From Escherichia coli (GTDB lineage Bacteria; Pseudomonadota; Gammaproteobacteria; Enterobacterales; Enterobacteriaceae): a stretch of DNA of 64,000 nt. Below the pieces are notes generated by a model. The model saw only the letters and a list, made by a program, of their open reading frames with translations. It made no database searches and was not told where the DNA came from. The DNA lies in assembly GCF_003790525.1 (NCBI RefSeq), contig NZ_CP033635.1. One strand, written 5' to 3'. Below, piece by piece: positions 1 to 64,000 of the stretch. Both the position numbers and the translations under genes were made by a program. Each line of letters begins with the position of its first letter. The stretch's first letter is position 1.

Positions 1-1338
1 GGTCTGCCCGCACTGTGGGGGATGGTGAGTGGTGCGGTGGGCGCACTTGGCGGGGCGCTGGGTTTTCTGTTAAGTCCGGTGGGCCTTGTGGTGGCGACAC
101 TGGTCGGTGCGGCAGTGCTTATCTGGCGGCACTGGGACCAGCTGAAGGCTGTCGTGGGCGGGTTCTTGTCCGGCCTGTGGCAGGGGCTTACGCCACTGCG
201 CGAGGCTGTGGCACCACTGGGACCGCTGTTTGAGTATGTCGGGCAGACAATCGGGCGTGTGTGGCAGTGGTTCGTGGATTTGTTCGCGCCGGTAAGCACA
301 ACAAAGGATGAGCTGGACAAGTGCACGGAAGCCGGGCGTACGTTCGGGCAGAAGGTAGGGGAGTTTATCAGCAATCTGGTGACCGGTCCGGTTACGCTGC
401 TGATTGACTCATTAACCCGGGTGCTGGAAAAACTCGGGCTGATTCCGTCGGCGGTTGAGCGCGCCCGGAAAAAGGCGGAAGAACTAAAACAGAAGGAGTT
501 GCTGAACGAGAAAGCTGCCATGCTTCTGGCGGATGTTAACGTCATTAATCCGCCGAAAAAGGACGAGGATAAAAAAGACGGCGAAAAACCCAAAGGGGGG
601 CAACCACCCCTGACGGGGGAGAATACCGGCACTATGCGCCGCCTGAACAAAATCGTCGATAACACCGGTGGTCTGCTGGATGAGGCGAAACAGGCGAAAA
701 AACGCGCTGGTCCCGGCGATATTATCTTTAAAAACCTGCCGGAAGCGCTGGCCGTTCGTGGTGAGTGGAAGGAGGAACGCTTTAACCGAGCAGCTTCCCT
801 GTTACCGGGTAGTGTCAGTGAGCCACCTGTCAGACTGCCGCAGGTGCCGTCGGTCAGTGTGCCTTCGTTGCCACCGCTGCCAGCGCCACCGCCTGTCAGT
901 GTTTCGCCGCTGATATCCACCACGGCGAACGTGTCGCCGGTCGTGAAGCCGGTGGTGTCCGTGAATAATGTGCCGGTTATTCCTCCGGTCGTCCGTCCGG
1001 TACTGTCCGGTAATATTACGCCAGTGGTTCCGCCGGTGATCAAACCGGTTATGACTCACGATGTCATGCCGACGTTCTCCCCGCTAATGACACCAGTGAT
1101 GGCGGCAACATCCCGTCCGGTGGTTGAGGCTGTGCGCCAGCCCATATCCCCCGCATCGCCCCGACCGCGCCAGAGTGAGCCGGCACCATGGGGATTAACT
1201 GGCGAACTGCATATTCACCTGCATGATGTTCACACGCAAAACCCGCGCGAACTGGCAAAAATGGTGGGTGATGCCGTCCGTGCGGAAATGGAACGCCGTA
1301 TCCGCCAGACAGTCGGTAGTTTCCGTGACAGAGATTAG
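1..1338 (+). CDS. phage tail tape measure protein, C-terminal part (P2 gpT-like); 5' end outside window
   Basis: Frame is open from base 1; Pro/Val-rich C-terminal region; lies immediately upstream of a gpU-like gene as in P2 T-U; family recognised from memory, no search. Confidence 0.7.
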   Translation, partial: GLPALWGMVSGAVGALGGALGFLLSPVGLVVATLVGAAVLIWRHWDQLKAVVGGFLSGLWQGLTPLREAVAPLGPLFEYVGQTIGRVWQWFVDLFAPVSTTKDELDKCTEAGRTFGQKVGEFISNLVTGPVTLLIDSLTRVLEKLGLIPSAVERARKKAEELKQKELLNEKAAMLLADVNVINPPKKDEDKKDGEKPKGGQPPLTGENTGTMRRLNKIVDNTGGLLDEAKQAKKRAGPGDIIFKNLPEALAVRGEWKEERFNRAASLLPGSVSEPPVRLPQVPSVSVPSLPPLPAPPPVSVSPLISTTANVSPVVKPVVSVNNVPVIPPVVRPVLSGNITPVVPPVIKPVMTHDVMPTFSPLMTPVMAATSRPVVEAVRQPISPASPRPRQSEPAPWGLTGELHIHLHDVHTQNPRELAKMVGDAVRAEMERRIRQTVGSFRDRD

Positions 1339-1349
1339 GAGTACCTCTC

Positions 1350-1838
1350 ATGATGATGATTTACGGCATGTTTGTTTTTGAGTTGCGTACGCTGCCTCAT
1401 CAACAACTGCAACATAATAAAACCTGGCGCCACGTTAAAAATGAACGCATCAATCGTTCGGCCAGCTGGCAGTATATCGGGGCGGGTGACGACCAGATCA
1501 CGTTGTCCGGTGTGCTTTATCCCGAAATTACCGGCGGTGAGGTTTCCCTCAGCCTTTTAACGACGCAGGCTTACACTGGTCGCCCATGGCCGCTGATTGA
1601 CGGTGTGGGGCAGATATACGGCATGTATGTGATAACGGCTGTCCGCACAACGCGAAGCGAACTTGACCGCCACGGTAAGGCCAAAAAAATTGAGTTCACT
1701 GTCAGTCTGGAACGCTGTGATGAGGATTTGCGGGAGAGTATGGCCTCGTCGCCGGTGTCTGATATGCTTTCGGGAATGAAAGGGAAGTTAAGTTCGGTCT
1801 GGAATACCACAGTAAGCGGCGTAAATGATCTGATGTGA
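1350..1838 (+). CDS. phage tail protein U (P2 gpU-like)
   Basis: 162-aa ORF; N-terminal MMMIYGMFVFELRT... and WRHVKNERINRSASWQYIGAGDDQITLSG resemble P2 GpU family; directly follows the tape-measure gene. Confidence 0.75.
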   Translation: MMMIYGMFVFELRTLPHQQLQHNKTWRHVKNERINRSASWQYIGAGDDQITLSGVLYPEITGGEVSLSLLTTQAYTGRPWPLIDGVGQIYGMYVITAVRTTRSELDRHGKAKKIEFTVSLERCDEDLRESMASSPVSDMLSGMKGKLSSVWNTTVSGVNDLM

Positions 1839-1845
1839 AGGTAAT

Positions 1846-1865
1846 GTGCCGCATTCTTGCGGCAC
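1846..1865. terminator. 8-bp stem hairpin (GTGCCGCA-TTCT-TGCGGCAC) between convergent gpU and tail fibre assembly genes
   Basis: Perfect inverted repeat read directly in the 70-bp gap between the two convergent stop codons; no strong U-tract. Confidence 0.4.
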
Positions 1866-1908
1866 CTGCATGATGAATTATTTATGAATGCCCGTTCCTT
1901 TTCCCCGC

Positions 1909-2520
1909 TCATTCCATTTCTGGTGGTGTTTCCGGCCAGCTTATTTCAGGCTCCGTGCTGATATCCAGTGCGTTCAGCTCGTCGATATAATCCAGCACGG
2001 CATTCAGTTTTGCCGTTTCTTCTGGTGTCAGACTGCGACCTGCCCGCAACTTAAGGTTGATGAGGTCGATGGACTTCATCGCCTGATCCACCCGTTCCTT
2101 GCGTTGCTGTCTGGCAACCTCCAGCTCTTCGGCTTGCTGCCGTTCTGTATCGGTTACCCACGCCTCACCGTTCCAGGTATCCCATGGTGTGGCAGGCTGT
2201 TTTGTCGTTGTCCCTTCCGGGTAGTCACCTGGTTGGGTAATCTGGACCGGATTACCGTTCTCTGTGCTGTATACCGTCTCTCCACGATGATCGGGGACAT
2301 ACTCCCACCCGTCCAGCGTGGACGTCCGGCAAATCACGTAACCCGGCATTGCCTCTGGCGGGGCATCGGCGCATGAATGTGCCGGGGTACCCACCCCCAG
2401 GGCGAGATACTCCACAGAGGATGAGGTGTATTCCCGGGTTTCCTCATCATAGTGATATACAGTGATATCGCCTGCGAAAGTGGCGATACCGTTTTCATCC
2501 AGAACTGCAGTGTTACTCAT
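1909..2520 (-). CDS. phage tail fibre assembly protein (P2 gpG-like)
   Basis: 203-aa ORF immediately downstream of the tail fibre gene, start overlapping its stop; typical size and position. Confidence 0.75.
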   Translation of the reverse strand: MSNTAVLDENGIATFAGDITVYHYDEETREYTSSSVEYLALGVGTPAHSCADAPPEAMPGYVICRTSTLDGWEYVPDHRGETVYSTENGNPVQITQPGDYPEGTTTKQPATPWDTWNGEAWVTDTERQQAEELEVARQQRKERVDQAMKSIDLINLKLRAGRSLTPEETAKLNAVLDYIDELNALDISTEPEISWPETPPEME

Positions 2521-4754
2521 TAAACTGCCCTCACAATATAATTAAAAGCGATATTGCGCGGTCTGATCGCTATCCATCTGTCTTTTTCATTACTCACCAG
2601 CTTACCGGCTCTGGCTATTGCCCATCTGTCAACTGGTTTTGTGCCGTACAGGATGCCGTTACCGGTTCTGGGTTGATCAGGGGTTATGTTTATGATGTCG
2701 TTATCATGTGATGCAAATGAAATCCCTGCCTGAATATCTGCACCTCCCGCTACGCCGTGGTACGCCTGTATGGCGGTACAAATATATGTTGCTTCCTGTG
2801 TGGATAACAATAAGCGTCCCCTGTCAATCATTCGCAGGTCATCCCATCCACGAATAAATTCCCCGCGCAAATCTGGTAGCCTGAGGTCAGGGTAGGCCAC
2901 CGCCAGTTTTGGGTATTTTGTACGCGTGAATGCGGCACCGTTGCACTGTAACCACCCCTCAGGTGGTCTTGACGAAGGCCACGGAACGGGTACGCCAACT
3001 GGCAGCGTCGAGCCTTCTCCTAAACCAAAGTAATCAAGAATATCTTTTATGCTTTGTTTACCCATGATGACGCGGGCAACAGACGAAAAAACAGGGGCGT
3101 CTGTGATCTGAGCCCAGCGATGAGTGTGGGCTGCCGAGGCTTTGCTGTTGGCAAGGTCATACGCAGCTTTAACAGCTTTTGGTGTGGCCGCCAGCGTTTC
3201 GGAATTGCTGTTTGTGGCGCTGCTTAGCTGTACGATGCCTTTGCGTCCGGTGGTTGCATCCTGTCCTGTATACTTGCTCGTCAGCATATCGTGTAAGGCT
3301 TTAACCGCTTTGGGGGTGGCGGCCTCAGTCTCTGACTCACTGTTTGTGGCACTGCTCAGCTGTACGGTGCCTTTTGCCGTCAGCGAGGCTGATGGCACAC
3401 CTGTTATCTGATTCCACGGGTGGGTGTGGCTGGCGGGTGCTTTACCGGCTGCAAGGTCATATGCAGCCTTGACGGCTCTTGGTGTGGCCGCCAGCGTTTC
3501 GGAATTGCTGTTTGTATCGCTGCTCAGCTGTACGATGCCTTTGCGTCCAGTTGTTGCATCTGTGTTTGTCACCTCCACCCACTCTGACCATGGGCCGTTA
3601 CCGTTAAAGTTTCCGGTAACTGTCCTGATAAATTTTCGTGGCGGATCCCAGCTCGTGTATTCATGCTGGCAGAATCCCCATGCACCAACACGGATGCGTA
3701 ACTCTCCTGCCTTCTCTACAGGATAGTTTCTGTCTGTTCTCGCACCTGAGTCACTCTGCTGGTAATAATCTCCCGCGTCTTCCTTACGCCCCAGAGTGTT
3801 CAGGTCTGTTTCCCCCAGGGATGTTGTTGGCTTCACGAACGCCATGCTCAGTGCATCACTTACTGCCTTCGGTGTGGCCGCCAGTGTTTCGGAATTGCTG
3901 TTTGTGGCGCTGCTCAGCTGTACGATGCCTTTGCGTCCGGTGGTTGCATCCTGTCCTGTATACTTGCTCGTCACCATATCGTGTAAGGCTTTAACCGCTT
4001 TGGGGGTGGCCGCCTCAGTCTCTGACTCACTGTTTGTGGCACTGCTCAGCTGTACGGTGCCTTTTGCCGTCAGCGAGGCTGATGGCACACCAGTTATCTG
4101 ATTCCACGGGTGGGTGTGGCTGGCGGCTGCTTTACCGGCTGCAAGGTCATATGCAGCCTTGACGGCCTTCGGTGTGGCGGCCAGTGTTTCAGAGGTGCTG
4201 TTTGTGGCGCTGCTCAGTTGGGTGAATCCTTTTTCTGTCAGTGTCGCGTCAGGGTGGTTACGGGAACGTGCGTGTTCCGCCATTTTCTCATCAATGTAGT
4301 CCGTGGTCGGCAGAATTGTTGTTGTGTCCATGACCAGTTCCACCACGGCGTCGGAGGTGACGGTGATTACTGCACGGAATATCTGCGCCCGCCCTGAACC
4401 TTCCTCTCTGGTGGGCTTGTAACTTTCAGCGGTATTTCCTACTGCAATCATTGTACCTGTATCATCAAACACACCAATTTCACGCACCCAGAATCCGCCG
4501 GTTTCAGGAGGAATGACCAGTTCGGCGATGAGGCGGTTCGGGTTCTCCGGGTCGGTGAAGACGCGGTTGACAGACTGGCGCCAAACCTCATTGTAAAGCG
4601 ATGTCTGGTTTTTCTGCGGCTGACGAAGCTCTCCATTGCCGTCCCCTACAGCCATGTGCGTAAGGCGTACAGGTCTACCGCCAGGCGCCGTTGTTGCGGC
4701 CAGCTTTGCCAGCCCGATGTCGGTGATAAGGGTTCTGAATTTTCTCGTGCTCAT
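2520..4754 (-). CDS. phage tail fibre protein (P2 gpH-like) with multiple internal repeats
   Basis: 744-aa ORF; motif TGRKGIVQLSSATNS(N/E)SET(L/E)AATPKAVK repeated at least 6 times (phage tail fibre repeat); position between baseplate I and assembly gene. Confidence 0.85.
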   Translation of the reverse strand: MSTRKFRTLITDIGLAKLAATTAPGGRPVRLTHMAVGDGNGELRQPQKNQTSLYNEVWRQSVNRVFTDPENPNRLIAELVIPPETGGFWVREIGVFDDTGTMIAVGNTAESYKPTREEGSGRAQIFRAVITVTSDAVVELVMDTTTILPTTDYIDEKMAEHARSRNHPDATLTEKGFTQLSSATNSTSETLAATPKAVKAAYDLAAGKAAASHTHPWNQITGVPSASLTAKGTVQLSSATNSESETEAATPKAVKALHDMVTSKYTGQDATTGRKGIVQLSSATNSNSETLAATPKAVSDALSMAFVKPTTSLGETDLNTLGRKEDAGDYYQQSDSGARTDRNYPVEKAGELRIRVGAWGFCQHEYTSWDPPRKFIRTVTGNFNGNGPWSEWVEVTNTDATTGRKGIVQLSSDTNSNSETLAATPRAVKAAYDLAAGKAPASHTHPWNQITGVPSASLTAKGTVQLSSATNSESETEAATPKAVKALHDMLTSKYTGQDATTGRKGIVQLSSATNSNSETLAATPKAVKAAYDLANSKASAAHTHRWAQITDAPVFSSVARVIMGKQSIKDILDYFGLGEGSTLPVGVPVPWPSSRPPEGWLQCNGAAFTRTKYPKLAVAYPDLRLPDLRGEFIRGWDDLRMIDRGRLLLSTQEATYICTAIQAYHGVAGGADIQAGISFASHDNDIINITPDQPRTGNGILYGTKPVDRWAIARAGKLVSNEKDRWIAIRPRNIAFNYIVRAV
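3181..3480. repeat. ~300-bp direct repeat unit, copy 1, inside tail fibre gene
   Basis: Near-identical to 3871-4170 (690 bp downstream) by direct comparison of the sequence lines; partial further copies begin at 3481 and 4171. Confidence 0.8.
3871..4170. repeat. ~300-bp direct repeat unit, copy 2, inside tail fibre gene
   Basis: Near-identical to 3181-3480; only a few substitutions seen. Confidence 0.8.
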
Positions 4755-4757
4755 GGT

Positions 4758-5321
4758 TCAGTCTTCCGGGTAAATGGTGATGATGTCGCCGTCGTAACCT
4801 GCGGCAGCGGCGTAAATGGCACCGTGTATTTCCTGGATGATACTAAGCCCCACGAGGTGGCGGCTGACGGGGCGCGCATCGGCAATCAGACGCTCCATTT
4901 CTTCATGCAGCTCTTCACTTACTCCGGTTTCAAGTGTGCCAATCTCAATGGTGAAGGTCCCGGGCGAGCCGTCAAACTCCCACCATTCTGATACACGGAT
5001 GAGGTAGCCCAGTGGTTCAACGATGCGGCGGAGTGCACTGATGGTCCCTTTGTGGCGATGTATCATCCATGCGTCCCGAATCACCTGTCGCCTGGTCTCT
5101 TCCGGCCAGTTGCGGTCCCAGCTGTCAACGGAACATGCCCATGCAAGGTAGGGCAGGAGGTGAGCAGGGCAGCGGTCCGGCGACCACAGGGTGTCGGCGT
5201 CCACCGGTATGGTACTGATGCGTACTCCTGTCGCCTCTGTGGCGCGCATGAATGGCCCTGCGGACGGTGGAAGCAGTGATGTACTGTGCTGTGCGCTGTC
5301 TGTTTTTTTCCTGTCACTCAT
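4758..5321 (-). CDS. phage baseplate/tail protein I (P2 gpI-like)
   Basis: ORF 4758-5375; start placed at internal Met (MSDRKK...) next to the J stop; position between J and tail fibre as in P2. Confidence 0.7.
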   Translation of the reverse strand: MSDRKKTDSAQHSTSLLPPSAGPFMRATEATGVRISTIPVDADTLWSPDRCPAHLLPYLAWACSVDSWDRNWPEETRRQVIRDAWMIHRHKGTISALRRIVEPLGYLIRVSEWWEFDGSPGTFTIEIGTLETGVSEELHEEMERLIADARPVSRHLVGLSIIQEIHGAIYAAAAGYDGDIITIYPED

Positions 5322-6210
5322 TGCGTCCTCCTTCGCTGATGCTGAATGTGGTACATCTGGCTGCCTGAGTGTCACTGATGGTGATGTTCTGCGTGGGTTT
5401 TATGACCTCAACGCGCTGGACACCGTGAACATGCAGCGCTGCAGTGATGGCTGACAGGGCCACGTCCTGACCGATACGGCCCTGGTCTGCCAGCCATGCA
5501 CGGAAAGCGGCGTCAGCGGCCGCAAGCATGGGTTCAGACTCCGGCCCTGGATAAAAATACAGCTTCGCTTCCATTACCCAGTTCACGATGGTAGCACTCT
5601 GCACAGTCAGGCGGTCGGCAACCGGGCGCACGTTCTCGGCATTCAGGGCGGTGCGCACCGTGTTCAGTAACGCCTCACCGGCGGTGCCGTCACCGTCTGC
5701 TGACAGGATGGAGACGGTGACTGTGGCCGGTGACGGGCTGATGGCGCGCGCATCACGGACAAGACCGCTTGCGCTCCGGGCAAAATACTCATACGCGCCG
5801 GACGGTCCGGCCACACTCAGGCCGTCCCAGGCTGACTGGGCACGCAGACGCAGCGATGTGTCGCTTTCCATCACTGCTTCCGTGGTATCAGTGGCCGGAT
5901 GAATGACCAGGCGGCGGGTGTTGTTGTTGGCGGCCAGATTGTCCAGGTCACTGCCCCGGCTGTGGCTGAGCATGCAGGCGCGGGCGGCTTCATTGATGCG
6001 CTGGCGAAGCAGCATTTCACGAAAGGCCATGGCCTGGGAAATGATGTTCAATGGCTCGGATTCCAGAGTAAGGGCACGGGTGACGGCGGCGCGGTATTCT
6101 TCCGGGAAGGAGCTCACCATCATGGTTTTAATGTCTGCCAGGATGGACTCAAAATCCGGCTGCGCGATGATGGCCGGTTCCGGTAACTGTGACAGGTCAA
6201 CGGAAGGCAT
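5314..6210 (-). CDS. phage baseplate assembly protein J (P2 gpJ-like)
   Basis: 298-aa ORF (P2 J is about 300 aa); position between W and I. Confidence 0.8.
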   Translation of the reverse strand: MPSVDLSQLPEPAIIAQPDFESILADIKTMMVSSFPEEYRAAVTRALTLESEPLNIISQAMAFREMLLRQRINEAARACMLSHSRGSDLDNLAANNNTRRLVIHPATDTTEAVMESDTSLRLRAQSAWDGLSVAGPSGAYEYFARSASGLVRDARAISPSPATVTVSILSADGDGTAGEALLNTVRTALNAENVRPVADRLTVQSATIVNWVMEAKLYFYPGPESEPMLAAADAAFRAWLADQGRIGQDVALSAITAALHVHGVQRVEVIKPTQNITISDTQAARCTTFSISEGGRNE

Positions 6211-6213
6211 GAT

Positions 6214-6564
6214 TTACTCCCTCAGGGTGATACTGAATGTGATGTTCTGCATGGTTTCGGTGATGATGCCGGATAACGTCACCACGGCGCGTCCGCCAGC
6301 CCGCCAGTTCACATCGACGTTCTGCAGTGCTATACGGGGTTCATGGCGCGCCAGCGCAGTCACCGTGGCGCTCATGCACTGTAAACGCGTGGTGTCGTTC
6401 ATGGGCTCGTCGATGAGGTCCGGTAACAGGCTGCCGTATTCGCGGCGCATCACCCGGCTGCCTGGCGGTGTGGTCAGGATATCCCGCACGCTGTTTTTCA
6501 GGTGTTCGCTGTCGCTCAGCGTGCCGGTTCCCTGCGGGTTCATCCCCCTGTAAACAGCGGTCAT
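6214..6564 (-). CDS. phage baseplate protein W (gpW/gp25-like)
   Basis: ORF 6214-6729; start placed at internal Met (MTAVYRGM...) giving ~116 aa, overlapping the V stop; P2 synteny. Confidence 0.75.
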   Translation of the reverse strand: MTAVYRGMNPQGTGTLSDSEHLKNSVRDILTTPPGSRVMRREYGSLLPDLIDEPMNDTTRLQCMSATVTALARHEPRIALQNVDVNWRAGGRAVVTLSGIITETMQNITFSITLRE

Positions 6565-7142
6565 TGCGGGCCTCCCGTGGTGCCCGGGCCCGTCCTGACG
6601 CCACCGTGGGTGTGCGTATGAACGGTGATACCGTTGGATGTCAGGCTGCCGCCGCTGTGGGATATGCTGCCGCGCATCTCGCCGCCGTTCTGCACCTCCA
6701 GGGTGGCGGTGATAAGTTTGCGGGTACACACCACCTCCGACGTGTCCAGGGTGATGCGCGTGTCGGCCTGAATGCTGGCTGTTTTAATCCCCTTAACCTC
6801 CAGTGCACCGGCGTCTGCATCGTAGCGGAATACCGCACCGTCCGGTGCTGTCATGATGATTTCCTTCAGTGTGCTGCCCGGTGCCGGGATATCATCGCTC
6901 CAGAGGCTGCCGATGATTATCGCGGTTTCGGGATTACCACCGATACAGACGAACGCCACCTGTTCACCGGTGGCTGGCGGCACCCAGACACTGAACGCGC
7001 CCGCCCGCGCGGTGCTCCAGCGAAGCCAGCCTGTCTCCAGTCCGCCACTGCGCACCCGGACCTCCCAGGTCTGCGGGTTCACGTCGAAAATCACGCCGGT
7101 TCTGATGATGTTGCTGATAAGGCGCATTAATTCCGCGTTCAT
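6561..7142 (-). CDS. phage baseplate assembly protein V (spike, P2 gpV-like)
   Basis: 193-aa ORF; Gly-rich C-terminus; between S and W. Confidence 0.75.
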   Translation of the reverse strand: MNAELMRLISNIIRTGVIFDVNPQTWEVRVRSGGLETGWLRWSTARAGAFSVWVPPATGEQVAFVCIGGNPETAIIIGSLWSDDIPAPGSTLKEIIMTAPDGAVFRYDADAGALEVKGIKTASIQADTRITLDTSEVVCTRKLITATLEVQNGGEMRGSISHSGGSLTSNGITVHTHTHGGVRTGPGTTGGPQ

Positions 7143-7795
7143 GCCACAGCCCTCGCGATATTGTCCATAATGATACGCTGAATAAGTCGTTCATCTGCCG
7201 GTGTTATTCCAAGAAGTTCACGGGCCGGATAATCCGTATACATCCCTGCGGCCACCCGGTCGCGCTCCCCGAACTGGTGAACGCGGGCAATGCGTGCCGC
7301 CACGCCGCTGTAGCCCACCGTCACGCCTGATGCGTCCGCCTTCACTTTCAGATAACGGGCCGTGCGCAGCTTCGCAAACATCGGCACCGTTTTTGTGGTG
7401 TCACGGTTGATGCGGCGTGTCCTGATTTCAAGGAAACGGAGGATATCACTCCGGTAAAAGGTACGTATGCCGCTCCGGTCTTCATCCCAGCCGGTGATGG
7501 TCTGGCCGTATTTTCCTGAACCGTGATGCCAGTTTTTCAGGGTGCGGTTCTGGTTTTGCCAGATAAAGCTGATGCGCTCCTGAAGGCGTGATATACGGCG
7601 TTTACGGCGTGTCCACACCGAACCGTCCGGCGCTTTCTGGGCGCGCATCCGGCTCTGGTTCACGCGCCGCAGCTCCTTACCCACATGCGCGGCAATGCGC
7701 TTCACTGCCTGCGGGCTGGTTGCCAGCCGGATATTGACAAACATGTTACTCATTCCTTCAGCGGGAACGAGGTTACGGTATCTCAGTTTCCCCAT
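7139..7795 (-). CDS. phage virion morphogenesis / tail completion protein (P2 gpS-like); start uncertain
   Basis: ORF 218 aa, longer than P2 S; internal Met candidates near 7753; position between R and V. Confidence 0.65.
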   Translation of the reverse strand: MGKLRYRNLVPAEGMSNMFVNIRLATSPQAVKRIAAHVGKELRRVNQSRMRAQKAPDGSVWTRRKRRISRLQERISFIWQNQNRTLKNWHHGSGKYGQTITGWDEDRSGIRTFYRSDILRFLEIRTRRINRDTTKTVPMFAKLRTARYLKVKADASGVTVGYSGVAARIARVHQFGERDRVAAGMYTDYPARELLGITPADERLIQRIIMDNIARAVA

Positions 7796-7810
7796 AACAT
7801 TCTCCGCGTG

Positions 7811-8275
7811 TTATCCGGTGACAATGTTCCACGTCACATCCTCCAGAATGTGTGACCAGTCGCCGTCCTGCGGGATGCGTGATTTCGGCTCCGGTAGATG
7901 TTCTGTCATGAGGGTGCCGTCATCCCTGCGGGTGACGCGCACGCGTTCACGTAACGGCAGCTCAAACAGCACGTCCGCGCTGTCGTCGTCGTTAATGGCC
8001 GCCGTGAACTGAATATCGTTGTTGCGCTCAGGATTAAGCAGCAACTGCGGCTGGTTCTCTGCCAGCCAGACAATCAGTGGAAGCGTCAGGTTGTCCAGAT
8101 CGCCCGTGTAGTCCATCACGAACATCACCAGCCGGTAGTTGTACACGAACGTCGGCGTCTCGCCGGTGGTCTCTATCCCGCCACGTTCAATGAACACGGT
8201 GAACTTTTCCGGGTTGGCCCTGCACCACCGGCACGCTGTACTCATGTGTGTGCTCAGGGATTTACTTTTCAGCAT
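7811..8275 (-). CDS. phage tail completion protein (P2 gpR-like)
   Basis: ORF 7811-8359; start at internal Met gives ~154 aa, matching gpR size; position after the lysis cassette. Confidence 0.7.
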   Translation of the reverse strand: MLKSKSLSTHMSTACRWCRANPEKFTVFIERGGIETTGETPTFVYNYRLVMFVMDYTGDLDNLTLPLIVWLAENQPQLLLNPERNNDIQFTAAINDDDSADVLFELPLRERVRVTRRDDGTLMTEHLPEPKSRIPQDGDWSHILEDVTWNIVTG

Positions 8276-8576
8276 GCGCCTCTCCGTTCTGTCGGTTGAG
8301 TCTCCGGCGCTCCATCGCCTCAATGGCCCGTTTGTCTGCGTTGCAGGTTTCCAGTGCATCCAGGAGGCTGTCGCTCCATATCCCGATATTTCCCCAGGTG
8401 GGGTGTTCAGGGAAGGGCGGGGGCCGTGTTCCCGTCGTCAGTCCCGCCGGAATGAACCGGAAGGAGGGCGCGGGCAGTGGCGCGTTCCGTGTGTTCGCGC
8501 AGCCGGTCAGTAAAACGGTGGTCAGGAAGAGTGCCGGCGCACTCATCCGTCGCAGCAATTTCGCGAAGCTGTTCAC
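8262..8576 (-). CDS. o-spanin lipoprotein (Rz1/LysC-like)
   Basis: Signal peptide with lipobox LLTGC; Pro-rich; embedded out of frame in the 3' part of the i-spanin gene. Confidence 0.65.
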   Translation of the reverse strand: MNSFAKLLRRMSAPALFLTTVLLTGCANTRNAPLPAPSFRFIPAGLTTGTRPPPFPEHPTWGNIGIWSDSLLDALETCNADKRAIEAMERRRLNRQNGEAHAEK

Positions 8577-8814
8577 GTCTGACTTCTCCTTCCTGTGCCC
8601 TTTTCTGTCGCTGCGTCATCACCTCATGCAGTACGGCGGAGGCATCGCTGATAACGGCGGAGGACTCACGCAGCGCCCGGCTGTATTCGCCCAGCTGCTG
8701 CTCTGCGGCGTCACGTGCCTCACCGGCACGCCCCAGCCGGTATGACTGCCACATGGCCGCCGCCGTCAGGGTGGTCACCATGAGGGCAACAATCACGGCG
8801 TAAACCGGTCTCAT
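8407..8814 (-). CDS. i-spanin (Rz/LysB-like)
   Basis: N-terminal TM segment (AVIVALMVTTLTAAAMW) followed by charged helical region; immediately downstream of endolysin; overlaps the o-spanin gene. Confidence 0.65.
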   Translation of the reverse strand: MRPVYAVIVALMVTTLTAAAMWQSYRLGRAGEARDAAEQQLGEYSRALRESSAVISDASAVLHEVMTQRQKRAQEGEVRREQLREIAATDECAGTLPDHRFTDRLREHTERATARALLPVHSGGTDDGNTAPALP

Positions 8815-9356
8815 GTGCTGCCTCCCGTGTCGCGAAGACACCACTGTCTGAACTCCTCCCGGCGGTTAACCAGCCCCTGTGAGCGGCGTCCGCCACTGTT
8901 GACAAAATCGGTCAGTCTCCCGCACATCGCCACCCAGCGGTGCGCCTGTGCGTGCTTCCAGATGGTGGTGCGCTGCCGGTTGCCGCTCCTGTCCCGGTAC
9001 CACATCAGGCCGGTACAGCCGACGTTGAACGCCGCGTCGGTCATCGCCTCAAAGGCGGACTGGGGCATGGCGGCACCGCTGAAGTTCTGGTTGATACAGT
9101 TTTCCGCGTGCCGCAGGTCATTCACCCAGCGGCGGGCCACCTCCTTTTCTCCGTAAACCCGGTTCTCCACGCCCCCTGTTGAACCACATCCCACGGTCAT
9201 TACTCCTGCAATATCACGGTACGGTGTCGCCCGGCACTCTTCCCGGGTGGCGATTTTTATCTGTGCTTCCCGTGAGGTTCTCAGTTCACCGGGTGCCATG
9301 GAGACGCCCAGCGCCACAATGGCCGCCACCGCATAACGTTTTACCGGCAGTTTCAC
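8811..9356 (-). CDS. phage endolysin (lysozyme-type), possibly with N-terminal signal-anchor-release segment
   Basis: 181-aa ORF between holin and spanins; Gly/Ala-rich hydrophobic N-terminus (AVAAIVALGVSMAPG). Confidence 0.75.
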   Translation of the reverse strand: MKLPVKRYAVAAIVALGVSMAPGELRTSREAQIKIATREECRATPYRDIAGVMTVGCGSTGGVENRVYGEKEVARRWVNDLRHAENCINQNFSGAAMPQSAFEAMTDAAFNVGCTGLMWYRDRSGNRQRTTIWKHAQAHRWVAMCGRLTDFVNSGGRRSQGLVNRREEFRQWCLRDTGGST

Positions 9357-9643
9357 CGCTCTTCTCCGTCCTGTCTCACGCTGTCCAGTGCCCGTCTCTC
9401 ACCGTCGTGAAGCTCGCGGTTTTCTGAACGTGCCAGGATGCGGGCGATAAGGTCATTGCGGCGCTTCATTGCCTGCTCCGTACGCCTGCGGTGGCACCAG
9501 GCATGGATGGCGGAAAGTGACCCCAGAAGCAGCCCGGCCAGCGCAATTTTTTCGCTGATGGTCATAACACCAATGGTTGTTGCCGTCACTGACGCCCAGA
9601 AGGTGATCCAGTCACTGACGCGCTGAAAAAATCCCGTCACCAT
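9353..9643 (-). CDS. phage holin
   Basis: 96-aa protein with hydrophobic segments and charged C-terminus; directly upstream of endolysin. Confidence 0.65.
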   Translation of the reverse strand: MVTGFFQRVSDWITFWASVTATTIGVMTISEKIALAGLLLGSLSAIHAWCHRRRTEQAMKRRNDLIARILARSENRELHDGERRALDSVRQDGEER

Positions 9644-9834
9644 AGCTTTACCTTTTCGCGTTGCTGTTTCCTTTCCGGCTCCGGCATCTCCACCTCCTGT
9701 CCCGCTTCCAGAATTACCTGGCGGCAGAGCCCTGGATTGGCATCAAGTACCTGTGCGGTCACCCCCTGCGTGGTGCCGTAGTGCCGGAAACAGAGTAAAT
9801 CGACGGTATCCCCCTGGAGTGCCCTCACTTTCAT
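9637..9834 (-). CDS. phage tail protein X (P2 gpX-like, LysM-type)
   Basis: ORF 9637-9903; internal Met start (MKVRALQGDTV...) gives ~65 aa; position between L and holin. Confidence 0.65.
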   Translation of the reverse strand: MKVRALQGDTVDLLCFRHYGTTQGVTAQVLDANPGLCRQVILEAGQEVEMPEPERKQQREKVKLW

Positions 9835-10328
9835 CACACCAGCTCCGCAAAAAGACGGGGGCGACCCAGAATATCTGCCACGGACCAGCGCACATCGCGC
9901 CATAAGTCTTCCATCTGCTCATCCAGTGCGTCAGCCCGGCGGTCCCCCTTGTCGGTGGTGTCCACATCCCGCCAGCGTTCCAGAATCAGGGCGCGGGTGG
10001 CGCTGTAGACGGCGTTGCGGTAATGCCATACGTTGACGCTCTCACCGTTGATGGTGGCGGCAGGCACTTCTGCGAGGATGCTGAACCCTGCGGCAGACTG
10101 CGCCTTCTGCCACTCTTCCAGCTCCCGCGTGACGTGAGCCACGGCTCCCGTGGCAACGTGCGCCAGACGTGTGGAGGTGATGCGGCCCGGCAGGCGTACT
10201 GCAAGGCGCAGCTCCCGCAGCACAATCTCCGGCCAGAATGCCCCGGCGGTGATGGTGGCGTCGCCGTCGTCGGTGTCGGGGATATCGTCCCGTGCAGGGG
10301 CGGCTTCCGGTCTTGCGACCATGCTCAT
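9834..10328 (-). CDS. phage head completion/stabilisation protein (P2 gpL-like)
   Basis: ORF 9834-10406; start at internal Met; position after small terminase M. Confidence 0.7.
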   Translation of the reverse strand: MSMVARPEAAPARDDIPDTDDGDATITAGAFWPEIVLRELRLAVRLPGRITSTRLAHVATGAVAHVTRELEEWQKAQSAAGFSILAEVPAATINGESVNVWHYRNAVYSATRALILERWRDVDTTDKGDRRADALDEQMEDLWRDVRWSVADILGRPRLFAELV

Positions 10329-10430
10329 AAATCGCTCCTTCAGAAAAAAAGGCGGTGGGTGCCGGGTGTAAGGGGAACGGAAAACCGTAACCGGAACGCC
10401 CGGCACGCCGCCTTCTGACGGGGTCAGCCG

Positions 10431-11207
10431 TTAACCACGTTTCGCCTTCGCTTTCGCCTTCGGCGTCGTGGTCTGTTCTCTGGTTGTATCTTTCTGTGCC
10501 GCAGGCTCCTGTGCGGCAGCGGCTTCATCCTGTCCGGCCTTTTTCAGGGCCCGTGAAAGCGTGGCAATCTCACGTTTTACCCCCGCATTCGGGTTAAGGT
10601 GCATTGCCTCACGGAACAGCTTCAGACTCACCGCCATGCTGTCGGCATCGGTCAGGCCACGACGGGCAAAGGCGCATGCCTTGCACAGCTTGGCGCGGAC
10701 CTCATCGGGCATGTCCCGGTTCGCGACAATTTGCCAGAGGGTGTCCAGCGGTTCGATGTAGCCGGACAAATCGGCGTGTGCATCCGTTCCGGCCTGTGTC
10801 AGAACAGGGTTGCAGATTTCCTCGGTCAGTACCGTGGCTGCCGTACGCCCGAAGTTGTCAGGCATCGTGAGGTTGTGGCGAACCACATAATCCCCGATGC
10901 GCAGTGCAAGCGCCAGGTCGCCACAGTCCACGGCCCACACCATGAGTGTGGCTATCACCTCATCCTGCTGTCCGCCGTCGGCTTCCAGCGTGCCGTCTAT
11001 CCAGCCTGCAAAACCCGGCAGCATTTCACGCTTGAGCGCGGCCTTTGCCGCTTTTGCCTGGACGCCCTTTATGCGTTGCTGTGCCAGGCGCAGACGGTGA
11101 AGGACCTGCTCATGAGCCGTGCGGGCCACGATATCCTCGTTTTCTGCTGCCGTTCCTGCCCGTAAAGCCATCACGTGCTGGAAATGAGCCTGTGCCGGTG
11201 TCAGCAT
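10431..11207 (-). CDS. phage terminase endonuclease (small) subunit (P2 gpM-like)
   Basis: 258-aa ORF following the major capsid gene; basic Lys/Ala-rich C-terminus. Confidence 0.75.
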   Translation of the reverse strand: MLTPAQAHFQHVMALRAGTAAENEDIVARTAHEQVLHRLRLAQQRIKGVQAKAAKAALKREMLPGFAGWIDGTLEADGGQQDEVIATLMVWAVDCGDLALALRIGDYVVRHNLTMPDNFGRTAATVLTEEICNPVLTQAGTDAHADLSGYIEPLDTLWQIVANRDMPDEVRAKLCKACAFARRGLTDADSMAVSLKLFREAMHLNPNAGVKREIATLSRALKKAGQDEAAAAQEPAAQKDTTREQTTTPKAKAKAKRG

Positions 11208-11209
11208 GG

Positions 11210-12349
11210 TTAATCCTCCTCTTCCCCTGCATCCTTGTCTTCAGCCTGCGCTGACAGTGCTTTTATGCCCTCCCGGTACCAGTCCGGCGCGTCATGGTCA
11301 TATTCGGCAAAGCTGATATTCTCAATCAGTGCGCACTTACCATGGTCCTCAACCACATAGCAGTCGTTAACGGACTGATAGATGGCGATACGGTTGTATT
11401 CGGGCTCATCCTTCATGAGACGACGCATGGACCCCTTCTGCCAGTAAACCGACAGGTTGCTGAATGAGGTGATGAGCATTGACTGAGCCGGGAAAAATGG
11501 CGCAAGGTACACATCAAGGTCGCCAATGGTCCGCGTTGACACAATGAGCTGTCCGGCAAGCAGTTCGGCATTCGCATTCTGCATGCTGATACTGTTCAGG
11601 ACCGGCAGGCGCAGGGAGTTAAAGAGGTTTCGCCCCATGATGACAACGAGGTCGTCTGCGTCCTTGTGCCATTCGTCAAGCAGGGATGAGCGTGCATCCT
11701 GGACCAGTGCATCGGGATTGGCGTATCTGCCTGTGTATGCCACCGAATTGTCCATATTGCGCGCAGTCAGCATCACGTCTTTCATGACGCGTTGCGGGGC
11801 CTGGTCCCTGATATCCTGCAGCCACCCCTTATTGACGTCCTCAAGTCGCGGGTGTTTTTTTATATCCGAGACTTCCGCATGGTGCGTACCGTTAAAACCT
11901 GTCATGATGCGATCAAGTGCCACCTGTCTGGCAATCTGGCGACTCACACGCAGCTGGAAGTCAGGGTGTCCGGCCCACATGTCAAGCTGAGGGTAGGAGA
12001 TGAAGGTGTCGTAGTTCACCTGCTCGCACTCATAGCGTCGCGCTTTCATGTCCACCACATTCAGCGGGTTACGACGATTTGTACCGTCATAACTGCTGTT
12101 CGTGCGCGCAACCGGCCCGGTGGTGTCCAGGAGTACCTTTTCACCTTTCTGCTCTGTCACACCAATGCTGTTGGCTTTCTGAAGAAAATCATGGCTTTCC
12201 TTTGATGCGTTTTCAAATCTCTGCTGCACTGCCGGCTGTACCGAAAAGCGGGAGGAGAGCGCAGATATCGTGATGTTATTCATCTCCGCCTGTTGTGCCT
12301 GGTAAGCAAAAAGCTCGGCCCGCGCGGCATCGCTCATGATCAGATTCAT
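11210..12349 (-). CDS. phage major capsid protein (P2 gpN-like)
   Basis: 379-aa ORF between scaffold and terminase M. Confidence 0.8.
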   Translation of the reverse strand: MNLIMSDAARAELFAYQAQQAEMNNITISALSSRFSVQPAVQQRFENASKESHDFLQKANSIGVTEQKGEKVLLDTTGPVARTNSSYDGTNRRNPLNVVDMKARRYECEQVNYDTFISYPQLDMWAGHPDFQLRVSRQIARQVALDRIMTGFNGTHHAEVSDIKKHPRLEDVNKGWLQDIRDQAPQRVMKDVMLTARNMDNSVAYTGRYANPDALVQDARSSLLDEWHKDADDLVVIMGRNLFNSLRLPVLNSISMQNANAELLAGQLIVSTRTIGDLDVYLAPFFPAQSMLITSFSNLSVYWQKGSMRRLMKDEPEYNRIAIYQSVNDCYVVEDHGKCALIENISFAEYDHDAPDWYREGIKALSAQAEDKDAGEEED

Positions 12350-12377
12350 CGGTTATCACCTCTTGTGGTTATTTCTG

Positions 12378-13214
12378 TCAGTAGTCAGCCAGTTGTCTGG
12401 ACTGCCCGCCGGTTGCCGTAAAACGACTTTCCTGATCAGCGTCCAGTCCGCGCAGTCTGTTTTTCAGCTCTGCCAGCTCAGTGGACAGGGTGGCGATTTT
12501 CTGTCTGTCTGCCTGATGGCGCGATTCCAGTGCACTGAAGCGGTCGAGAAGGTCGGCATGCGATGAGGCTATCCCCTCAACGGCGTCATGAATGCGGGAG
12601 AACCGGGTGTCGTCAGCCCTGCGTCCTCGCCCAATCATGTTCATCACGCGGTTAAGCCACTGCGCACCTTCCTCGCTGCGGCGCTCCGTCAGTTCGATCA
12701 CTTCAGCCTCAATGGCGTCAGAGAACATCGGTGCTTCCGTCTGCTGATTATTGAAGGTCATGACCGAACGGCGCTGCTGCAGGGCGAACTGAAGACGCTC
12801 CGTGCCGATGCTTGCCGGGGTGTCTGTCATGGCAAGGCCAATAAGATACGGGGTGCCCGTAGGGGTGAAATTTCGTGCCAGCTCAATACTGGAGTAAATT
12901 TTCTTACCCCGGGAGACCAGATTTTTCATGCGGTCGGTGGGTTCGATTTCCGCATACAGCGCAGTACGACCGACCAGCGGACCTTCGGTGATTTCTTCTG
13001 TGCTCAGTGCCGTCACATCACCCATGGCGGAAAATTCACTGGACGGAACCGGTGAAAGCCAGTGCTCCACGTTCACGCGTGCGCCGTAAATCTCAGGGTT
13101 GAAGTTACTGGCCGCCGCGCGCAAATCTGCGGCACTGATTTCGCGACCGTCTGCGGTGGGACCGGAAACGGCCACGCGGAATGTTTTACGGGATGTTTTT
13201 TTCTGTTCAGGCAT
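12378..13214 (-). CDS. phage capsid scaffolding protein (P2 gpO-like)
   Basis: ORF 12378-13355; start at internal Met (MPEQKKTSRK...) gives ~279 aa; divergent from terminase gene as in P2. Confidence 0.8.
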   Translation of the reverse strand: MPEQKKTSRKTFRVAVSGPTADGREISAADLRAAASNFNPEIYGARVNVEHWLSPVPSSEFSAMGDVTALSTEEITEGPLVGRTALYAEIEPTDRMKNLVSRGKKIYSSIELARNFTPTGTPYLIGLAMTDTPASIGTERLQFALQQRRSVMTFNNQQTEAPMFSDAIEAEVIELTERRSEEGAQWLNRVMNMIGRGRRADDTRFSRIHDAVEGIASSHADLLDRFSALESRHQADRQKIATLSTELAELKNRLRGLDADQESRFTATGGQSRQLADY

Positions 13215-13285
13215 TGTCGGGCCCTCGTGATGATCGTTTGTCTCATGATGGCAAAACGGGGCAGGGACAGACAAAGTGCGTTTGT

Positions 13286-13303
13286 TGTAAGCGAATGCCG
13301 ACA
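13286..13303. promoter_or_regulatory. TGT-N12-ACA dyad in the O/P divergent late promoter region (possible Ogr-type activator site)
   Basis: TGTAAGCGAATGCCGACA read directly, ~66 bp upstream of the P start; P2 late promoters are known to carry this dyad. Confidence 0.3.
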
Positions 13304-13368
13304 ACACCGGGCATGGCAGGAGGCCTGTAAGGGGTGAGTAAACTGCCTGAATCACATGAGGGGGAGAA

Positions 13369-15120
13369 ATGATTCAGGATACATTTGTTCGCCAGCGGGC
13401 ACGCCAGCTGTACTGGCAGGGTTACCCTGTTGCGGAAATTTCCCGCCTTATGGGTATCAACCAGAACACGATCCATTCGTGGAAAAAACGCGACCAGTGG
13501 GATGAGACGCCCCCGGTTCAGCGTGTCACGCAGTCCATGGATGCGCGACTCATTCAGCTCACGGAAAAACAGAATAAAACAGGCGGGGACTTTAAGGAAA
13601 TTGATTTGCTGACCCGTCAGCTTAAAAAGCTGCATGACGGTCTGCCGGATGAGACGGCAACAGGAAAGAAAGGCCGGGCGAAAAAACACAAAAATCATTT
13701 CACGCCGGAACAGATCGCGGCGCTGCGGGAAAAAATTACCGACAGGCTGGCCGGACACCAGCGCAAATGGCTTGATGCTATCGGTGCCTGTGAGCGTGCC
13801 GGAATTACTGACAGGATGATCCTGAAATCCCGCCAGATTGGGGCGACCTGGTATTTTGCGCAGGAAGCGCTGCTGATGGCGCTGCGTGACGATGTGGCAC
13901 AACCTTACCAGCGTAACCAGATTTTTTTGTCTGCGTCTCGTCGTCAGGCGCTCCAGTTTAAAAGCATTATTCAGAAGGCTGCATCTGAAGTTGATGTGGA
14001 ACTGAAAGGGGGCGATAAAGTCATCCTCTCCAACGGTGCAGAGCTGCATTTTCTCGGCACTTCTGCGGCCACCGCGCAAGCGTACACAGGGAATCTGTAT
14101 TTTGATGAGTTTTTCTGGACGGGGCGTTTCGCAGAGCTGCGCAAGGTGGCTGCTGCTATGGCAACGCTGGATGGTTTGCGGTGTACCTATTTTTCCACGC
14201 CATCAAGTGAAACACATGAGGCGTATGCATACTGGAACGGCGATCACTGGAATGAAGGGCTTCGTACTCATAAACGTCAGCATTTTGATGTGAGCTGGAA
14301 TGCGCTTCATAACGGCCTTATCTGTCCTGACTATATCTGGCGGCAAATTGTGACGCTGGAAGATGTGGTCAGTCAGGGATGGACGTTAACCAACATTGAC
14401 AAAATCCGGCGCAATAACACTGAAGACGAGTTCCGCAATCTCTACATGTGTGAATTTGCTCGCGAAGGGGAATCGGCATTTAACCTGAATATCCTGATTG
14501 GCTGCGGTGTTGACGGATACGACGAGTGGCCGGACTGGAAGCCGTTTGCACCGCGTCCGATGGGGAACCGCCCTGTGTGGATTGGGTACGACGCCAACGG
14601 CAGTAGCGGGAACGGTGACAGCGGGGCGGTTGTCGTGGTGGTGCCGCCAGCCGTACCGGGCGGGCGTTTTCGCACCGTGGAGACGCGGCGGGTGCAGGGG
14701 CTGGAGTTTGAGGCGCAGGCGAAGGTGATTGAAGAGTTCACCTTTCGCTATAACGTTGAGCATATCGGTATTGACGTAACCGGCGGTCACGGGGATGCGG
14801 TGTATCAGATTGTGAAGCGCTTTTTTCCGGCAGCCATTCCCTACACCTTCACCCTGTCATCAAAGCGCACGCTGGTTCTGAAGATGCTGCAGCTCATGCG
14901 CGCCGGGCGGTGGGAGTACGACCGCAGCGAGCGCGAACTGGTGAGCGCCTTTAACGCGGTACGCAAAACAAAAACGCAGGCCGGATTTATCACCTACGAA
15001 ACAGATCGCGCAAGAGGCGTAAGCCATGGCGATCTTGCATGGGCCACCATGCTGGCCGTTATCAACGAACCTGTCGGCGGTGAACATGATGCCGCCCCCT
15101 TCAGTGTTACGGAGTTCTGA
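13369..15120 (+). CDS. phage terminase large (ATPase) subunit (P2 gpP-like)
   Basis: 583-aa ORF, divergent from O, followed by portal gene. Confidence 0.85.
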   Translation: MIQDTFVRQRARQLYWQGYPVAEISRLMGINQNTIHSWKKRDQWDETPPVQRVTQSMDARLIQLTEKQNKTGGDFKEIDLLTRQLKKLHDGLPDETATGKKGRAKKHKNHFTPEQIAALREKITDRLAGHQRKWLDAIGACERAGITDRMILKSRQIGATWYFAQEALLMALRDDVAQPYQRNQIFLSASRRQALQFKSIIQKAASEVDVELKGGDKVILSNGAELHFLGTSAATAQAYTGNLYFDEFFWTGRFAELRKVAAAMATLDGLRCTYFSTPSSETHEAYAYWNGDHWNEGLRTHKRQHFDVSWNALHNGLICPDYIWRQIVTLEDVVSQGWTLTNIDKIRRNNTEDEFRNLYMCEFAREGESAFNLNILIGCGVDGYDEWPDWKPFAPRPMGNRPVWIGYDANGSSGNGDSGAVVVVVPPAVPGGRFRTVETRRVQGLEFEAQAKVIEEFTFRYNVEHIGIDVTGGHGDAVYQIVKRFFPAAIPYTFTLSSKRTLVLKMLQLMRAGRWEYDRSERELVSAFNAVRKTKTQAGFITYETDRARGVSHGDLAWATMLAVINEPVGGEHDAAPFSVTEF

Positions 15121-16175
15121 TGAGCAGAAAAAATAAACAACGACGTACGAACGCCCGCGCAGCGCAGGGCAGCCTTGCGGATTCCCTGCGAAGCGACCCG
15201 ACACTGAGTGCCTTCACGTTTGAAGGACCTTACCGGCTGTCAGGGGCCGACCTGCTGGACAGCATGTACTGCGCCGACAACGGGCGGTGGTTTGAAACGC
15301 CCGTTGACTGGTACGGACTGGCACGGGCTGCCCGCCAGACGTCCTGGCACCAGTCGGCGCTCAGCTTCAAACGTAATGTGCTGCTGGGCTGCTATATTCC
15401 ACATCCTCTGCTGTCCCGCCAGGAGTTCGCCGGGGTGGCGATGGACTGGTTTGTGTTCGGTAATGCCTGTCTTGAGCTGCGGCGCAACATGCTTGGCGAA
15501 CCGCTGGCCCTGCGCCGGGCGCTGGCGAAATACATGCGACGTGGCAGCGATATGAAATCATGGTGGTATATACAGGAAGGACAGGAAGAGTACCGCTTTC
15601 GTGAGGGGACGATATGCCACCTGATGAATCCTGATATCAACCAGGAGATTTACGGGATGCCGGATTACCTGGGCGGCCTGCTGTCTGCCAGCCTGTCACA
15701 TTCCGCCGATATCTTCCGCAAGCTCTACTACGATAACGGCTCACACGCGGGCTGTATTGTCTACATCGGTGCGGCGCAGGTTGACCGTGAAAGCATGGAA
15801 AAACTGCGGGAAACACTGCAAAGCGCGCGTGGTGGCGGGGCGTTTAAAAATCTGCTCATCCACGCGGCGGGAGGTGGTAAGGATGGCGTACAGATTTTGC
15901 CGTTTCAGCAAATCACCGCAAAGGATGAGTTCATGAACGTCAAGGCTGCATCGCGTGATGATGTGCTGTCCGTGCACCGTGTACCGCCGCAGCTGATGGG
16001 GGCCATGCCGGGTGAGAAGGGGTCATTCGGGGATGTGGAGAAGGCAGCCCGTGTGTTTGCCATTAACGAACTGATGCCCGTCATGGAAGCAATGAAACAC
16101 GTCAACGACTGGCTGGGCGAAGAGGTGATCCGTTTTAACCCTTACGCACTGTTAGACACCCAGCCCATATCCTGA
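15120..16175 (+). CDS. phage portal protein (P2 gpQ-like)
   Basis: 351-aa ORF with start overlapping the P stop; P2 Q-P-O arrangement. Confidence 0.85.
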   Translation: MSRKNKQRRTNARAAQGSLADSLRSDPTLSAFTFEGPYRLSGADLLDSMYCADNGRWFETPVDWYGLARAARQTSWHQSALSFKRNVLLGCYIPHPLLSRQEFAGVAMDWFVFGNACLELRRNMLGEPLALRRALAKYMRRGSDMKSWWYIQEGQEEYRFREGTICHLMNPDINQEIYGMPDYLGGLLSASLSHSADIFRKLYYDNGSHAGCIVYIGAAQVDRESMEKLRETLQSARGGGAFKNLLIHAAGGGKDGVQILPFQQITAKDEFMNVKAASRDDVLSVHRVPPQLMGAMPGEKGSFGDVEKAARVFAINELMPVMEAMKHVNDWLGEEVIRFNPYALLDTQPIS

Positions 16176-16202
16176 CGCGCTTCGCTTGTCTGCTGCTTCG
16201 CC

Positions 16203-16225
16203 GGGGCATAAAAAATTTATGCCCC
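16203..16225. terminator. 10-bp stem hairpin between convergent portal gene and cargo gene
   Basis: GGGGCATAAA-AAA-TTTATGCCCC read directly; no flanking U-tract, so may instead be a packaging-site (cos) element. Confidence 0.4.
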
Positions 16226-16241
16226 GACTCTCCAGCTCTGC

Positions 16242-16955
16242 TTAACGAAGTGCTGATGGCGCTCGCTTTTTCAGGTGATTAGCGATGTGCTTTTTCATGT
16301 GCATAACAACATCGCCCCAGGCTTCTTCGCTGGGTTTATTGATAAATACGCGAACAGAAATATCGTCTTCCACCCGGACTCTCAGAGACACCCGTTCCGC
16401 ATCTACTGAATATAATTCAAGTGCAATAACCACGCTTACCGGGTAGCTGCTGTCAGATGACTTAACCCAGGTTCGCACGGCCATGCGGAAAATATTGTCT
16501 GGTGCAGATGCGATATTGTGGACTGAAAGAGGACTAAAATCCGCCGCTGTCTTACATGGCAAGCCTGTCTCCACGTAGCGGTGCAGGTCGCCATCATCGT
16601 CTTCCCAGTACATGGATGGAAGCCCCAGCCATTCTTCATAGAAATCAATCAGCCTTGCCGCTTCATCCCGCAAAATTTGAGCTGCCTCAGCGCGTTTTTC
16701 TTCAGCTTCACGATTGATCTGGCATAAATCATTAAAGTGGCTCATGACATTATCCTCTTTTGAGTTGATGCCTGCCGCTATTCTGACTTTGCCCGGGTTC
16801 TCCTGCAAGCTGGTTATTCCTTCAGATAATTTCACAACATCTCCAACCTTGTAGCCATCATCGCCGGGCGGATGCTTACGCAACCCCGCAACTCTGACGA
16901 CATATTCTCGCTGCCTCAGTGCGATTTTGACGGCCTTATCTTTCACCCCCATCAA
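16242..16955 (-). CDS. hypothetical protein, stand-alone cargo gene at the P2 tin/old-equivalent position; start ambiguous
   Basis: Open frame with normal codon usage; the listed first codon is TTG with ATG as codon 2 (16950-16952); an internal ATG at 16745 has a strong AAGAGGA Shine-Dalgarno; GC lower than the late genes; no family recognised. Confidence 0.55.
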   Translation of the reverse strand: MMGVKDKAVKIALRQREYVVRVAGLRKHPPGDDGYKVGDVVKLSEGITSLQENPGKVRIAAGINSKEDNVMSHFNDLCQINREAEEKRAEAAQILRDEAARLIDFYEEWLGLPSMYWEDDDGDLHRYVETGLPCKTAADFSPLSVHNIASAPDNIFRMAVRTWVKSSDSSYPVSVVIALELYSVDAERVSLRVRVEDDISVRVFINKPSEEAWGDVVMHMKKHIANHLKKRAPSALR

Positions 16956-17171
16956 ATCAAGCTTTTACGTCTTTTTTACGCTCAGCGTGAGAAATACAGC
17001 CATTCTGTTGTGTCGCTGCAACATCGTTCAGGGAATGCTATTTACCCCCTGAAACGCGGGCTGTTCCCCCGTCACCTGCGCGCAGAAAAAGGCCTTTTTT
17101 CGTGCACGCACGGATCCCCGACGGATCCAGACGCCACACGGGCCGGAAGGGCAAAAAGTCGTTCAAAAAAA

Positions 17172-17198
17172 TTGTGCAAATTTGTGCACTATTGTGCA
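17172..17198. repeat. three direct TTGTGCA repeats at exact 10-bp spacing
   Basis: attgtgcaaa / tttgtgcact / attgtgcatt read directly; immediately beside the terminator of the upstream operon. Confidence 0.6.
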
Positions 17199-17205
17199 TT
17201 GAAAT

Positions 17206-17228
17206 AAACGCCCTGGAGGAGGGCGTTT
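17206..17228 (-). terminator. rho-independent terminator after the five-gene small-protein operon
   Basis: AAACGCCCT-GGAGG-AGGGCGTTT 9-bp stem, followed on the minus strand by a U-rich run. Confidence 0.6.
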
Positions 17229-17235
17229 TGCTCAT

Positions 17236-17637
17236 CTATTTATAGCCTTGCCCCTTACTGGCCAGCGCCCTGATGGCAGGGCGTGCCAACACCATATTTT
17301 GGCAATGATGAATTGCCCGGCAAAATTCATCTCTACCCATTGGATGCTCAACTGGCAATGTAAAATACAGGTTCCATGCATCGCCTAAAAGTTGGGCTAT
17401 CTTTTGTTCTTCAGATGTCAGCAAGCGGTACTCCCCATCCTTGATGTAGTCACTTGTGCCATCGACCTGCTGTTCTGCAATGTGGAAAGCACCTATTGGT
17501 TTTGCTTCCAGCGATGCCAAAGCAATCCGTGCCAGTTTTTCCGCTTCTTCGGCTGGCAGTACAACGTTGCTACCAGGTCCGTATGTTTCGCGCCACTGCC
17601 TGATTGTCAGTAGTCGCTCTTTGGTTATAGTGGTCAT
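17236..17637 (-). CDS. hypothetical protein (133 aa)
   Basis: ORF with start overlapping the upstream stop; last gene of the operon following gene A; no family recognised. Confidence 0.5.
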   Translation of the reverse strand: MTTITKERLLTIRQWRETYGPGSNVVLPAEEAEKLARIALASLEAKPIGAFHIAEQQVDGTSDYIKDGEYRLLTSEEQKIAQLLGDAWNLYFTLPVEHPMGRDEFCRAIHHCQNMVLARPAIRALASKGQGYK

Positions 17638-17843
17638 TTGTTAATCCTCAAAACTTTATGCCCGGGCGCAAAAGCACGAGTTTTGTCTTTGCTTATTCGC
17701 CAGCCATCCTTACGCGCCTCTTTTGCACAGCCAGTCCATGACGTACCGATATATTCACCGAAGTCTGGCGTTTGATATTTACCATTTGTACACTGGCGAC
17801 AATCACAATAGAGATGCATGGTGTAACTTGCGGCAATAGCCAT
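17634..17843 (-). CDS. hypothetical small Cys-rich protein (69 aa), possible zinc ribbon
   Basis: Cys residues in a C-x-C-x2-C pattern plus a further Cys; translationally coupled to neighbours. Confidence 0.45.
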   Translation of the reverse strand: MAIAASYTMHLYCDCRQCTNGKYQTPDFGEYIGTSWTGCAKEARKDGWRISKDKTRAFAPGHKVLRINK

Positions 17844-17844
17844 A

Positions 17845-18174
17845 TCAGTCTCCTTTGATGCCAGTGTTTACAACCTGACAAGCCTCTTTGAGCACCCAGT
17901 CAACAGCGTCTTGCCATGCTCCGGTTTCGACTGGCGGATTCTCACGCTTTACCAGTTCATAGAAACGTACTGCTCTAACCAGTCCATCTGACGGTTTTGC
18001 CTGTAGTGCAGCCTGAGCTATGCGGTATACCTGGAGCATACAGGCGTCGTTGATATCCATTCCGAATGGAATATCTGATGACTGAGATTCCACATCTTCC
18101 AGCCTGGCAATTTCTTTACGTAAGAAGCCTTTCAGTTCCTGCTTCTGTTTCCTGTTCATATATTTTTCCTTCAA
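17845..18174 (-). CDS. hypothetical protein (109 aa)
   Basis: ORF in operon; start overlaps the upstream stop. Confidence 0.45.
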   Translation of the reverse strand: MKEKYMNRKQKQELKGFLRKEIARLEDVESQSSDIPFGMDINDACMLQVYRIAQAALQAKPSDGLVRAVRFYELVKRENPPVETGAWQDAVDWVLKEACQVVNTGIKGD

Positions 18175-18365
18175 AGTTCGGTTCGCTGACAGGGTTTCTC
18201 TTTACGGCAGACAATGACGCTTCCTTTGCTCGAGTCGGTGATTGTTACCGTGCCGTCATCACACTGGACAATGACAACGGTGTTGCTCTTTTTCGCTACG
18301 CAGTTCGGCGTGGCTGATTGTGCGAATGGCGCGAAAAACAGCAGAAAAAGTAATATTCTGCTCAC
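18171..18365 (-). CDS. small secreted Cys-containing protein (~64 aa), predicted GTG start
   Basis: GTG at 18363-18365 preceded by GGAGGA Shine-Dalgarno; N-terminal signal-peptide-like SRILLFLLFFAPFAQSA followed by a 4-Cys mature region; the longer ATG-initiated ORF lacks a ribosome-binding site. Confidence 0.45.
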   Translation of the reverse strand: MSRILLFLLFFAPFAQSATPNCVAKKSNTVVIVQCDDGTVTITDSSKGSVIVCRKEKPCQRTEL

Positions 18366-18793
18366 TGTTGTTTCCTCCCGTTCTGTGCTGGTCTGGCGAA
18401 TGAATTGCGTTGTGGTGAAAAGACCATTCGCGCCAGCGCGGCCTTGTGATTGACTGTGTTCAGTGTTCTGGCCAGTCCGCCGTTGTGCCTGCGTGTCCGC
18501 TCTTCGTGATATCTCTGCATGATTTTCCCGGCAGGCGTGCACGGCTCCGGTTCCTCCGGCGAACGGCGCGGACGAATGACGACAGTCCAGCTATGGCTCT
18601 CGCTGCCCGGCCGCCTGTTGAGTATGTCGGCGATGGTGGTCTCCGTGGTGCGATCGGGGCTGACTATCGTGATTTCCAGCTCGTCGCCCGGTTGTGGCCT
18701 TGTGGCAGGCCTGAACAGTGTCAGCACCGGCATACGCTGGCGCATGATGGCCTCAAACTGTGGGCGCTGCATGGTGCAGCAAAATCGCGTCAT
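18362..18793 (-). CDS. hypothetical protein (143 aa), Arg/Pro-rich
   Basis: ORF with start immediately after the gene A stop; GC-rich with alternative frames also open, so coding status is uncertain. Confidence 0.4.
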   Translation of the reverse strand: MTRFCCTMQRPQFEAIMRQRMPVLTLFRPATRPQPGDELEITIVSPDRTTETTIADILNRRPGSESHSWTVVIRPRRSPEEPEPCTPAGKIMQRYHEERTRRHNGGLARTLNTVNHKAALARMVFSPQRNSFARPAQNGRKQQ

Positions 18794-21300
18794 GCTCCCG
18801 CCTCCACTGGCTGCTCTGTGATGATGTGACGGGCTGACTCATCCCAGTACGCTGTTCCCCCGTTATCCAGACGCACACGGGCACCGTTACGCACGGAGAT
18901 GATGGCCGCGTCAGGCAACTGCACACCCAGCGCATCAAGTTCGCGGGCGATTTGCGTGTCCGTCGCGGTATCCGCAGGCACGACAATCCCCACCCTTACA
19001 GGGGTGTCAGATGCCGGTGTGGTGTCGTTTTGTCCGGTTTTTGCGCCCGACGGCTGATTTTTAATCTGATTACGCAGTTTTCTCCGATCGCCCCTGCTTA
19101 ACGTATTCAGCCAGCTTTCCAGGTTCTCTTCGGGAAGCGTCAGTCGTCCGGGGTCCTGCCTGTTTTCTGGTCCGTGATTGTCTGTTTTTTCATCCCGGGG
19201 ACAGTTATTGCCACGAGTCCAAGGGGCGACGGGGTCGCCCTGAAGGTCAAAACCCTCGCCCGTGCGGTTGTCTGGTATTGTTTCTTTTTTAACCAGTTTC
19301 CACTCGTCCGGATGGGTGCATATGGTGTACCGCTCTCCGAGCGACGGGGCGCAGATTCCGTAGATACGTTGAGGGAATTCACCGTAGTCGTTGGCTTCGT
19401 CTGCGGTTTCGTATGCGGTGCGGACCAGATACTGGTTGCGCGGAATGAGCACACCACCCTGTTTCATGATGTAGGTGGCAAAACATCCCACATCTGCGGC
19501 AGCCATAATGGCGTCAATATCGTCATGATCGAGGTGCTTCGGTGATGCCGGGTTGCGCTCCATCTGGCTTGCAAGGCGGCGGAGTTCACGCCATACCTGG
19601 CGGGGCGGAATGCCGAAAAACTGGAACTGACGGATGCGGTGAAGGCTTGCCCAGGCAATGGCGTTCTCCACGGTTTCCGCCATGGTTTTCCCGGATTCCT
19701 CATCAACGTAAGGTTTTCCGGTTTTCGGATCATTGTTGTGGAAAGCGCTGGCGTCCAGGTTCTTACCGATATAGGTTGCGATATAGCTTGCCGGTGTGCC
19801 TTTTTCCGGGTCTATCTTCTCGCATTTAAAGCGCGGTGAAATATCGTCCCCCAGTTCGTGGCGATCTGATTTAATTGCTGCTTCGCGCATAATTTCGATG
19901 ATGCGCTCTGCGTTCTCCGGGGAAGTGAATACCAGCATATGCCAGTGTGGCGTGCCGTCATGGTGTGGCTCAGCGGTTCGCACGCCGTACCAGCCCAGCC
20001 CCTCTTTTTTTATTTTTTTTCTTACGGCTGCGAAGAAGTCGTAAACCAGATAATCACTGGCATCTCGTACTGTGGCACCGTTGTATTTCGGGTTCAGGCT
20101 GCCGTTCTCGTTCACGCTGTGAAAGCGGGAAGGGGTGGTTACTGTGATGAAGAATGCGACGTCAGCCCGTAATTCGGCCACCATCTCCATCCCTCTGACG
20201 CAGACCATCATTTCATTGCGGCGGTTGCGTGGATTACCCAGGCCAGCCCAGTACACGTCCTCCAGACTCAGGCGCTCGCCGTCTTCGTTTTCAATATCCC
20301 AGCTTTTGAGAAAGTCACAGGTGCGCTGGCGCTTCTCGCGGAACTCCAGTAGTGACTCATGGCTGATATAGGGGGATTGTTTACGTGACACTCTGCCGGC
20401 GGCGCGCAGTAACTCCTCCCGCCAGAGATCGGCGACGTGGCGTAACTGGTTGTTCCACCAGGTCGCGCAGGTGATGCGCAGTACCGCACCCGGAACCCGT
20501 TCAGGGTCCGGCGGTGTGCGTCGGTTGTGCCTGATTTCGAGTTCCGGCCAGTATGGCGGGACCATGCCCAGAATTAAGGCTGTGCGTGCCACCTTCTGGT
20601 AGGCCAGCAGCCAGATAACCGGGCTGTCATTATCCTTGCCTGTCCGTTCAAGAACTTCATCACATATGCGTTCAAATTCTGCGGCGAATGCCTGGGCTGT
20701 CAGTGTGGCGATGCGCTGGATTTCGTCACGGGTGAGTTGCGGCAGTGTGAGCAGTTCTTCAAGGCGATGGCGCACGACGGTGGTTTTGAATGCCGGCGTT
20801 GCAAAGCGGTCGTTAACCCTTTCAATACGTTTCAGGCGCGCACGCAGTCCACGGCGAACGAAATTATCGGCCACGTATGCGCTGTTGTTTTTTACACCTT
20901 CACTGCGGGCACTTTGCTGTTTCCGGTTCAGTCGTGCCAGATCACGGATCAACACACTGGCAAGAAACGAGGGCAGGGTGCGAAGTTCGGCTATCGCCTC
21001 CGATACCGCCGTTGGCGGATTTTCGCGTCTGTGTCGTGCCAGCTTATCCAGCCTTATCTGCCGCTCTTCGTCCCGGTGAAGGTGTGAATTAATTTGCTTA
21101 CCTTTGTCCGTGGTTGTCAGGAAGGCCACGGTTTCTTCATCCAGCCGGGCCTCAGTGCGAATGTCTTCGGTGAGGTAGTCACGGATTGCCCGTTGTAATG
21201 CGGTTGGCTTCTGCGGTAATGCTCTGCCGAATGTCTCAGGATCAATAACCGGCAGCGGGGCGTTCCACGGGTACGCCAGGTGCGTGTGGTGATGGCTCAT
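18790..21300 (-). CDS. phage replication initiation endonuclease (P2 gpA-like, rolling-circle)
   Basis: 836-aa ORF; contains a GTPHWHMLVF HUH-type motif; position in the early operon as for P2 A. Confidence 0.8.
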   Translation of the reverse strand: MSHHHTHLAYPWNAPLPVIDPETFGRALPQKPTALQRAIRDYLTEDIRTEARLDEETVAFLTTTDKGKQINSHLHRDEERQIRLDKLARHRRENPPTAVSEAIAELRTLPSFLASVLIRDLARLNRKQQSARSEGVKNNSAYVADNFVRRGLRARLKRIERVNDRFATPAFKTTVVRHRLEELLTLPQLTRDEIQRIATLTAQAFAAEFERICDEVLERTGKDNDSPVIWLLAYQKVARTALILGMVPPYWPELEIRHNRRTPPDPERVPGAVLRITCATWWNNQLRHVADLWREELLRAAGRVSRKQSPYISHESLLEFREKRQRTCDFLKSWDIENEDGERLSLEDVYWAGLGNPRNRRNEMMVCVRGMEMVAELRADVAFFITVTTPSRFHSVNENGSLNPKYNGATVRDASDYLVYDFFAAVRKKIKKEGLGWYGVRTAEPHHDGTPHWHMLVFTSPENAERIIEIMREAAIKSDRHELGDDISPRFKCEKIDPEKGTPASYIATYIGKNLDASAFHNNDPKTGKPYVDEESGKTMAETVENAIAWASLHRIRQFQFFGIPPRQVWRELRRLASQMERNPASPKHLDHDDIDAIMAAADVGCFATYIMKQGGVLIPRNQYLVRTAYETADEANDYGEFPQRIYGICAPSLGERYTICTHPDEWKLVKKETIPDNRTGEGFDLQGDPVAPWTRGNNCPRDEKTDNHGPENRQDPGRLTLPEENLESWLNTLSRGDRRKLRNQIKNQPSGAKTGQNDTTPASDTPVRVGIVVPADTATDTQIARELDALGVQLPDAAIISVRNGARVRLDNGGTAYWDESARHIITEQPVEAGA

Positions 21301-21305
21301 TCCGC

Positions 21306-21719
21306 TTACTCCCCTGCTGTTGCCTTCTGAAATGCAGCCCGGTACAGCACAAGAAGGCGCTGGTATTCAGCGATAAAGTCTTCTGCTGTTTTAATCCCTT
21401 TCACGACCACGCTGTGGGTGGTCATTTCCAGAACGAGCACCATTTCTGACGATGACCAGCTGATAACGCTGCTGTCGCACCCGTTGATGTGGAACAGGCC
21501 CAGCTCCAGGCTGTGGTTCTGGTCTCTGACATCCACGCGGTAACGGTCGTCAACGGTGAAGGAAAAATCCCCGTATGTGGCAGCGCTGCGGGCTGCCTGT
21601 TTACAGGCGCGGCGGTAATAGTCGTGCAGGTCATTGAGACGGGAAGCGAGGCGTGGATCCACCGCCCACATCCAGTTAAAAAAATCCTGAATATCTGAAA
21701 GTCCCTTAACGCTCTTCAT
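21306..21719 (-). CDS. hypothetical protein (137 aa)
   Basis: ORF immediately upstream of gene A on the same strand. Confidence 0.5.
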   Translation of the reverse strand: MKSVKGLSDIQDFFNWMWAVDPRLASRLNDLHDYYRRACKQAARSAATYGDFSFTVDDRYRVDVRDQNHSLELGLFHINGCDSSVISWSSSEMVLVLEMTTHSVVVKGIKTAEDFIAEYQRLLVLYRAAFQKATAGE

Positions 21720-21787
21720 GAGAACCTCCGGAAACGGACGTGCGGAAGCCTCCCGCGTACGGGGGCGGGATGGCTCCGGGATGTTGA

Positions 21788-22012
21788 TTAGTGGTGGTGC
21801 TGGTTAATGAGGTCCTGCAGCTCGCGCAGGTCATCCACCAGGTAGCTGAATACAGCGGCGGAATACATGTTTGACAGTGCGTGGCTGCGCTCATGCAGCA
21901 TATTGATGTGCATGATATGCGCGACGCGGAATGCGCGGAAAAGTCTGCGGTTGATTTCAGTCTGGATGTGACGACGCGCAGCGTATGCGCGCTGTTGTTT
22001 GCGGTTTGCCAT
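21788..22012 (-). CDS. hypothetical small basic protein (74 aa) with C-terminal His run
   Basis: ORF downstream of the iteron-like non-coding region. Confidence 0.45.
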   Translation of the reverse strand: MANRKQQRAYAARRHIQTEINRRLFRAFRVAHIMHINMLHERSHALSNMYSAAVFSYLVDDLRELQDLINQHHH

Positions 22013-22332
22013 GGTGTGGCCTCTGTAGTTGCAAGTTTTGAAAACTCACCATCCAGAGGTTGCAATTCTGGGTGGCGAGACGTACAGGGTTGCAACCACC
22101 GGCAACTACAGAAACCGGCCCGACCGAAGTCGGCCCCATACGCCCCGCCATAATTCTGGCGCGAAAAAGACGTGGCGATACGGTACGCACAAAAAAACCG
22201 CTGGCGCGGTTGTGCGCTGTAGTTGTCAGCGGGGGTTGCAATCCCGGCACCCGTTTTATGAGGTGCAGCGGAAATGTAACCTGACTGATTGCGGCATGGC
22301 AAGCGGTTTTTTTGTGTGTGCATAGTGGTTAC
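22013..22332. repeat. non-coding region with iteron-like CTGTAGTTG / GGTTGCAA repeats
   Basis: GGTTGCAA-type motif at about 22027, 22059, 22089, 22235; CTGTAGTTG at about 22023 and 22218, with its reverse complement at about 22103; all read directly. Confidence 0.6.
22191..22211 (-). terminator. rho-independent terminator inside the iteron region
   Basis: Minus strand reads AACCGC-GCCA-GCGGTT followed by T7. Confidence 0.5.
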
Positions 22333-22971
22333 TCAGTCCGGTAGCAGTTCGCAAAGCACGGTGTCAGCGGCGGTATATCGTGCGTAAAGCCGGGCGAGGA
22401 CCCATCTTTTAAGGGATATCCCGGCCGTGTCCCGGATGTACTTTCTGATTTCGCTGAATGTCATCCCCTGTTCATCGCGCAGTTCAGTTACCAACTCCAC
22501 CAGGTGATCGCTGTATCTGGCTCTGTGGTGGAGTTCCCCGTATTTCCTGAACCGGTACCCTCTTTTTCTCAGGTTCAGTCCCACCGTGGATGTCGAGCGC
22601 CCCAGTTCATTCGCGAGTTCCCGGATGGTTTTTGTGTGGCGATTCCTGATGAGCGTGTTGAGTTCTTTTGTATTCAGGGGGGGTTGTTTGGTGTGGATAA
22701 CCCCCTGAGAGAGCAAAAGACGGATGCGGCTTCGTATTGCTGGCCCGGTTCTCTGAAAGTGTTTTGTCAGTTCTGGTACGGTGTGGGAGGGGTATAAACC
22801 GACCAGTAGAGCATCTTCCTGTTGTGTCCAGGCTCTGACATGCTTCGGTGGTACACCTGATACACCCATAGGTTTAAGTGCGGGCATAGTTGTTCTCCGT
22901 TGTTCTGTTTTGTGTCGGGGTAATGGTCCGGTTTTTTCGCCTTCAACCGGAAAAGAAGGGCGTGTTAGCAT
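22333..22971 (-). CDS. putative DNA-binding protein with repeated helix-turn-helix / Myb-SANT-like motifs; start uncertain
   Basis: WTQQEDALLVGLYPSHTVPELTKHFQRTGPAIRSRIRLL and two further HTH-like segments; several in-frame Met candidates. Confidence 0.5.
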   Translation of the reverse strand: MLTRPSFPVEGEKTGPLPRHKTEQRRTTMPALKPMGVSGVPPKHVRAWTQQEDALLVGLYPSHTVPELTKHFQRTGPAIRSRIRLLLSQGVIHTKQPPLNTKELNTLIRNRHTKTIRELANELGRSTSTVGLNLRKRGYRFRKYGELHHRARYSDHLVELVTELRDEQGMTFSEIRKYIRDTAGISLKRWVLARLYARYTAADTVLCELLPD

Positions 22972-23121
22972 TGATGAATCCGCCGTTCAGTGGATCTGGC
23001 GGACACTTTGTTCAACACGCCCGGGGGTAAAGATGTCTGGCTGCAAAAATTCCACGAGCCAGGTTACCCTGCACTCTGCGCTGATTAGGGGCAGAGCGAT
23101 GACGATGAGGGATAAAACACC

Positions 23122-23604
23122 ATGCAAAACAACCAACGTAAAAAATCGAGAGAACGGGATGAGGTCATGTTCCGTCTCTGGTACAGCTACTGGCTGGAGC
23201 GCATCGCGGCGGTATTCAATCGTCGCCTTGATGCGATCATCAACATTTTGATCCTTGCGGCGGGTGCGTTCATCGTAGCCGGCTGGCATTTCGGCTGGGT
23301 GCTTGGGGCAGTGGTGGTGGTTCTCGGAGCCTGTAATTTCATATGTCGTTTCGGGCAACGTGCGCAGGCGGCGAGTGAGCATGCCCATCGCTACAATGAG
23401 TTGATTACCAAAAGCGCCCTCCTCAGTACGGAAGCTCTGCTGGCACGCCTTCCAGAGCTTGAGATGCATGACTCTCCTGTCCTGGAATGCATGGAAAATG
23501 TGGCGTACAACAAAGCCTGTATGTCTCTGAATATCAGTCATCGTGAATCTCTCTCTTTCGCTGAAAAGATGATGGCTGCCATTACGATCGGTTTTTCCCG
23601 ATAA
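23122..23604 (+). CDS. predicted 2-TM inner-membrane protein (160 aa), opposite strand to the surrounding early operon
   Basis: GAGGG about 11 bp upstream of ATG; basic N-terminus, two adjacent hydrophobic helices (ILILAAGAFIVAGW and WVLGAVVVVLGACNFI), helical C-terminus; preferred over the overlapping His/Arg-rich antisense ORF. Confidence 0.55.
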   Translation: MQNNQRKKSRERDEVMFRLWYSYWLERIAAVFNRRLDAIINILILAAGAFIVAGWHFGWVLGAVVVVLGACNFICRFGQRAQAASEHAHRYNELITKSALLSTEALLARLPELEMHDSPVLECMENVAYNKACMSLNISHRESLSFAEKMMAAITIGFSR

Positions 23605-23643
23605 GTGCCCTGCGTGTGTCATCTGACGCTCGCCATGTTCCCG

Positions 23644-23892
23644 TCAGTCGTTCGGGTTTATGACGTAATCCACGACGTTTTCCACGCGGCGGCGTAATTC
23701 CCTGTGTATCTGGCCTGGTGTTGCTGGTTCGCCCGGTTGCCCCAGGCCTGCCACAAAATCGTCGATTTCACTCATAAGCAGGTTGCGCATTACGGCGATA
23801 TGGTGACGCGCCTCTTTGCCTGGTCTGCGTGCGTTGGTATCGTGTTTGCTGCTCATGTTCTTACCTCGCTTATTATCTCGAGTTCGCGCCAT
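23644..23892 (-). CDS. hypothetical small basic protein; start possibly at 23856
   Basis: ORF in early operon; an internal ATG overlaps the upstream stop. Confidence 0.4.
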   Translation of the reverse strand: MARTRDNKRGKNMSSKHDTNARRPGKEARHHIAVMRNLLMSEIDDFVAGLGQPGEPATPGQIHRELRRRVENVVDYVINPND

Positions 23893-24062
23893 GACTCTGT
23901 CAGGACGGTTATCTGTGACCCGTCCGTCAGGTGGACGTAAATCAGTTCGTCACCTGCCGGGCATCGGGTGGTGGTGGCGATGACACTGCTTTCCACTTCG
24001 TATTCCATCCCGGATGTATCGGTAAAAAGCGTTTTATTGCGTCTTCTCAGAATTGCAGTCAT
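23853..24062 (-). CDS. hypothetical protein (69 aa)
   Basis: ORF in early operon. Confidence 0.4.
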   Translation of the reverse strand: MTAILRRRNKTLFTDTSGMEYEVESSVIATTTRCPAGDELIYVHLTDGSQITVLTESWRELEIISEVRT

Positions 24063-24072
24063 GGTGTGGCCC

Positions 24073-24366
24073 TCAGTGTATTCGTGATGACGTGCCAGCC
24101 TCAGTGCTCTGAAGCTGACGTCTGAGGTTTTTCAGCTCCTGAGCCAGCCTGATGTTTTCTTCCCGGAACTCAGAAAGCGCCTGCACGGCAAGGGCGATGG
24201 CTATCGCTTCTGTCTGGTGCATCATGGCTAATAATATTTCTTCCGGATGTTCCATTAATTCACGGCTTAGTTTGTTTTTTTTCTTAATTAATTTGTTTGT
24301 GCCTTCGATTATTTTGTTGACCTGTTCACTGTTATCAATGATTCGGTTTTTTTTATTATTAAGCAT
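24073..24366 (-). CDS. hypothetical protein (97 aa), Lys-rich N-terminus, predicted coiled coil
   Basis: AT-rich ORF; heptad-like helical sequence. Confidence 0.45.
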   Translation of the reverse strand: MLNNKKNRIIDNSEQVNKIIEGTNKLIKKKNKLSRELMEHPEEILLAMMHQTEAIAIALAVQALSEFREENIRLAQELKNLRRQLQSTEAGTSSRIH

Positions 24367-24446
24367 TCCTGATTTCTCCTTTTTGAGCGGGTCAACCCCT
24401 CCGCGTGAGCGGATGTTTCTGGTTGTTTCTGGTGTTAAACGCCTGT

Positions 24447-24572
24447 TTATTTACGGCGCTTATCGCCAGTAAATAACGATTCAATGGTGTTAATGCTGTT
24501 AATTACCCGCATAATCCCCACAGCGCAAATAATGGCAAGGATAAGAATTAACCATGACATAAATACGCTCAT
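24447..24572 (-). CDS. unlisted small hydrophobic peptide (41 aa, MSVFMSWLILILAIICAVGIMRVINSINTIESLFTGDKRRK)
   Basis: My own reverse-complement translation; ATG overlaps the TGA of the upstream 80-aa gene in an ATGA arrangement; single predicted TM helix. Confidence 0.3.
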   Translation of the reverse strand: MSVFMSWLILILAIICAVGIMRVINSINTIESLFTGDKRRK

Positions 24573-24811
24573 GCTTCCTCCTGAATTACAAAGGGGGTTA
24601 TTACGTTTCCTTCAGACAGGTCTTTATTAATGGCCTGTAATTCCGTCAGAGCTTCATTATCTCCGGAACCAAAGGCGCAACAGGTCAGGCCCTTGATTGC
24701 TGTAGTCAGTGCTGCAAGTGAAACAGCGTCACCGTTAGTGCCACGGCTTGTAAGTCCGTAATGGTAATTCTGAAGCGCGTCGTTAATGAGTTCTTTATAG
24801 GCTCTTTTCAT
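24569..24811 (-). CDS. hypothetical protein (80 aa)
   Basis: ORF in early operon. Confidence 0.4.
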   Translation of the reverse strand: MKRAYKELINDALQNYHYGLTSRGTNGDAVSLAALTTAIKGLTCCAFGSGDNEALTELQAINKDLSEGNVITPFVIQEEA

Positions 24812-24849
24812 CTTGCTGCCTCTTCTGTCTTATTAAGACTCCTTTTGCC

Positions 24850-25158
24850 TTAGTAGTCGGTATGCTGAAAGCTGCGCCCCTCGATTAAGCGGTCGGCAGT
24901 TCGCAAGGCTTCGTGCAGTGTGAAATCCTGTCCGAACTGATTGTCGCCGCTGCTCAGTGCAAAAATGCGGTTTCCGGTAAACGGATTGCGGTGGCATCTG
25001 TGGATCACGAGTCCGGCCTGCTCAATCAGCCAGGTGTGTTGACCAGTCTGTTTTACAGCATGACCGCCCGGCGTTGCGTGTGTTTCGCGCAGGCTCCAGC
25101 GGTTATTGCTGCGTGGTGCACTGTTGCGGAAATGTGGCTGTGAATAATGTTTTCGCAT
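24850..25158 (-). CDS. hypothetical protein (102 aa)
   Basis: ORF preceded by a strong AGGAG Shine-Dalgarno; follows a 280-bp AT-rich gap. Confidence 0.5.
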   Translation of the reverse strand: MRKHYSQPHFRNSAPRSNNRWSLRETHATPGGHAVKQTGQHTWLIEQAGLVIHRCHRNPFTGNRIFALSSGDNQFGQDFTLHEALRTADRLIEGRSFQHTDY

Positions 25159-25440
25159 TATTTATCTCCTGCGCTTATTTTTCCTTCTATGCAATCTTTC
25201 ATGAATAACAAATACTCATTGGCTTCCTCTTCCGTTTTTAATATTCTCTCCAGATAGAAATTCTGAAAGTGTATATAGACTTATGCTCCTACCTTTGTTG
25301 TGGCTATTATGTCTTTTGCTTTAAAGTGCAATGCGTCACTACTTCTGGAGGTTAATCTTTGTCTTGGTTTCATGTTGTTGTCTTCCTTTACTTGAATACT
25401 ATTGCGGAAATATAGCTACGAATGATTACGTTGTGTGCCT

Positions 25441-25647
25441 CTACCTGATGAGCCAGATGACAAACGCTGTAAGTCCCGCGCCAACAACTATTGGAAAAAG
25501 CCCTTTAGAATAAGCTGCGACGTAATGAACGTTGAGGACAATAAAACGTTCTTTTTGTCCTGTTAGCTTGCCAAGCAGATAAATCACTACTACGCCTAAT
25601 TCCAGGAATATAATGTTCAAAACGGCATTGATGATATTGCTGGTCAT
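25441..25647 (-). CDS. small membrane protein (68 aa, two predicted TM helices)
   Basis: Highly hydrophobic AT-rich ORF directly after the first early gene; weak ribosome-binding site. Confidence 0.4.
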   Translation of the reverse strand: MTSNIINAVLNIIFLELGVVVIYLLGKLTGQKERFIVLNVHYVAAYSKGLFPIVVGAGLTAFVIWLIR

Positions 25648-25655
25648 TTTCGTGT

Positions 25656-26177
25656 TTAGCCGGGCTGGTTGTTTTTGAGTTGCTCCAGTTTTGAAACTCT
25701 GGGGGAGTAAACCTGCTTACCTTTAACGGTCTGGCAGTCCTCCTTGTTTGCCGGTGAAAACTTTCTTTTCTTGCGGTCGTACGTCCAGTAGCTTTTCCAG
25801 TTGTGCCACTCTGGCGGTTCGCACTCCAGTAGTTCGTCGGCTAGTTCGTCCCAGGCTTTGGCGTTAAACCACCATGTACCGTCTGACTTTTCATCTTCGG
25901 GATTTGAGCGCGTTTTGTGACCCGGCATCTGCCCGCGCTGAATGGCGGCGCGTAGCGCAGATTTTGTTACCCCCAGATAGGCAGCCCCTTTTTCCAGTGA
26001 CACAAGTCCTGCGACTGGGCCGTCCAGTCGTAGGGTTGCGCCCTTTTTGTAGGACGGTCTGGTTTTGGTTTCCAGGTGTTCGTTGTCGTTGGCAGCTTCA
26101 ATGAATTCATTGTCCGCGCCATCATCCTGAACCGGTTGAGCGCCAGATAACTCTTTGTCGGCAATAATCTCCCGCAT
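25656..26177 (-). CDS. first early-operon protein, Cox/Apl-like helix-turn-helix protein with acidic N-terminal and basic C-terminal extensions
   Basis: Divergent from the repressor gene; HTH-like LEKGAAYLGVTKSALRAAIQRG; at 173 aa it is larger than P2 Cox. Confidence 0.45.
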   Translation of the reverse strand: MREIIADKELSGAQPVQDDGADNEFIEAANDNEHLETKTRPSYKKGATLRLDGPVAGLVSLEKGAAYLGVTKSALRAAIQRGQMPGHKTRSNPEDEKSDGTWWFNAKAWDELADELLECEPPEWHNWKSYWTYDRKKRKFSPANKEDCQTVKGKQVYSPRVSKLEQLKNNQPG

Positions 26178-26213
26178 TTGTTATCCTCTTGCATTGGTGC
26201 GCTTGTTGCGCCT

Positions 26214-26259
26214 TTTGATGATTTTTGATGACTTGTAAAGATAATCGTACGGTTATCTT
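26214..26259. promoter_or_regulatory. immunity switch region: two direct TTTGATGA repeats 10 bp apart plus a 22-bp near-perfect palindrome
   Basis: Direct repeats at 26214-26221 and 26224-26231; palindrome AAGATAAT-CGTACG-GTTATCTT at 26238-26259; lies between divergent repressor and cox-like genes; P2 C is known to bind direct repeats. Confidence 0.5.
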
Positions 26260-26280
26260 TTGTAGGAGATTAATCCCCAA

Positions 26281-26622
26281 ATGAGTATCTTGTCAATAGA
26301 CTATGCGAAAAAGTTGCGTTTGATACGCAAGACGGAAGGGCTAACTCAAAAGCAATTTGCTGATATTACAGGGTTATCTCTGGCAACTGTCAGGAATTAT
26401 GAGTCAGGGCAAAAGATCGCCAGAGCAAAGATTGTTGAGGCCGTCCTTCAAGTGGATCGGTTTGAAAAATATATGTTCTGGCTAATCAAAGATAAGACGC
26501 TACCTGTTGCCGGTCAGATCGCCCCGGCTCTCTCTCTTGATGGCTCCACGCAGTCGGAGGACGATCAGGTTTCAACCCGCAATACCCAAAAATCACCCCA
26601 ATCAGGCCGCAATGCTGGCTGA
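26281..26622 (+). CDS. phage immunity repressor, P2 C-type (XRE-family HTH)
   Basis: HTH LTQKQFADITGLSLATVRNYESGQ; C-terminal GQIAPAL segment resembling P2 C as I recall it; upstream of and co-oriented with integrase. Confidence 0.75.
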   Translation: MSILSIDYAKKLRLIRKTEGLTQKQFADITGLSLATVRNYESGQKIARAKIVEAVLQVDRFEKYMFWLIKDKTLPVAGQIAPALSLDGSTQSEDDQVSTRNTQKSPQSGRNAG

Positions 26623-26682
26623 CGCTGTATATTGAACGGGCGGCGTTCAGTAAGCAGGGGTTAACAGGTTTATCCGTCGGAG

Positions 26683-27687
26683 GTGCTGATCATGTCGATT
26701 AAGCAACTCAAAGACGGACGTTATCAGGTTGATGTAAGGCCTCAGGGGGCGGGAGGAAGGCGGATTCGTAAGATTTTCACCCTGAAATCAAAGGCGCAGG
26801 AATTCGAAAGATACGTTCTTCAGAATTTCCACAATAACCCGTGGCAGGCAAGGCCCGCCGATCAACGGCGGTTATCAGAACTGATTGAGGTGTGGTGGAT
26901 GCTTGATGGTCGTAATCAGGCATATGGTGATACCTACAGAACCAGACTGGAGAAGGTGATACGTGAAATGGGGGACCCGCGCGCCAGCCAGATGACACGA
27001 AAATTCGTGATTGAGTATCGCTCGGATAAGTTGCAGGCGGGACTGATGCCGTCCAGTATCAATCGCGACCTGTGCGCCTTATCTGCGATGTTTTCGTTGT
27101 TAATTGACGCGGAGGTTTATCATAACGAAAACCCTGTGCGCGGAATACGTAAACTCAAGGTTCAGAATACAGAAATGGCCTTTCTTTCAGATGACGAGAT
27201 TGATCGCCTTCTGAAACGGCTTGAGGGTGATGCACGACGCATTGCCATTCTGTGCCTTTCGACCGGGGCCAGATGGAAAGAGGCGTCAACGCTTCGCGGG
27301 GAACACATCGTGGGTAACAGGGTGACGTTCTTTAACACAAAGAACGGGAAATCGCGCTCGGTTCCTGTAGCTGATTCCGTTGTGCCGTTAATTAAAACCC
27401 GCCGGACCGGCCTGTTATATCAGGTTGATTATCTCAGTTTCAGGGAGATCCTTCAGGAGGTGAAGCCCGACTTACCCAAAGGGCAGGCCACGCATGTCAT
27501 GCGGCACACGTTCGCCACGCATTTCATGATGAACGGCGGGAACATCGTCACGTTGCAGAGGATCCTGGGTCACGCCACGATTCAGCAAACGATGACGTAT
27601 GCGCATTTTTCACCGGACTTTTTACAGGATGCGATCAGCTTTAATCCGCTGGCTGAAAGTGTCCATAAACTGTCCATCGACCAGTAA
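26683..27687 (+). CDS. int: tyrosine integrase (P2 Int-like)
   Basis: 334-aa ORF; C-terminal HxxRHT and Y motifs (ATHVMRHTFATH ... MTYAHF); terminal position in the prophage. Confidence 0.85.
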   Translation: MLIMSIKQLKDGRYQVDVRPQGAGGRRIRKIFTLKSKAQEFERYVLQNFHNNPWQARPADQRRLSELIEVWWMLDGRNQAYGDTYRTRLEKVIREMGDPRASQMTRKFVIEYRSDKLQAGLMPSSINRDLCALSAMFSLLIDAEVYHNENPVRGIRKLKVQNTEMAFLSDDEIDRLLKRLEGDARRIAILCLSTGARWKEASTLRGEHIVGNRVTFFNTKNGKSRSVPVADSVVPLIKTRRTGLLYQVDYLSFREILQEVKPDLPKGQATHVMRHTFATHFMMNGGNIVTLQRILGHATIQQTMTYAHFSPDFLQDAISFNPLAESVHKLSIDQ

Positions 27688-27799
27688 TTATTTGTGATAA
27701 TTTGCTCCCCTTGTTTTTGTTTACTTATTGAAAAATAAGGAAATCAGCAAGAGGAGTAAGTACCGTTAAATCTCCTGCGGGCGCTTTTTTTGTCTCCCT
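27688..27799. other. putative prophage-chromosome junction (att region); core not identified
   Basis: Non-coding stretch between the int stop and the dmsA FNR site; the other prophage end is outside the window. Confidence 0.3.
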
Positions 27800-27813
27800 T
27801 TGATACCGAACAA
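27800..27813 (+). promoter_or_regulatory. FNR binding site of the dmsA promoter
   Basis: TTGAT-ACCG-AACAA read directly, matching the FNR consensus TTGAT-N4-ATCAA; dmsABC is FNR-activated. Confidence 0.5.
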
Positions 27814-27983
27814 TAATTACTCCTCACTTACACGTAATACTACTTTCGAGTGAAAATCTACCTATCTCTTTGATTTTCAAATTATTCGATATATACAAGC
27901 CTATATAGCGACCTGCTATAGAAATAATTACACAATACGGTTTGTTACTGGAATCAATCGTGAGCAAGCTTGAGTGAGCCATT

Positions 27984-30428
27984 ATGAAAACGAAAATCCC
28001 TGATGCGGTATTGGCTGCTGAGGTGAGTCGCCGTGGTTTGGTAAAAACGACAGCGATCGGCGGCCTGGCAATGGCCAGCAGCGCATTAACATTACCTTTT
28101 AGTCGGATTGCGCACGCTGTTGATAGTGCCCTTCCGGCAAAGTCAGACGAAAAGGTAATCTGGAGCGCCTGTACAGTTAACTGTGGTAGCCGCTGCCCGC
28201 TACGTATGCACGTTGTGGACGGTGAAATTAAATATGTTGAAACGGATAATACCGGCGATGACAACTATGACGGCCTGCACCAGGTGCGCGCCTGTCTGCG
28301 TGGGCGTTCCATGCGTCGCCGTGTCTACAATCCGGACCGCCTGAAATATCCGATGAAACGAGTCGGGGCGCGCGGTGAAGGCAAATTCGAGCGCATTAGC
28401 TGGGAAGAAGCCTACGACATCATCGCGACCAATATGCAGCGCCTGATCAAAGAGTACGGCAACGAGTCTATCTATCTGAACTATGGTACCGGTACGCTGG
28501 GCGGCACCATGACCCGCTCCTGGCCGCCGGGAAATACCCTGGTCGCTCGCCTGATGAACTGCTGCGGCGGTTATCTGAACCATTACGGTGACTACTCTTC
28601 CGCGCAAATTGCGGAAGGTTTGAACTATACCTACGGCGGCTGGGCAGATGGTAACAGCCCGTCGGATATCGAAAACAGTAAACTGGTAGTGCTGTTTGGT
28701 AATAACCCTGGCGAAACGCGAATGAGTGGCGGTGGGGTGACTTACTATCTTGAACAGGCGCGCCAGAAATCTAATGCTCGCATGATCATCATCGATCCGC
28801 GCTATACCGACACCGGTGCCGGGCGCGAAGATGAGTGGATCCCTATTCGTCCGGGAACAGATGCCGCACTGGTTAACGGTCTGGCGTATGTCATGATCAC
28901 CGAAAACCTGGTGGATCAGGCATTCCTCGATAAATATTGCGTTGGCTACGACGAGAAAACACTGCCAGCCAGTGCGCCGAAAAATGGTCACTATAAAGCT
29001 TATATTCTGGGTGAAGGGCCAGATGGCGTGGCTAAAACGCCGGAATGGGCCTCGCAAATCACTGGTGTTCCGGCAGACAAAATCATCAAATTGGCTCGTG
29101 AAATCGGTAGTACCAAACCGGCGTTTATCAGCCAGGGATGGGGCCCGCAGCGTCACGCTAACGGTGAAATCGCAACCCGTGCTATCTCGATGCTGGCGAT
29201 TCTGACCGGTAACGTTGGTATTAACGGAGGCAACAGCGGCGCGCGTGAAGGTTCATACAGCTTACCGTTTGTCCGTATGCCGACCCTCGAAAACCCGATC
29301 CAGACCAGCATTTCGATGTTTATGTGGACCGATGCCATTGAACGTGGCCCGGAAATGACAGCGCTGCGTGATGGTGTGCGCGGGAAAGATAAGCTGGATG
29401 TGCCGATCAAAATGATCTGGAACTATGCCGGTAACTGCCTGATTAATCAGCATTCTGAAATCAACCGTACCCATGAAATCCTTCAGGATGATAAGAAGTG
29501 CGAGCTGATTGTGGTTATCGACTGCCACATGACCTCATCGGCGAAATATGCTGACATCCTGCTGCCTGACTGCACCGCTTCAGAACAGATGGACTTTGCA
29601 CTGGATGCATCCTGCGGGAATATGTCTTACGTGATTTTCAACGATCAGGTGATTAAACCGCGCTTTGAATGTAAGACCATCTATGAAATGACCAGCGAAC
29701 TGGCAAAACGTCTTGGCGTTGAGCAACAATTTACTGAGGGCCGTACCCAGGAAGAGTGGATGCGGCATCTGTATGCCCAGTCGCGGGAAGCGATTCCTGA
29801 ACTGCCAACGTTTGAAGAGTTCCGTAAGCAGGGGATCTTTAAAAAGCGCGACCCACAAGGGCATCACGTTGCTTATAAAGCTTTCCGTGAAGATCCGCAG
29901 GCAAATCCACTGACCACGCCATCGGGGAAAATTGAGATTTATTCGCAGGCGCTGGCTGACATTGCCGCGACCTGGGAATTGCCAGAAGGTGATGTGATCG
30001 ATCCACTGCCGATCTACACGCCGGGCTTTGAAAGTTATCAGGATCCGCTGAACAAACAGTATCCGCTGCAGCTTACGGGTTTCCACTATAAATCTCGCGT
30101 TCACTCAACTTACGGCAACGTTGATGTGCTGAAAGCAGCTTGCCGTCAGGAAATGTGGATCAACCCGCTTGATGCGCAAAAACGCGGTATCAACAACGGC
30201 GATAAAGTCAGGATCTTTAACGATCGTGGTGAGGTTCATATTGAGGCGAAAGTGACGCCACGAATGATGCCGGGTGTGGTCGCACTGGGTGAAGGTGCCT
30301 GGTATGACCCGGATACAAAACGTGTCGATAAGGGCGGTTGTATCAACGTACTGACCACTCAACGTCCGTCTCCTCTCGCTAAGGGGAATCCGTCACATAC
30401 AAACCTTGTTCAGGTTGAAAAGGTGTAA
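27984..30428 (+). CDS. dmsA: anaerobic DMSO reductase catalytic subunit A
   Basis: 814 aa; Tat-type signal (SRRGLVKTTAIGGLAMA), molybdopterin oxidoreductase; conserved dmsABC order. Confidence 0.95.
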   Translation: MKTKIPDAVLAAEVSRRGLVKTTAIGGLAMASSALTLPFSRIAHAVDSALPAKSDEKVIWSACTVNCGSRCPLRMHVVDGEIKYVETDNTGDDNYDGLHQVRACLRGRSMRRRVYNPDRLKYPMKRVGARGEGKFERISWEEAYDIIATNMQRLIKEYGNESIYLNYGTGTLGGTMTRSWPPGNTLVARLMNCCGGYLNHYGDYSSAQIAEGLNYTYGGWADGNSPSDIENSKLVVLFGNNPGETRMSGGGVTYYLEQARQKSNARMIIIDPRYTDTGAGREDEWIPIRPGTDAALVNGLAYVMITENLVDQAFLDKYCVGYDEKTLPASAPKNGHYKAYILGEGPDGVAKTPEWASQITGVPADKIIKLAREIGSTKPAFISQGWGPQRHANGEIATRAISMLAILTGNVGINGGNSGAREGSYSLPFVRMPTLENPIQTSISMFMWTDAIERGPEMTALRDGVRGKDKLDVPIKMIWNYAGNCLINQHSEINRTHEILQDDKKCELIVVIDCHMTSSAKYADILLPDCTASEQMDFALDASCGNMSYVIFNDQVIKPRFECKTIYEMTSELAKRLGVEQQFTEGRTQEEWMRHLYAQSREAIPELPTFEEFRKQGIFKKRDPQGHHVAYKAFREDPQANPLTTPSGKIEIYSQALADIAATWELPEGDVIDPLPIYTPGFESYQDPLNKQYPLQLTGFHYKSRVHSTYGNVDVLKAACRQEMWINPLDAQKRGINNGDKVRIFNDRGEVHIEAKVTPRMMPGVVALGEGAWYDPDTKRVDKGGCINVLTTQRPSPLAKGNPSHTNLVQVEKV

Positions 30429-30438
30429 GGAGTAACCG

Positions 30439-31056
30439 ATGACAACCCAGTATGGATTTTTTATTGATTCCAGCCGTTGCACCGGTTGCAAAACCTGCGA
30501 GCTGGCCTGTAAAGACTACAAAGATTTGACGCCAGAAGTCAGTTTCCGCCGCATTTATGAATATGCTGGCGGCGACTGGCAGGAAGATAACGGTGTCTGG
30601 CACCAGAACGTGTTTGCCTACTATCTGTCGATTTCATGTAACCACTGCGAAGATCCGGCTTGTACTAAAGTCTGCCCGAGCGGTGCGATGCATAAACGTG
30701 AAGATGGTTTTGTTGTGGTCGATGAAGATGTGTGCATTGGCTGCCGCTACTGCCATATGGCTTGCCCGTATGGCGCACCGCAATATAACGAAACGAAAGG
30801 CCGTATGACCAAATGCGATGGTTGTTATGACCGTGTTGCGGAGGGGAAAAAGCCGATCTGTGTTGAATCTTGCCCGCTGCGGGCGCTGGATTTCGGCCCT
30901 ATCGACGAGCTGCGTAAAAAACATGGCGATCTGGCGGCCGTTGCGCCGTTGCCGCGAGCTCACTTTACCAAACCGAATATTGTGATCAAACCCAATGCCA
31001 ACAGCCGCCCGACCGGGGATACCACTGGCTATCTGGCAAACCCGAAGGAGGTGTGA
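30439..31056 (+). CDS. dmsB: DMSO reductase iron-sulfur subunit B
   Basis: 205 aa with four Cys-x2-Cys-x2-Cys-x3-Cys-Pro ferredoxin motifs. Confidence 0.95.
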   Translation: MTTQYGFFIDSSRCTGCKTCELACKDYKDLTPEVSFRRIYEYAGGDWQEDNGVWHQNVFAYYLSISCNHCEDPACTKVCPSGAMHKREDGFVVVDEDVCIGCRYCHMACPYGAPQYNETKGRMTKCDGCYDRVAEGKKPICVESCPLRALDFGPIDELRKKHGDLAAVAPLPRAHFTKPNIVIKPNANSRPTGDTTGYLANPKEV

Positions 31057-31057
31057 G

Positions 31058-31921
31058 ATGGGAAGTGGATGGCATGAATGGCCGCTGATGATCTTCACGG
31101 TCTTCGGGCAATGTGTAGCGGGTGGTTTTATCGTTCTGGCTTTGGCGCTGCTCAAAGGCGACCTGCGAGCAGAAGCCCAGCAGCGTGTTATTGCCTGCAT
31201 GTTTGGTTTATGGGTGCTGATGGGCATTGGCTTTATCGCCTCTATGCTTCATCTTGGTTCACCGATGCGCGCCTTTAACTCGCTCAACCGGGTAGGGGCT
31301 TCAGCACTCAGTAACGAAATCGCCAGCGGTTCGATCTTTTTTGCTGTTGGTGGCATCGGCTGGTTACTGGCAATGCTGAAAAAGCTGTCACCGGCATTGC
31401 GTACGCTGTGGCTGGTGGTGACGATGGTTCTTGGCGTCATCTTTGTCTGGATGATGGTGCGTGTCTATAACAGCATCGATACCGTACCTACCTGGTACAG
31501 CATCTGGACGCCGATGGGCTTCTTCCTGACGATGTTTATGGGCGGCCCGTTACTGGGTTACCTGTTGTTGAGTCTGGCTGGCGTCGATGGCTGGGCGATG
31601 CGTCTGCTGCCAGCAATTTCTGTACTGGCACTGGTAGTGAGTGGCGTGATGTCAGTGATGCAGGGCGCAGAGCTGGCGACTATTCATAGTTCTGTGCAGC
31701 AGGCCGCAGCGCTGGTGCCGGACTATGGTGCGCTGATGTCCTGGCGGATCGTGCTTTTGGCCGTTGCCCTGTGCTTGTGGATTGCACCACAGCTAAAAGG
31801 TTATCAGCCTGCGGTTCCGCTACTTTCTGTATCATTCATTCTGCTTCTGGCAGGGGAATTAATCGGTCGCGGCGTATTCTATGGTTTGCATATGACCGTG
31901 GGGATGACCGTCGCAAGCTAA
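31058..31921 (+). CDS. dmsC: DMSO reductase membrane anchor subunit C
   Basis: ORF 30995-31921; start placed at MGSGWHEWPLMIF (287 aa); polytopic membrane protein. Confidence 0.9.
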   Translation: MGSGWHEWPLMIFTVFGQCVAGGFIVLALALLKGDLRAEAQQRVIACMFGLWVLMGIGFIASMLHLGSPMRAFNSLNRVGASALSNEIASGSIFFAVGGIGWLLAMLKKLSPALRTLWLVVTMVLGVIFVWMMVRVYNSIDTVPTWYSIWTPMGFFLTMFMGGPLLGYLLLSLAGVDGWAMRLLPAISVLALVVSGVMSVMQGAELATIHSSVQQAAALVPDYGALMSWRIVLLAVALCLWIAPQLKGYQPAVPLLSVSFILLLAGELIGRGVFYGLHMTVGMTVAS

Positions 31922-31956
31922 TCAGTAACAACCGGGGTTTCGGCCCCGGTTCTCTT

Positions 31957-32583
31957 TTATTTCTGCTTCGTTAACGTGTCATAACTGGTCATCAAATTAC
32001 GATAATCAGGAATGTGGTTAGAGAACAACGTCGCCAGTCCTTCAATATCATTACGCCAGTCACGGTGCAGCTCGCAAGCCACGCCGAACCATGTCATCAA
32101 TTGCGCACCTGCTTGCGACATGCGATCCCATGCCGAATGCCGGGTAATTTCATTAAAGGTCCCTGAGGCGTCAGTCACGACAAAGACGTCAAACCCTTCT
32201 TCAATGGCTGAAAGCGCCGGGAATGCCACGCAAACTTCAGTTACCACACCGGCAATAATTAACTGTTTTTTACCTGTCGCTTTGACTGCTTTTACAAAAT
32301 CTTCGTTATCCCAGGCGTTAATATTTCCCGGGCGAGCAATGTAAGGTGCATCGGGGAATTGTGCTTTCAGTTCTGGAACTAATGGACCGTTAGGACCGGT
32401 TTCAAAACTGGTGGTAAGAATAGTTGGTAAGTTAAAATACTTAGCCAGGTCACCCAGCGCCAGCACGTTATTTTTAAACTTATCGGGTTCGATATCCCGT
32501 ACAAGGGAAAGTAAACCAGCCTGGTGATCAACAAGCAAAACGGCAGCATCATTTTTATCAAGACGAACATACGGTTTGGTCAT
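31957..32583 (-). CDS. ycaC: isochorismatase-family hydrolase YcaC
   Basis: 208-aa ORF recognised as YcaC; conserved position. Confidence 0.9.
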   Translation of the reverse strand: MTKPYVRLDKNDAAVLLVDHQAGLLSLVRDIEPDKFKNNVLALGDLAKYFNLPTILTTSFETGPNGPLVPELKAQFPDAPYIARPGNINAWDNEDFVKAVKATGKKQLIIAGVVTEVCVAFPALSAIEEGFDVFVVTDASGTFNEITRHSAWDRMSQAGAQLMTWFGVACELHRDWRNDIEGLATLFSNHIPDYRNLMTSYDTLTKQK

Positions 32584-32897
32584 CCTCTTCTCCTTTCGAG
32601 AGTCAGTGGTACGTCTGAAATCGGTCAGACGCGATGCATTGCTCTGAAAGCATAGACGGGAAATATGAGTTTGCTGTGACCATGAAATTTTTCGACTGAA
32701 CGAAGCGTATGAAATTTGTGTTAGATCAATAAAAACAATCAGATGAGATTAATCGTCTCTCCAGCATTAGCGTTATGAATGAGTAATATAAATCGATAAT
32801 ACCTCAGCTGCGATATGCGCGTATTTTCACCCATTGACAATGTTTTTGGCGGTGGCATGATGCGCATGAAATTTGAACTTCCTCACGGTTTTAATTC

Positions 32898-34046
32898 ATG
32901 TCCACGTATACCCGGCCTGTCATGCTTTTGCTGTCTGGCCTGCTTTTGTTGACTCTGGCGATTGCGGTGTTAAATACACTCGTGCCGCTTTGGCTCGCCC
33001 AGGAACACATGTCCACATGGCAGGTAGGCGTTGTCAGCTCATCCTATTTTACCGGCAACCTGGTCGGTACATTGCTGACAGGGTATGTCATTAAGCGCAT
33101 TGGCTTTAACCGCAGCTATTATCTGGCCTCCTTCATTTTTGCCGCTGGCTGTGCCGGCCTTGGCCTGATGATTGGATTCTGGAGCTGGTTGGCTTGGCGT
33201 TTTGTCGCCGGCGTCGGCTGTGCCATGATTTGGGTGGTTGTTGAGAGCGCGCTGATGTGCAGTGGGACGTCACGTAACCGTGGGCGTTTGCTTGCTGCGT
33301 ATATGATGGTTTATTACGTGGGAACGTTTTTAGGCCAGTTACTGGTCAGCAAAGTTTCAACCGAGCTGATGTCCGTATTGCCGTGGGTTACAGGTTTGAC
33401 GTTGGCAGGGATCTTACCGCTGTTGTTTACGCGTGTGCTGAATCAGCAGGCTGAAAACCATGATTCGACGTCAATTACGTCAATGCTAAAACTCCGTCAG
33501 GCGCGGCTTGGCGTGAATGGCTGCATTATCTCAGGAATCGTTCTGGGATCTCTATATGGCCTGATGCCGCTGTACCTCAATCACAAAGGGGTGAGCAATG
33601 CCAGCATTGGTTTCTGGATGGCGGTACTGGTCAGTGCGGGTATCCTTGGACAATGGCCGATTGGACGTCTGGCGGATAAGTTTGGTCGACTGCTGGTGTT
33701 GCGTGTTCAGGTCTTTGTCGTCATTCTCGGCAGTATCGCGATGCTTAGCCAGGCGGCGATGGCCCCAGCGTTATTCATCCTCGGTGCCGCTGGCTTTACG
33801 CTATATCCGGTGGCGATGGCATGGGCTTGCGAGAAAGTTGAACATCATCAACTGGTGGCGATGAACCAGGCCTTACTGTTGAGCTATACCGTGGGAAGTC
33901 TGCTTGGCCCGTCATTTACTGCCATGCTAATGCAGAATTTCTCCGATAATTTATTGTTTATCATGATCGCCAGCGTATCGTTTATCTATTTGCTGATGCT
34001 GCTTCGCAACGCCGGTCATACGCCGAAACCCGTTGCTCACGTGTAA
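32898..34046 (+). CDS. ycaD: MFS transporter YcaD
   Basis: 382-aa polytopic membrane protein; conserved position. Confidence 0.9.
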
Positions 34047-34255
34047 ATGAATTAACGCAGAGTGTGAACTTACTGTTTCACACTCTGTTTTTTTGTTTCT
34101 TCTATCTGACTTGCTTTTTTCAAAATTTTATTCGTTTCAAAATAAAATGTGCAGCAGGTTATAATTTTGCATTTCGCTATTTCCGCACTTCTTATTTGCC
34201 GCGCATAATCCCTCGTTTTACAGATGCCCCTTTACTTTTGGCGAAGGATTTGTCT

Positions 34256-35686
34256 ATGGCTGGGAATGTTCAGGAAAAACAGCTGCGATGGTACAACATT
34301 GCGCTGATGTCTTTTATCACTGTCTGGGGTTTTGGCAACGTTGTTAATAACTACGCCAACCAGGGGCTGGTGGTTGTTTTTTCATGGGTGTTTATCTTTG
34401 CGCTCTATTTCACACCTTATGCGCTAATTGTTGGTCAGTTAGGCTCGACCTTCAAAGATGGGAAGGGCGGGGTCAGTACCTGGATTAAACACACGATGGG
34501 ACCCGGACTGGCTTACCTCGCCGCGTGGACCTACTGGGTAGTGCATATTCCCTATCTGGCACAAAAACCCCAGGCAATACTGATTGCGCTCGGTTGGGCG
34601 ATGAAAGGCGACGGTTCGTTAATCAAAGAATATTCAGTCGTAGCGTTACAGGGGTTAACGCTGGTGCTGTTTATCTTCTTTATGTGGGTTGCTTCACGCG
34701 GTATGAAATCGCTGAAAATCGTCGGTTCTGTGGCAGGGATTGCGATGTTTGTTATGTCGCTCCTGTATGTGGCGATGGCGGTAACCGCGCCTGCGATTAC
34801 TGAAGTGCATATTGCGACCACAAACATTACCTGGGAAACGTTCATTCCTCATATCGACTTTACCTACATCACCACTATTTCAATGCTGGTTTTCGCGGTT
34901 GGCGGAGCAGAGAAGATTTCTCCTTACGTTAATCAAACGCGCAACCCAGGAAAAGAATTTCCAAAAGGGATGTTATGCCTGGCGGTGATGGTTGCGGTTT
35001 GTGCCATTCTGGGCTCGCTGGCGATGGGGATGATGTTTGATTCGCGTAATATCCCGGATGACTTAATGACTAACGGTCAGTATTACGCCTTTCAGAAACT
35101 GGGCGAGTATTACAACATGGGTAATACTTTAATGGTGATTTACGCCATTGCGAATACCCTGGGACAAGTAGCTGCGCTGGTATTCTCGATTGATGCGCCG
35201 CTTAAAGTACTATTAGGCGATGCTGATAGCAAATATATTCCAGCCAGTTTATGTCGTACCAACGCTTCTGGTACGCCCGTTAATGGCTATTTTCTGACCC
35301 TGGTGCTGGTGGCGATCCTGATTATGCTGCCGACGCTGGGTATCGGCGATATGAATAATCTCTACAAGTGGTTGCTGAATCTTAACTCGGTGGTGATGCC
35401 ACTACGTTATCTGTGGGTATTTGTTGCATTTATTGCAGTCGTTCGTCTGGCGCAGAAATATAAACCAGAGTATGTCTTTATTCGTAACAGGCCGCTGGCG
35501 ATGACTGTCGGGATCTGGTGTTTTACCTTTACCGCTTTTGCCTGCCTGACAGGGATCTTCCCGAAAATGGAAGCCTTCACTGCAGAGTGGACCTTCCAGT
35601 TAGCGCTGAATGTTGCAACGCCGTTTGTCCTGGTTGGACTGGGGCTGATATTCCCGCTGCTGGCGCGTAAAGCGAATAGTAAATAA
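34256..35686 (+). CDS. ycaM: APC-family amino acid transporter YcaM
   Basis: ORF 34064-35686; start placed at MAGNVQEKQL (476 aa). Confidence 0.85.
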   Translation: MAGNVQEKQLRWYNIALMSFITVWGFGNVVNNYANQGLVVVFSWVFIFALYFTPYALIVGQLGSTFKDGKGGVSTWIKHTMGPGLAYLAAWTYWVVHIPYLAQKPQAILIALGWAMKGDGSLIKEYSVVALQGLTLVLFIFFMWVASRGMKSLKIVGSVAGIAMFVMSLLYVAMAVTAPAITEVHIATTNITWETFIPHIDFTYITTISMLVFAVGGAEKISPYVNQTRNPGKEFPKGMLCLAVMVAVCAILGSLAMGMMFDSRNIPDDLMTNGQYYAFQKLGEYYNMGNTLMVIYAIANTLGQVAALVFSIDAPLKVLLGDADSKYIPASLCRTNASGTPVNGYFLTLVLVAILIMLPTLGIGDMNNLYKWLLNLNSVVMPLRYLWVFVAFIAVVRLAQKYKPEYVFIRNRPLAMTVGIWCFTFTAFACLTGIFPKMEAFTAEWTFQLALNVATPFVLVGLGLIFPLLARKANSK

Positions 35687-35852
35687 TTATTGTGGTCGGT
35701 GACGCTGACTCTGGCAGATCTGACCCGTTTTTACATAATCGAGAAATGCGCGCAAGCCGCAGGACATATACTGGCGGTTTGGGTAATACATTTGGAAGCT
35801 GTGCTGTAAGGGCGCTAGAAATAGAGCCCTGAATTATTTATGCAGCACGGAA

Positions 35853-35883
35853 TAAAAAAGCGGCAACTCAATAAAGTTGCCGC
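35853..35883 (-). terminator. pflA rho-independent terminator
   Basis: GCGGCAACT-caataa-AGTTGCCGC stem with a U-run on the minus strand, just downstream of the pflA stop. Confidence 0.6.
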
Positions 35884-35895
35884 TTTACGGGGAAA

Positions 35896-36636
35896 TTAGA
35901 ACATTACCTTATGACCGTACTGCTCAAGAATGCTTTTCACGCGTTCCATGGTCTCTTTCTTCGGTGGTTTAACACCATCAAGTTTGTATTCTTCACCCAT
36001 CGCCACCCATTTGTGTTTGCCCAGCTCGTGGTAGGGGAGAAGCTCGATTTTCTCAACGTTGCCCATATCACGGGTAAATTCACCGAGGCGATGCGCTGAA
36101 TCGTCATCGTCAGACCAGCCAGGGACAACAACGTAGCGGATCCACACCTTAACATCTTTGTTCGCCAGATATTTAGCGAACTCCAGTGTACGGTGGTTAG
36201 ATACGCCAACCAGATTCTGGTGAATTTCGTCGTTCATCTGTTTGAGATCGAGCATTACCAGGTCGGTTACTTCCAGCAGTTCATCAATCACCGGATCGTA
36301 ACGACGAACAAAACCGTTGGTATCCAGACAGGTATGAATGCCTTCTTTTTTGCAGGCGCGGAACCAGTCACGAACAAACTCAGCTTGCAGGATTGCTTCA
36401 CCGCCGGATGCGGTAACGCCGCCGCCGGAAGCGTTCATAAAGTGGCGATAGGTCACCACTTCCTTCATCAAATCTTCAACGGTAACTTCTTTACCGCCAT
36501 GCGTGTCCCAGGTGTCGCGGTTATGACAATACAGGCAGCGCATCAGGCAGCCCTGGAAAAAGGTGATAAAGCGAATACCCGGGCCGTCTACGGTTCCACA
36601 GGATTCAAAGGAGTGAATGCGACCAATAACTGACAT
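35896..36636 (-). CDS. pflA: pyruvate formate-lyase activating enzyme (radical SAM)
   Basis: ORF 35896-36663; start at [20 protein letters not shown] (246 aa); CxxxCxxC motif. Confidence 0.95.
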
Positions 36637-36827
36637 TGCGGTGTTTCTCCAGATGTGGCCCATCTGAGGCCGTGTTGGTGCGCAGCTCGAAGGCTACGTC
36701 GAGTCTGTTTTGGCAGTCACCTTAAAGTATAGATAGCTGACAAAAAAGGCTCTCGTGCTAAAAAAGGCCCCACTTTCGTGGAGCCTTTATTGTACGCTTT
36801 TTACTGTACGATTTCAGTCAAATCTAA

Positions 36828-39110
36828 TTACATAGATTGAGTGAAGGTACGAGTAATAACGTCCTGCTGCTGTTCTTTAGTCAGCGAGTTGAAACGTACT
36901 GCGTAGCCAGATACACGGATGGTCAGCTGCGGATATTTTTCCGGGTTTTCCATCGCGTCGAGCAGCATTTCACGGTTCATCACGTTAACGTTCAGGTGCT
37001 GACCACCTTCGATGGACGCTTCGTGGTGGAAGTAACCATCCATCAGACCAGCCAGGTTGGTCTTACGAACTTCGTCGTCTTTACCCAGTGCGTTCGGAAC
37101 GATAGAGAAGGTGTAGGAGATACCATCTTTAGCGTAAGCAAACGGCAGTTTAGCAACGGAAGTCAGAGAGGCTACTGCACCTTTCTGGTCACGACCGTGC
37201 ATCGGGTTAGCACCCGGCCCGAACGGCGCGCCAGCACGACGACCGTCTGGGGTGTTACCAGTTTTCTTACCATACACAACGTTAGAAGTGATGGTCAGAA
37301 CAGACTGAGTCGGGATAGCGTCACGGTAGGTGTGCAGTTTCTGAATTTTCTTCATGAAACGTTCTACCAGGTCAACAGCCAGGTCATCTACACGCGGATC
37401 GTTGTTACCAAACTGCGGGTATTCGCCTTCGATTTCGAAGTCGATAGCCAGACCGTCTTCGTCACGAATCGGTTTAACTTTCGCATATTTGATTGCAGAC
37501 AGGGAGTCAGCAGCAACGGACAGACCAGCGATACCACACGCCATGGTGCGGATAACGTCACGGTCGTGCAGCGCCATCAGAGAGGCTTCGTAGCTGTACT
37601 TGTCGTGCATGTAGTGGATGATGTTCAGTGCAGTGATGTACTGTTTAGCCAGCCAGTCCATGAAGTGATCCATGCGCTCCATCACTTCATCGTAGTTCAG
37701 GAGATCGCCTTTGATCGGTTCAGACTTCGGACCAACCTGCATTTTCAGTTTTTCGTCAACGCCGCCGTTGATTGCGTACAGCATGGTTTTCGCCAGGTTT
37801 GCACGCGCACCGAAGAACTGCATTTGTTTACCAACGATCATCGGGCTTACGCAGCAAGCGATAGCGTAGTCATCGTTGTTGAAGTCCGGACGCATCAGGT
37901 CATCGTTCTCATACTGCAGAGAAGAGGTGTCGATGGACACTTTAGCAGCGAATTTCTTGAAGTTCAGCGGCAGTTTTTCGGACCACAGAATGGTCATGTT
38001 CGGTTCCGGAGACGGACCCATGGTGTACAGGGTGTTCAGGAAACGGAAGCTGTTTTTGGTAACCAGGGTACGACCGTCGAGGCCCATACCACCGATAGAT
38101 TCGGTTGCCCAGATTGGGTCGCCAGAGAACAGTTCATCGTATTCCGGAGTACGCAGGAAGCGAACCATACGCAGTTTCATGACCAGGTGGTCAACCATTT
38201 CCTGCGCTTCTTGTTCGGTGATCTTGCCAGCTTTCAGGTCACGTTCGATGTACACATCCAGGAAGGTGGAGGTACGACCGAAGGACATTGCAGCACCGTT
38301 CTGAGACTTAACAGCAGCCAGGTAGCCGAAGTAAGTCCACTGGATAGCTTCCTGAGCGTTGGTAGCCGGACCAGAGATGTCGTAGCCGTATTTCGCAGCC
38401 ATTTCTTTCATCTGACCCAGAGCGCGGTGCTGTTCAGCGATTTCTTCGCGCAGACGGATAGTCTGTTCCAGGTTTACGCCGTTTTCCAGATCAGCCTGCA
38501 GAGAGGTGAACTGAGCGTATTTGTCTTTCATCAGGTAGTCGATACCGTACAGCGCAACGCGACGGTAGTCACCGATGATACGACCACGGCCATAAGCATC
38601 TGGCAGACCGGTCAGAACACCGGATTTACGGCAACGCAGGATGTCCGGAGTGTAAACGTCGAACACGCCCTGGTTGTGAGTTTTACGGTATTCAGTGAAG
38701 ATTTTTTTGATCATCGGGTCCAGTTCGCGGTTGTACGCTTTGCAGGAACCTTCGATCATTTTGATACCACCGAACGGGATAAGAGCACGTTTCAGCGGAG
38801 CTTCAGTCTGCAGACCAACAACTTTTTCCAACGCTTTGTTGATGTAGCCAGCGTCGTGAGAGGTGATGGTGGAAGCAACAGCGGTGTCAAAGTCAACTGG
38901 CGCGTGAGTGCGGTTTTCCAGTTTAACGCCTTCCATTACTTTGTCCCACAGGGTGGTGGTCGCTTCAGTAGCGCCAGCCAGGAAGGACTCGTCACCCTCG
39001 TACGGAGTGTAGTTTTTCTGAATGAAGTCACGGACGTTTACTTCATTCTGCCAGTCACCTTTGGTAAAACCTTCCCAGGCTGTGGCTAACTTTTCATTAA
39101 GCTCGGACAT
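36828..39110 (-). CDS. pflB: pyruvate formate-lyase (formate C-acetyltransferase 1)
   Basis: 760 aa; C-terminal glycyl-radical motif RVSGYAV. Confidence 0.97.
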
Positions 39111-39164
39111 GTAACACCTACCTTCTTAAGTGGATTTTTTATTTACTGCGTACTTCGACAACCA

Positions 39165-40022
39165 TTAATGGTGATCGTTTTCACGCAGGTAAATGACCCA
39201 GTATGTCAACCCAACCAACAAACCACCGCCGATAATATTACCGATCGTAACCGGAATCAGGTTATCAGTGATGAAGTTCATCACGGTCAGGTGAGAAAAA
39301 TTTTCCGGTGCAGAACCGACAGCGGTCCAGAATTCCGGAGATGCGAAGTCGCGGATTACAATACCCATCGGGATCATAAACATGTTTGCGATACTGTGCT
39401 CAAAACCGCTGGCAACAAACATCGCGACCGGCAGCACCATAATGAACGCTTTATCCATCAGGCTGCGGCCAGAATAACTCATCCATACTGCCAGACATAC
39501 CATCAGGTTTGCCAGGATACCAAGGCAGACGGCCTCAATAAAAGTATGGTGCACTTTGTGGTCGGCGGTTTGTAGGACGTTTAGTCCCCATTGACCATTC
39601 GCGGTCATATACTCGCCGGAAAGCCACATTAAAAGTACAAACAGCAGTGCGCCGACCAGGTTGCCAAAATAGACATTTAGCCAGTTTTTCGCCAACTGAC
39701 CCCAGGTGATGCGCCCACTCGCCTTAGCAACAACAATCAACACTGTGGAAGTAAAGAGATCGGCTCCGCAGACAACACAAAGAATCAGCCCCAGAGAGAA
39801 GCAAATGCCGCCAACCAGTTTTGCCATGCCGAAGGGCATTGTTCCTGTGCCAGTGGTTGCTGTGATATAGAAGACGAATGCGATTGAGATGAAAACACCG
39901 GCGGTAATCGCCAGATAGAAAGTCTTAAGCGGATGTTTCGTTGCTTTATAGACACCTGCCTCTTCGGCCACTTTGGCCATTGCTGCAGGAAGTAAAAGAT
40001 CAAAAGGGTTGTCAGCTTTCAC
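39165..40022 (-). CDS. focA: formate channel FocA (GTG start)
   Basis: Protein from VKADNPFDLL onward matches FocA (285 aa); GTG verified at 40020-40022 on the complement; the longer ORF extends into the AT-rich promoter. Confidence 0.9.
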   Translation of the reverse strand: MKADNPFDLLLPAAMAKVAEEAGVYKATKHPLKTFYLAITAGVFISIAFVFYITATTGTGTMPFGMAKLVGGICFSLGLILCVVCGADLFTSTVLIVVAKASGRITWGQLAKNWLNVYFGNLVGALLFVLLMWLSGEYMTANGQWGLNVLQTADHKVHHTFIEAVCLGILANLMVCLAVWMSYSGRSLMDKAFIMVLPVAMFVASGFEHSIANMFMIPMGIVIRDFASPEFWTAVGSAPENFSHLTVMNFITDNLIPVTIGNIIGGGLLVGLTYWVIYLRENDHH

Positions 40023-40082
40023 ACTAACTCTCTCTTTATTAAGTCGGCGACGAGATACTAACAAAGCATTATAGATGAGAAA

Positions 40083-40096
40083 TTGATATAGATCAT
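40083..40096. promoter_or_regulatory. FNR-like site in the focA-pflB promoter region
   Basis: TTGAT-ATAG-ATCAT read directly; focA-pflB is known to be FNR-activated. Confidence 0.35.
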
Positions 40097-40397
40097 ATCT
40101 CGCCTGGCTTATAGGCCCGTAACTCGCATGGTTTTTATGCAAATACGGAGTAAATATTTGATTATCCAAATAAAAATAAATTTTAAAAATTAACAAATGA
40201 GTTGAATTTTTTCCGCATCCTCCGCTAAAACAGTTAATTAAAAGGGAGCACCAGGCGAATAAAGTAACAATATCGATCGTATTTATTAAATACAAATTAC
40301 CGATACTTAACTTTATAATTACAATTATTTTATTAATGCAAATATATGTAAAGCGGGGCATTAAAAAAACGCCCCGTAATATAACTCAGATGAATCA

Positions 40398-40424
40398 AAT
40401 AGCCTACATTGCGTAGGCTATTTG
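40398..40424. terminator. 11-bp stem hairpin downstream of ycaO (bidirectional terminator candidate)
   Basis: AAATAGCCTAC-attgc-GTAGGCTATTT read directly, adjacent to the ycaO stop. Confidence 0.5.
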
Positions 40425-40427
40425 ATT

Positions 40428-42188
40428 TTATTTTGCCCAGAATGCCGCTTTGGCGCGCTGCAGCTTTTCGTAGGCTTTCAGCAACGATTGATGTGCAGCA
40501 AACGCGTGCAGATCGCTATCTACTGGTTGCAAGCCATAAAACGCCGCTTCGCCGCTCATTGCCGCACTGGCGGCTTCCACGGCGTCTGCGCCATACATAC
40601 GAACGAAGGCATTCAGATATTGCAGCGGTTGGCGGTCTTCTTCCTGTGCCAGTAATAACAACGTTTGCAGACAGCGATAATAGTTGGCGCGTTCCGGACT
40701 GAACACTGATGAGTTAAATTCCATCGTCCATTCAGTCCAGACCAGAGCCTGTTCCAGATCGCCACCAGCCAGCGCCAGCATGGCTTTTAATTCACCGATA
40801 CGCAGGGTGTACCAACCGTTATCCGGTCCGGTCGCCAGACCCAGTAGTTCACGTACGCGAGTAAAGTCATCAAAACCTTCTTCATCCAGTTGCTCGATGA
40901 GGTTCAGGTAATCTTCTTTTTCCCACACACTGCCTGGTAGCGAGAGAATGGTTTCACGTAAATGGCTACCCATACTGTTATTCGCTAACCACAGATCTTC
41001 AGCCGGATAAATATCGGACATGCCAGGCACGATAATACGGCAAGCATAAACGCCCAGATGCTCGTAATCGGCAATATAAACTTCTTTATCTTCTTTGTTG
41101 AAGATAGCCATCAGCGTAGCAAACTCTTCTTCCGTAGTGCCGGAGAAATTCCAGTCCACAAACGGATAATCGGCATCCTGCTTGAACAGGTCCCAGGAGA
41201 TTAAACCGCTGGAATCGATAAAGTGCGTTTCGAGGTTGGTATGTTCAGCAACTTCTTCATCATCGAAGGTTGGCGGAGTAAACACATCCAAATCTTTCAG
41301 GCCACGACCTTGCAGCAGCTCGGTCACGGTACGTTCCAGTGCTACGCCAAAATCAGGATGCGCACCGAAAGAGGCAAAGCAGGTGCCGTTAGCAGGATTA
41401 AACAGAACCACGCAAATCACCGGATACTGGCCGCCAAGCGAACCATCATAAGCAAAGATTGGGAAACCTTCTGCTTCCAGTGTTTCGATCGCTTCAACCA
41501 CCGCTGGGTAACGCGCCAGCACGTCTGCCGGGATTTCCGGCAAGCTGATGCTTTCAGCAATAATGCGGTTTTTCACGTAGCGTTCGAAAACTTCGGACAA
41601 TCCCTGAACGCGTGCTTCGTTACGGGTATTGCCAGCAGACATACCGTTAGAAACGTACAAGTTACCAATGATATTCATCGGAATATAAATGGTCTGGTTG
41701 TCGGACTGGCGCGTAAACGGTAGACCACAAATACCACGATCTTCGTTACCGGATTGCAGGTCAATCAGCATACTACCGGTCAGTTCATTCTCCGGATCGT
41801 AAAATGCGCGCAGACGGTCATCGAGCAGCCCTTCTGGTACATCGTCATTTTCGGTCAGTGGGAACCATTTTTCGTTGGGATAATGCACGAATGGGCCGTT
41901 GGCGATGGTTTCGCCCAGCCAGAAGTCCGCAAAAAAGTAGTTGGTTGAGAGACGCTCGAAATATTCACCGAGTGCAGAAGCCAGCGCCGCTTTTTTGGTT
42001 GCGCCTTTACCGTTGGTAAAACACAGTGCGCACTCTTTGTCGCGAATATGTACAGACCAGACGTTAGGCACGGGATTCAGCCAGGAGGCCTCTTCAATCT
42101 GAAAGCCGAGGTCTGAAAGTTTTTGCTGGAAGCGAGCGATGGAATCTTCCAGTGCGGCATCTTTGCCGGGGATAAATGTTTGCGTCAT
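40428..42188 (-). CDS. ycaO: YcaO-domain protein (ribosomal protein S12 methylthiolation accessory factor)
   Basis: ORF 40428-42221; start at MTQTFIPGKDAALEDS (586 aa). Confidence 0.9.
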   Translation of the reverse strand: MTQTFIPGKDAALEDSIARFQQKLSDLGFQIEEASWLNPVPNVWSVHIRDKECALCFTNGKGATKKAALASALGEYFERLSTNYFFADFWLGETIANGPFVHYPNEKWFPLTENDDVPEGLLDDRLRAFYDPENELTGSMLIDLQSGNEDRGICGLPFTRQSDNQTIYIPMNIIGNLYVSNGMSAGNTRNEARVQGLSEVFERYVKNRIIAESISLPEIPADVLARYPAVVEAIETLEAEGFPIFAYDGSLGGQYPVICVVLFNPANGTCFASFGAHPDFGVALERTVTELLQGRGLKDLDVFTPPTFDDEEVAEHTNLETHFIDSSGLISWDLFKQDADYPFVDWNFSGTTEEEFATLMAIFNKEDKEVYIADYEHLGVYACRIIVPGMSDIYPAEDLWLANNSMGSHLRETILSLPGSVWEKEDYLNLIEQLDEEGFDDFTRVRELLGLATGPDNGWYTLRIGELKAMLALAGGDLEQALVWTEWTMEFNSSVFSPERANYYRCLQTLLLLAQEEDRQPLQYLNAFVRMYGADAVEAASAAMSGEAAFYGLQPVDSDLHAFAAHQSLLKAYEKLQRAKAAFWAK

Positions 42189-42317
42189 GAAAATCACTTT
42201 AGTCGTACGGAAAGCGCGCAATAATACGGGTTTTATCTCAAAGGCGCTATCACCGCCGCCATGCCGATGAACTGTTGACTATGCTTTTAGTGGATAAACC
42301 ACGATAAGAGCATAAAA

Positions 42318-43010
42318 ATGAAGGCGTTCGATCTCCACCGTATGGCATTTGATAAAGTGCCTTTTGATTTCCTTGGCGAAGTGGCACTACGTAGTCTTTA
42401 TACCTTTGTACTGGTTTTTTTGTTCCTCAAAATGACCGGAAGACGCGGTGTGCGGCAGATGTCGCTTTTTGAAGTGTTAATCATTCTGACGCTGGGATCA
42501 GCGGCGGGAGATGTGGCGTTTTATGATGATGTGCCGATGGTCCCGGTACTTATCGTCTTTATCACTCTGGCGTTGTTATACCGCCTGGTAATGTGGTTGA
42601 TGGCGCACAGTGAAAAACTGGAAGATCTTCTGGAAGGCAAGCCGGTTGTCATTATTGAAGATGGCGAGCTGGCCTGGTCAAAACTCAACAACTCCAACAT
42701 GACGGAATTTGAGTTCTTTATGGAGCTACGATTGCGCGGTGTGGAACAGCTGGGGCAGGTACGTCTGGCGATTCTCGAAACCAACGGGCAAATCAGTGTT
42801 TATTTCTTTGAAGATGACAAGGTGAAACCGGGCTTACTTATTTTACCCAGTGACTGTACTCAGCGTTACAAAGTGGTGCCGGAGTCGGCGGACTATGCCT
42901 GCATCCGTTGCAGTGAAATCATTCATATGAACGCGGGGGAAAAACAATTATGTCCGCGCTGTGCAAATCCAGAATGGACGAAGGCAAGTCGGGCAAAACG
43001 GGTGACGTGA
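42318..43010 (+). CDS. ycaP: DUF421-family membrane protein YcaP
   Basis: 230-aa ORF; conserved position. Confidence 0.85.
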   Translation: MKAFDLHRMAFDKVPFDFLGEVALRSLYTFVLVFLFLKMTGRRGVRQMSLFEVLIILTLGSAAGDVAFYDDVPMVPVLIVFITLALLYRLVMWLMAHSEKLEDLLEGKPVVIIEDGELAWSKLNNSNMTEFEFFMELRLRGVEQLGQVRLAILETNGQISVYFFEDDKVKPGLLILPSDCTQRYKVVPESADYACIRCSEIIHMNAGEKQLCPRCANPEWTKASRAKRVT

Positions 43011-43056
43011 CAGTAAAAACATCGGCTTTTTGCTAATAATCCGAGAGATTCTTTTG

Positions 43057-43072
43057 TGTGATGCAAGCCACA
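43057..43072. promoter_or_regulatory. CRP-like site upstream of serC
   Basis: TGTGA-tgcaag-CCACA, one mismatch to the CRP consensus TGTGA-N6-TCACA; serC-aroA is reported to be CRP/Lrp-regulated. Confidence 0.3.
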
Positions 43073-43208
43073 TTTTTGCCCTCAACGGTTTTACTCATTG
43101 CGATGTGTGTCACTGAATGATAAAACCGATAGCCACAGGAATAATGTATTACCTGTGGTCGCAATCGATTGACCGCGGGTTAATAGCAACGCAACGTGGT
43201 GAGGGGAA

Positions 43209-44297
43209 ATGGCTCAAATCTTCAATTTTAGTTCTGGTCCGGCAATGCTACCGGCAGAGGTGCTTAAACAGGCTCAACAGGAACTGCGCGACTGGAACGG
43301 TCTTGGTACGTCGGTGATGGAAGTGAGTCACCGGGGCAAAGAGTTCATTCAGGTTGCAGAGGAAGCCGAGAAGGATTTTCGCGATCTTCTTAATGTCCCC
43401 TCCAACTACAAGGTATTGTTCTGCCATGGCGGCGGTCGCGGTCAGTTTGCTGCTGTTCCGTTGAATATTCTCGGTGATAAAACCACTGCAGATTATGTTG
43501 ATGCCGGTTACTGGGCGGCAAGTGCCATTAAAGAAGCGAAAAAATACTGCACGCCTAATGTCTTTGACGCCAAAGTGACTGTTGATGGTCTGCGCGCGGT
43601 TAAGCCAATGCGCGAATGGCAACTCTCTGATAATGCTGCTTATATGCATTATTGCCCGAATGAAACCATCGACGGTATCGCCATCGACGAAACGCCAGAC
43701 TTCGGCAAAGATGTGGTGGTCGCCGCCGACTTCTCTTCAACCATTCTTTCCCGTCCGATTGACGTCAGCCGTTATGGCGTGATTTACGCTGGCGCGCAGA
43801 AAAATATCGGCCCGGCAGGCCTGACAATCGTCATCGTTCGTGAAGATTTGCTGGGCAAAGCGAATATCGCGTGTCCGTCGATTCTGGATTATTCCATCCT
43901 CAACGATAACGGCTCCATGTTTAACACGCCGCCGACATTTGCCTGGTATCTGTCTGGTCTGGTCTTTAAATGGCTGAAAGCGAACGGCGGTGTAGCTGAA
44001 ATGGATAAAATCAATCAGCAAAAAGCAGAACTGCTGTATGGGGTGATTGATAACAGCGATTTCTACCGCAATGACGTGGCGAAAGCTAACCGTTCGCGGA
44101 TGAACGTGCCGTTCCAGTTGGCGGACAGTGCGCTTGACAAATTGTTCCTTGAAGAGTCTTTTGCTGCTGGCCTTCATGCGCTGAAAGGTCACCGTGTGGT
44201 CGGCGGAATGCGTGCGTCTATTTATAACGCCATGCCACTGGAAGGCGTTAAAGCGCTGACAGACTTCATGGTTGAGTTCGAACGCCGTCACGGCTAA
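43209..44297 (+). CDS. serC: phosphoserine aminotransferase
   Basis: 362 aa, [15 protein letters not shown] start. Confidence 0.97.
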
Positions 44298-44367
44298 TGT
44301 CGAAATTTTGCTTAATCCCCACAGCCAGCCTGTGGGGTTTTTATTTCTGTTGTAGAGAGTTGAGTTC

Positions 44368-45651
44368 ATGGAATCCCTGACGTTACAACCCATCGCCCGT
44401 GTCGATGGCACTATTAATCTGCCCGGTTCCAAGAGCGTTTCTAACCGCGCTTTATTGCTGGCGGCATTAGCACATGGCAAAACAGTATTAACCAATCTGC
44501 TGGATAGCGATGATGTTCGCTATATGCTTAATGCGTTAAAGGCATTAGGGGTAAGCTATACGCTTTCAGCCGATCGTACGCGTTGCGAAATCATCGGTAA
44601 CGGCGGTCCATTACACGCAAAAAGCGCCCTGGAGTTGTTCCTCGGTAACGCCGGAACGGCAATGCGTCCGCTGGCGGCAGCTCTTTGTCTGGGTAGCAAT
44701 GATATTGTGCTGACCGGTGAACCGCGTATGAAAGAACGCCCCATTGGTCATCTGGTGGATGCGCTGCGCCTGGGCGGGGCGAAGATCACTTACCTGGAAC
44801 AAGAAAATTATCCACCATTGCGTTTACAGGGCGGCTTTACTGGCGGCAACGTTGACGTTGATGGCTCCGTTTCCAGCCAGTTCCTCACCGCACTGTTAAT
44901 GACTGCGCCTCTTGCACCGGAAGATACGGTGATTCGTATTAAAGGCGATCTGGTCTCTAAACCTTATATCGACATCACACTCAATCTGATGAAGACGTTT
45001 GGTGTTGAAATTGAAAATCAGCACTATCAACAATTTGTCGTTAAAGGCGGGCAGTCTTATCAGTCTCCGGGTACTTATTTGGTCGAAGGCGATGCATCTT
45101 CGGCTTCTTACTTCCTGGCAGCAGCAGCAATCAAAGGCGGCACTGTAAAAGTGACCGGCATTGGACGCAACAGTATGCAGGGTGATATTCGCTTTGCTGA
45201 TGTGCTGGAAAAAATGGGTGCGACCATTTGCTGGGGCGATGATTATATTTCCTGCACGCGTGGTGAACTGAACGCCATTGATATGGATATGAACCATATT
45301 CCCGATGCGGCGATGACCATTGCCACCGCGGCGTTATTTGCAAAAGGCAACACCACGCTGCGCAATATCTATAACTGGCGTGTTAAAGAGACCGATCGCC
45401 TGTTTGCGATGGCAACAGAACTGCGTAAAGTCGGTGCGGAAGTCGAAGAGGGGCACGATTTTATTCGCATTACGCCACCGGAAAAACTGAAATTTGCTGA
45501 GATCGCCACTTATAATGATCACCGGATGGCGATGTGTTTCTCGCTGGTCGCATTATCAGATACGGCAGTGACGATTCTTGATCCCAAATGCACGGCCAAA
45601 ACATTTCCGGATTATTTCGAGCAGCTGGCGCGGATTAGCCAGGCAGCCTGA
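44368..45651 (+). CDS. aroA: 3-phosphoshikimate 1-carboxyvinyltransferase (EPSP synthase)
   Basis: 427 aa, [23 protein letters not shown] start. Confidence 0.97.
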
Positions 45652-45710
45652 ATGAACAACGTGCAATAAATAGCCAAATCTTTCTTTATCAAAACGTCGG
45701 CACATTGCCG

Positions 45711-47136
45711 TAATGCCGATCAGTTAAGGATCAGTTGACCGATCCAGTGGCTGTGTAAGAATCCGGAAACGCTCACTTGTTTCCGGATTTTTTTATGCAC
45801 ATTGGACAGGCTCTTGATCTGGTATCCCGTTACGATTCTCTGCGTAACCCACTGACTTCTCTGGGGGATTACCTCGACCCCGAACTCATCTCTCGTTGCC
45901 TTGCCGAATCAGGTACTGTAACGCTACGCAAGCGCCGTCTTCCCCTCGAAATGATGGTCTGGTGTATTGTTGGCATGGCGCTTGAGCGTAAAGAACCTCT
46001 TCACCAGATTGTGAATCGCCTGGACATCATGCTGCCGGGCAATCGCCCCTTCGTTGCCCCCAGTGCCGTTATTCAGGTCCGCCAGCGCCTGGGAAGTGAG
46101 GCTGTCCGCCGCGTGTTCACGAAAACAGCGCAGCTCTGGCATAACGCCACGCCGCATCCGCACTGGTGCGGCCTGACCCTGCTGGCCATCGATGGTGTGT
46201 TCTGGCGCACACCGGATACACCAGAGAACGATGCAGCCTTCCCCCGCCAGACACATGCCGGGAACCCGGCGCTCTACCCGCAGGTCAAAATGGTCTGCCA
46301 GATGGAACTGACCAGCCATCTGCTGACGGCTGCAGCCTTCGGCACGATGAAGAACAGCGAAAATGAGCTTGCTGAGCAACTTATAGAACAAACCGGCGAT
46401 AACACTCTGACGTTAATGGATAAAGGTTATTACTCACTGGGACTGTTAAATGCCTGGAGCCTGGCGGGAGAACACCGCCACTGGATGATACCTATCAGAA
46501 AGGGAGCGCAATATGAAGAGAGCAGAAAACTGGGTAAAGGCGATCATCTGGTGAAGCTGAAAACCAGCCCGCAGGCACGAAAAAAGTGGCCGGGACTGGG
46601 AAATGAAGTGACAGCCCGCCTGCTGACCGTGACGCGCAAAGGAAAAGTCTGCCATCTGCTGACGTCGATGACGGACGCCATGCGCTTCCCCGGAGGAGAA
46701 ATGGCGGATCTGTACAGTCATCGCTGGGAAATCGAACTGGGATACAGGGAGATAAAACAGACGATGCAACTGAGCAGGCTGACGCTGAGAAGTAAAAAAC
46801 CGGAGCTTGTGGAGCAAGAGCTGTGGGGTGTCTTACTGGCTTATAATCTGGTGAGATATCAGATGATTAAAATGGCGGAATATCTGAAAGGTTACTGGCC
46901 GAATCAACTGAGTTTCTCAGAATCATGTGGAATGGTGATGAGAATGCTGATGACATTGCAGGGCGCTTCACCGGGACGTATACCGGAGCTGATGCGCGAT
47001 CTTGCAAGTATGGGACAACTTGTGAAATTACCGACAAGAAGGGAAAGGGCCTTCCCGAGAGTGGTAAAGGAGAGGCCCTGGAAATACCCCACAGCCCCGA
47101 AAAAGAGCCAGTCAGTTGCTTAACTGACTGGCATTA
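45711..47136 (+). mobile_element. IS4 insertion sequence, complete (1426 bp) with 13-bp target-site duplication
   Basis: Terminal inverted repeats TAATGCCGATCAGTTAAG and reverse complement of CTTAACTGACTGGCATTA; flanking direct repeat CGGCACATTGCCG at 45698-45710 and 47137-47149. Confidence 0.85.
45795..47123 (+). CDS. IS4 transposase
   Basis: ORF 45777-47123; start at [15 protein letters not shown] (442 aa); DDE transposase. Confidence 0.85.
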
Positions 47137-47258
47137 CGGCACATTGCCGGCGTTTTTTTTCGGACCTTGTGAGTCATTTTGATTAATGGTAGCGTCGTTT
47201 GTCAATGTAAGTTATTGATACATAATATTTATATATGATTAATCAACGGATGATTCAC

Positions 47259-48023
47259 ATGAAGAATACTAAATTACTGCTGGCGATTGCGGCCTCTGCA
47301 GCTTTACTGACAGGGTGTCAGAATACCCACGGTATTGATACCAATATGGCTATCAGCTCAGGTTTAAATGCCTATAAAGCAGCAACGTTAAGCGATGCTG
47401 ATGCAAAAGCGATTGCCAATCAGGGCTGTGCCGAAATGGACAGCGGCAATCAAGTCGCAAGTAAATCCAGCAAGTACGGTAAACGTCTGGCAAAAATCGC
47501 CAAAGCATTGGGTAACAATATTAATGGCACGCCGGTCAACTATAAGGTTTATATGACCAGCGACGTCAACGCATGGGCGATGGCGAACGGCTGTGTTCGT
47601 GTCTACAGTGGCCTGATGGACATGATGAACGACAACGAAATTGAAGGCGTTCTGGGTCATGAACTGGGCCACGTCGCGTTGGGTCACTCGCTGGCTGAAA
47701 TGAAAGCTTCTTATGCGATCGTTGCCGCACGTGATGCGATTTCCGCTACCAGCGGTGTGGCTTCCCAGCTTTCTCGCTCACAATTAGGTGATATCGCAGA
47801 AGGCGCTATCAATGCGAAATACTCCCGCGATAAAGAGTCCGAAGCAGATGATTTCTCCTTTGATCTGTTGAAGAAACGTGGCATCAGCACCCAGGGGCTG
47901 GTTGGCAGCTTTGAAAAATTGGCCAGCCTGGATGGCGGTCGCACCCAGTCCATGTTTGACTCTCACCCACCATCAACAGAGCGTGCGCAACACATCCGTG
48001 ATCGTATCGCCTCTGGTAAGTAA
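47259..48023 (+). CDS. ycaL: M48-family metalloprotease lipoprotein YcaL
   Basis: Start at MKNTKLLLAIAASAALLTGC (lipobox); HELGH zinc motif. Confidence 0.9.
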   Translation: MKNTKLLLAIAASAALLTGCQNTHGIDTNMAISSGLNAYKAATLSDADAKAIANQGCAEMDSGNQVASKSSKYGKRLAKIAKALGNNINGTPVNYKVYMTSDVNAWAMANGCVRVYSGLMDMMNDNEIEGVLGHELGHVALGHSLAEMKASYAIVAARDAISATSGVASQLSRSQLGDIAEGAINAKYSRDKESEADDFSFDLLKKRGISTQGLVGSFEKLASLDGGRTQSMFDSHPPSTERAQHIRDRIASGK

Positions 48024-48195
48024 ATCATTGTCATCTTTCGGGCTGGTCTTCTGCCAGCCCGCTATAATTGCGCAATAAATCCCCATCTGAATACAGACAA
48101 AACTGGTTTTTGCACACAACGTTAACGATTTGTGGCGTCGGCGCGTATAATGCGCGCGGTTATGTTAACGGTACGCCTGTTTTAAGGAGATAAAG

Positions 48196-48879
48196 ATGAC
48201 GGCAATTGCCCCGGTTATTACCATTGATGGCCCAAGCGGTGCAGGGAAAGGCACCTTGTGTAAGGCTATGGCGGAAGCGTTGCAATGGCATCTGCTGGAC
48301 TCGGGTGCAATTTATCGCGTACTGGCACTGGCGGCATTACATCACCATGTTGATGTTGCATCGGAAGATGCGCTGGTGCCGCTGGCATCCCATCTGGATG
48401 TACGTTTTGTGTCGACCAATGGCAATCTGGAAGTGATCCTCGAAGGGGAAGATGTCAGCGGCGAAATTCGTACTCAGGAAGTGGCGAATGCTGCCTCACA
48501 AGTCGCGGCATTCCCACGCGTTCGTGAAGCATTATTGCGTCGCCAACGCGCGTTTCGCGAATTACCAGGCCTGATTGCCGATGGCCGCGACATGGGAACG
48601 GTGGTATTCCCTGATGCGCCAGTGAAAATTTTCCTTGACGCCTCCTCGGAAGAACGTGCGCATCGCCGCATGCTACAGTTGCAGGAGAAGGGCTTTAGTG
48701 TTAACTTTGAGCGCCTTTTGGCCGAGATCAAAGAACGCGACGACCGCGATCGTAACCGAGCGGTAGCGCCACTGGTTCCGGCAGCCGATGCTTTAGTGTT
48801 GGATTCCACCACCTTAAGCATTGAGCAAGTGATTGAAAAAGCGCTACAATACGCGCGCCAGAAATTGGCTCTCGCATAA
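48196..48879 (+). CDS. cmk: cytidylate kinase
   Basis: 227 aa; P-loop GPSGAGKGT. Confidence 0.95.
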
Positions 48880-48989
48880 GCGACCGAATTTGCAGTACCC
48901 CCGTTGCAATGGAATGACAGCGGGTATGTTAAACAACCCCATCCGGCATGGAGCTAGGTGGACGTTAAATATAAACCTGAAGATTAAAC

Positions 48990-50663
48990 ATGACTGAATC
49001 TTTTGCTCAACTCTTTGAAGAGTCCTTAAAAGAAATCGAAACCCGCCCGGGTTCTATCGTTCGTGGCGTTGTTGTTGCTATCGACAAAGACGTAGTACTG
49101 GTTGACGCTGGTCTGAAATCTGAGTCCGCCATCCCGGCTGAGCAGTTCAAAAACGCCCAGGGCGAGCTGGAAATCCAGGTAGGTGACGAAGTTGACGTTG
49201 CTCTGGACGCAGTAGAAGACGGCTTCGGTGAAACTCTGCTGTCCCGTGAGAAAGCTAAACGTCACGAAGCCTGGATCACGCTGGAAAAAGCTTACGAAGA
49301 TGCTGAAACTGTTACCGGTGTTATCAACGGCAAAGTTAAGGGCGGCTTCACTGTTGAGCTGAACGGTATTCGTGCGTTCCTGCCAGGTTCTCTGGTAGAC
49401 GTTCGTCCGGTGCGTGACACTCTGCACCTGGAAGGCAAAGAGCTTGAATTCAAAGTAATCAAGCTGGATCAGAAGCGCAACAACGTTGTTGTTTCTCGTC
49501 GTGCCGTTATCGAATCCGAAAACAGCGCAGAGCGCGATCAGCTGCTGGAAAACCTGCAGGAAGGCATGGAAGTTAAAGGTATCGTTAAGAACCTCACTGA
49601 CTACGGTGCATTCGTTGATCTGGGCGGCGTTGACGGCCTGCTGCACATCACTGATATGGCCTGGAAACGCGTTAAGCATCCGAGCGAAATCGTCAACGTG
49701 GGCGACGAAATCACTGTTAAAGTGCTGAAGTTCGACCGCGAACGTACCCGTGTATCCCTGGGCCTGAAACAGCTGGGCGAAGATCCGTGGGTAGCTATCG
49801 CTAAACGTTATCCGGAAGGTACCAAACTGACTGGTCGCGTGACCAACCTGACCGACTACGGCTGCTTCGTTGAAATCGAAGAAGGCGTTGAAGGCCTGGT
49901 ACACGTTTCCGAAATGGATTGGACCAACAAAAACATCCACCCGTCCAAAGTTGTTAACGTTGGCGATGTAGTGGAAGTTATGGTTCTGGATATCGACGAA
50001 GAACGTCGTCGTATCTCCCTGGGTCTGAAACAGTGCAAAGCTAACCCGTGGCAGCAGTTCGCGGAAACCCACAACAAGGGTGACCGTGTTGAAGGTAAAA
50101 TCAAGTCTATCACTGACTTCGGTATCTTCATCGGCCTGGACGGCGGCATCGACGGCCTGGTTCACCTGTCTGACATCTCCTGGAACGTTGCAGGCGAAGA
50201 AGCAGTTCGTGAATACAAAAAAGGCGACGAAATCGCTGCAGTTGTTCTGCAGGTTGACGCAGAACGTGAACGTATCTCCCTGGGCGTTAAACAGCTCGCA
50301 GAAGATCCGTTCAACAACTGGGTTGCTCTGAACAAGAAAGGCGCTATCGTAACCGGTAAAGTAACTGCAGTTGACGCTAAAGGCGCAACCGTAGAACTGG
50401 CTGACGGCGTTGAAGGTTACCTGCGTGCTTCTGAAGCATCCCGTGACCGCGTTGAAGACGCTACCCTGGTTCTGAGCGTTGGCGACGAAGTTGAAGCTAA
50501 ATTCACCGGCGTTGATCGTAAAAACCGCGCAATCAGCCTGTCTGTTCGTGCGAAAGACGAAGCTGACGAGAAAGATGCAATCGCAACTGTTAACAAACAG
50601 GAAGATGCAAACTTCTCCAACAACGCAATGGCTGAAGCTTTCAAAGCAGCTAAAGGCGAGTAA
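48990..50663 (+). CDS. rpsA: 30S ribosomal protein S1
   Basis: 557 aa with six S1 repeats. Confidence 0.97.
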
Positions 50664-50822
50664 TTCTCTGACTCTTCGGGATTTTTATTCCGAAGTTTGT
50701 TGAGTTTACTTGACAGATTGCAGGTTTCGTCCTGTAATCAAGCACTAAGGGCGGCTACGGCCGCCCTTAATCAATGCAGCAACAGCAGCCGCTTAATTTG
50801 CCTTTAAGGAACCGGAGGAATC

Positions 50823-51107
50823 ATGACCAAGTCAGAATTGATAGAAAGACTTGCCACCCAGCAATCGCACATTCCCGCCAAGACGGTTGAAGATGCAGTA
50901 AAAGAGATGCTGGAGCATATGGCCTCGACTCTTGCGCAGGGCGAGCGTATTGAAATCCGCGGTTTCGGCAGTTTCTCTTTGCACTACCGCGCACCACGTA
51001 CCGGACGTAATCCGAAGACTGGCGATAAAGTAGAACTGGAAGGAAAATACGTTCCTCACTTTAAACCAGGTAAAGAACTGCGCGATCGCGCCAATATTTA
51101 CGGTTAA
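50823..51107 (+). CDS. ihfB: integration host factor beta subunit
   Basis: 94 aa, [11 protein letters not shown] start. Confidence 0.97.
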
Positions 51108-51133
51108 GTTTTTACTCAAACTTGAACGCGAGA

Positions 51134-51157
51134 AAAGCACCTGTCGGGTGCTTTTTT
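51134..51157 (+). terminator. ihfB rho-independent terminator
   Basis: AAAGCACC-tgtcg-GGTGCTTT followed by a T-run. Confidence 0.7.
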
Positions 51158-51312
51158 CATTTCTCTAATCTGGAACTGGAAGCTGCCTCGCAGAGTTTTG
51201 AGCAGTTTTCACCCTATCGTTAAATTCTTCTGAACGTGCCTCGGGGAACGCAAAACACCCACCAGACAACCGTTCAACAAAGTTGCACACTTTCTATAAA
51301 CAGGGAGGGTGC

Positions 51313-53577
51313 ATGAAAATAACGACAGTCGGCGTATGCATAATTTGCGGAATTTTTCCGTTGCTGATTTTGCCCCAATTGCCAGGGACAGTAACCCTTG
51401 CGTTTCTGACTCTCTTCGCCTGTGTACTGGCATTTATCCCTGTTAAAACCGTCCGTTATATCGCGCTGACGTTGCTGTTTTTCGTTTGGGGCATATTAGC
51501 AGCAAAGCAAATTTTGTGGGCAGGAGAAACCTTAACTGGCGCGACGCAGGATGCAATAGTTGAGATCACTGCTACTGACGGCATGACCACTCATTACGGT
51601 CAAATCACTCATCTACAAAGTCGACGTATATTCCCTGCGCCAGGCCTCGTACTGTATGGCGAATATCTTCCGCAAGCGGTTTGTGCCGGACAAGTATGGT
51701 CAATGAAACTCAAAGTTCGTGCAGTTCATGGTCAACTTAATGATGGCGGCTTTGATAGCCAGCGTTATGCCATTGCCCAGCATCAACCGCTCACCGGCCG
51801 TTTTCTGCAGGCAAGTGTCATTGAACCGAATTGTAGCCTGCGTGCACAGTATCTGGCGTCATTACAAACAACGCTGCAACCCTATCCGTGGAATGCGGTT
51901 ATTCTTGGTTTAGGTATGGGGGAACGGTTATCCGTTCCCAAAGAAATCAAAAATATCATGCGCGATACTGGAACGGCGCATTTAATGGCGATATCGGGAT
52001 TGCATATCGCTTTTGCGGCGTTGCTGGCTGCCGGACTCATTCGCGGTGGGCAAGTTTTTCTGCCTGGGCGCTGGATCCACTGGCAAATGCCATTAATTGG
52101 CGGAATCTGCTGTGCTGCTTTTTATGCCTGGCTGACTGGGATGCAACCTCCTGCATTGCGTACCGTGGTGGCGCTTGCTACGTGGGGAATGCTTAAGTTA
52201 AGTGGGCGACAATGGAGTGGCTGGGATGTATGGATATGTTGTCTGGCGGCAATTTTGCTGATGGATCCTGTTGCCATTCTCTCGCAAAGTTTATGGCTCT
52301 CTGCCGCTGCGGTCGCGGCACTGATTTTTTGGTATCAGTGGTTTCCCGGTCCTGAGTGGCAACTGCCGCCGGTATTGCGTGCACTTGTTTCCCTCATCCA
52401 TCTGCAACTGGGAATCACACTCCTGCTTATGCCCGTGCAAATCGTCATATTTCATGGCATTAGTCTGACCTCGTTTATTGCAAATCTATTTGCAATTCCC
52501 CTGGTGACATTTATCACGGTTCCGTTGATCCTCGCCGCTATGGTTGTGCATTTAAGCGGGCCGTTAATCCTGGAAGAGGGATTATGGTTTCTTGCCGACC
52601 GGTCTTTGGCTTTACTTTTCTGGGGGTTAAAGAGTTTGCCGGAAGGGTGGATCAACATTGCTGAACGTTGGCAATGGCTATCATTTTCCCCATGGTTCTT
52701 ACTGGTGGTATGGCGATTAAACGCCTGGCGAACGTTGCCAGCAATGTGTGTGGCTGGAGGCTTGCTGATGTGCTGGCCGCTGTGGCAAAAACCTCGACCT
52801 GACGAGTGGCAAGTGTACATGCTTGATGTCGGGCAAGGGCTGGCAATGGTGATAGCCAGAAACGGCAAAGCGATTCTCTATGACACGGGACTGGCCTGGC
52901 CTGAAGGGGATAGTGGGCAACAACTGATTATCCCCTGGCTCCACTGGCATAATCTTGAACCGGAAGGCGTTATTCTGAGTCATGAACATCTGGATCACCG
53001 GGGAGGGCTGGACTCAATATTGCATACATGGCCGATGTTATGGATCAGAAGTCCGTTAAACTGGGAACACCATCAGCCCTGTGTGCGTGGCGAAGCGTGG
53101 CAATGGCAAGGATTGCGTTTCAGCGTGCACTGGCCTTTACAAGCTAGCAACGATAAAGGAAATAACCATTCCTGTGTGGTTAAGGTTGATGACGGGACGA
53201 ATAGCATTCTTCTAACCGGTGATATTGAAGCCCCCGCTGAACAAAAGATGCTAAGCCGTTACTGGCAGCAAGTGCAGGCAACATTGCTTCAGGTACCTCA
53301 CCATGGCAGTAATACCTCATCATCGTTGCCATTAATTCAGCGAGTGAATGGAAAAGTGGCACTCGCATCGGCATCGCGCTATAACGCATGGCGACTGCCC
53401 TCAAGCAAAGTTAAACATCGCTATCAACAACAGGGTTATAAGTGGCTTGATACTCCACATCAGGGTCAAATAACGGTCGATTTTTCAGCGCAAGGCTGGC
53501 GGATTAGCAGCCTCAGAGAGCAAATTTTACCTCGTTGGTATCATCAGTGGTTTGGCGTGCCAGTGGATAACGGGTAG
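51313..53577 (+). CDS. ycaI: ComEC-family inner membrane protein YcaI
   Basis: ORF 51283-53577; start at MKITTVGVC (754 aa); metallo-beta-lactamase-like C-terminus. Confidence 0.85.
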   Translation: MKITTVGVCIICGIFPLLILPQLPGTVTLAFLTLFACVLAFIPVKTVRYIALTLLFFVWGILAAKQILWAGETLTGATQDAIVEITATDGMTTHYGQITHLQSRRIFPAPGLVLYGEYLPQAVCAGQVWSMKLKVRAVHGQLNDGGFDSQRYAIAQHQPLTGRFLQASVIEPNCSLRAQYLASLQTTLQPYPWNAVILGLGMGERLSVPKEIKNIMRDTGTAHLMAISGLHIAFAALLAAGLIRGGQVFLPGRWIHWQMPLIGGICCAAFYAWLTGMQPPALRTVVALATWGMLKLSGRQWSGWDVWICCLAAILLMDPVAILSQSLWLSAAAVAALIFWYQWFPGPEWQLPPVLRALVSLIHLQLGITLLLMPVQIVIFHGISLTSFIANLFAIPLVTFITVPLILAAMVVHLSGPLILEEGLWFLADRSLALLFWGLKSLPEGWINIAERWQWLSFSPWFLLVVWRLNAWRTLPAMCVAGGLLMCWPLWQKPRPDEWQVYMLDVGQGLAMVIARNGKAILYDTGLAWPEGDSGQQLIIPWLHWHNLEPEGVILSHEHLDHRGGLDSILHTWPMLWIRSPLNWEHHQPCVRGEAWQWQGLRFSVHWPLQASNDKGNNHSCVVKVDDGTNSILLTGDIEAPAEQKMLSRYWQQVQATLLQVPHHGSNTSSSLPLIQRVNGKVALASASRYNAWRLPSSKVKHRYQQQGYKWLDTPHQGQITVDFSAQGWRISSLREQILPRWYHQWFGVPVDNG

Positions 53578-53613
53578 AATATGCGGCTATTTCAACAAAT
53601 GCTGGTTTTTTGA

Positions 53614-55362
53614 ATGCATAACGACAAAGATCTCTCTACGTGGCAGACGTTCCGCCGACTGTGGCCAACCATTGCGCCTTTTAAAGCGGGTCTGATCGTG
53701 GCGGGCGTAGCGTTAATCCTCAACGCAGCCAGCGATACCTTCATGTTATCGCTCCTTAAGCCACTTCTTGATGATGGCTTTGGTAAAACAGATCGCTCCG
53801 TGCTGGTGTGGATGCCGCTGGTGGTGATCGGGCTGATGATTTTGCGTGGTATCACCAGCTATGTCTCCAGCTACTGTATCTCCTGGGTATCAGGAAAGGT
53901 GGTAATGACCATGCGTCGCCGCCTGTTTGGTCACATGATGGGAATGCCGGTTTCATTCTTTGACAAACAGTCAACGGGTACGCTGTTGTCACGTATCACC
54001 TACGATTCCGAACAGGTTGCTTCTTCCTCTTCCGGCGCACTGATTACTGTTGTGCGTGAAGGTGCGTCGATCATCGGCCTGTTCATCATGATGTTCTATT
54101 ACAGTTGGCAACTGTCGATCATTTTGATTGTGCTGGCACCGATTGTTTCGATTGCGATTCGCGTTGTATCGAAGCGTTTTCGCAATATCAGTAAAAACAT
54201 GCAGAACACCATGGGGCAGGTGACCACCAGCGCCGAACAAATGCTGAAAGGCCATAAAGAAGTATTGATTTTCGGTGGTCAGGAAGTGGAAACGAAACGC
54301 TTCGATAAAGTCAGCAACCGAATGCGTCTTCAGGGGATGAAAATGGTTTCAGCCTCTTCCATCTCTGATCCGATCATTCAGCTGATCGCCTCTTTGGCGC
54401 TGGCGTTTGTTCTGTATGCGGCAAGCTTCCCAAGTGTCATGGATAGCCTGACTGCCGGTACGATTACCGTTGTTTTCTCTTCAATGATTGCACTTATGCG
54501 TCCGCTGAAATCGCTGACCAACGTTAACGCCCAGTTCCAGCGCGGTATGGCGGCTTGTCAGACGCTGTTTACCATTCTGGACAGTGAGCAGGAGAAAGAC
54601 GAAGGTAAGCGCGTGATCGAGCGTGCGACTGGCGACGTGGAATTCCGCAATGTCACCTTTACTTATCCGGGACGTGACGTACCCGCATTGCGTAACATCA
54701 ACCTGAAAATTCCGGCAGGGAAGACGGTTGCTCTAGTTGGACGCTCTGGTTCAGGTAAATCAACCATCGCCAGCCTGATCACGCGTTTTTACGATATTGA
54801 TGAAGGCGAAATCCTGATGGATGGTCACGATCTGCGCGAGTATACCCTGGCGTCGTTACGTAACCAGGTTGCTCTGGTGTCGCAGAATGTCCATCTGTTT
54901 AACGATACGGTTGCCAACAACATTGCTTACGCACGGACTGAACAGTACAGCCGTGAGCAAATTGAAGAAGCGGCGCGTATGGCCTACGCCATGGACTTCA
55001 TCAATAAGATGGATAACGGTCTCGATACAGTGATTGGTGAAAACGGCGTGCTGCTCTCTGGCGGTCAGCGTCAGCGTATTGCTATCGCTCGAGCCTTGTT
55101 GCGTGATAGCCCGATTCTGATTCTGGACGAAGCTACCTCGGCGTTGGATACCGAATCCGAACGTGCGATTCAGGCGGCACTGGATGAGTTGCAGAAAAAC
55201 CGTACCTCTCTGGTGATTGCCCACCGCTTGTCTACCATTGAAAAGGCAGACGAAATCGTGGTCGTCGAGGATGGTGTCATTGTGGAACGCGGTACGCATA
55301 ACGATTTGCTTGAGCACCGTGGCGTTTACGCGCAACTTCACAAAATGCAGTTTGGCCAATGA
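53614..55362 (+). CDS. msbA: lipid A ABC exporter MsbA
   Basis: 582 aa; Walker [10 protein letters not shown] and ABC signature LSGGQRQR. Confidence 0.97.
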
Positions 55363-56345
55363 TCGAAAAAATCTGGTCTGGTGAATCCCCTTTGTGGCGG
55401 CTATTGCTGCCACTCTCCTGGTTGTATGGCCTGGTGAGTGGCGCGATCCGTCTTTGCTATAAACTAAAACTGAAGCGCGCCTGGCGTGCCCCCGTACCGG
55501 TTGTCGTGGTTGGTAATCTCACCGCAGGCGGCAACGGAAAAACCCCGGTCGTTGTCTGGCTGGTGGAACAGTTGCAACAGCGCGGTATTTGCGTGGGGGT
55601 CGTATCGCGGGGATATGGTGGTAAGGCTGAATCTTATCCGCTGTTATTGTCGGCAGATACCACCACAGCACAGGCGGGTGATGAACCTGTGTTGATTTAT
55701 CAACGCACTGATGCGCCTGTTGCGGTTTCTCCCGTGCGTTCTGATGCGATAAAAGCCATTCTGGCGCAACACCCTGATGTGCAGATCATCGTAACCGACG
55801 ACGGTTTACAGCATTACCGTCTGGCGCGTGATGTGGAAATTGTCGTTATTGATGGTGTGCGTCGCTTTGGCAATGGCTGGTGGTTGCCGGCGGGGCCAAT
55901 GCGTGAGCGAGCGGGGCGCTTAAAGTCGGTTGATGCGGTAATCGTCAACGGTGGTGTCCCCCGCAGCGGTGAAATCCCCATGCATCTGCTGCCGGGTCAG
56001 GCGGTGAATTTACGTACCGGTACGCGTTGTGACGTTGCTCAGCTTGAACATGTGGTGGCGATGGCAGGGATTGGTCATCCGCCGCGCTTTTTTGCCACGC
56101 TGAAGATGTGTGGCGTACAACCGGAAAAATGTGTACCGCTGGCCGATCATCAGTCTTTGAATCATGCGGATGTCAGCGCGTTGGTCAGCGCCGGGCAAAC
56201 GCTGGTAATGACAGAAAAAGATGCGGTGAAATGCCGGGCCTTTGCAGAAGAAAATTGGTGGTATTTGCCTGTAGACGCACAGCTTTCAGGTGATGAACCA
56301 GCGAAACTGCTTGCGCAACTAACCTCGCTGGCTTCTGGCAACTAG
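55359..56345 (+). CDS. lpxK: tetraacyldisaccharide 4'-kinase
   Basis: 328 aa; start overlaps the msbA stop. Confidence 0.95.
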
Positions 56346-56381
56346 TTACGCCGCGGCAGCGTTCGATTGATGGAGTCATGA

Positions 56382-57614
56382 ATGTCGCTGCCGCACCTCT
56401 CTCTTGCTGATGCGCGTAATCTTCACCTCGCCGCGCAAGGCCTGTTAAACAAACCCCGCCGTCGAGCGTCGTTGGAGGATATTCCGGCAACGATCTCCCG
56501 CATGTCCTTGCTGCAAATCGATACCATCAATATTGTTGCCCGTAGCCCATATCTGGTGCTTTTCAGTCGTCTGGGAAATTATCCTGCCCAGTGGCTGGAT
56601 GAGTCTCTGGCGCGTGGCGAATTAATGGAATACTGGGCGCATGAAGCCTGCTTTATGCCACGTAGCGATTTTCGTCTTATTCGCCACCGCATGCTGGCAC
56701 CTGAAAAAATGGGCTGGAAATACAAAGACGCCTGGATGCAGGAACATGAGGTGGAAATTGCACAGTTAATTCAGCATATTCATGATAAGGGGCCGGTACG
56801 TTCAGCCGATTTTGAGCATCCTCGTAAAGGGGCAAGCGGCTGGTGGGAGTGGAAGCCGCATAAACGACATCTGGAAGGTTTATTTACTGCCGGAAAGGTG
56901 ATGGTGATTGAACGGCGCAACTTCCAGCGCGTTTATGATTTAACCCACCGTGTCATGCCTGACTGGGATGATGAGCGCGATCTCGTTTCGCAAACAGAAG
57001 CAGAAATCATCATGCTGGATAACAGTGCGCGTAGCCTGGGCATATTCCGCGAACAGTGGCTGGCAGATTACTATCGGCTGAAACGTCCGGCACTGGCGGC
57101 TTGGCGCGAAGCGAGGGCTGAACTGCAGCAAATCATTGCTGTGCATGTTGAAAAATTGGGCAATCTTTGGTTGCATGCTGATTTGCTGCCGCTACTCGAG
57201 CGTGCGCTGGCCGGAAAGCTCACTGCAACGCACAGCGCGGTACTTTCGCCTTTTGATCCTGTTGTCTGGGATCGCAAACGCGCAGAGCAGCTTTTTGATT
57301 TTAGCTACCGGCTGGAGTGCTATACCCCTGCGCCGAAACGCCAGTATGGCTATTTTGTTCTGCCGTTATTACATCGTGGGCAATTAGTTGGGCGAATGGA
57401 TGCCAAAATGCATCGCCAGACAGGCATCCTTGAAGTTATCTCTCTGTGGTTACAGGAAGGCATTAAACCAACGACAACGCTGCAAAAAGGGTTACGTCAG
57501 GCGATTACTGATTTCGCTAACTGGCAGCAGGCAACGCGGGTGACATTAGGACGCTGCCCGCAAGGCCTCTTTACTGATTGCCGCACCGGCTGGGAAATAG
57601 ACCCCGTCGCATAA
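56382..57614 (+). CDS. ycaQ: winged-helix DNA glycosylase-like protein YcaQ
   Basis: 410-aa ORF; conserved position. Confidence 0.85.
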   Translation: MSLPHLSLADARNLHLAAQGLLNKPRRRASLEDIPATISRMSLLQIDTINIVARSPYLVLFSRLGNYPAQWLDESLARGELMEYWAHEACFMPRSDFRLIRHRMLAPEKMGWKYKDAWMQEHEVEIAQLIQHIHDKGPVRSADFEHPRKGASGWWEWKPHKRHLEGLFTAGKVMVIERRNFQRVYDLTHRVMPDWDDERDLVSQTEAEIIMLDNSARSLGIFREQWLADYYRLKRPALAAWREARAELQQIIAVHVEKLGNLWLHADLLPLLERALAGKLTATHSAVLSPFDPVVWDRKRAEQLFDFSYRLECYTPAPKRQYGYFVLPLLHRGQLVGRMDAKMHRQTGILEVISLWLQEGIKPTTTLQKGLRQAITDFANWQQATRVTLGRCPQGLFTDCRTGWEIDPVA

Positions 57615-57665
57615 ATGATTATGATAAGATTTATGCATTCATAACCCGATCCATCTGGAGGAACT

Positions 57666-58591
<926 letters not shown>

Positions 58592-58744
58592 TTTCACTTC
58601 ACGACACTCCAGCCAATTTTGGGAGGAGTGTCGTACCGTTACGATTTTCCTCAATTTTTCTTTTCAACAATTGATCTCATTCAGGTGACATCTTTTATAT
58701 TGGCGCTCATTATGAAAGCAGTAGCTTTTATGAGGGTAATCTGA

Positions 58745-59638
58745 ATGGAACAGCTGCGTGCCGAATTAAGCCATTTACTGGGCGAAAAACTCAGTCGTAT
58801 TGAGTGCGTCAATGAAAAAGCGGATACGGCGTTGTGGGCTTTGTATGACAGCCAGGGAAACCCAATGCCGTTAATGGCAAGAAGCTTTAGTACGCCCGGA
58901 AAAGCCCGACAACTGGCATGGAAAACCACCATGCTGGCAAGAAGTGGGACTGTCCGTATGCCGACTATTTATGGTGTGATGACGCATGAAGAACACCCCG
59001 GCCCCGATGTCCTGCTACTGGAGCGGATGCGTGGTGTTTCGGTGGAGGCACCAGCCCGAACACCAGAACGCTGGGAACAACTCAAAGATCAAATCGTTGA
59101 AGCCTTACTGGCCTGGCACCGTCAGGACAGTCGCGGTTGCGTCGGCGCGGTCGACAATACTCAGGAAAATTTCTGGCCCTCATGGTACCGGCAACATGTT
59201 GAAGTGCTATGGACCACGCTCAATCAGTTCAATAACACCGGTCTGACGATGCAGGATAAGCGGATCCTGTTTCGCACTCGCGAATGTCTCCCGGCATTAT
59301 TTGAAGGCTTTAACGACAATTGTGTACTGATTCACGGTAACTTCTGTTTACGCAGCATGCTGAAAGATTCGCGCAGCGATCAGTTACTGGCGATGGTCGG
59401 ACCGGGACTAATGCTTTGGGCACCGCGAGAATACGAACTGTTCCGACTAATGGATAATTCTCTGGCGGAAGATTTGCTCTGGAGTTATCTGCAACGCGCG
59501 CCAGTGGCGGAGTCGTTCATCTGGCGGCGTTGGTTGTATGTGTTATGGGATGAAGTTGCGCAACTGGTCAACACCGGACGATTTAGTCGGCGTAACTTCG
59601 ATCTGGCATCAAAATCACTCTTGCCGTGGCTCGCCTGA
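58745..59638 (+). CDS. ycbJ: kinase-like protein YcbJ
   Basis: 297-aa ORF; conserved position. Confidence 0.85.
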   Translation: MEQLRAELSHLLGEKLSRIECVNEKADTALWALYDSQGNPMPLMARSFSTPGKARQLAWKTTMLARSGTVRMPTIYGVMTHEEHPGPDVLLLERMRGVSVEAPARTPERWEQLKDQIVEALLAWHRQDSRGCVGAVDNTQENFWPSWYRQHVEVLWTTLNQFNNTGLTMQDKRILFRTRECLPALFEGFNDNCVLIHGNFCLRSMLKDSRSDQLLAMVGPGLMLWAPREYELFRLMDNSLAEDLLWSYLQRAPVAESFIWRRWLYVLWDEVAQLVNTGRFSRRNFDLASKSLLPWLA

Positions 59639-60394
59639 CGAACCTTTCAGCCATTGCCAGATCCGGCCAAGCGTTTCATAGCCAACGCGGTCGCTATGCA
59701 TCAACCAAACCGGAGAAGGGATTGCCCGTTCCCACGGATTAAGCGGCGAGTCGATGGCCAACTGATTCGCCGGGGCTGGTAGCGGATTTAACCCTTCCTG
59801 CTGAAAAAAGATCATCGCCCGCGGCAGATGTGATGCGGAGGTCACCAGCAGGAAAGGGGCGTCACCAATCGCCTGTTTCACTGCCGCAGCTTCTTCTTCG
59901 GTATCTTTTGGCAAATCCAGGGTGATAATTTGCTCGCGCGGTACGCCCAGCGATTGCGCAACTCTGGCACCTACTTCCGCTGTACTCACCGTATTGGTTT
60001 TTGCTACGCCTCCCGTGAAGATCAGTTTTGATCCCGGATTTTCGCGCCATAAGCGAATACCTTCATTCAGGCGTGGCAGACTGTTATTGATTAAATTCGA
60101 ACTCGGTGCCCACTGTGGGTTCCAGGTATAACCGCCTCCGAGCACCACGATATAGTCCACTTTTTGCGAATTATTCCATGTCGGATAGGTGCTTTCGATG
60201 GGACGCAGCAGGCGGTCGGCTACCGGTTGCAAACTCAATAACAAGAGCGCCAGCCACCCAATGCTAATAAAAATCTTCCCGGTTTTTTGAAAACGGCTAA
60301 ACCACAGCAGCGCCAGGCCAGCGCCAATAATCAACAACATCAGCGGAAGTGGCAGCAACATATTGCCAATCACTTTTTTCAGTGTAAAAAGCAT
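59615..60394 (-). CDS. elyC: envelope biogenesis factor ElyC (YcbC, DUF218)
   Basis: 259-aa ORF convergent with ycbJ, 3' ends overlapping. Confidence 0.85.
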   Translation of the reverse strand: MLFTLKKVIGNMLLPLPLMLLIIGAGLALLWFSRFQKTGKIFISIGWLALLLLSLQPVADRLLRPIESTYPTWNNSQKVDYIVVLGGGYTWNPQWAPSSNLINNSLPRLNEGIRLWRENPGSKLIFTGGVAKTNTVSTAEVGARVAQSLGVPREQIITLDLPKDTEEEAAAVKQAIGDAPFLLVTSASHLPRAMIFFQQEGLNPLPAPANQLAIDSPLNPWERAIPSPVWLMHSDRVGYETLGRIWQWLKGSSGEPRQE

Positions 60395-60529
60395 CCTTTC
60401 TGGTTCCTTTTTTAACCATATAGCAAGGGATCGCCAGCGATATTACACCAGACGGGTTCATTCTCGCCGTGGCTGTGACAAAATAGCGTCTTTATCAGAA
60501 AACGTCTTAGCCAACCGGTGGAGAAAGCA

Positions 60530-61315
60530 ATGCAGGATCGCAATTTTGATGATATTGCGGAAAAGTTTTCCCGTAACATTTACGGCACCACCAAAGGGCA
60601 GCTTCGACAGGCTATTCTGTGGCAGGATCTCGATCGCGTGCTGGCGGAAATGGGCCCGCAAAAACTGCGTGTGCTGGATGCTGGCGGTGGAGAAGGGCAG
60701 ACCGCAATCAAAATGGCTGAGCGCGGGCATCAGGTCATTTTATGCGATCTTTCTGCGCAGATGATCGACCGCGCAAAACAGGCGGCAGAAGCAAAAGGTG
60801 TGAGCGACAACATGCAATTTATACATTGCGCCGCTCAGGATGTTGCTTCGCATTTGGAAACGCCCGTTGATCTGATATTGTTCCATGCGGTGCTCGAGTG
60901 GGTGGCCGATCCCCGCAGCGTATTACAGACCCTGTGGTCAGTGTTGCGTCCAGGCGGCGTGTTGTCGTTAATGTTCTACAATGCGCACGGCTTGCTGATG
61001 CATAACATGGTCGCCGGGAATTTTGATTACGTGCAGGCGGGAATGCCGAAAAAGAAAAAACGGACGCTTTCGCCAGATTATCCACGCGACCCGGCGCAGG
61101 TTTATCTGTGGCTGGAAGAAGCTGGTTGGCAAATTATGGGTAAGACAGGCGTTCGTGTGTTTCATGATTATCTGCGCGAGAAGCACCAGCAGCGCGACTG
61201 CTATGAAGCATTACTTGAATTAGAAACGCGTTATTGCCGTCAGGAACCGTATATTACCCTGGGGCGTTATATTCATGTCACCGCGCGCAAACCGCAGAGC
61301 AAGGATAAAGTATGA
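60530..61315 (+). CDS. cmoM: SAM-dependent tRNA methyltransferase CmoM (SmtA)
   Basis: ORF 60518-61315; start at [13 protein letters not shown]; methyltransferase motif LDAGGGEG. Confidence 0.9.
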
Positions 61316-62634
61316 GTGAATTTTCCCAGACAGTCCCCGAACTGGTTGCCTGGGCCAGAAAAAATGACTTCTCCATCTCGCTGCCGGTAGACCGACTCTC
61401 TTTTCTGCTGGCGGTTGCCACGCTGAACGGCGAGCGTCTGGATGGTGAGATGAGTGAAGGCGAGCTGGTGGATGCATTCCGCCATGTGAGTGATGCGTTT
61501 GAGCAAACCAGCGAAACCATCGGCGTGCGTGCCAACAACGCGATCAACGACATGGTGCGTCAACGTCTGCTGAACCGCTTTACCAGCGAGCAGGCGGAAG
61601 GGAACGCAATTTACCGTCTGACGCCGCTCGGCATCGGCATTACTGACTATTACATCCGTCAGCGCGAGTTTTCTACGCTGCGCCTTTCTATGCAGTTGTC
61701 GATTGTGGCGGGTGAGCTCAAACGCGCGGCAGATGCCGCCGAAGAGGGCGGTGATGAATTTCACTGGCACCGTAATGTTTATGCGCCACTGAAATATTCG
61801 GTAGCAGAAATTTTCGACAGTATCGACCTGACGCAACGTCTGATGGACGAACAGCAGCAGCAGGTGAAGGACGATATCGCCCAGTTGCTGAACAAAGACT
61901 GGCGGGCGGCGATCTCCAGCTGTGAATTGTTGCTTTCGGAAACTTCCGGAACGCTGCGTGAATTGCAGGATACGCTGGAAGCGGCAGGCGACAAATTGCA
62001 GGCTAATCTGTTGCGCATTCAGGATGCGACGATGACCCATGACGATCTGCATTTTGTCGATCGTCTGGTGTTCGATCTGCAGAGCAAACTTGACCGTATT
62101 ATCAGTTGGGGCCAGCAATCCATCGACTTGTGGATTGGCTACGACCGCCACGTACACAAATTTATCCGTACCGCAATCGATATGGATAAAAACCGCGTCT
62201 TTGCTCAGCGGTTACGTCAGTCGGTACAAACCTATTTTGATGAGCCGTGGGCGCTAACTTATGCCAATGCCGATCGTCTGCTGGATATGCGTGACGAAGA
62301 GATGGCACTGCGCGATGAAGAAGTGACTGGGGAACTTCCTGAGGATCTGGAGTACGAAGAGTTTAACGAGATCCGCGAACAGCTGGCGGCGATCATTGAA
62401 GAACAACTTGCCGTGTACAAAACCAGACAAGTGCCGCTGGATCTTGGTCTGGTGGTACGCGAATATCTGTCACAGTATCCGCGTGCACGTCACTTTGACG
62501 TTGCGCGCATTGTTATTGATCAGGCGGTACGTCTTGGCGTAGCGCAAGCAGATTTCACCGGACTGCCAGCGAAATGGCAGCCGATTAATGATTACGGAGC
62601 CAAGGTACAGGCGCATGTCATCGACAAATATTGA
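61312..62634 (+). CDS. mukF: condensin kleisin subunit MukF
   Basis: 440 aa; start overlaps the cmoM stop. Confidence 0.95.
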
Positions 62635-63319
62635 ACAAGTGATGCCGGTTAAGCTGGCGCAGGCGCTGGCGAATCCGTTATTTCCGGCGCTGGATAGCGC
62701 CTTACGTTCAGGCCGCCATATTGGCCTCGACGAACTGGATAATCATGCATTCCTGATGGATTTTCAGGAATATCTGGAAGAGTTTTACGCGCGTTATAAC
62801 GTTGAGCTTATTCGCGCACCGGAAGGGTTCTTCTATTTACGCCCACGTTCCACCACTCTTATCCCGCGTTCCGTCTTGTCGGAACTGGATATGATGGTCG
62901 GGAAAATCCTCTGTTATCTCTATCTCAGCCCGGAACGGCTGGCGAACGAGGGGATTTTCACCCAGCAGGAACTGTACGACGAACTGCTCACCCTGGCCGA
63001 TGAAGCGAAACTGCTGAAACTGGTGAACAACCGTTCAACCGGTTCAGACGTTGACCGCCAGAAGTTGCAGGAGAAAGTACGTTCTTCGCTCAACCGTCTG
63101 CGTCGTTTGGGTATGGTGTGGTTTATGGGCCACGACAGCAGCAAGTTCCGCATTACCGAATCGGTGTTCCGCTTCGGAGCCGATGTGCGTGCTGGCGACG
63201 ATCCCCGTGAAGCACAGCGTCGCCTGATTCGTGATGGCGAAGCAATGCCGATTGAAAATCATCTGCAACTCAACGATGAAACCGAAGAGAATCAGCCAGA
63301 TAGCGGAGAGGAAGAATAA
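62615..63319 (+). CDS. mukE: condensin subunit MukE (start ambiguous; ORF opens at 62588)
   Basis: [21 protein letters not shown] recognised as MukE N-terminus. Confidence 0.9.
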
Positions 63320-64000
63320 TGATTGAACGCGGTAAATTTCGCTCACTGACGCTGATTAACTGGAACGGCTTTTTTGCCCGAACTTTTGACCTTGACGAGC
63401 TGGTCACGACGCTTTCTGGCGGTAACGGGGCGGGTAAATCCACCACCATGGCGGCGTTCGTTACGGCGCTGATCCCCGACCTGACCCTGCTGCATTTCCG
63501 TAACACCACGGAAGCCGGGGCCACCAGCGGTTCGCGCGATAAAGGTCTGCACGGTAAGCTGAAAGCGGGTGTCTGTTATTCGATGCTCGACACCATTAAC
63601 TCGCGCCACCAGCGCGTGGTGGTCGGTGTGCGTCTGCAACAGGTTGCCGGACGCGATCGTAAAGTGGATATCAAACCGTTTGCCATTCAGGGTTTACCGA
63701 TGTCGGTGCAGCCGACACAACTGGTGACCGAAACCCTGAGCGAACGTCAGGCGCGCGTGCTGCCGCTTAACGAGCTGAAAGACAAGCTCGAGGCGATGGA
63801 AGGCGTGCAGTTTAAACAGTTCAACTCCATTACCGATTACCACTCGCTGATGTTCGATCTGGGCATCATCGCGCGTCGTCTGCGCTCAGCGTCTGACCGT
63901 AGTAAATTCTATCGTCTGATCGAAGCTTCGCTGTACGGCGGGATCTCCAGCGCCATTACGCGCTCTCTGCGCGACTACCTGTTGCCGGAAAACAGCGGCG
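63319..64000 (+). CDS. mukB: condensin SMC-like ATPase MukB, N-terminal part (3' end outside window)
   Basis: [19 protein letters not shown]; Walker [10 protein letters not shown]; runs to the window edge. Confidence 0.95.

What the first reader, a model, noticed from the sequence alone, without database searches (positions are those of the whole stretch)
27688..27983. Prophage integrated immediately upstream of the dmsA promoter, leaving the FNR site intact
The integrase stop is only ~110 bp from the dmsA FNR box TTGAT-ACCG-AACAA. The att core must therefore lie within 27688-27799, and prophage-derived transcription or DNA structure could influence anaerobic dmsABC expression. No tRNA gene is evident at the junction.
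Basis: partly seen in the sequence, partly recalled or inferred. Interest (0 to 1): 0.3.

Follow-up and report, generated by a model that had tools for sequence, protein, structure and literature searches.

The report
P2-like prophage junction beside dmsA promoter
This stretch is one end of an ordinary P2-family prophage inserted at an already published site, the transcription terminator between serS and dmsA, and the dmsA oxygen-sensing (FNR) promoter next to it is unchanged.

Summary
The integrase stop codon (27685-27687) lies 112 bp before the dmsA FNR box (27800-27813). I compared an empty K-12 site, the window, and the far junction of a 99.9%-identical lysogen. This puts the crossover in a 15-bp core, CCTGCGGGCGCTTTT (27774-27788). 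The core is the distal half of the intrinsic terminator after serS. There is no tRNA. From 27774 to the dmsA ATG the DNA matches K-12 except for two SNPs.

The site is not new. It is the attachment site of PhiECO5 in UTI89 (published 2011, same boundaries) and of Phi1 in ST131 strain EC958. About 350 of 5426 complete E. coli genomes carry a prophage of this integrase family, nearly all at this site.

- **A putative antisense sRNA.** The same hairpin is the terminator of STnc130 (Rfam RF02084, minus strand 27893-27759).
- **A broken hairpin in this phage variant.** Its core flank (AAATCTCC instead of AAAGCGCC) destroys the hairpin at the dmsA-side junction. No intrinsic terminator then separates the phage C-int operon from dmsA P1. 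The common UTI89/ST131 variant rebuilds the terminator.

Any effect on dmsABC expression is untested. Interest is low.

The parts
1..27773 (.). The part of the P2-family prophage that lies in the window. It runs from the tape-measure C-terminus, through tail, baseplate, lysis, head, terminase, portal and replication genes, to cox, C and int. The ogr-side end lies outside the window.
   Evidence: Window 1-29880 is 99.89% identical to NZ_CM148325, where these genes are annotated. The late genes resemble P88/Xuanwuvirus-type Peduoviridae at about 77-80% nucleotide identity.
26281..26622 (+). C-type immunity repressor (HTH). It is the first gene of the lysogenic C-int operon, which reads toward dmsA.
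   Evidence: RefSeq annotation. PHROG 147 transcriptional regulator, E = 3e-28. The gene order matches P2 C-int.
26692..27687 (+). P2-type tyrosine integrase, 331 aa.
   Evidence: PHROG 1 integrase, E = 1.8e-70. E = 4.2e-95 to the P2 integrase structure 5c6k, with the GARW, HxxRH, LGH and TYAH motifs visible in the alignment. 91% amino-acid identity to the UTI89 PhiECO5 integrase.
27660..27677 (-). Two Int arm-type repeats, TGTCCAT at 27660-27666 and 27671-27677, 11 bp apart, inside the 3' end of int. They are the reverse complement of the P2-group consensus tgTGGaCa.
   Evidence: Sequence and motif scan (background is 0.14 hits per 250 bp). The consensus is from PMC3448106. P2 itself has its P' arm Int sites inside the int 3' end.
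27688..27773 (.). Phage DNA of the int-side att arm (the P' arm in P2 nomenclature). It occupies the position of the Cox-binding region of P2 attP.
   Evidence: It has no counterpart in the empty K-12 site. It is conserved at 81-100% in 350 lysogens. The P2 attP annotation places Cox binding between the core and the int stop.
27700..27761 (+). Conserved imperfect palindrome or stem-loop within the int-side arm. Its function is unresolved: either oppositely oriented Cox-type sites or a 3' hairpin of the int mRNA.
   Evidence: It forms the long stem of the MFE fold of 27688-27800 (whole 113-nt stretch -27.9 kcal/mol, z = -2.9). Across 8 variants, 85.5% of cells are paired and 3 pairs show changes on both sides. 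This evidence is weak.
27774..27788 (.). att core, CCTGCGGGCGCTTTT. This is the only sequence shared by the phage and the host site, and strand exchange occurs here. It is the loop plus distal arm and first four T of the serS terminator.
   Evidence: Three-way comparison of the empty site, the serS-side junction and the dmsA-side junction. The same core is used by the UTI89, ST131 and other variants.
27759..27893 (-). Match to the putative sRNA STnc130 (Rfam RF02084), antisense to the dmsA promoter. Its terminator is the same hairpin, and its last 15 nt (27773-27759) are phage DNA here.
   Evidence: 126.9 bits against a gathering score of 55. The K-12 empty site scores 140.1 and the UTI89 lysogen 139.3. 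Four non-standard pairs appear in the terminator stem, and the hairpin is lost on folding.
27789..27983 (+). Native dmsA control region and leader. It holds the rest of the T tract (to 27791), the FNR box at 27800-27813, an inferred -10 near 27835-27840, and an inferred P1 start near 27848.
   Evidence: Identical to K-12 except at 27891 and 27912. The FNR site is at -41.5 of dmsABC according to PMC3688515. The +1 and -10 positions are inferred from that figure and were not measured.
27984..30428 (+). dmsA, the DMSO reductase catalytic subunit.
   Evidence: ORF list and RefSeq annotation in matching genomes.

Best explanation
Positions 27688-27983 hold the integrase-proximal attachment junction of a roughly 37-kb P2-family prophage, followed by the untouched dmsA promoter and leader. 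The phage's P2-type tyrosine integrase recombined a phage attP with a chromosomal site. Both share the 15-bp core CCTGCGGGCGCTTTT (27774-27788). That core is the loop and distal arm of the rho-independent terminator between serS and dmsA. The hairpin is bidirectional and also terminates the putative antisense sRNA STnc130.

Left of the core is phage arm DNA. It carries Int arm-type repeats inside the int 3' end and an 86-bp region at the position of the P2 Cox-binding region. Right of the core is native DNA, so the class II FNR site and everything downstream are as in a non-lysogen.

The boundary, the core, the integrase family and the identity of the host DNA are shown. The orientation of strand exchange, the roles of the arm elements and the P1 start coordinate are inferred.
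For: - **Boundary and core.** The empty site (K-12), the serS-side junction (NZ_CM148325) and the dmsA-side junction (window) share exactly CCTGCGGGCGCTTTT. The prophage between the two copies is 37,295 bp.
- **Proxy genome.** The window is 99.89% identical to that lysogen over 29,880 bp.
- **Gene content.** A full P2-like gene set runs from ogr to int.
- **Integrase.** E = 4.2e-95 to the P2 integrase structure 5c6k and 91% identical to the UTI89 PhiECO5 integrase.
- **Published site.** The published PhiECO5 coordinates, 911187-948481 (PMC3448106), fall inside the two core copies flanking serS and dmsA in UTI89.
- **ST131.** The EC958 junction at 988450-988555 adjoins Phi1, whose tail region is reported at 955.8-961.1 kb (PMC4134206).
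- **Frequency.** 350 of 5426 complete genomes carry this arm. 344 have int joined to dmsA.
- **Arm repeats.** They match the P2-group consensus tgTGGaCa and sit where P2 has its own.
- **No tRNA.**
- **Host DNA.** Two SNPs relative to K-12.
Against: - The ogr-side junction of this particular genome lies outside the window. The core was therefore defined with a 99.9%-identical proxy genome.
- No free-phage attP sequence was found in the viral contig or phage collections, so attP is reconstructed and not observed.
- The dmsA P1 start is inferred from the published -41.5 spacing. The primary paper (Bearson 2002) could not be read.
Confidence: 0.93

Rival explanations
1. The junction is not neutral. 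In this phage variant the terminator hairpin is destroyed at the dmsA-side junction. Transcription of the lysogenic C-int operon, which is constitutive in a lysogen, would then read through into the dmsA promoter and leader. That could give FNR-independent dmsABC mRNA or occlude P1. In the other direction, antisense STnc130 transcripts would run on into int.
For: - In P2 the Pc promoter drives the lysogenic operon containing the repressor and the integrase (PMC3936717). The same C-int order, pointing at dmsA, is present here.
- The window junction reads AAATCTCC-TGCG-GGCGC, and the hairpin is lost: -6.2 kcal/mol against -16.3 for the native site.
- On the minus strand no hairpin forms either: -7.1 against -14.1.
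- No terminator-like site lies between int and dmsA, whereas the UTI89 variant has one at the same place.
- The STnc130 score drops from 140 to 127 bits, with four non-standard pairs in the stem.
Against: - There are no expression data.
- The strength of Pc in this phage is unknown.
- Rho-dependent termination could act in the 296-nt untranslated stretch.
- The conserved stem-loop at 27700-27761 may itself stop or destabilise the transcript.
- Host DNA is native from 27774, which is -74 if the start is placed at 27848, so the sequence at and next to the FNR site is unchanged.
- The terminator scan also missed the genuine K-12 terminator, so its negative result alone is weak.
- STnc130 is only a putative sRNA described in Salmonella.
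Confidence: 0.15
2. The conserved imperfect palindrome at 27700-27761 is a DNA-level protein-binding region. It would hold Cox-type recombination-directionality sites in two orientations, as in P2 attP. It would not be an RNA structure.
For: - In P2 the Cox-protected region lies exactly between the core and the int stop.
- The P2 cox-boxes at attP face in two directions (PMC3936717).
- The region is conserved in all variants, including those at secondary sites.
Against: - The Cox protein here is 173 aa and belongs to a different PHROG from the small P2 Cox, so its recognition sequence is unknown.
- No significant motif is shared with the cox-C promoter region. The shared 9-mer was matched or exceeded in 104 of 1000 shuffles.
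- Several stem positions vary as G-U or U-G wobble pairs, which fits an RNA better than a DNA palindrome.
Confidence: 0.45
3. The integrase is not at the true prophage terminus and the att core lies elsewhere.
For: None found.
Against: Phage-specific DNA stops at 27773, and the next 217 bp are K-12 sequence. The same boundary appears in independent lysogens carrying diverged phages.
Confidence: 0.02

Closest known systems
Prophage PhiECO5 of E. coli UTI89 (Nilsson & Haggard-Ljungquist 2011, PMC3448106) and Phi1 of ST131 strain EC958 (Forde et al. 2014, PMC4134206)
   Same: The chromosomal site is the same (serS terminator / dmsA upstream) and so is the orientation, with int next to dmsA. The integrase is 91% identical in amino acids, and the arm repeats and int-side arm layout match.
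   Different: - The UTI89/ST131 phage shares a 20-bp core (AAAGCGCCTGCGGGCGCTTT) and rebuilds a full terminator before dmsA. The window phage shares only 15 bp and breaks the hairpin.
- The late genes are only partly alignable, at about 77% nucleotide identity.
- The window-type arm is rare: 25 of 350 lysogens.
Bacteriophage P2 site-specific recombination module (Int, Cox, IHF, attP)
   Same: - A heterobivalent tyrosine integrase homologous to P2 Int.
- int is the last gene of the C-int lysogenic operon.
- Arm repeats of the tgTGGaCa type lie inside the int 3' end.
- About 80 bp separate the int stop from the core.
- The target is intergenic and not a tRNA.
   Different: The core sequence and chromosomal site differ (P2 uses locI). 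The Cox-family protein is nearly twice as long and belongs to another PHROG. IHF and Cox sites could not be identified here.
186 / Fels-2 / HP1-type P2-like phages that integrate into tRNA or tmRNA genes
   Same: The virion gene set is P2-like, and integration uses a tyrosine integrase at a short core.
   Different: There is no tRNA or tmRNA at either junction. The arm repeats are of the P2 type, not the 186 type.
STnc130 (Rfam RF02084), a putative enterobacterial sRNA next to dmsA
   Same: The full-length match lies on the strand opposite to dmsA and ends at the shared terminator hairpin.
   Different: In this lysogen the 3' arm of the terminator and the U tract are replaced by phage DNA. The RNA is only putative (Sittka 2009, as cited in PMC3632133). 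Part of its conservation may simply reflect the dmsA promoter it overlaps.

Membership tests
P2-type (Peduoviridae) integrase/att module | Tyrosine recombinase homologous to P2 Int, with the catalytic motifs | tested here: met
   E = 4.2e-95 to the P2 Int structure 5c6k over residues 47-327. GARW, HVMRH, LGH and TYAH are present in the alignment. PHROG 1 integrase.
P2-type (Peduoviridae) integrase/att module | Direct arm-type repeats of consensus tgTGGaCa on both sides of the core | tested here: met
   On the int side, TGTCCAT occurs twice, at 27660 and 27671. On the ogr side, in the proxy lysogen, TGTCCAGA, TGTCCATC and AGTCCACA lie 60-98 bp from the core. The consensus is from PMC3448106. 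The ogr side was seen only in the proxy genome.
P2-type (Peduoviridae) integrase/att module | int is the distal gene of the C-int lysogenic operon, with a divergent cox, and is adjacent to att | tested here: met
   The order is cox (-) 25656-26177, C (+) 26281-26622, int (+) 26692-27687, then the core at 27774. P2 has the same layout.
P2-type (Peduoviridae) integrase/att module | Identical core at both prophage junctions and in the empty site | tested here: met
   A 15-bp exact repeat. The left junction comes from a genome 99.89% identical to the window.
P2-type (Peduoviridae) integrase/att module | Integration and excision activity dependent on Int, IHF and Cox | not testable with these tools
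   This needs an experiment. No free attP was found in the phage or viral collections.
PhiECO5 / Phi1 group of serS-dmsA prophages | Integration at the serS terminator with int next to dmsA | tested here: met
PhiECO5 / Phi1 group of serS-dmsA prophages | The same attP core, AAAGCGCCTGCGGGCGCTTT, which restores the terminator at the dmsA side | tested here: not met
   The window phage has AAATCTCCTGCGGGCGCTTTT. Only 15 bp are shared with the host, and the hairpin is lost.
PhiECO5 / Phi1 group of serS-dmsA prophages | Collinear, closely related phage genome | tested here: inconclusive
   The int region is 91% identical to UTI89 in nucleotides, but the late genes are about 77% identical and only partly alignable. 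The phage is a mosaic relative.
tRNA/tmRNA-targeting prophage integration | A tRNA or tmRNA gene overlapping the att core | tested here: not met
   ARAGORN finds none in the window and none at the other junction of the proxy.
Rfam RF02084 STnc130 | Score above the family gathering threshold | tested here: met
   126.9 bits against 55, covering the full model 1-135.
Rfam RF02084 STnc130 | Intact terminator stem-loop of the family consensus | tested here: not met
   Two of the eight stem pairs (four positions flagged) are non-standard, and no hairpin appears in the fold. The stem is intact in K-12 and in UTI89.
Rfam RF02084 STnc130 | Expressed as a discrete small RNA in E. coli | not testable with these tools
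   It is listed only as a putative sRNA in Salmonella (PMC3632133).
Class II FNR-activated promoter (dmsA P1) | FNR box TTGAT-N4-AACAA identical to the characterised K-12 site | tested here: met
   27800-27813 is identical to K-12. dmsABC is listed with its FNR site at -41.5 (PMC3688515).
Class II FNR-activated promoter (dmsA P1) | Normal anaerobic activation in the lysogen | not testable with these tools
   This needs expression measurements.

The most novel reading that the evidence does not exclude
The rare attP allele carried by this prophage (AAATCTCC flank) removes the bidirectional serS/STnc130 terminator hairpin from the dmsA-side junction. The constitutively transcribed C-int lysogenic operon would then be transcriptionally fused to the dmsA promoter region. 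Int bound at the core (about -74 to -60 of P1) would sit where the RNA polymerase alpha C-terminal domain would be expected to bind (my placement, from general knowledge of class II promoters, not tested). This would give prophage-allele-dependent changes in dmsABC or STnc130 expression that the common UTI89/ST131 allele avoids by rebuilding the terminator.
Probability: 0.12. Interest if true: 0.4.

Novelty: already known. Interest (0 to 1): 0.14.

Why it matters
It matters little beyond correct annotation. The result documents that the serS-dmsA terminator is a recurrent P2-like attachment site, occupied in about 6% of complete E. coli genomes, including ST131 and UTI89. The dmsA FNR promoter is not altered by the insertion.

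The one point that could repay an experiment is the natural pair of att alleles. One rebuilds the terminator in front of dmsA and the other destroys it. Comparing them would be a clean test of whether lysogenic-operon read-through or loss of the STnc130 terminator affects a neighbouring host promoter.

Tried and rejected
- **tRNA or tmRNA target.** None was found at either junction.
- **Direct observation of attP.** Exact searches of IMG/VR with the reconstructed attP of both alleles gave either nothing or only integrated prophages with a serS flank. A BLAST of a reconstructed attP against the phage collection hit only prophage-derived records that include dmsA. attP therefore remains a reconstruction.
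- **Literature searches.** Searches for serS/dmsA/prophage, dmsA/integration site and dmsA/P2-like returned nothing relevant. The site was recognised only through the coordinates in Table 1 of PMC3448106.
- **Bearson et al. 2002 (dmsA promoter mapping).** This paper is not held. The P1 start is therefore inferred from the -41.5 value in PMC3688515.
- **IHF consensus and P2 cox-box consensus in the int-side arm.** No match to either.
- **A motif shared between the int-side arm and the cox-C promoter region.** One 9-mer was found. It overlaps the cox ribosome-binding site and is not significant.
- **The simple terminator scan.** It reports nothing between int and dmsA, but it also misses the real K-12 terminator because the long stem uses up the T tract. 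The loss of the hairpin rests on the folds, not on the scan.
- **A new junction promoter reading into dmsA.** The only promoter-like match (27790-27817) is host sequence and is also present in the empty site.

Full report
**What is in the interval.** The integrase ORF ends with TAA at 27685-27687. The sequence TTGATACCGAACAA occupies 27800-27813, and the dmsA ATG is at 27984. The interval holds no ORF of 60 aa or more on the plus strand. ARAGORN finds no tRNA or tmRNA anywhere in the 64-kb window.

**The element to the left is a complete P2-family prophage.** A megablast of 26600-28400 against 5426 complete E. coli genomes finds the int-dmsA junction in 344 genomes, the best at 99.9% identity. 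In that genome (NZ_CM148325, locus L001) the window's first 29,880 bases align at 99.89% with a single gap. RefSeq annotation there shows an uninterrupted P2-type gene set: ogr, D, sheath, tube, tape measure, baseplate, tail fibre, lysis, head, terminase, portal, replication endonuclease, Cox-family protein, HTH repressor and integrase. The set lies between serS and dmsA. The late genes resemble P88/Xuanwuvirus-like Peduoviridae at 77-80% nucleotide identity.

**The integrase is of the P2 type.**
- It is a PHROG 1 integrase.
- It matches the solved P2 integrase 5c6k at E = 4.2e-95.
- The catalytic motifs GARW, HxxRH, LGH and TYAH are visible in that alignment.

**Mapping the core.** In K-12 MG1655 the serS stop and the dmsA ATG are 238 bp apart. 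The spacer contains the hairpin AAAAAGCGCC-TGCG-GGCGCTTTTTTT. I aligned three sequences: the empty site, the serS-side junction of L001 and the dmsA-side junction of the window. They share exactly CCTGCGGGCGCTTTT and nothing else. In the window this is 27774-27788. The two copies in L001 are 37,295 bp apart.

The core is the loop, the distal arm and the first four T of the serS intrinsic terminator. Everything from 27774 to 27990 is host DNA and differs from K-12 only at 27891 and 27912. His refutation scenario, that the integrase is not terminal, is excluded.

**Anatomy of the junction compared with P2.** The annotated P2 genome has this order: ogr, terminator, Int P arm, IHF site, core, Cox-protected region, int stop, and Int P' arm sites inside the int 3' end. 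The window has the same layout on its int side.
- Two TGTCCAT repeats lie 11 bp apart at 27660-27677, inside int. They are the reverse complement of the P2-group arm consensus tgTGGaCa (PMC3448106; scan).
- An 86-bp phage segment (27688-27773) follows, where P2 binds Cox.
- The core comes next.

In the proxy lysogen the other arm carries three more repeats of the same motif, 60-98 bp from the core. I could not find IHF-consensus or P2 cox-box matches. That is unsurprising, because the Cox-family protein here is 173 aa and belongs to a different PHROG.

**The site is already known.** Table 1 of Nilsson and Haggard-Ljungquist (2011, PMC3448106) lists prophage PhiECO5 of UTI89 at 911187-948481. 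In UTI89, serS ends at 911155 and dmsA starts at 948688. Both published end-points fall inside the two copies of the core. In EC958 the same junction lies at 988450-988555, next to prophage Phi1, whose tail-fibre region is reported at 955.8-961.1 kb (PMC4134206).

A search with the 108-bp int-side arm finds it in 350 of 5426 genomes:
- 25 genomes at 99% identity or more (the window type);
- 1 at 95-99%;
- 9 at 90-95%;
- 314 at 80-90% (mostly the ST131/UTI89 type);
- 1 at 60-80%.

The window integrase is 91% identical in amino acids to that of PhiECO5. The same paper notes that P2-type integrases tend to integrate between genes, whereas 186-type integrases use tRNA genes. The absence of a tRNA is therefore expected.

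Rfam gives a full-length match to RF02084 (STnc130) on the minus strand at 27893-27759. The score is 126.9 bits against a gathering score of 55. The family's consensus structure ends in the very hairpin that terminates serS on the other strand, so the terminator is bidirectional. The K-12 empty site scores 140.1 and the UTI89 lysogen 139.3.

STnc130 is listed only as a putative sRNA next to dmsA in Salmonella (Sittka et al. 2009, as cited in PMC3632133). Part of its conservation may simply be that of the dmsA promoter it overlaps. I treat it as a candidate, not an established RNA.

| Feature | UTI89 / ST131 / C325 type | Window type (also strains 48, STEC2018-607, DETEC-S792) |
|---|---|---|
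| Phage flank left of the core | AAAGCGCC | AAATCTCC or AAACCTCC |
| Identity shared with the host site | 20 bp | 15 bp |
| Hairpin at the dmsA-side junction | Rebuilt, with seven T | Broken |
| Terminator scan between int and dmsA | Detected | None |

The fold energies agree with this.

| Context | Native site (K-12) | Window | UTI89 |
|---|---|---|---|
| Plus strand, dmsA-side junction | -16.3 kcal/mol | -6.2 kcal/mol | not folded |
| Minus strand, STnc130 orientation | -14.1 kcal/mol | no hairpin (-7.1) | -15.0 kcal/mol |

The scan's negative result in the window is weak on its own, because the scan also misses the real K-12 terminator for a technical reason. At the serS-side junction the hairpin survives in both alleles, with a shortened T tract. 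For the window type it folds at -15.6 kcal/mol; the UTI89-type junction was read but not folded.

**Likely consequences.** The following is shown. The FNR box, the inferred -10 and the whole leader are native. Host sequence begins at 27774. This corresponds to about -74 if the start is placed at 27848, using the published -41.5 spacing for dmsABC (PMC3688515). No new promoter-like site is created at the junction. The default expectation is therefore normal FNR control.

The following is inferred. In P2, Pc drives a lysogenic operon containing both the repressor and the integrase (PMC3936717). The same C-int operon points at dmsA here. In the window-type allele nothing resembling an intrinsic terminator separates the two. 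Some read-through into dmsA, and antisense read-through of STnc130 into int, is possible. I give this a low probability of mattering (about 0.12-0.15). Pc strength is unknown, Rho could act on the 296-nt untranslated stretch, and a conserved stem-loop sits in between.

**The conserved stem-loop or palindrome at 27700-27761.** In the MFE fold of 27688-27800 it forms the long stem; the whole 113-nt stretch folds at -27.9 kcal/mol (z = -2.9). Across eight variants, 85.5% of cells are paired. Three pairs change on both sides, and several vary as G-U wobbles. With eight related sequences this is suggestive only. The element occupies the position of the P2 Cox region, where cox-boxes face both ways. 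It may therefore be a protein-binding array rather than an RNA element. No motif is significantly shared with the cox-C promoter region. This point is unresolved.

**Verdict.** The feature is an ordinary, previously described P2-like attachment site. The only mildly new points are that the core lies in a bidirectional terminator shared with a putative antisense sRNA, and that this phage carries the minority att allele that destroys the terminator instead of restoring it. Interest is low.

Noticed in passing
window 22068-22155 (-) and 22191-22266 (-): Rfam matches to C4 antisense RNA (RF01695, 80.1 bits) and isrK (RF01394, 60.1 bits) inside the prophage early region. They lie next to genes annotated as 'derepression protein' and 'DNA-binding protein'. 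This looks like a P1/P7-type c4-ant immunity cassette carried by a P2-like phage. The UTI89 prophage has the same pair.
   Followed up: partly
L001 35650-39388 (NZ_CM148325; outside the window, between ogr and the serS-side core): About 3.7 kb of modular direct repeats lies in the ogr-side arm of the proxy prophage. It contains at least two Hok/Gef-family toxin modules and repeated GC-rich terminator-like hairpins. UTI89 has only about 0.6 kb with one hok/gef gene at this position.
   Followed up: partly
L012 (NZ_CM143727, next to selD) and L010 (NZ_AP042483, next to rraA): Related prophages with the same int-side arm sit at secondary sites. One is inside topB, at a site reading CCTGCTGGCGCTTTT in K-12 (14 of 15 matches to the core), which leaves a truncated toprim pseudogene. 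The other is immediately downstream of rraA. The topB junction carries the phage base at the mismatch. Crossover to its right, within GGCGCTTTT, is one explanation.
   Followed up: partly
window 27700-27761: A conserved imperfect palindrome or stem-loop lies between the int stop and the att core, with a few compensatory and wobble changes among eight phage variants. It could be a Cox-type binding array or an int mRNA 3' hairpin.
   Followed up: partly
window 3181-3530 and 3871-4220: A roughly 351-bp direct repeat at about 95% identity, offset by 690 bp, lies inside the tail-fibre gene (2520-4754, minus strand). It appears as self-matches in the window-versus-L001 BLAST.
   Followed up: no
window 27891 and 27912: These are the only two differences from K-12 in the dmsA control region. 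They fall in and just after the TATATAcaagccTATATA element of the leader. From memory, this corresponds to the ModE-binding region of dmsA. Position 27912 is A in K-12, T in UTI89 and C in the window.
   Followed up: no
L009 (NZ_CP124819, strain C325), dmsA-side junction: This lysogen has a G-to-A change in the loop of the core (CCTACGGGCGC) at the dmsA-side junction.
   Followed up: no
L001 29658-31853 versus window 1-1338: In the proxy genome the tape-measure gene is annotated as a pseudogene lacking its C-terminus. In the window the corresponding C-terminal reading frame (1-1338) is open. The two sequences differ by a single gap over 29.9 kb, so one of them may carry a frameshift or a sequencing error.
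   Followed up: no

What the first reader, a model, noticed from the sequence alone, without database searches (positions are those of the whole stretch)
35687..35895. ycaN-ycaK appear to be absent between ycaM and pflA
From memory of the E. coli K-12 map, a LysR-type regulator gene (ycaN) and ycaK lie between ycaM and pflA. Here ycaM ends at 35686 and pflA ends at 35896, with only a 209-bp gap containing the pflA terminator. This suggests a lineage-specific deletion, or an insertion in K-12.
Basis: established knowledge. Interest (0 to 1): 0.3.

Follow-up and report, generated by a model that had tools for sequence, protein, structure and literature searches.

The report
Old ycaN-ycaK deletion scar in E. 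coli
Between ycaM and pflA this strain (E. coli SMS-3-5) lacks the K-12 genes ycaN and ycaK, and the 209-bp gap still holds the tail of ycaN and the last codons of ycaK, so it is a common, already annotated deletion scar and not a K-12 insertion.

Summary
ycaM ends at 35686, pflA ends at 35896, and K-12 MG1655 carries ycaN and ycaK between them. The window is E. coli SMS-3-5, matched at 100% identity.

The gap holds more than a terminator:
- 35687-35799 (- strand) is the last 36-37 codons plus stop of ycaN, 110/113 nt identical to K-12-type ycaN. RefSeq already marks it as a pseudogene.
- 35800-35853 is a diverged relic of the ycaK stop region and the ycaK-pflA spacer.
- 35857-35886 is the pflA terminator hairpin.

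So about 1.47 kb was deleted. K-12 did not gain these genes.

The deletion is not specific to this strain. Among 5,426 complete E. coli genomes:
- 1,021 share this junction, including O157:H7 and O145.
- About 3,320-3,340 keep ycaN-ycaK.
- 1,047, including Nissle, NU14 and JJ1887, also lack ycaM.

E. albertii and three other non-coli Escherichia genomes carry similar scars. Citrobacter, Salmonella and Kluyvera have ycaM next to pflA with no ycaN or ycaK homologue (some have other inserts there). Pseudocitrobacter and one unidentified enterobacterial contig carry ycaN-ycaK homologues at the same locus.

No IS element or long repeat flanks the breakpoints, so illegitimate recombination is inferred. 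This is ordinary, known gene-content polymorphism and of low interest.

The parts
34256..35686 (+). ycaM (APC-family permease), intact, 476 aa. Its stop codon directly abuts the ycaN remnant.
   Evidence: RefSeq annotation of SMS-3-5 moved to window coordinates. tblastn gives 99.6% identity to K-12-type YcaM over residues 1-476.
35687..35799 (-). 3' remnant of ycaN (LysR-type regulator): the last 36-37 codons plus stop, with no N-terminal part, promoter or start codon. RefSeq pseudogene ECSMS35_RS28260 covers 35687-35797.
   Evidence: annotated 'incomplete; missing N-terminus', named LysR family in strain 1613. (YcaN residues 267-302, 97.2% aa). (110/113 nt identical to the long alleles L002 and L049). 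(translation SFQMYYPNRQYMSCGLRAFLDYVKTGQICQSQRHRPQ*).
35799..35800 (.). Deletion junction. About 1,476 bp of the K-12-type allele (roughly L002:2801-4276, i.e. ycaN codons 1-265, the ycaN-ycaK divergent promoter region and nearly all of ycaK) is missing here.
   Evidence: No IS element and no long direct repeat at the two breakpoints of the long allele.
35800..35853 (+). Relic of the last codons and stop of ycaK (TGTGCTGTAAG against K-12 TGCACTATAAG), followed by a strongly diverged ycaK-pflA spacer.
   Evidence: Alignments. Shuffle tests: window vs E. albertii 0/2000 shuffles reach the score, window vs L006/L007 2/2000 and 0/2000, K-12 vs L005/L006/L007/L008 0-1/2000, window vs K-12 directly 45/2000.
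35857..35886 (-). pflA intrinsic terminator: a 13-bp stem with a 4-nt loop followed by a T-run on the - strand. It is the same hairpin that lies between ycaK and pflA in K-12.
   Evidence: terminator scan. (RNA fold -20.3 kcal/mol, z = -6.35). Identical sequence in the long allele.
35896..36636 (-). pflA (pyruvate formate-lyase 1 activating enzyme), intact, 246 aa.
   Evidence: 99.2% aa identity to K-12-type PflA.

Best explanation
The 209-bp ycaM-pflA gap is the scar of a roughly 1.47-kb deletion. The deletion removed most of the divergently transcribed pair ycaN (LysR regulator) and ycaK (flavodoxin-like NAD(P)H oxidoreductase) from an ancestral Escherichia arrangement ycaM-ycaN-ycaK-pflA.

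Shown:
- Both ends of the lost block survive: the ycaN tail on the - strand, and the ycaK stop region with its spacer.
- The neighbouring genes and the pflA terminator are intact.
- The same junction is a common allele in E. coli.

Inferred:
- The deletion arose by illegitimate (microhomology or slippage type) recombination, not by an IS element or a site-specific recombinase.
- It is old. The scar and its spacer haplotype are shared with E. albertii, and the scar keeps an ancestral base that present E. coli long alleles have lost.
- Consequences in carriers would be loss of YcaN-dependent regulation of neighbouring genes (ycaC, ycaD and focA, as reported for K-12), loss of YcaK, and loss of the convergent ycaM/ycaN transcription overlap. 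ycaM and pflA expression signals are left in place.
For: - Remnants. The ycaN tail is 110/113 nt and 35/36 aa identical to the K-12 type and is annotated as a truncated pseudogene in RefSeq. The ycaK stop and spacer relic is linked to K-12 through a chain of alignments with outgroups, backed by shuffle tests.
- K-12 MG1655 gene order is ycaM-ycaN-ycaK-pflA.
- Allele counts in 5,426 complete genomes: long allele 3,318-3,341, this junction 1,021, ycaD-pflA direct 1,047.
- E. albertii and three other non-coli Escherichia species representatives have ycaN-tail scars in the same place.
- Full ycaN-ycaK homologues sit at the same locus in Pseudocitrobacter corydidari and in an unidentified enterobacterial contig.
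- There is no IS element or long repeat at the breakpoints. A 13-nt inverted repeat in ycaN (ssDNA fold -11.4 kcal/mol, z = -4.3) lies exactly where the left breakpoints of the different Escherichia scars fall.
- The scar has GGGTAATA, as in the outgroups and the divergent long allele L047, where E. coli long alleles have GGATAATA.
- YcaN function in K-12 comes from PMC9068703. ycaM-ycaN is listed as a convergent overlap in PMC12288877.
Against: - The first 99 nt of the ycaN remnant are identical between the short and long E. coli alleles. That fits a recent origin, or later homogenisation by recombination, better than long independent decay.
- The direct alignment of the 54-nt right-hand relic to K-12 is weak (45/2000 shuffles reach it). 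Its homology rests on intermediates.
- The junctions of L005, L006 and L007 differ from the window type by 10-40 bp. One event and several events cannot be told apart.
- Functional consequences are extrapolated from K-12 data and were not tested in this strain.
Confidence: 0.9

Rival explanations
1. Insertion in K-12. The short allele is the original state, and ycaN-ycaK were inserted between ycaM and pflA in the K-12, A and B1 lineages.
For: Citrobacter, Salmonella (arizonae, diarizonae), Kluyvera and Yokenella show no ycaN or ycaK homologue between ycaM and pflA; in many the two genes are only 50-160 bp apart, in others unrelated DNA of 0.7 to more than 5 kb lies between them. All four non-coli Escherichia representatives retrieved lack the intact genes.
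Against: The short allele contains an in-frame 36-codon ycaN tail and a ycaK stop relic, which an empty target site cannot have. The outgroup Escherichia carry decayed ycaN tails too, so they also descend from a long allele. No close external donor exists: the best non-E. coli YcaN is only 85% identical.
Confidence: 0.03
2. A recent deletion private to SMS-3-5 or its clone, or an assembly artefact.
For: The last ~430 nt of ycaM in SMS-3-5 are unusually divergent, about 90% identical to other E. coli. This shows strain-specific recombination close to the site.
Against: The identical junction is present in 1,021 complete genomes, including O157:H7 and O145 strains that lack the divergent ycaM end. 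The window equals the finished SMS-3-5 chromosome.
Confidence: 0.01
3. Recurrent independent deletions. The scars of E. coli E/F, E. albertii, L005, L006/L007 and the larger B2-type deletion are separate events focused on a fragile spot, not one old allele.
For: Left junctions differ: about L002:2790 in L006/L007, about 2800 in the window and E. albertii, about 2837 in L005. All lie at a stable inverted repeat in ycaN. A clearly separate deletion that also removes ycaM exists in 1,047 genomes. The ycaM-pflA interval varies from 50 bp to more than 5 kb in other genera, and 'E. coli' E69 carries EAL/GGDEF genes there.
Against: The right junctions of all scars fall within about 10-15 bp of the ycaK stop codon, which is unlikely for independent events in a ~650-bp target. 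The window and E. albertii share both the junction and the spacer haplotype.
Confidence: 0.3
4. Re-acquisition. The ancestor of E. coli already had the scar, and groups A/B1/C regained intact ycaN-ycaK by homologous recombination from an Escherichia lineage that had kept them.
For: Every non-coli Escherichia representative retrieved, and the E and F strains, have the scar, while the intact genes were seen in K-12, B, O111, O121 and O113-type strains. From general knowledge of E. coli phylogeny (not tested here), those are the later-branching groups A and B1.
Against: ycaM and pflA flanks of long-allele strains are ordinary E. coli sequence, 98-99% identical to short-allele and B2 strains. No donor with near-identical genes was found outside E. 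coli and Shigella. Phylogroups were not assigned computationally, and E. fergusonii was not sampled.
Confidence: 0.12

Closest known systems
RefSeq pseudogene ECSMS35_RS28260 of E. coli SMS-3-5, and the equivalent 'LysR family transcriptional regulator, incomplete' features in O157:H7 and other strains
   Same: It is the same object: 111 bp on the - strand directly after the ycaM stop, flagged 'partial; missing N-terminus'.
   Different: In SMS-3-5 the annotation names it only 'hypothetical protein'. It does not note the ycaK relic, the junction or the population distribution.
K-12 ycaN-ycaK divergent gene pair (b0900/b0901)
   Same: The remnant is 110/113 nt identical to the 3' end of ycaN. 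The spacer and terminator downstream of ycaK are retained.
   Different: About 1.47 kb is missing: ycaN codons 1-265, the shared promoter region and nearly all of ycaK. No functional product can be made.
B2-type allele (Nissle 1917, NU14, JJ1887): ycaD directly next to pflA
   Same: It is another loss of ycaN-ycaK at the same locus that keeps the pflA terminator.
   Different: It also removes ycaM and has different breakpoints, with 96 bp between ycaD and pflA. It leaves no ycaN tail.
K-12-specific segments ('K-islands') from the K-12 vs O157:H7 genome comparison (Perna et al. 2001; recalled from memory, not checked here)
   Same: A short block is present in K-12 and absent in O157:H7 at an otherwise collinear backbone position. 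O157:H7 strains have exactly this junction.
   Different: Here the polarity can be read from the remnants. The block was lost from the O157/SMS-3-5 type and was not gained by K-12.

Membership tests
ycaN (LysR-type regulator) pseudogene remnant | Sequence homology to ycaN in the syntenic position, convergent with ycaM and with abutting stop codons | tested here: met
   110/113 nt and 35/36 aa identical to K-12-type YcaN residues 267-302, with the stop codon directly after the ycaM stop.
ycaN (LysR-type regulator) pseudogene remnant | Loss of the parts needed for function (N-terminal HTH domain, most of the substrate-binding domain, start codon, promoter) | tested here: met
   Only residues 267-302 of 302 are detectable, and no YcaN N-terminal match exists anywhere in the locus. 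RefSeq flags it 'missing N-terminus'.
ycaK (flavodoxin-like NAD(P)H oxidoreductase) remnant | Detectable homology to the 3' end of ycaK and its downstream spacer | tested here: inconclusive
   The direct window vs K-12 alignment is weak (45/2000 shuffles reach it). Homology is supported through intermediates: window vs E. albertii 0/2000, window vs L006/L007 2/2000 and 0/2000, K-12 vs L006/L007 0/2000. No protein-level match was found.
Rho-independent terminator (pflA) | G+C-rich hairpin followed by a U-run on the transcribed strand, directly after the stop codon | tested here: met
   A 13-bp stem, 4-nt loop and TTTTTTATT tail on the - strand, 9 nt after the pflA stop. The RNA fold is -20.3 kcal/mol with z = -6.35. 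Termination itself was not measured.
IS- or integrase-mediated excision | IS ends, target-site duplications or att-like direct repeats at the breakpoints | tested here: not met
   No direct repeat links the two breakpoint regions of the long allele, and there are no transposase or integrase genes in the block. IS insertions in ycaN exist in other strains but are separate events.
Known structured RNA in the gap | A match to an Rfam family at or above its gathering score | tested here: not met
   Only two sub-threshold chance-level hits on the terminator hairpin, with E = 0.46 and 0.88.

The most novel reading that the evidence does not exclude
The scar is an old allele that crosses species boundaries. 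E. coli E/F strains and E. albertii share the same junction and spacer haplotype, while the K-12-type spacer resembles that of other Escherichia species. If so, intact and deleted ycaN-ycaK alleles have either coexisted since before the Escherichia species split, or have been exchanged between species by homologous recombination. The intact genes would then survive only in part of E. coli.
Probability: 0.35. Interest if true: 0.3.

Novelty: already known. Interest (0 to 1): 0.1.

Why it matters
It matters little beyond bookkeeping.

- YcaN is a regulator characterised only in K-12 and is reported there to affect ycaC, ycaD and focA (PMC9068703). It and YcaK are absent from about 38% of complete E. 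coli genomes, including O157:H7 and the B2 pathogens. K-12 regulatory findings for this locus therefore do not transfer to those strains.
- The three alleles could serve as a simple lineage marker.
- The locus is a small, clean example of recurrent gene loss at one site, with remnants that reveal the direction of change.

Tried and rejected
- Rfam scan of 35400-36200: only chance-level hits on the terminator.
- Search for direct repeats, IS ends or att sites at the breakpoints of the long allele: none found, only an inverted repeat in ycaN.
- Promoter scan of the gap: one weak match, no more than expected by chance.
- YcaN homologues at 84-94% identity (P0016, P0102, P0107, P0111), followed as possible intermediate or donor lineages. 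They turned out to be E. coli copies with internal deletions, IS insertions or frameshifted or short assemblies.
- PADLOC search of the two large ORFs that replace pflA downstream of ycaM in L022: no defence-system match.
- Origin of the B2-type junction (from the short or the long allele): the 8 nt between the two terminators are too short to decide.
- Literature search for a description of this polymorphism: only the K-12 YcaN study and an excludon list were found.
- E. fergusonii could not be examined.

Full report
**Identity and observation.** Window 34000-36700 is 100% identical to the finished chromosome of E. coli SMS-3-5 (NC_010498.1). RefSeq annotation of that record, moved to window coordinates, gives dmsC, ycaC, ycaD, ycaM (34256-35686, +), a 111-bp truncated pseudogene (35687-35797, -), pflA (35896-36636, -), pflB and focA. 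The raw sequence and ORF list agree. K-12 MG1655 has ycaD-ycaM-ycaN-ycaK-pflA-pflB.

**Size of the missing block.** A K-12-type allele (L002) aligns collinearly up to window 35799 and again from 35840. Between these points 1,511 bp of the long allele face 40 bp of the window, a net difference of 1,471 bp.

**What the gap contains.**
- 35687-35799 on the - strand translates to SFQMYYPNRQYMSCGLRAFLDYVKTGQICQSQRHRPQ*. This is YcaN residues 267-302 at 97% identity. At the nucleotide level it is 110/113 identical to two different long alleles. In other strains RefSeq names the same feature 'LysR family transcriptional regulator, incomplete, missing N-terminus'.
- The 40 bp that looked like filler, plus the next 14 bp (35800-35853), are homologous to the last codons and stop of ycaK and to the ycaK-pflA spacer.
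  - The direct match to K-12 is weak (45/2000 shuffles reach it).
  - The match is solid through intermediates. Window vs E. albertii gives 0/2000. Window vs two other Escherichia species gives 2/2000 and 0/2000. Those species vs K-12 give 0-1/2000.
- 35857-35886 is the pflA terminator hairpin. It is identical to the one in K-12 and folds at -20.3 kcal/mol with z = -6.35.
- Rfam finds nothing else in the gap.

**Direction of change.** Pieces of both ends of the ycaN-ycaK block are still present and the ycaN tail is still in frame. The short allele must therefore descend from a long one. This is a deletion, not a K-12 insertion.

**Distribution in E. coli.** Among 5,426 complete genomes:
- 3,318-3,341 carry the 1.5-kb ycaN-ycaK segment, including K-12, B, O111, O121 and O113 strains.
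- 1,021 carry the window-type junction as one uninterrupted match, including O157:H7 and O145.
- 1,047 carry a third allele in which ycaD lies 96 bp from pflA and ycaM is missing too, including Nissle 1917, NU14 and JJ1887.

These three classes account for 5,409 of the 5,426 genomes, taking the higher long-allele count. Sporadic IS insertions in ycaN also exist.

**Outgroups.** One scan of species-representative genomes with YcaM, followed by tblastn, gave the following.
- E. albertii and three other non-coli Escherichia representatives (L005-L008) have ycaM, a decayed ycaN tail and pflA. None has intact ycaN or ycaK.
- Citrobacter, Salmonella (arizonae, diarizonae), Kluyvera, Yokenella and Pluralibacter have ycaM and pflA with no trace of ycaN or ycaK. 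The distance between the two genes is 50-160 bp in many and 0.7 to more than 5 kb, filled with other DNA, in some.
- YcaN's nearest non-E. coli homologues are patchy.
  - Pseudocitrobacter corydidari has ycaD, a ycaN-like gene (79%), a ycaK-like gene (67%), two extra genes and pflA, but no ycaM.
  - An unidentified enterobacterial contig has the full pflA-ycaK(68%)-ycaN(85%)-ycaM(96%) order.

The pair is therefore older than E. coli at this locus and has been lost repeatedly. The site is generally variable. In 'E. coli' E69 (a separate GTDB species) EAL and GGDEF genes follow ycaM instead.

**Mechanism (inferred).** The breakpoints of the long allele carry no IS element, integrase or direct repeat. 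By eye there is only imperfect microhomology (GATcTGGaAG against GATaTGGtAG). A 13-nt inverted repeat in ycaN (L002:2793-2828; ssDNA fold -11.4 kcal/mol, z = -4.3) lies exactly where the left junctions of the different Escherichia scars fall:
- about position 2790 in L006 and L007;
- about 2800 in the window and E. albertii;
- about 2837 in L005.

All right junctions lie within about 10-15 bp of the ycaK stop. This fits slippage or illegitimate recombination. It is compatible either with one old event followed by junction erosion, or with a fragile spot hit several times.

**Age (unresolved).**

For an old allele:
- The window and E. albertii share the junction and the spacer haplotype.
- The scar keeps GGGTAATA, as in all outgroups and the divergent long allele L047, where E. 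coli long alleles have GGATAATA.

For recent origin or homogenisation:
- The first 99 nt of the remnant are identical in short and long E. coli alleles.
- The ycaM and pflA flanks of all three alleles are ordinary E. coli sequence.

**Consequences (inferred from K-12 literature).** In K-12, YcaN is a LysR regulator whose deletion changes expression of the neighbouring ycaC, ycaD and focA. That study detected the ycaN-ycaK-ycaM cluster in the E. coli K-12 and Shigella boydii genomes (PMC9068703). ycaM-ycaN is listed among convergent overlapping transcription pairs (PMC12288877). Carriers of the scar lack the regulator, the YcaK oxidoreductase and that overlap. They keep ycaM, pflA and the pflA terminator intact.

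**Verdict.** The 'K-12 insertion' alternative is rejected for the E. coli timescale. The feature is a common, already annotated gene-content polymorphism and of low interest. The only mildly novel thread is the cross-species sharing of the scar.

Noticed in passing
window 35257-35686 (last ~430 nt of ycaM): In SMS-3-5 this part of ycaM is only about 88-94% identical to other E. coli, both short-allele and long-allele strains. The first ~1,000 nt are 97-100% identical and the ycaN remnant just downstream is nearly identical. It looks like a short imported recombination tract ending near the ycaM stop.
   Followed up: partly
L022:7432-12224 (CP089930.1, 'E. coli' E69, a separate GTDB species representative): Downstream of ycaM there is no ycaN, ycaK or pflA within 6 kb. 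Instead there is AT-rich DNA and two ORFs that resemble an EAL c-di-GMP phosphodiesterase (782 aa) and a GGDEF diguanylate cyclase (446 aa). So the same site holds different cargo. There are no PADLOC hits.
   Followed up: partly
L010, L012, L032, L041 (~5 kb); L014, L015, L020, L033 (0.7-0.95 kb), between ycaM and pflA: Several Citrobacter, Salmonella arizonae and Kluyvera genomes carry unrelated inserts of 0.7 to more than 5 kb between ycaM and pflA, while their relatives have 50-160 bp. The contents were not examined.
   Followed up: no
L046:3217-6930 (Pseudocitrobacter corydidari CP087880.1): ycaN-like and ycaK-like genes sit between ycaD and pflA together with a second LysR gene and a choloylglycine-hydrolase-family gene. 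ycaM is absent.
   Followed up: partly
L047 (Logan SRR26188688 contig, 2,081 bp): An unidentified enterobacterium has the complete pflA-ycaK-ycaN-ycaM order but uneven divergence from E. coli: YcaM 96%, YcaN 85% and YcaK only 68% aa identity.
   Followed up: partly
L003:2548-2643 (Nissle 1917) and 1,047 genomes: A separate, larger deletion allele joins the ycaD terminator to the pflA terminator with only about 8 nt (CTGTGCAC) between them, removing ycaM, ycaN and ycaK. Whether it arose from the long or the short allele could not be decided.
   Followed up: partly
L002:2793-2828 (within ycaN of the long allele; the first 7 nt of its 5' arm survive at window 35793-35799): A 13-nt inverted repeat forms a stable DNA hairpin (-11.4 kcal/mol, z = -4.3). 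It coincides with the left deletion breakpoints seen in different Escherichia species.
   Followed up: partly
window 34064-35686: The mechanical ORF for ycaM starts at a GTG at 34064 (540 aa). The annotated and conserved protein starts at the ATG at 34256 (476 aa).
   Followed up: yes
H31 (NZ_CP060748.1) and L050 (GCA_037023045.1): Some long-allele strains have ycaN independently disrupted by an IS1 or an IS3-family insertion. This is further, separate inactivation of the same gene.
   Followed up: no

Follow-up and report, generated by a model that had tools for sequence, protein, structure and literature searches.

Does the insertion sequence that separates aroA from ycaL in this Escherichia coli chromosome represent a strain-specific event that alters the transcription of the neighbouring genes, or does it occupy a site that the element prefers? 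We addressed this question in a window of 64,000 nucleotides (the whole stretch of DNA that was analysed), in which a copy of IS4 lies between the serC-aroA pair and ycaL, cmk, and rpsA. The size of IS4, its ends, its duplications of 11-13 bp, and a strong preference for certain targets have been established since about 1980, and the element has long been described as highly site-specific. Our reading is that this IS4 lies in the aroA terminator hairpin, that the hairpin is a preferred target and a recurrent hot spot, and that the insertion is probably near-neutral for its neighbours; we give this reading a probability of about 0.88. The public record already contains the element, its target preference, and this insertion, which is annotated in SMS-3-5 and other genomes. 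What is added here is the count of occupied genomes (109 of 5,426), the two orientations, an estimate of at least five insertion events, and a quantitative confirmation that the IS4 clade homes to terminator-like sites.

The IS4 copy and its target site

The element is a complete IS4 of 1426 bp (Table 1). Its left end reads TAATGCCGATCAGTTAAGG and its right end is the reverse complement of TAATGCCAGTCAGTTAAGC, with 16/18 identity over the first 18 bases. The inverted repeats TAATGCCGATCAGTTAAG and TAATGCCAGTCAGTTAAG thus match at 16/18, as is characteristic of the imperfect terminal repeats of about 18 bp found in IS4. The transposase gene encodes 442 amino acids with no internal stops, while RefSeq places its start at a TTG at position 45777, giving 448 amino acids. 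The translation scored 299.9 bits against the NCBIfam model NF033592 'IS4 family transposase' (cut-off 115), and a Y-2-R-3-E-6-K motif is readable in it, consistent with the single DDE-transposase ORF expected of IS4. At the nucleotide level, 1417 of 1426 bases are identical to the annotated IS4 of K-12 MG1655 (99.4%, nine differences), above the threshold of at least 95% identity to the reference over the full length of about 1426 bp that defines an IS4 isoform. The same sequence, at 100% identity, also carries the annotation 'IS4-like element IS4 family transposase' in eight complete E. coli genomes, including SMS-3-5.

The transposase is identical to WP_024210537.1 of SMS-3-5 and differs from the commonest allele, WP_000483766.1, by the changes A95V, L234I, I243S, and H363Y. 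Among the copies sampled at the aroA site, only the identical copy of SMS-3-5 shares these changes. The 5,426 complete E. coli genomes together hold roughly 5,500 copies of IS4, with up to 32 in a single genome; these high numbers, along with the repeated insertions at the aroA site, point indirectly to an ability to transpose. The copy in the window is full-length and apparently functional. The sequence-only reading had described a full 1426-bp IS4 with an intact transposase and terminal inverted repeats; its coordinates and sequences proved correct to the base, and a check for mismatches found that both the ends and the transposase match IS4.

Table 1 Features around the IS4 insertion, with positions in the 64,000-nucleotide window
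Feature	Position	Strand	Basis and remarks
serC	43209-44297		RefSeq annotation of identical SMS-3-5 DNA
aroA (3-phosphoshikimate 1-carboxyvinyltransferase), last gene of the serC-aroA pair	44368-45651	+	ORF list, SMS-3-5 RefSeq annotation; stop codon 45649-45651
A tract and left outer stem (AAAACGT) of the original terminator, parted from GCG and T8	45691-45697	+	Sequence; fold of the reconstructed empty site
Left copy of the 13-bp target-site duplication CGGCACATTGCCG, forming the hairpin apex (5-bp stem, 3-nt loop)	45698-45710	+	Sequence, repeat search, other genomes
IS4	45711-47136	+	Transposase co-directional with aroA; 100% identity to annotated IS4 copies, 9 differences from K-12 IS4
IRL, left terminal inverted repeat	45711-45728	+	Sequence comparison of element ends
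Promoter-like site (TTGACC, 16 nt, TG-AAGAAT), candidate transposase promoter	45735-45762	+	Consensus scan; putative function
IS4-internal hairpin (14 pairs, 8-nt loop) with T7, ending directly at the transposase ATG	45757-45794	+	Inverted repeat; -22.3 kcal/mol; conserved in 8 relatives
IS4 transposase ORF	45795-47123	+	ATG at 45795 to stop at 47123; 442 aa
Right-end hairpin (11 pairs), then TCTTTTT; inward-facing, terminator-like	47107-47132	-	Inverted repeat, terminator scan
IRR, right terminal inverted repeat	47119-47136	-	Sequence comparison of element ends
Right copy of the 13-bp target-site duplication	47137-47149	+	Sequence, repeat search, other genomes
Right outer stem (GCG) and T8 tract of the original terminator	47150-47160	+	Sequence, terminator scan, fold
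Promoter-like site (TTGTCA, 16 nt, CATAAT), intact, in the part of the native aroA-ycaL spacer that follows the insertion	47199-47226	+	Consensus scan
ycaL (metallopeptidase), followed by cmk and rpsA	47259-48023	+	RefSeq annotation of the identical stretch

The insertion is flanked by direct repeats, such that positions 45691-47160 read AAAACGT-CGGCACATTGCCG-(1426 bp)-CGGCACATTGCCG-GCG-TTTTTTTT. The repeat occurs exactly twice in the window, in both cases abutting an end of the IS4; shuffled sequence gave a mean of 0.18 matches to the 13-mer when one mismatch was permitted. Its length falls within the range of 11-13 bp that membership of IS4 requires. To obtain an empty-site query, IS4 and one copy of the repeat were removed from the window sequence, and the result was searched against 5,426 complete E. 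coli genomes. In 4954 of them (about 91%), a single place covered at least 80% of the query. Around 360 genomes had neither a full-coverage empty site nor IS4. Strain R11, one of them, has phage genes after aroA; others probably belong to divergent lineages whose alignments were split by megablast.

All five empty sites sampled (K-12, CFSAN061771, 21AH007, O145 RM13514, and EBJ003) displayed a single 13-mer and no insertion sequence. The site of K-12 MG1655 reads CAAAACGTCGGCACATTGTCGGCGTTTTTTTT, with T in place of the C of the window, and the other four carry the C allele. No tandem 13-mer lacking an insertion sequence was seen among these five sites. Since the empty sites hold one copy and the occupied site holds two, the 13-mer arose as a target-site duplication; it did not exist as a repeat beforehand. 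The 13-bp duplication proposed from the sequence alone is therefore confirmed by the comparison that had been proposed along with it, as reference strains including K-12 have an uninterrupted aroA-ycaL region.

The target itself has the anatomy of a terminator. As RNA, the reconstructed empty site is predicted to fold into a 12-bp stem with a 3-nt loop (-16.7 kcal/mol, or -14.0 kcal/mol for the K-12 allele) followed by U8. This hairpin starts 40 nt past the aroA stop codon and, with its T8, was also flagged by a consensus terminator scan. By its predicted fold, the target is the intrinsic (Rho-independent) terminator of the serC-aroA transcription unit, of which Duncan and Coggins reportedly gave a description in 1986. 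A search of window positions 44000-49000 returned no Rfam match at E-values up to 1, suggesting that no known structured RNA is involved. Our literature search returned nothing relevant on IS4 at aroA/ycaL, on IS4 in Rho-independent terminators, or on the serC-aroA terminator.

The duplicated 13-mer corresponds to the whole apex of the hairpin, CGGCA-CAT-TGCCG, which is kept at both junctions. The insertion parted only the three outer base pairs of the stem (the ACGU / GCGU region), the A tract, and the T tract. The sequence-only reading had recognised a split stem-loop of the serC-aroA terminator: the target is indeed that hairpin with its T8, but the 13-mer is a complete apex rather than one half of the stem. 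We propose that IS4 entered the Rho-independent terminator hairpin behind aroA by transposition, through a staggered cut of 13 bp centred on the hairpin dyad. Such a cut would duplicate the apex on both sides of the element. In the empty site, AAA-ACGTCGGCACATTGCCGGCG-TTT, the symmetric A and T arms lie at equal distances from the 13 bp that were duplicated. All the testable defining features of IS4 (length, ends, transposase family and motif, duplication, target arms, and identity) are present in this sequence, which places the element in IS4.

The window also holds a second mobile element that has a terminator hairpin as its attachment site. Positions 1-27767 are absent from the otherwise near-identical region of SMS-3-5, and they match a P2-like prophage (with a phage integrase and a Cox-family protein) that adjoins dmsA in 25 other E. 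coli genomes. At about 27767/27768, prophage and SMS-3-5-like sequence meet inside a hairpin and T-run terminator between serS and dmsA. This junction reads ...GTTAAATCTC / CTGCGGGCGCTTTTTTTG in the window and AAAAAGCGC / CTGCGGGCGCTTTTTTT in SMS-3-5.

Recurrence at the aroA site

Among the 109 genomes with IS4 at the aroA-ycaL position, 69 carry it in the orientation of the window and 40 carry it inverted, the latter counted by means of a query construct with an inverted element. IAI39, CE10, and NCTC86 belong to the inverted group. We compared 15 other occupied E. coli genomes along with the window, and the insertion point and the presence of a 13-bp repeat were the same in 15/15. Two alleles of the repeat were found, CGGCACATTGCCG and CGGCACATTGTCG, which have C or T at position 11. 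The two copies within one genome always agree, and both alleles occur with both orientations. Meanwhile, the left flank of two genomes of the reverse orientation is clearly distinct (TTTTCAAAGACG).

A neighbour-joining tree built from 4.6 kb of the flanks intersperses forward, reverse, and empty genomes. In it, the window groups with IAI39, which has the reverse orientation, while the forward carriers CUVET21-1780 and AST215 group with the empty genomes CFSAN061771 and 21AH007, respectively. The two target alleles and the interleaved flank haplotypes suggest that at least five independent insertions took place at one phosphodiester pair, which is the most economical reading of these sequences. 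Probably, about ten independent insertions are represented among the 15 sampled genomes.

Two other explanations of the locus must be weighed against this reading. One holds that a single ancient insertion was inherited vertically, or spread together with its flanks by recombination, so that the site is no hot spot. Many of the 69 same-orientation genomes are near-identical across the 2251-bp query, which suggests that much of this count reflects clonal descent. A single event is nevertheless very improbable. The inverted element of the other 40 genomes lies between repeats of unchanged polarity, an arrangement that simple recombination cannot produce, and other IS4 sites are likewise occupied in both orientations. 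Neither would one event leave two repeat alleles, matched within each genome and each found in both orientations, or occupied genomes beside empty ones in the flank tree. The other explanation, in which the 13-mers flank a decayed, immobile relic by chance or as a repeat that was there before, is more improbable still. Beyond the four residue differences from the commonest transposase allele, no support for it was found. The pre-existing repeat is already refuted by the empty sites, an exact 13-mer would abut both ends by chance with a probability of about 4^-13, and the ORF and both ends are intact in a copy identical to those of eight genomes. Repeated insertion of an intact IS4 into the same hairpin is the reading that we retain.

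Some of the loci inspected depart from this arrangement. In AST215 (NZ_AP043621.1), the IS4 at the aroA site is 1525 bp long, since 99 bp inside the transposase gene are duplicated in tandem; the reading frame is not interrupted, and the 'IS4 family transposase' annotated by RefSeq is longer. In MS20645 (NZ_CP082091.1), the element is reversed, has 1424 bp, and is annotated as frameshifted, representing a decaying copy at the hot spot. In strain R11 (NZ_CP107155.1; 2930-5430 of the locus), a recombinase gene and phage tail-fibre genes take the expected place of ycaL, about 120 bp past the aroA terminator, which suggests that the spacer between aroA and ycaL contains a prophage insertion or a rearrangement breakpoint.

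Independent hits in several lineages and in both orientations make IS4 at aroA a homoplasic marker. The insertion had been put forward as a strain marker, a role in which it performs poorly when taken alone. Its presence between aroA and ycaL is unsafe as evidence of clonality, and orientation, repeat allele, and flanks are all needed.

Target preference of IS4 and its relatives

Mayaux et al. are said to have derived, in 1984, the target consensus AAA-N20-TTT from an IS4 insertion in the pheS,T attenuator terminator; our literature search on this consensus found no relevant paper. The chromosomal IS4 site of K-12 reads AAA-CAC-CAGAACCAAGAT-GCCTA-TTT, with a 12-bp duplication. It fits the consensus yet is not a hairpin, suggesting that the A and T arms may count more than the hairpin itself. 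In favour of the target rule, De Palmenaer et al. (PMC2266710) comment in general terms on the specificity of target arms in the IS4 subgroup. In mutation-accumulation lines of K-12, Lee et al. (2016, PMC5009759) recorded eight new insertions of IS4.

We surveyed further sites in metagenomes, where the exact 33-nt right end of IS4 retrieved 80 junctions in contigs, representing 31 distinct sites. A run of at least four T at +13 to +26 was present in 22/31 of these sites (71%), compared to 7% of random positions of the same contigs. For runs of at least three T in the same interval, the figures were 27/31 (87%) and 21%. The commonest site by far was the chromosomal IS4 site of K-12, which accounted for 18 of the 80 junctions. 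At least two other IS4 sites in E. coli from gut metagenomes were occupied in both orientations, for example those with flanks CAGCCTAGCTGGGGGTTTTC and CAGCTAGGCTGGGGGTTCCGG.

For relatives of IS4, a 22-nt right end retrieved 71 loci from about 30 other Enterobacterales species, with 63 distinct right flanks. Full-length copies from these species are 75-82% identical to IS4 and are hence IS4-like relatives rather than IS4. At each of positions +17 to +20, T was found in 70-84% of the 63 flanks. A T run was present in 76% of them (6% in the control), a short palindrome at the start of the flank in 67% (9% in the control), and both a T run and a palindrome or hairpin in 51% (0.6% in the control). 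Relatives for which both flanks were available, whether full-length or internally deleted, displayed a matching A run on the opposite side and duplications of 11-13 bp.

The Enterobacterales with the exact 22-nt terminus include Budvicia, Kosakonia, Silvania, Buttiauxella, Pectobacterium, Photorhabdus, Rosenbergiella, and Yersinia. Many of these Enterobacterales loci are truncated remnants, contigs are often broken there, and Kosakonia oryziphila has up to 16 loci. The terminus was matched as well in an Oscillospiraceae MAG and in a Chryseobacterium assembly. These are probably contamination, since the matches are short or the flank is common with a Citrobacter contig of the same study.

Both the target bias and the recurrence at the aroA terminator are seen directly in the genomes and contigs surveyed here. 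The position of this insertion is no accident: IS4 favours dyad-symmetric targets in which about 20 bp separate an A run from a T run. Intrinsic terminators that follow an A tract have exactly this geometry, which makes the aroA terminator a textbook target and a recurrent hot spot, and its dyad symmetry accounts for the occurrence of both orientations. A broader proposal, which we hold at somewhat less than even odds, is that IS4 and its Enterobacterales relatives are systematic 'terminator homers'. These elements would recognise an A run, a dyad, and a T run, insert at the dyad in either direction, and bring inward terminators of their own that replace the one interrupted and insulate the transposase from host read-through. 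We infer this last role for the two internal hairpins.

Insertions of this kind are likely to have almost no effect on the host, given the terminator-like hairpins that the element carries with it. If the broader proposal holds, terminator homing would be a safe-harbour strategy, and single terminators such as that of aroA would be recurrent homoplasic hot spots across E. coli. Those who annotate genomes or use insertion sequences for typing should expect IS4-clade elements at intrinsic terminators. For biology at large these findings have little significance. An IS4 at aroA is ordinary, given that the element habitually inserts into hairpins of this type and has struck the same position repeatedly in other strains.

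Transcription around the insertion and known systems

The left-end hairpin lies 47 nt inside IS4. Across eight IS4 relatives with varying loops, 99% of the stem cells are paired, and one G-C to A-U compensatory pair was found. With eight sequences and a single compensatory pair, this covariation lends the hairpin some slight support. A simple terminator scan did not list the hairpin, probably because the stem extension consumes the T run; its energy comes from direct folding. The left arm of the hairpin overlaps with the -10 hexamer of the candidate transposase promoter; a transcript started by the element itself would thus lack that arm, and transcripts reading through from outside would contain it. 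Protection against outside transcription is known from IS10 and IS50. By analogy, the left-end hairpin may shield the transposase gene of IS4 from transcription that enters from the flanks.

All statements on transcript ends made here are drawn from T runs and the energies of hairpins. At the left junction, UAAUGCC stands after the apex hairpin in place of a U tract, and the energy of the best local fold changes from -16.7 to -8.6 kcal/mol, such that the native terminator is predicted to be disabled there. The sequence-only reading had suggested that the insertion may alter termination and read-through into ycaL-cmk-rpsA. The loss at the left junction favours a rival explanation along these lines, in which serC-aroA termination is abolished and read-through, or an outward IS4 promoter, alters the expression of these genes. 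We regard this as unlikely. Against it stands the left-end hairpin with its U7, stable and conserved in relatives. The right junction keeps the apex, GCG, and T8; the apex alone reaches -6.9 kcal/mol and would be a weak terminator. A consensus scan of the plus strand found no outward promoter-like site in the last 130 nt of IS4. In the opposite orientation, an incoming transcript would be offered the 11-pair hairpin and TCTTTTT, and the insertion persists in many lineages beside the essential genes cmk and rpsA. Considering also the promoter-like site of ycaL, which lies downstream of the insertion, altered read-through finds no support in the anatomy of the locus.

In the reading that we prefer, serC-aroA transcripts most likely end at the left-end hairpin and U7, about 85 nt beyond the end predicted for K-12. 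Where the element is inverted (40 genomes), the aroA transcript would meet the right-end hairpin and its T-rich run. Extra read-through into ycaL is unlikely because each end of IS4 has an inward hairpin with a T run and the right junction has the apex with T8. The gene would also keep its own upstream region. Collectively, these features predict that ycaL, cmk, and rpsA probably undergo little or no change and that the insertion is close to neutral for its neighbours.

The nearest known system is the IS4 of K-12 (insG, b4278; 'insertion sequence:IS4', NC_000913.3 4502090-4503515), which has the same 1426 bp, ends, and 442-aa frame. Both copies have duplications in the range of 11-13 bp and targets that fit AAA-N20-TTT. 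The K-12 copy differs in that it occupies another chromosomal site and is flanked by a repeat of 12 bp instead of 13 bp. There are six amino-acid differences between the transposase of the window and K-12 InsG, four of which occur in no other sampled copy except that of SMS-3-5.

SMS-3-5, IAI39, CE10, NCTC86, and about 100 other genomes share the insertion point and the 13-bp duplication. In SMS-3-5, the IS4 copy and its flanks equal positions 27768-64000 of the window save for 3 mismatches, whereas positions 1-27767 have no counterpart there; the window thus comes from a close relative of SMS-3-5 rather than from that strain. Other carriers differ from the window by an inverted element (the 40 genomes), by the T allele in some cases, by the 99-bp duplication of AST215, or by the frameshift of MS20645.

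The insertion in the pheS,T attenuator likewise reportedly involves a Rho-independent terminator structure with A and T runs. There, according to what Mayaux et al. reportedly described in 1984, the insertion destroyed a regulatory attenuator and changed the expression of the operon. In contrast, the aroA target is a terminator at the end of an operon, and no change in expression is expected.

Elements that target REP sequences offer a wider comparison. These include IS1397 and ISKpn1 (IS3 family), elements of the IS110 family, and ISRm22 (IS4 family) (Tobes and Pareja 2006, PMC1525189). Like IS4, they home to short extragenic palindromes between genes, which limits the damage to the host. They differ in relying on REP repeats, whereas IS4 uses a generic arrangement of A run, dyad, and T run that is typical of intrinsic terminators and belongs to no repeat family.
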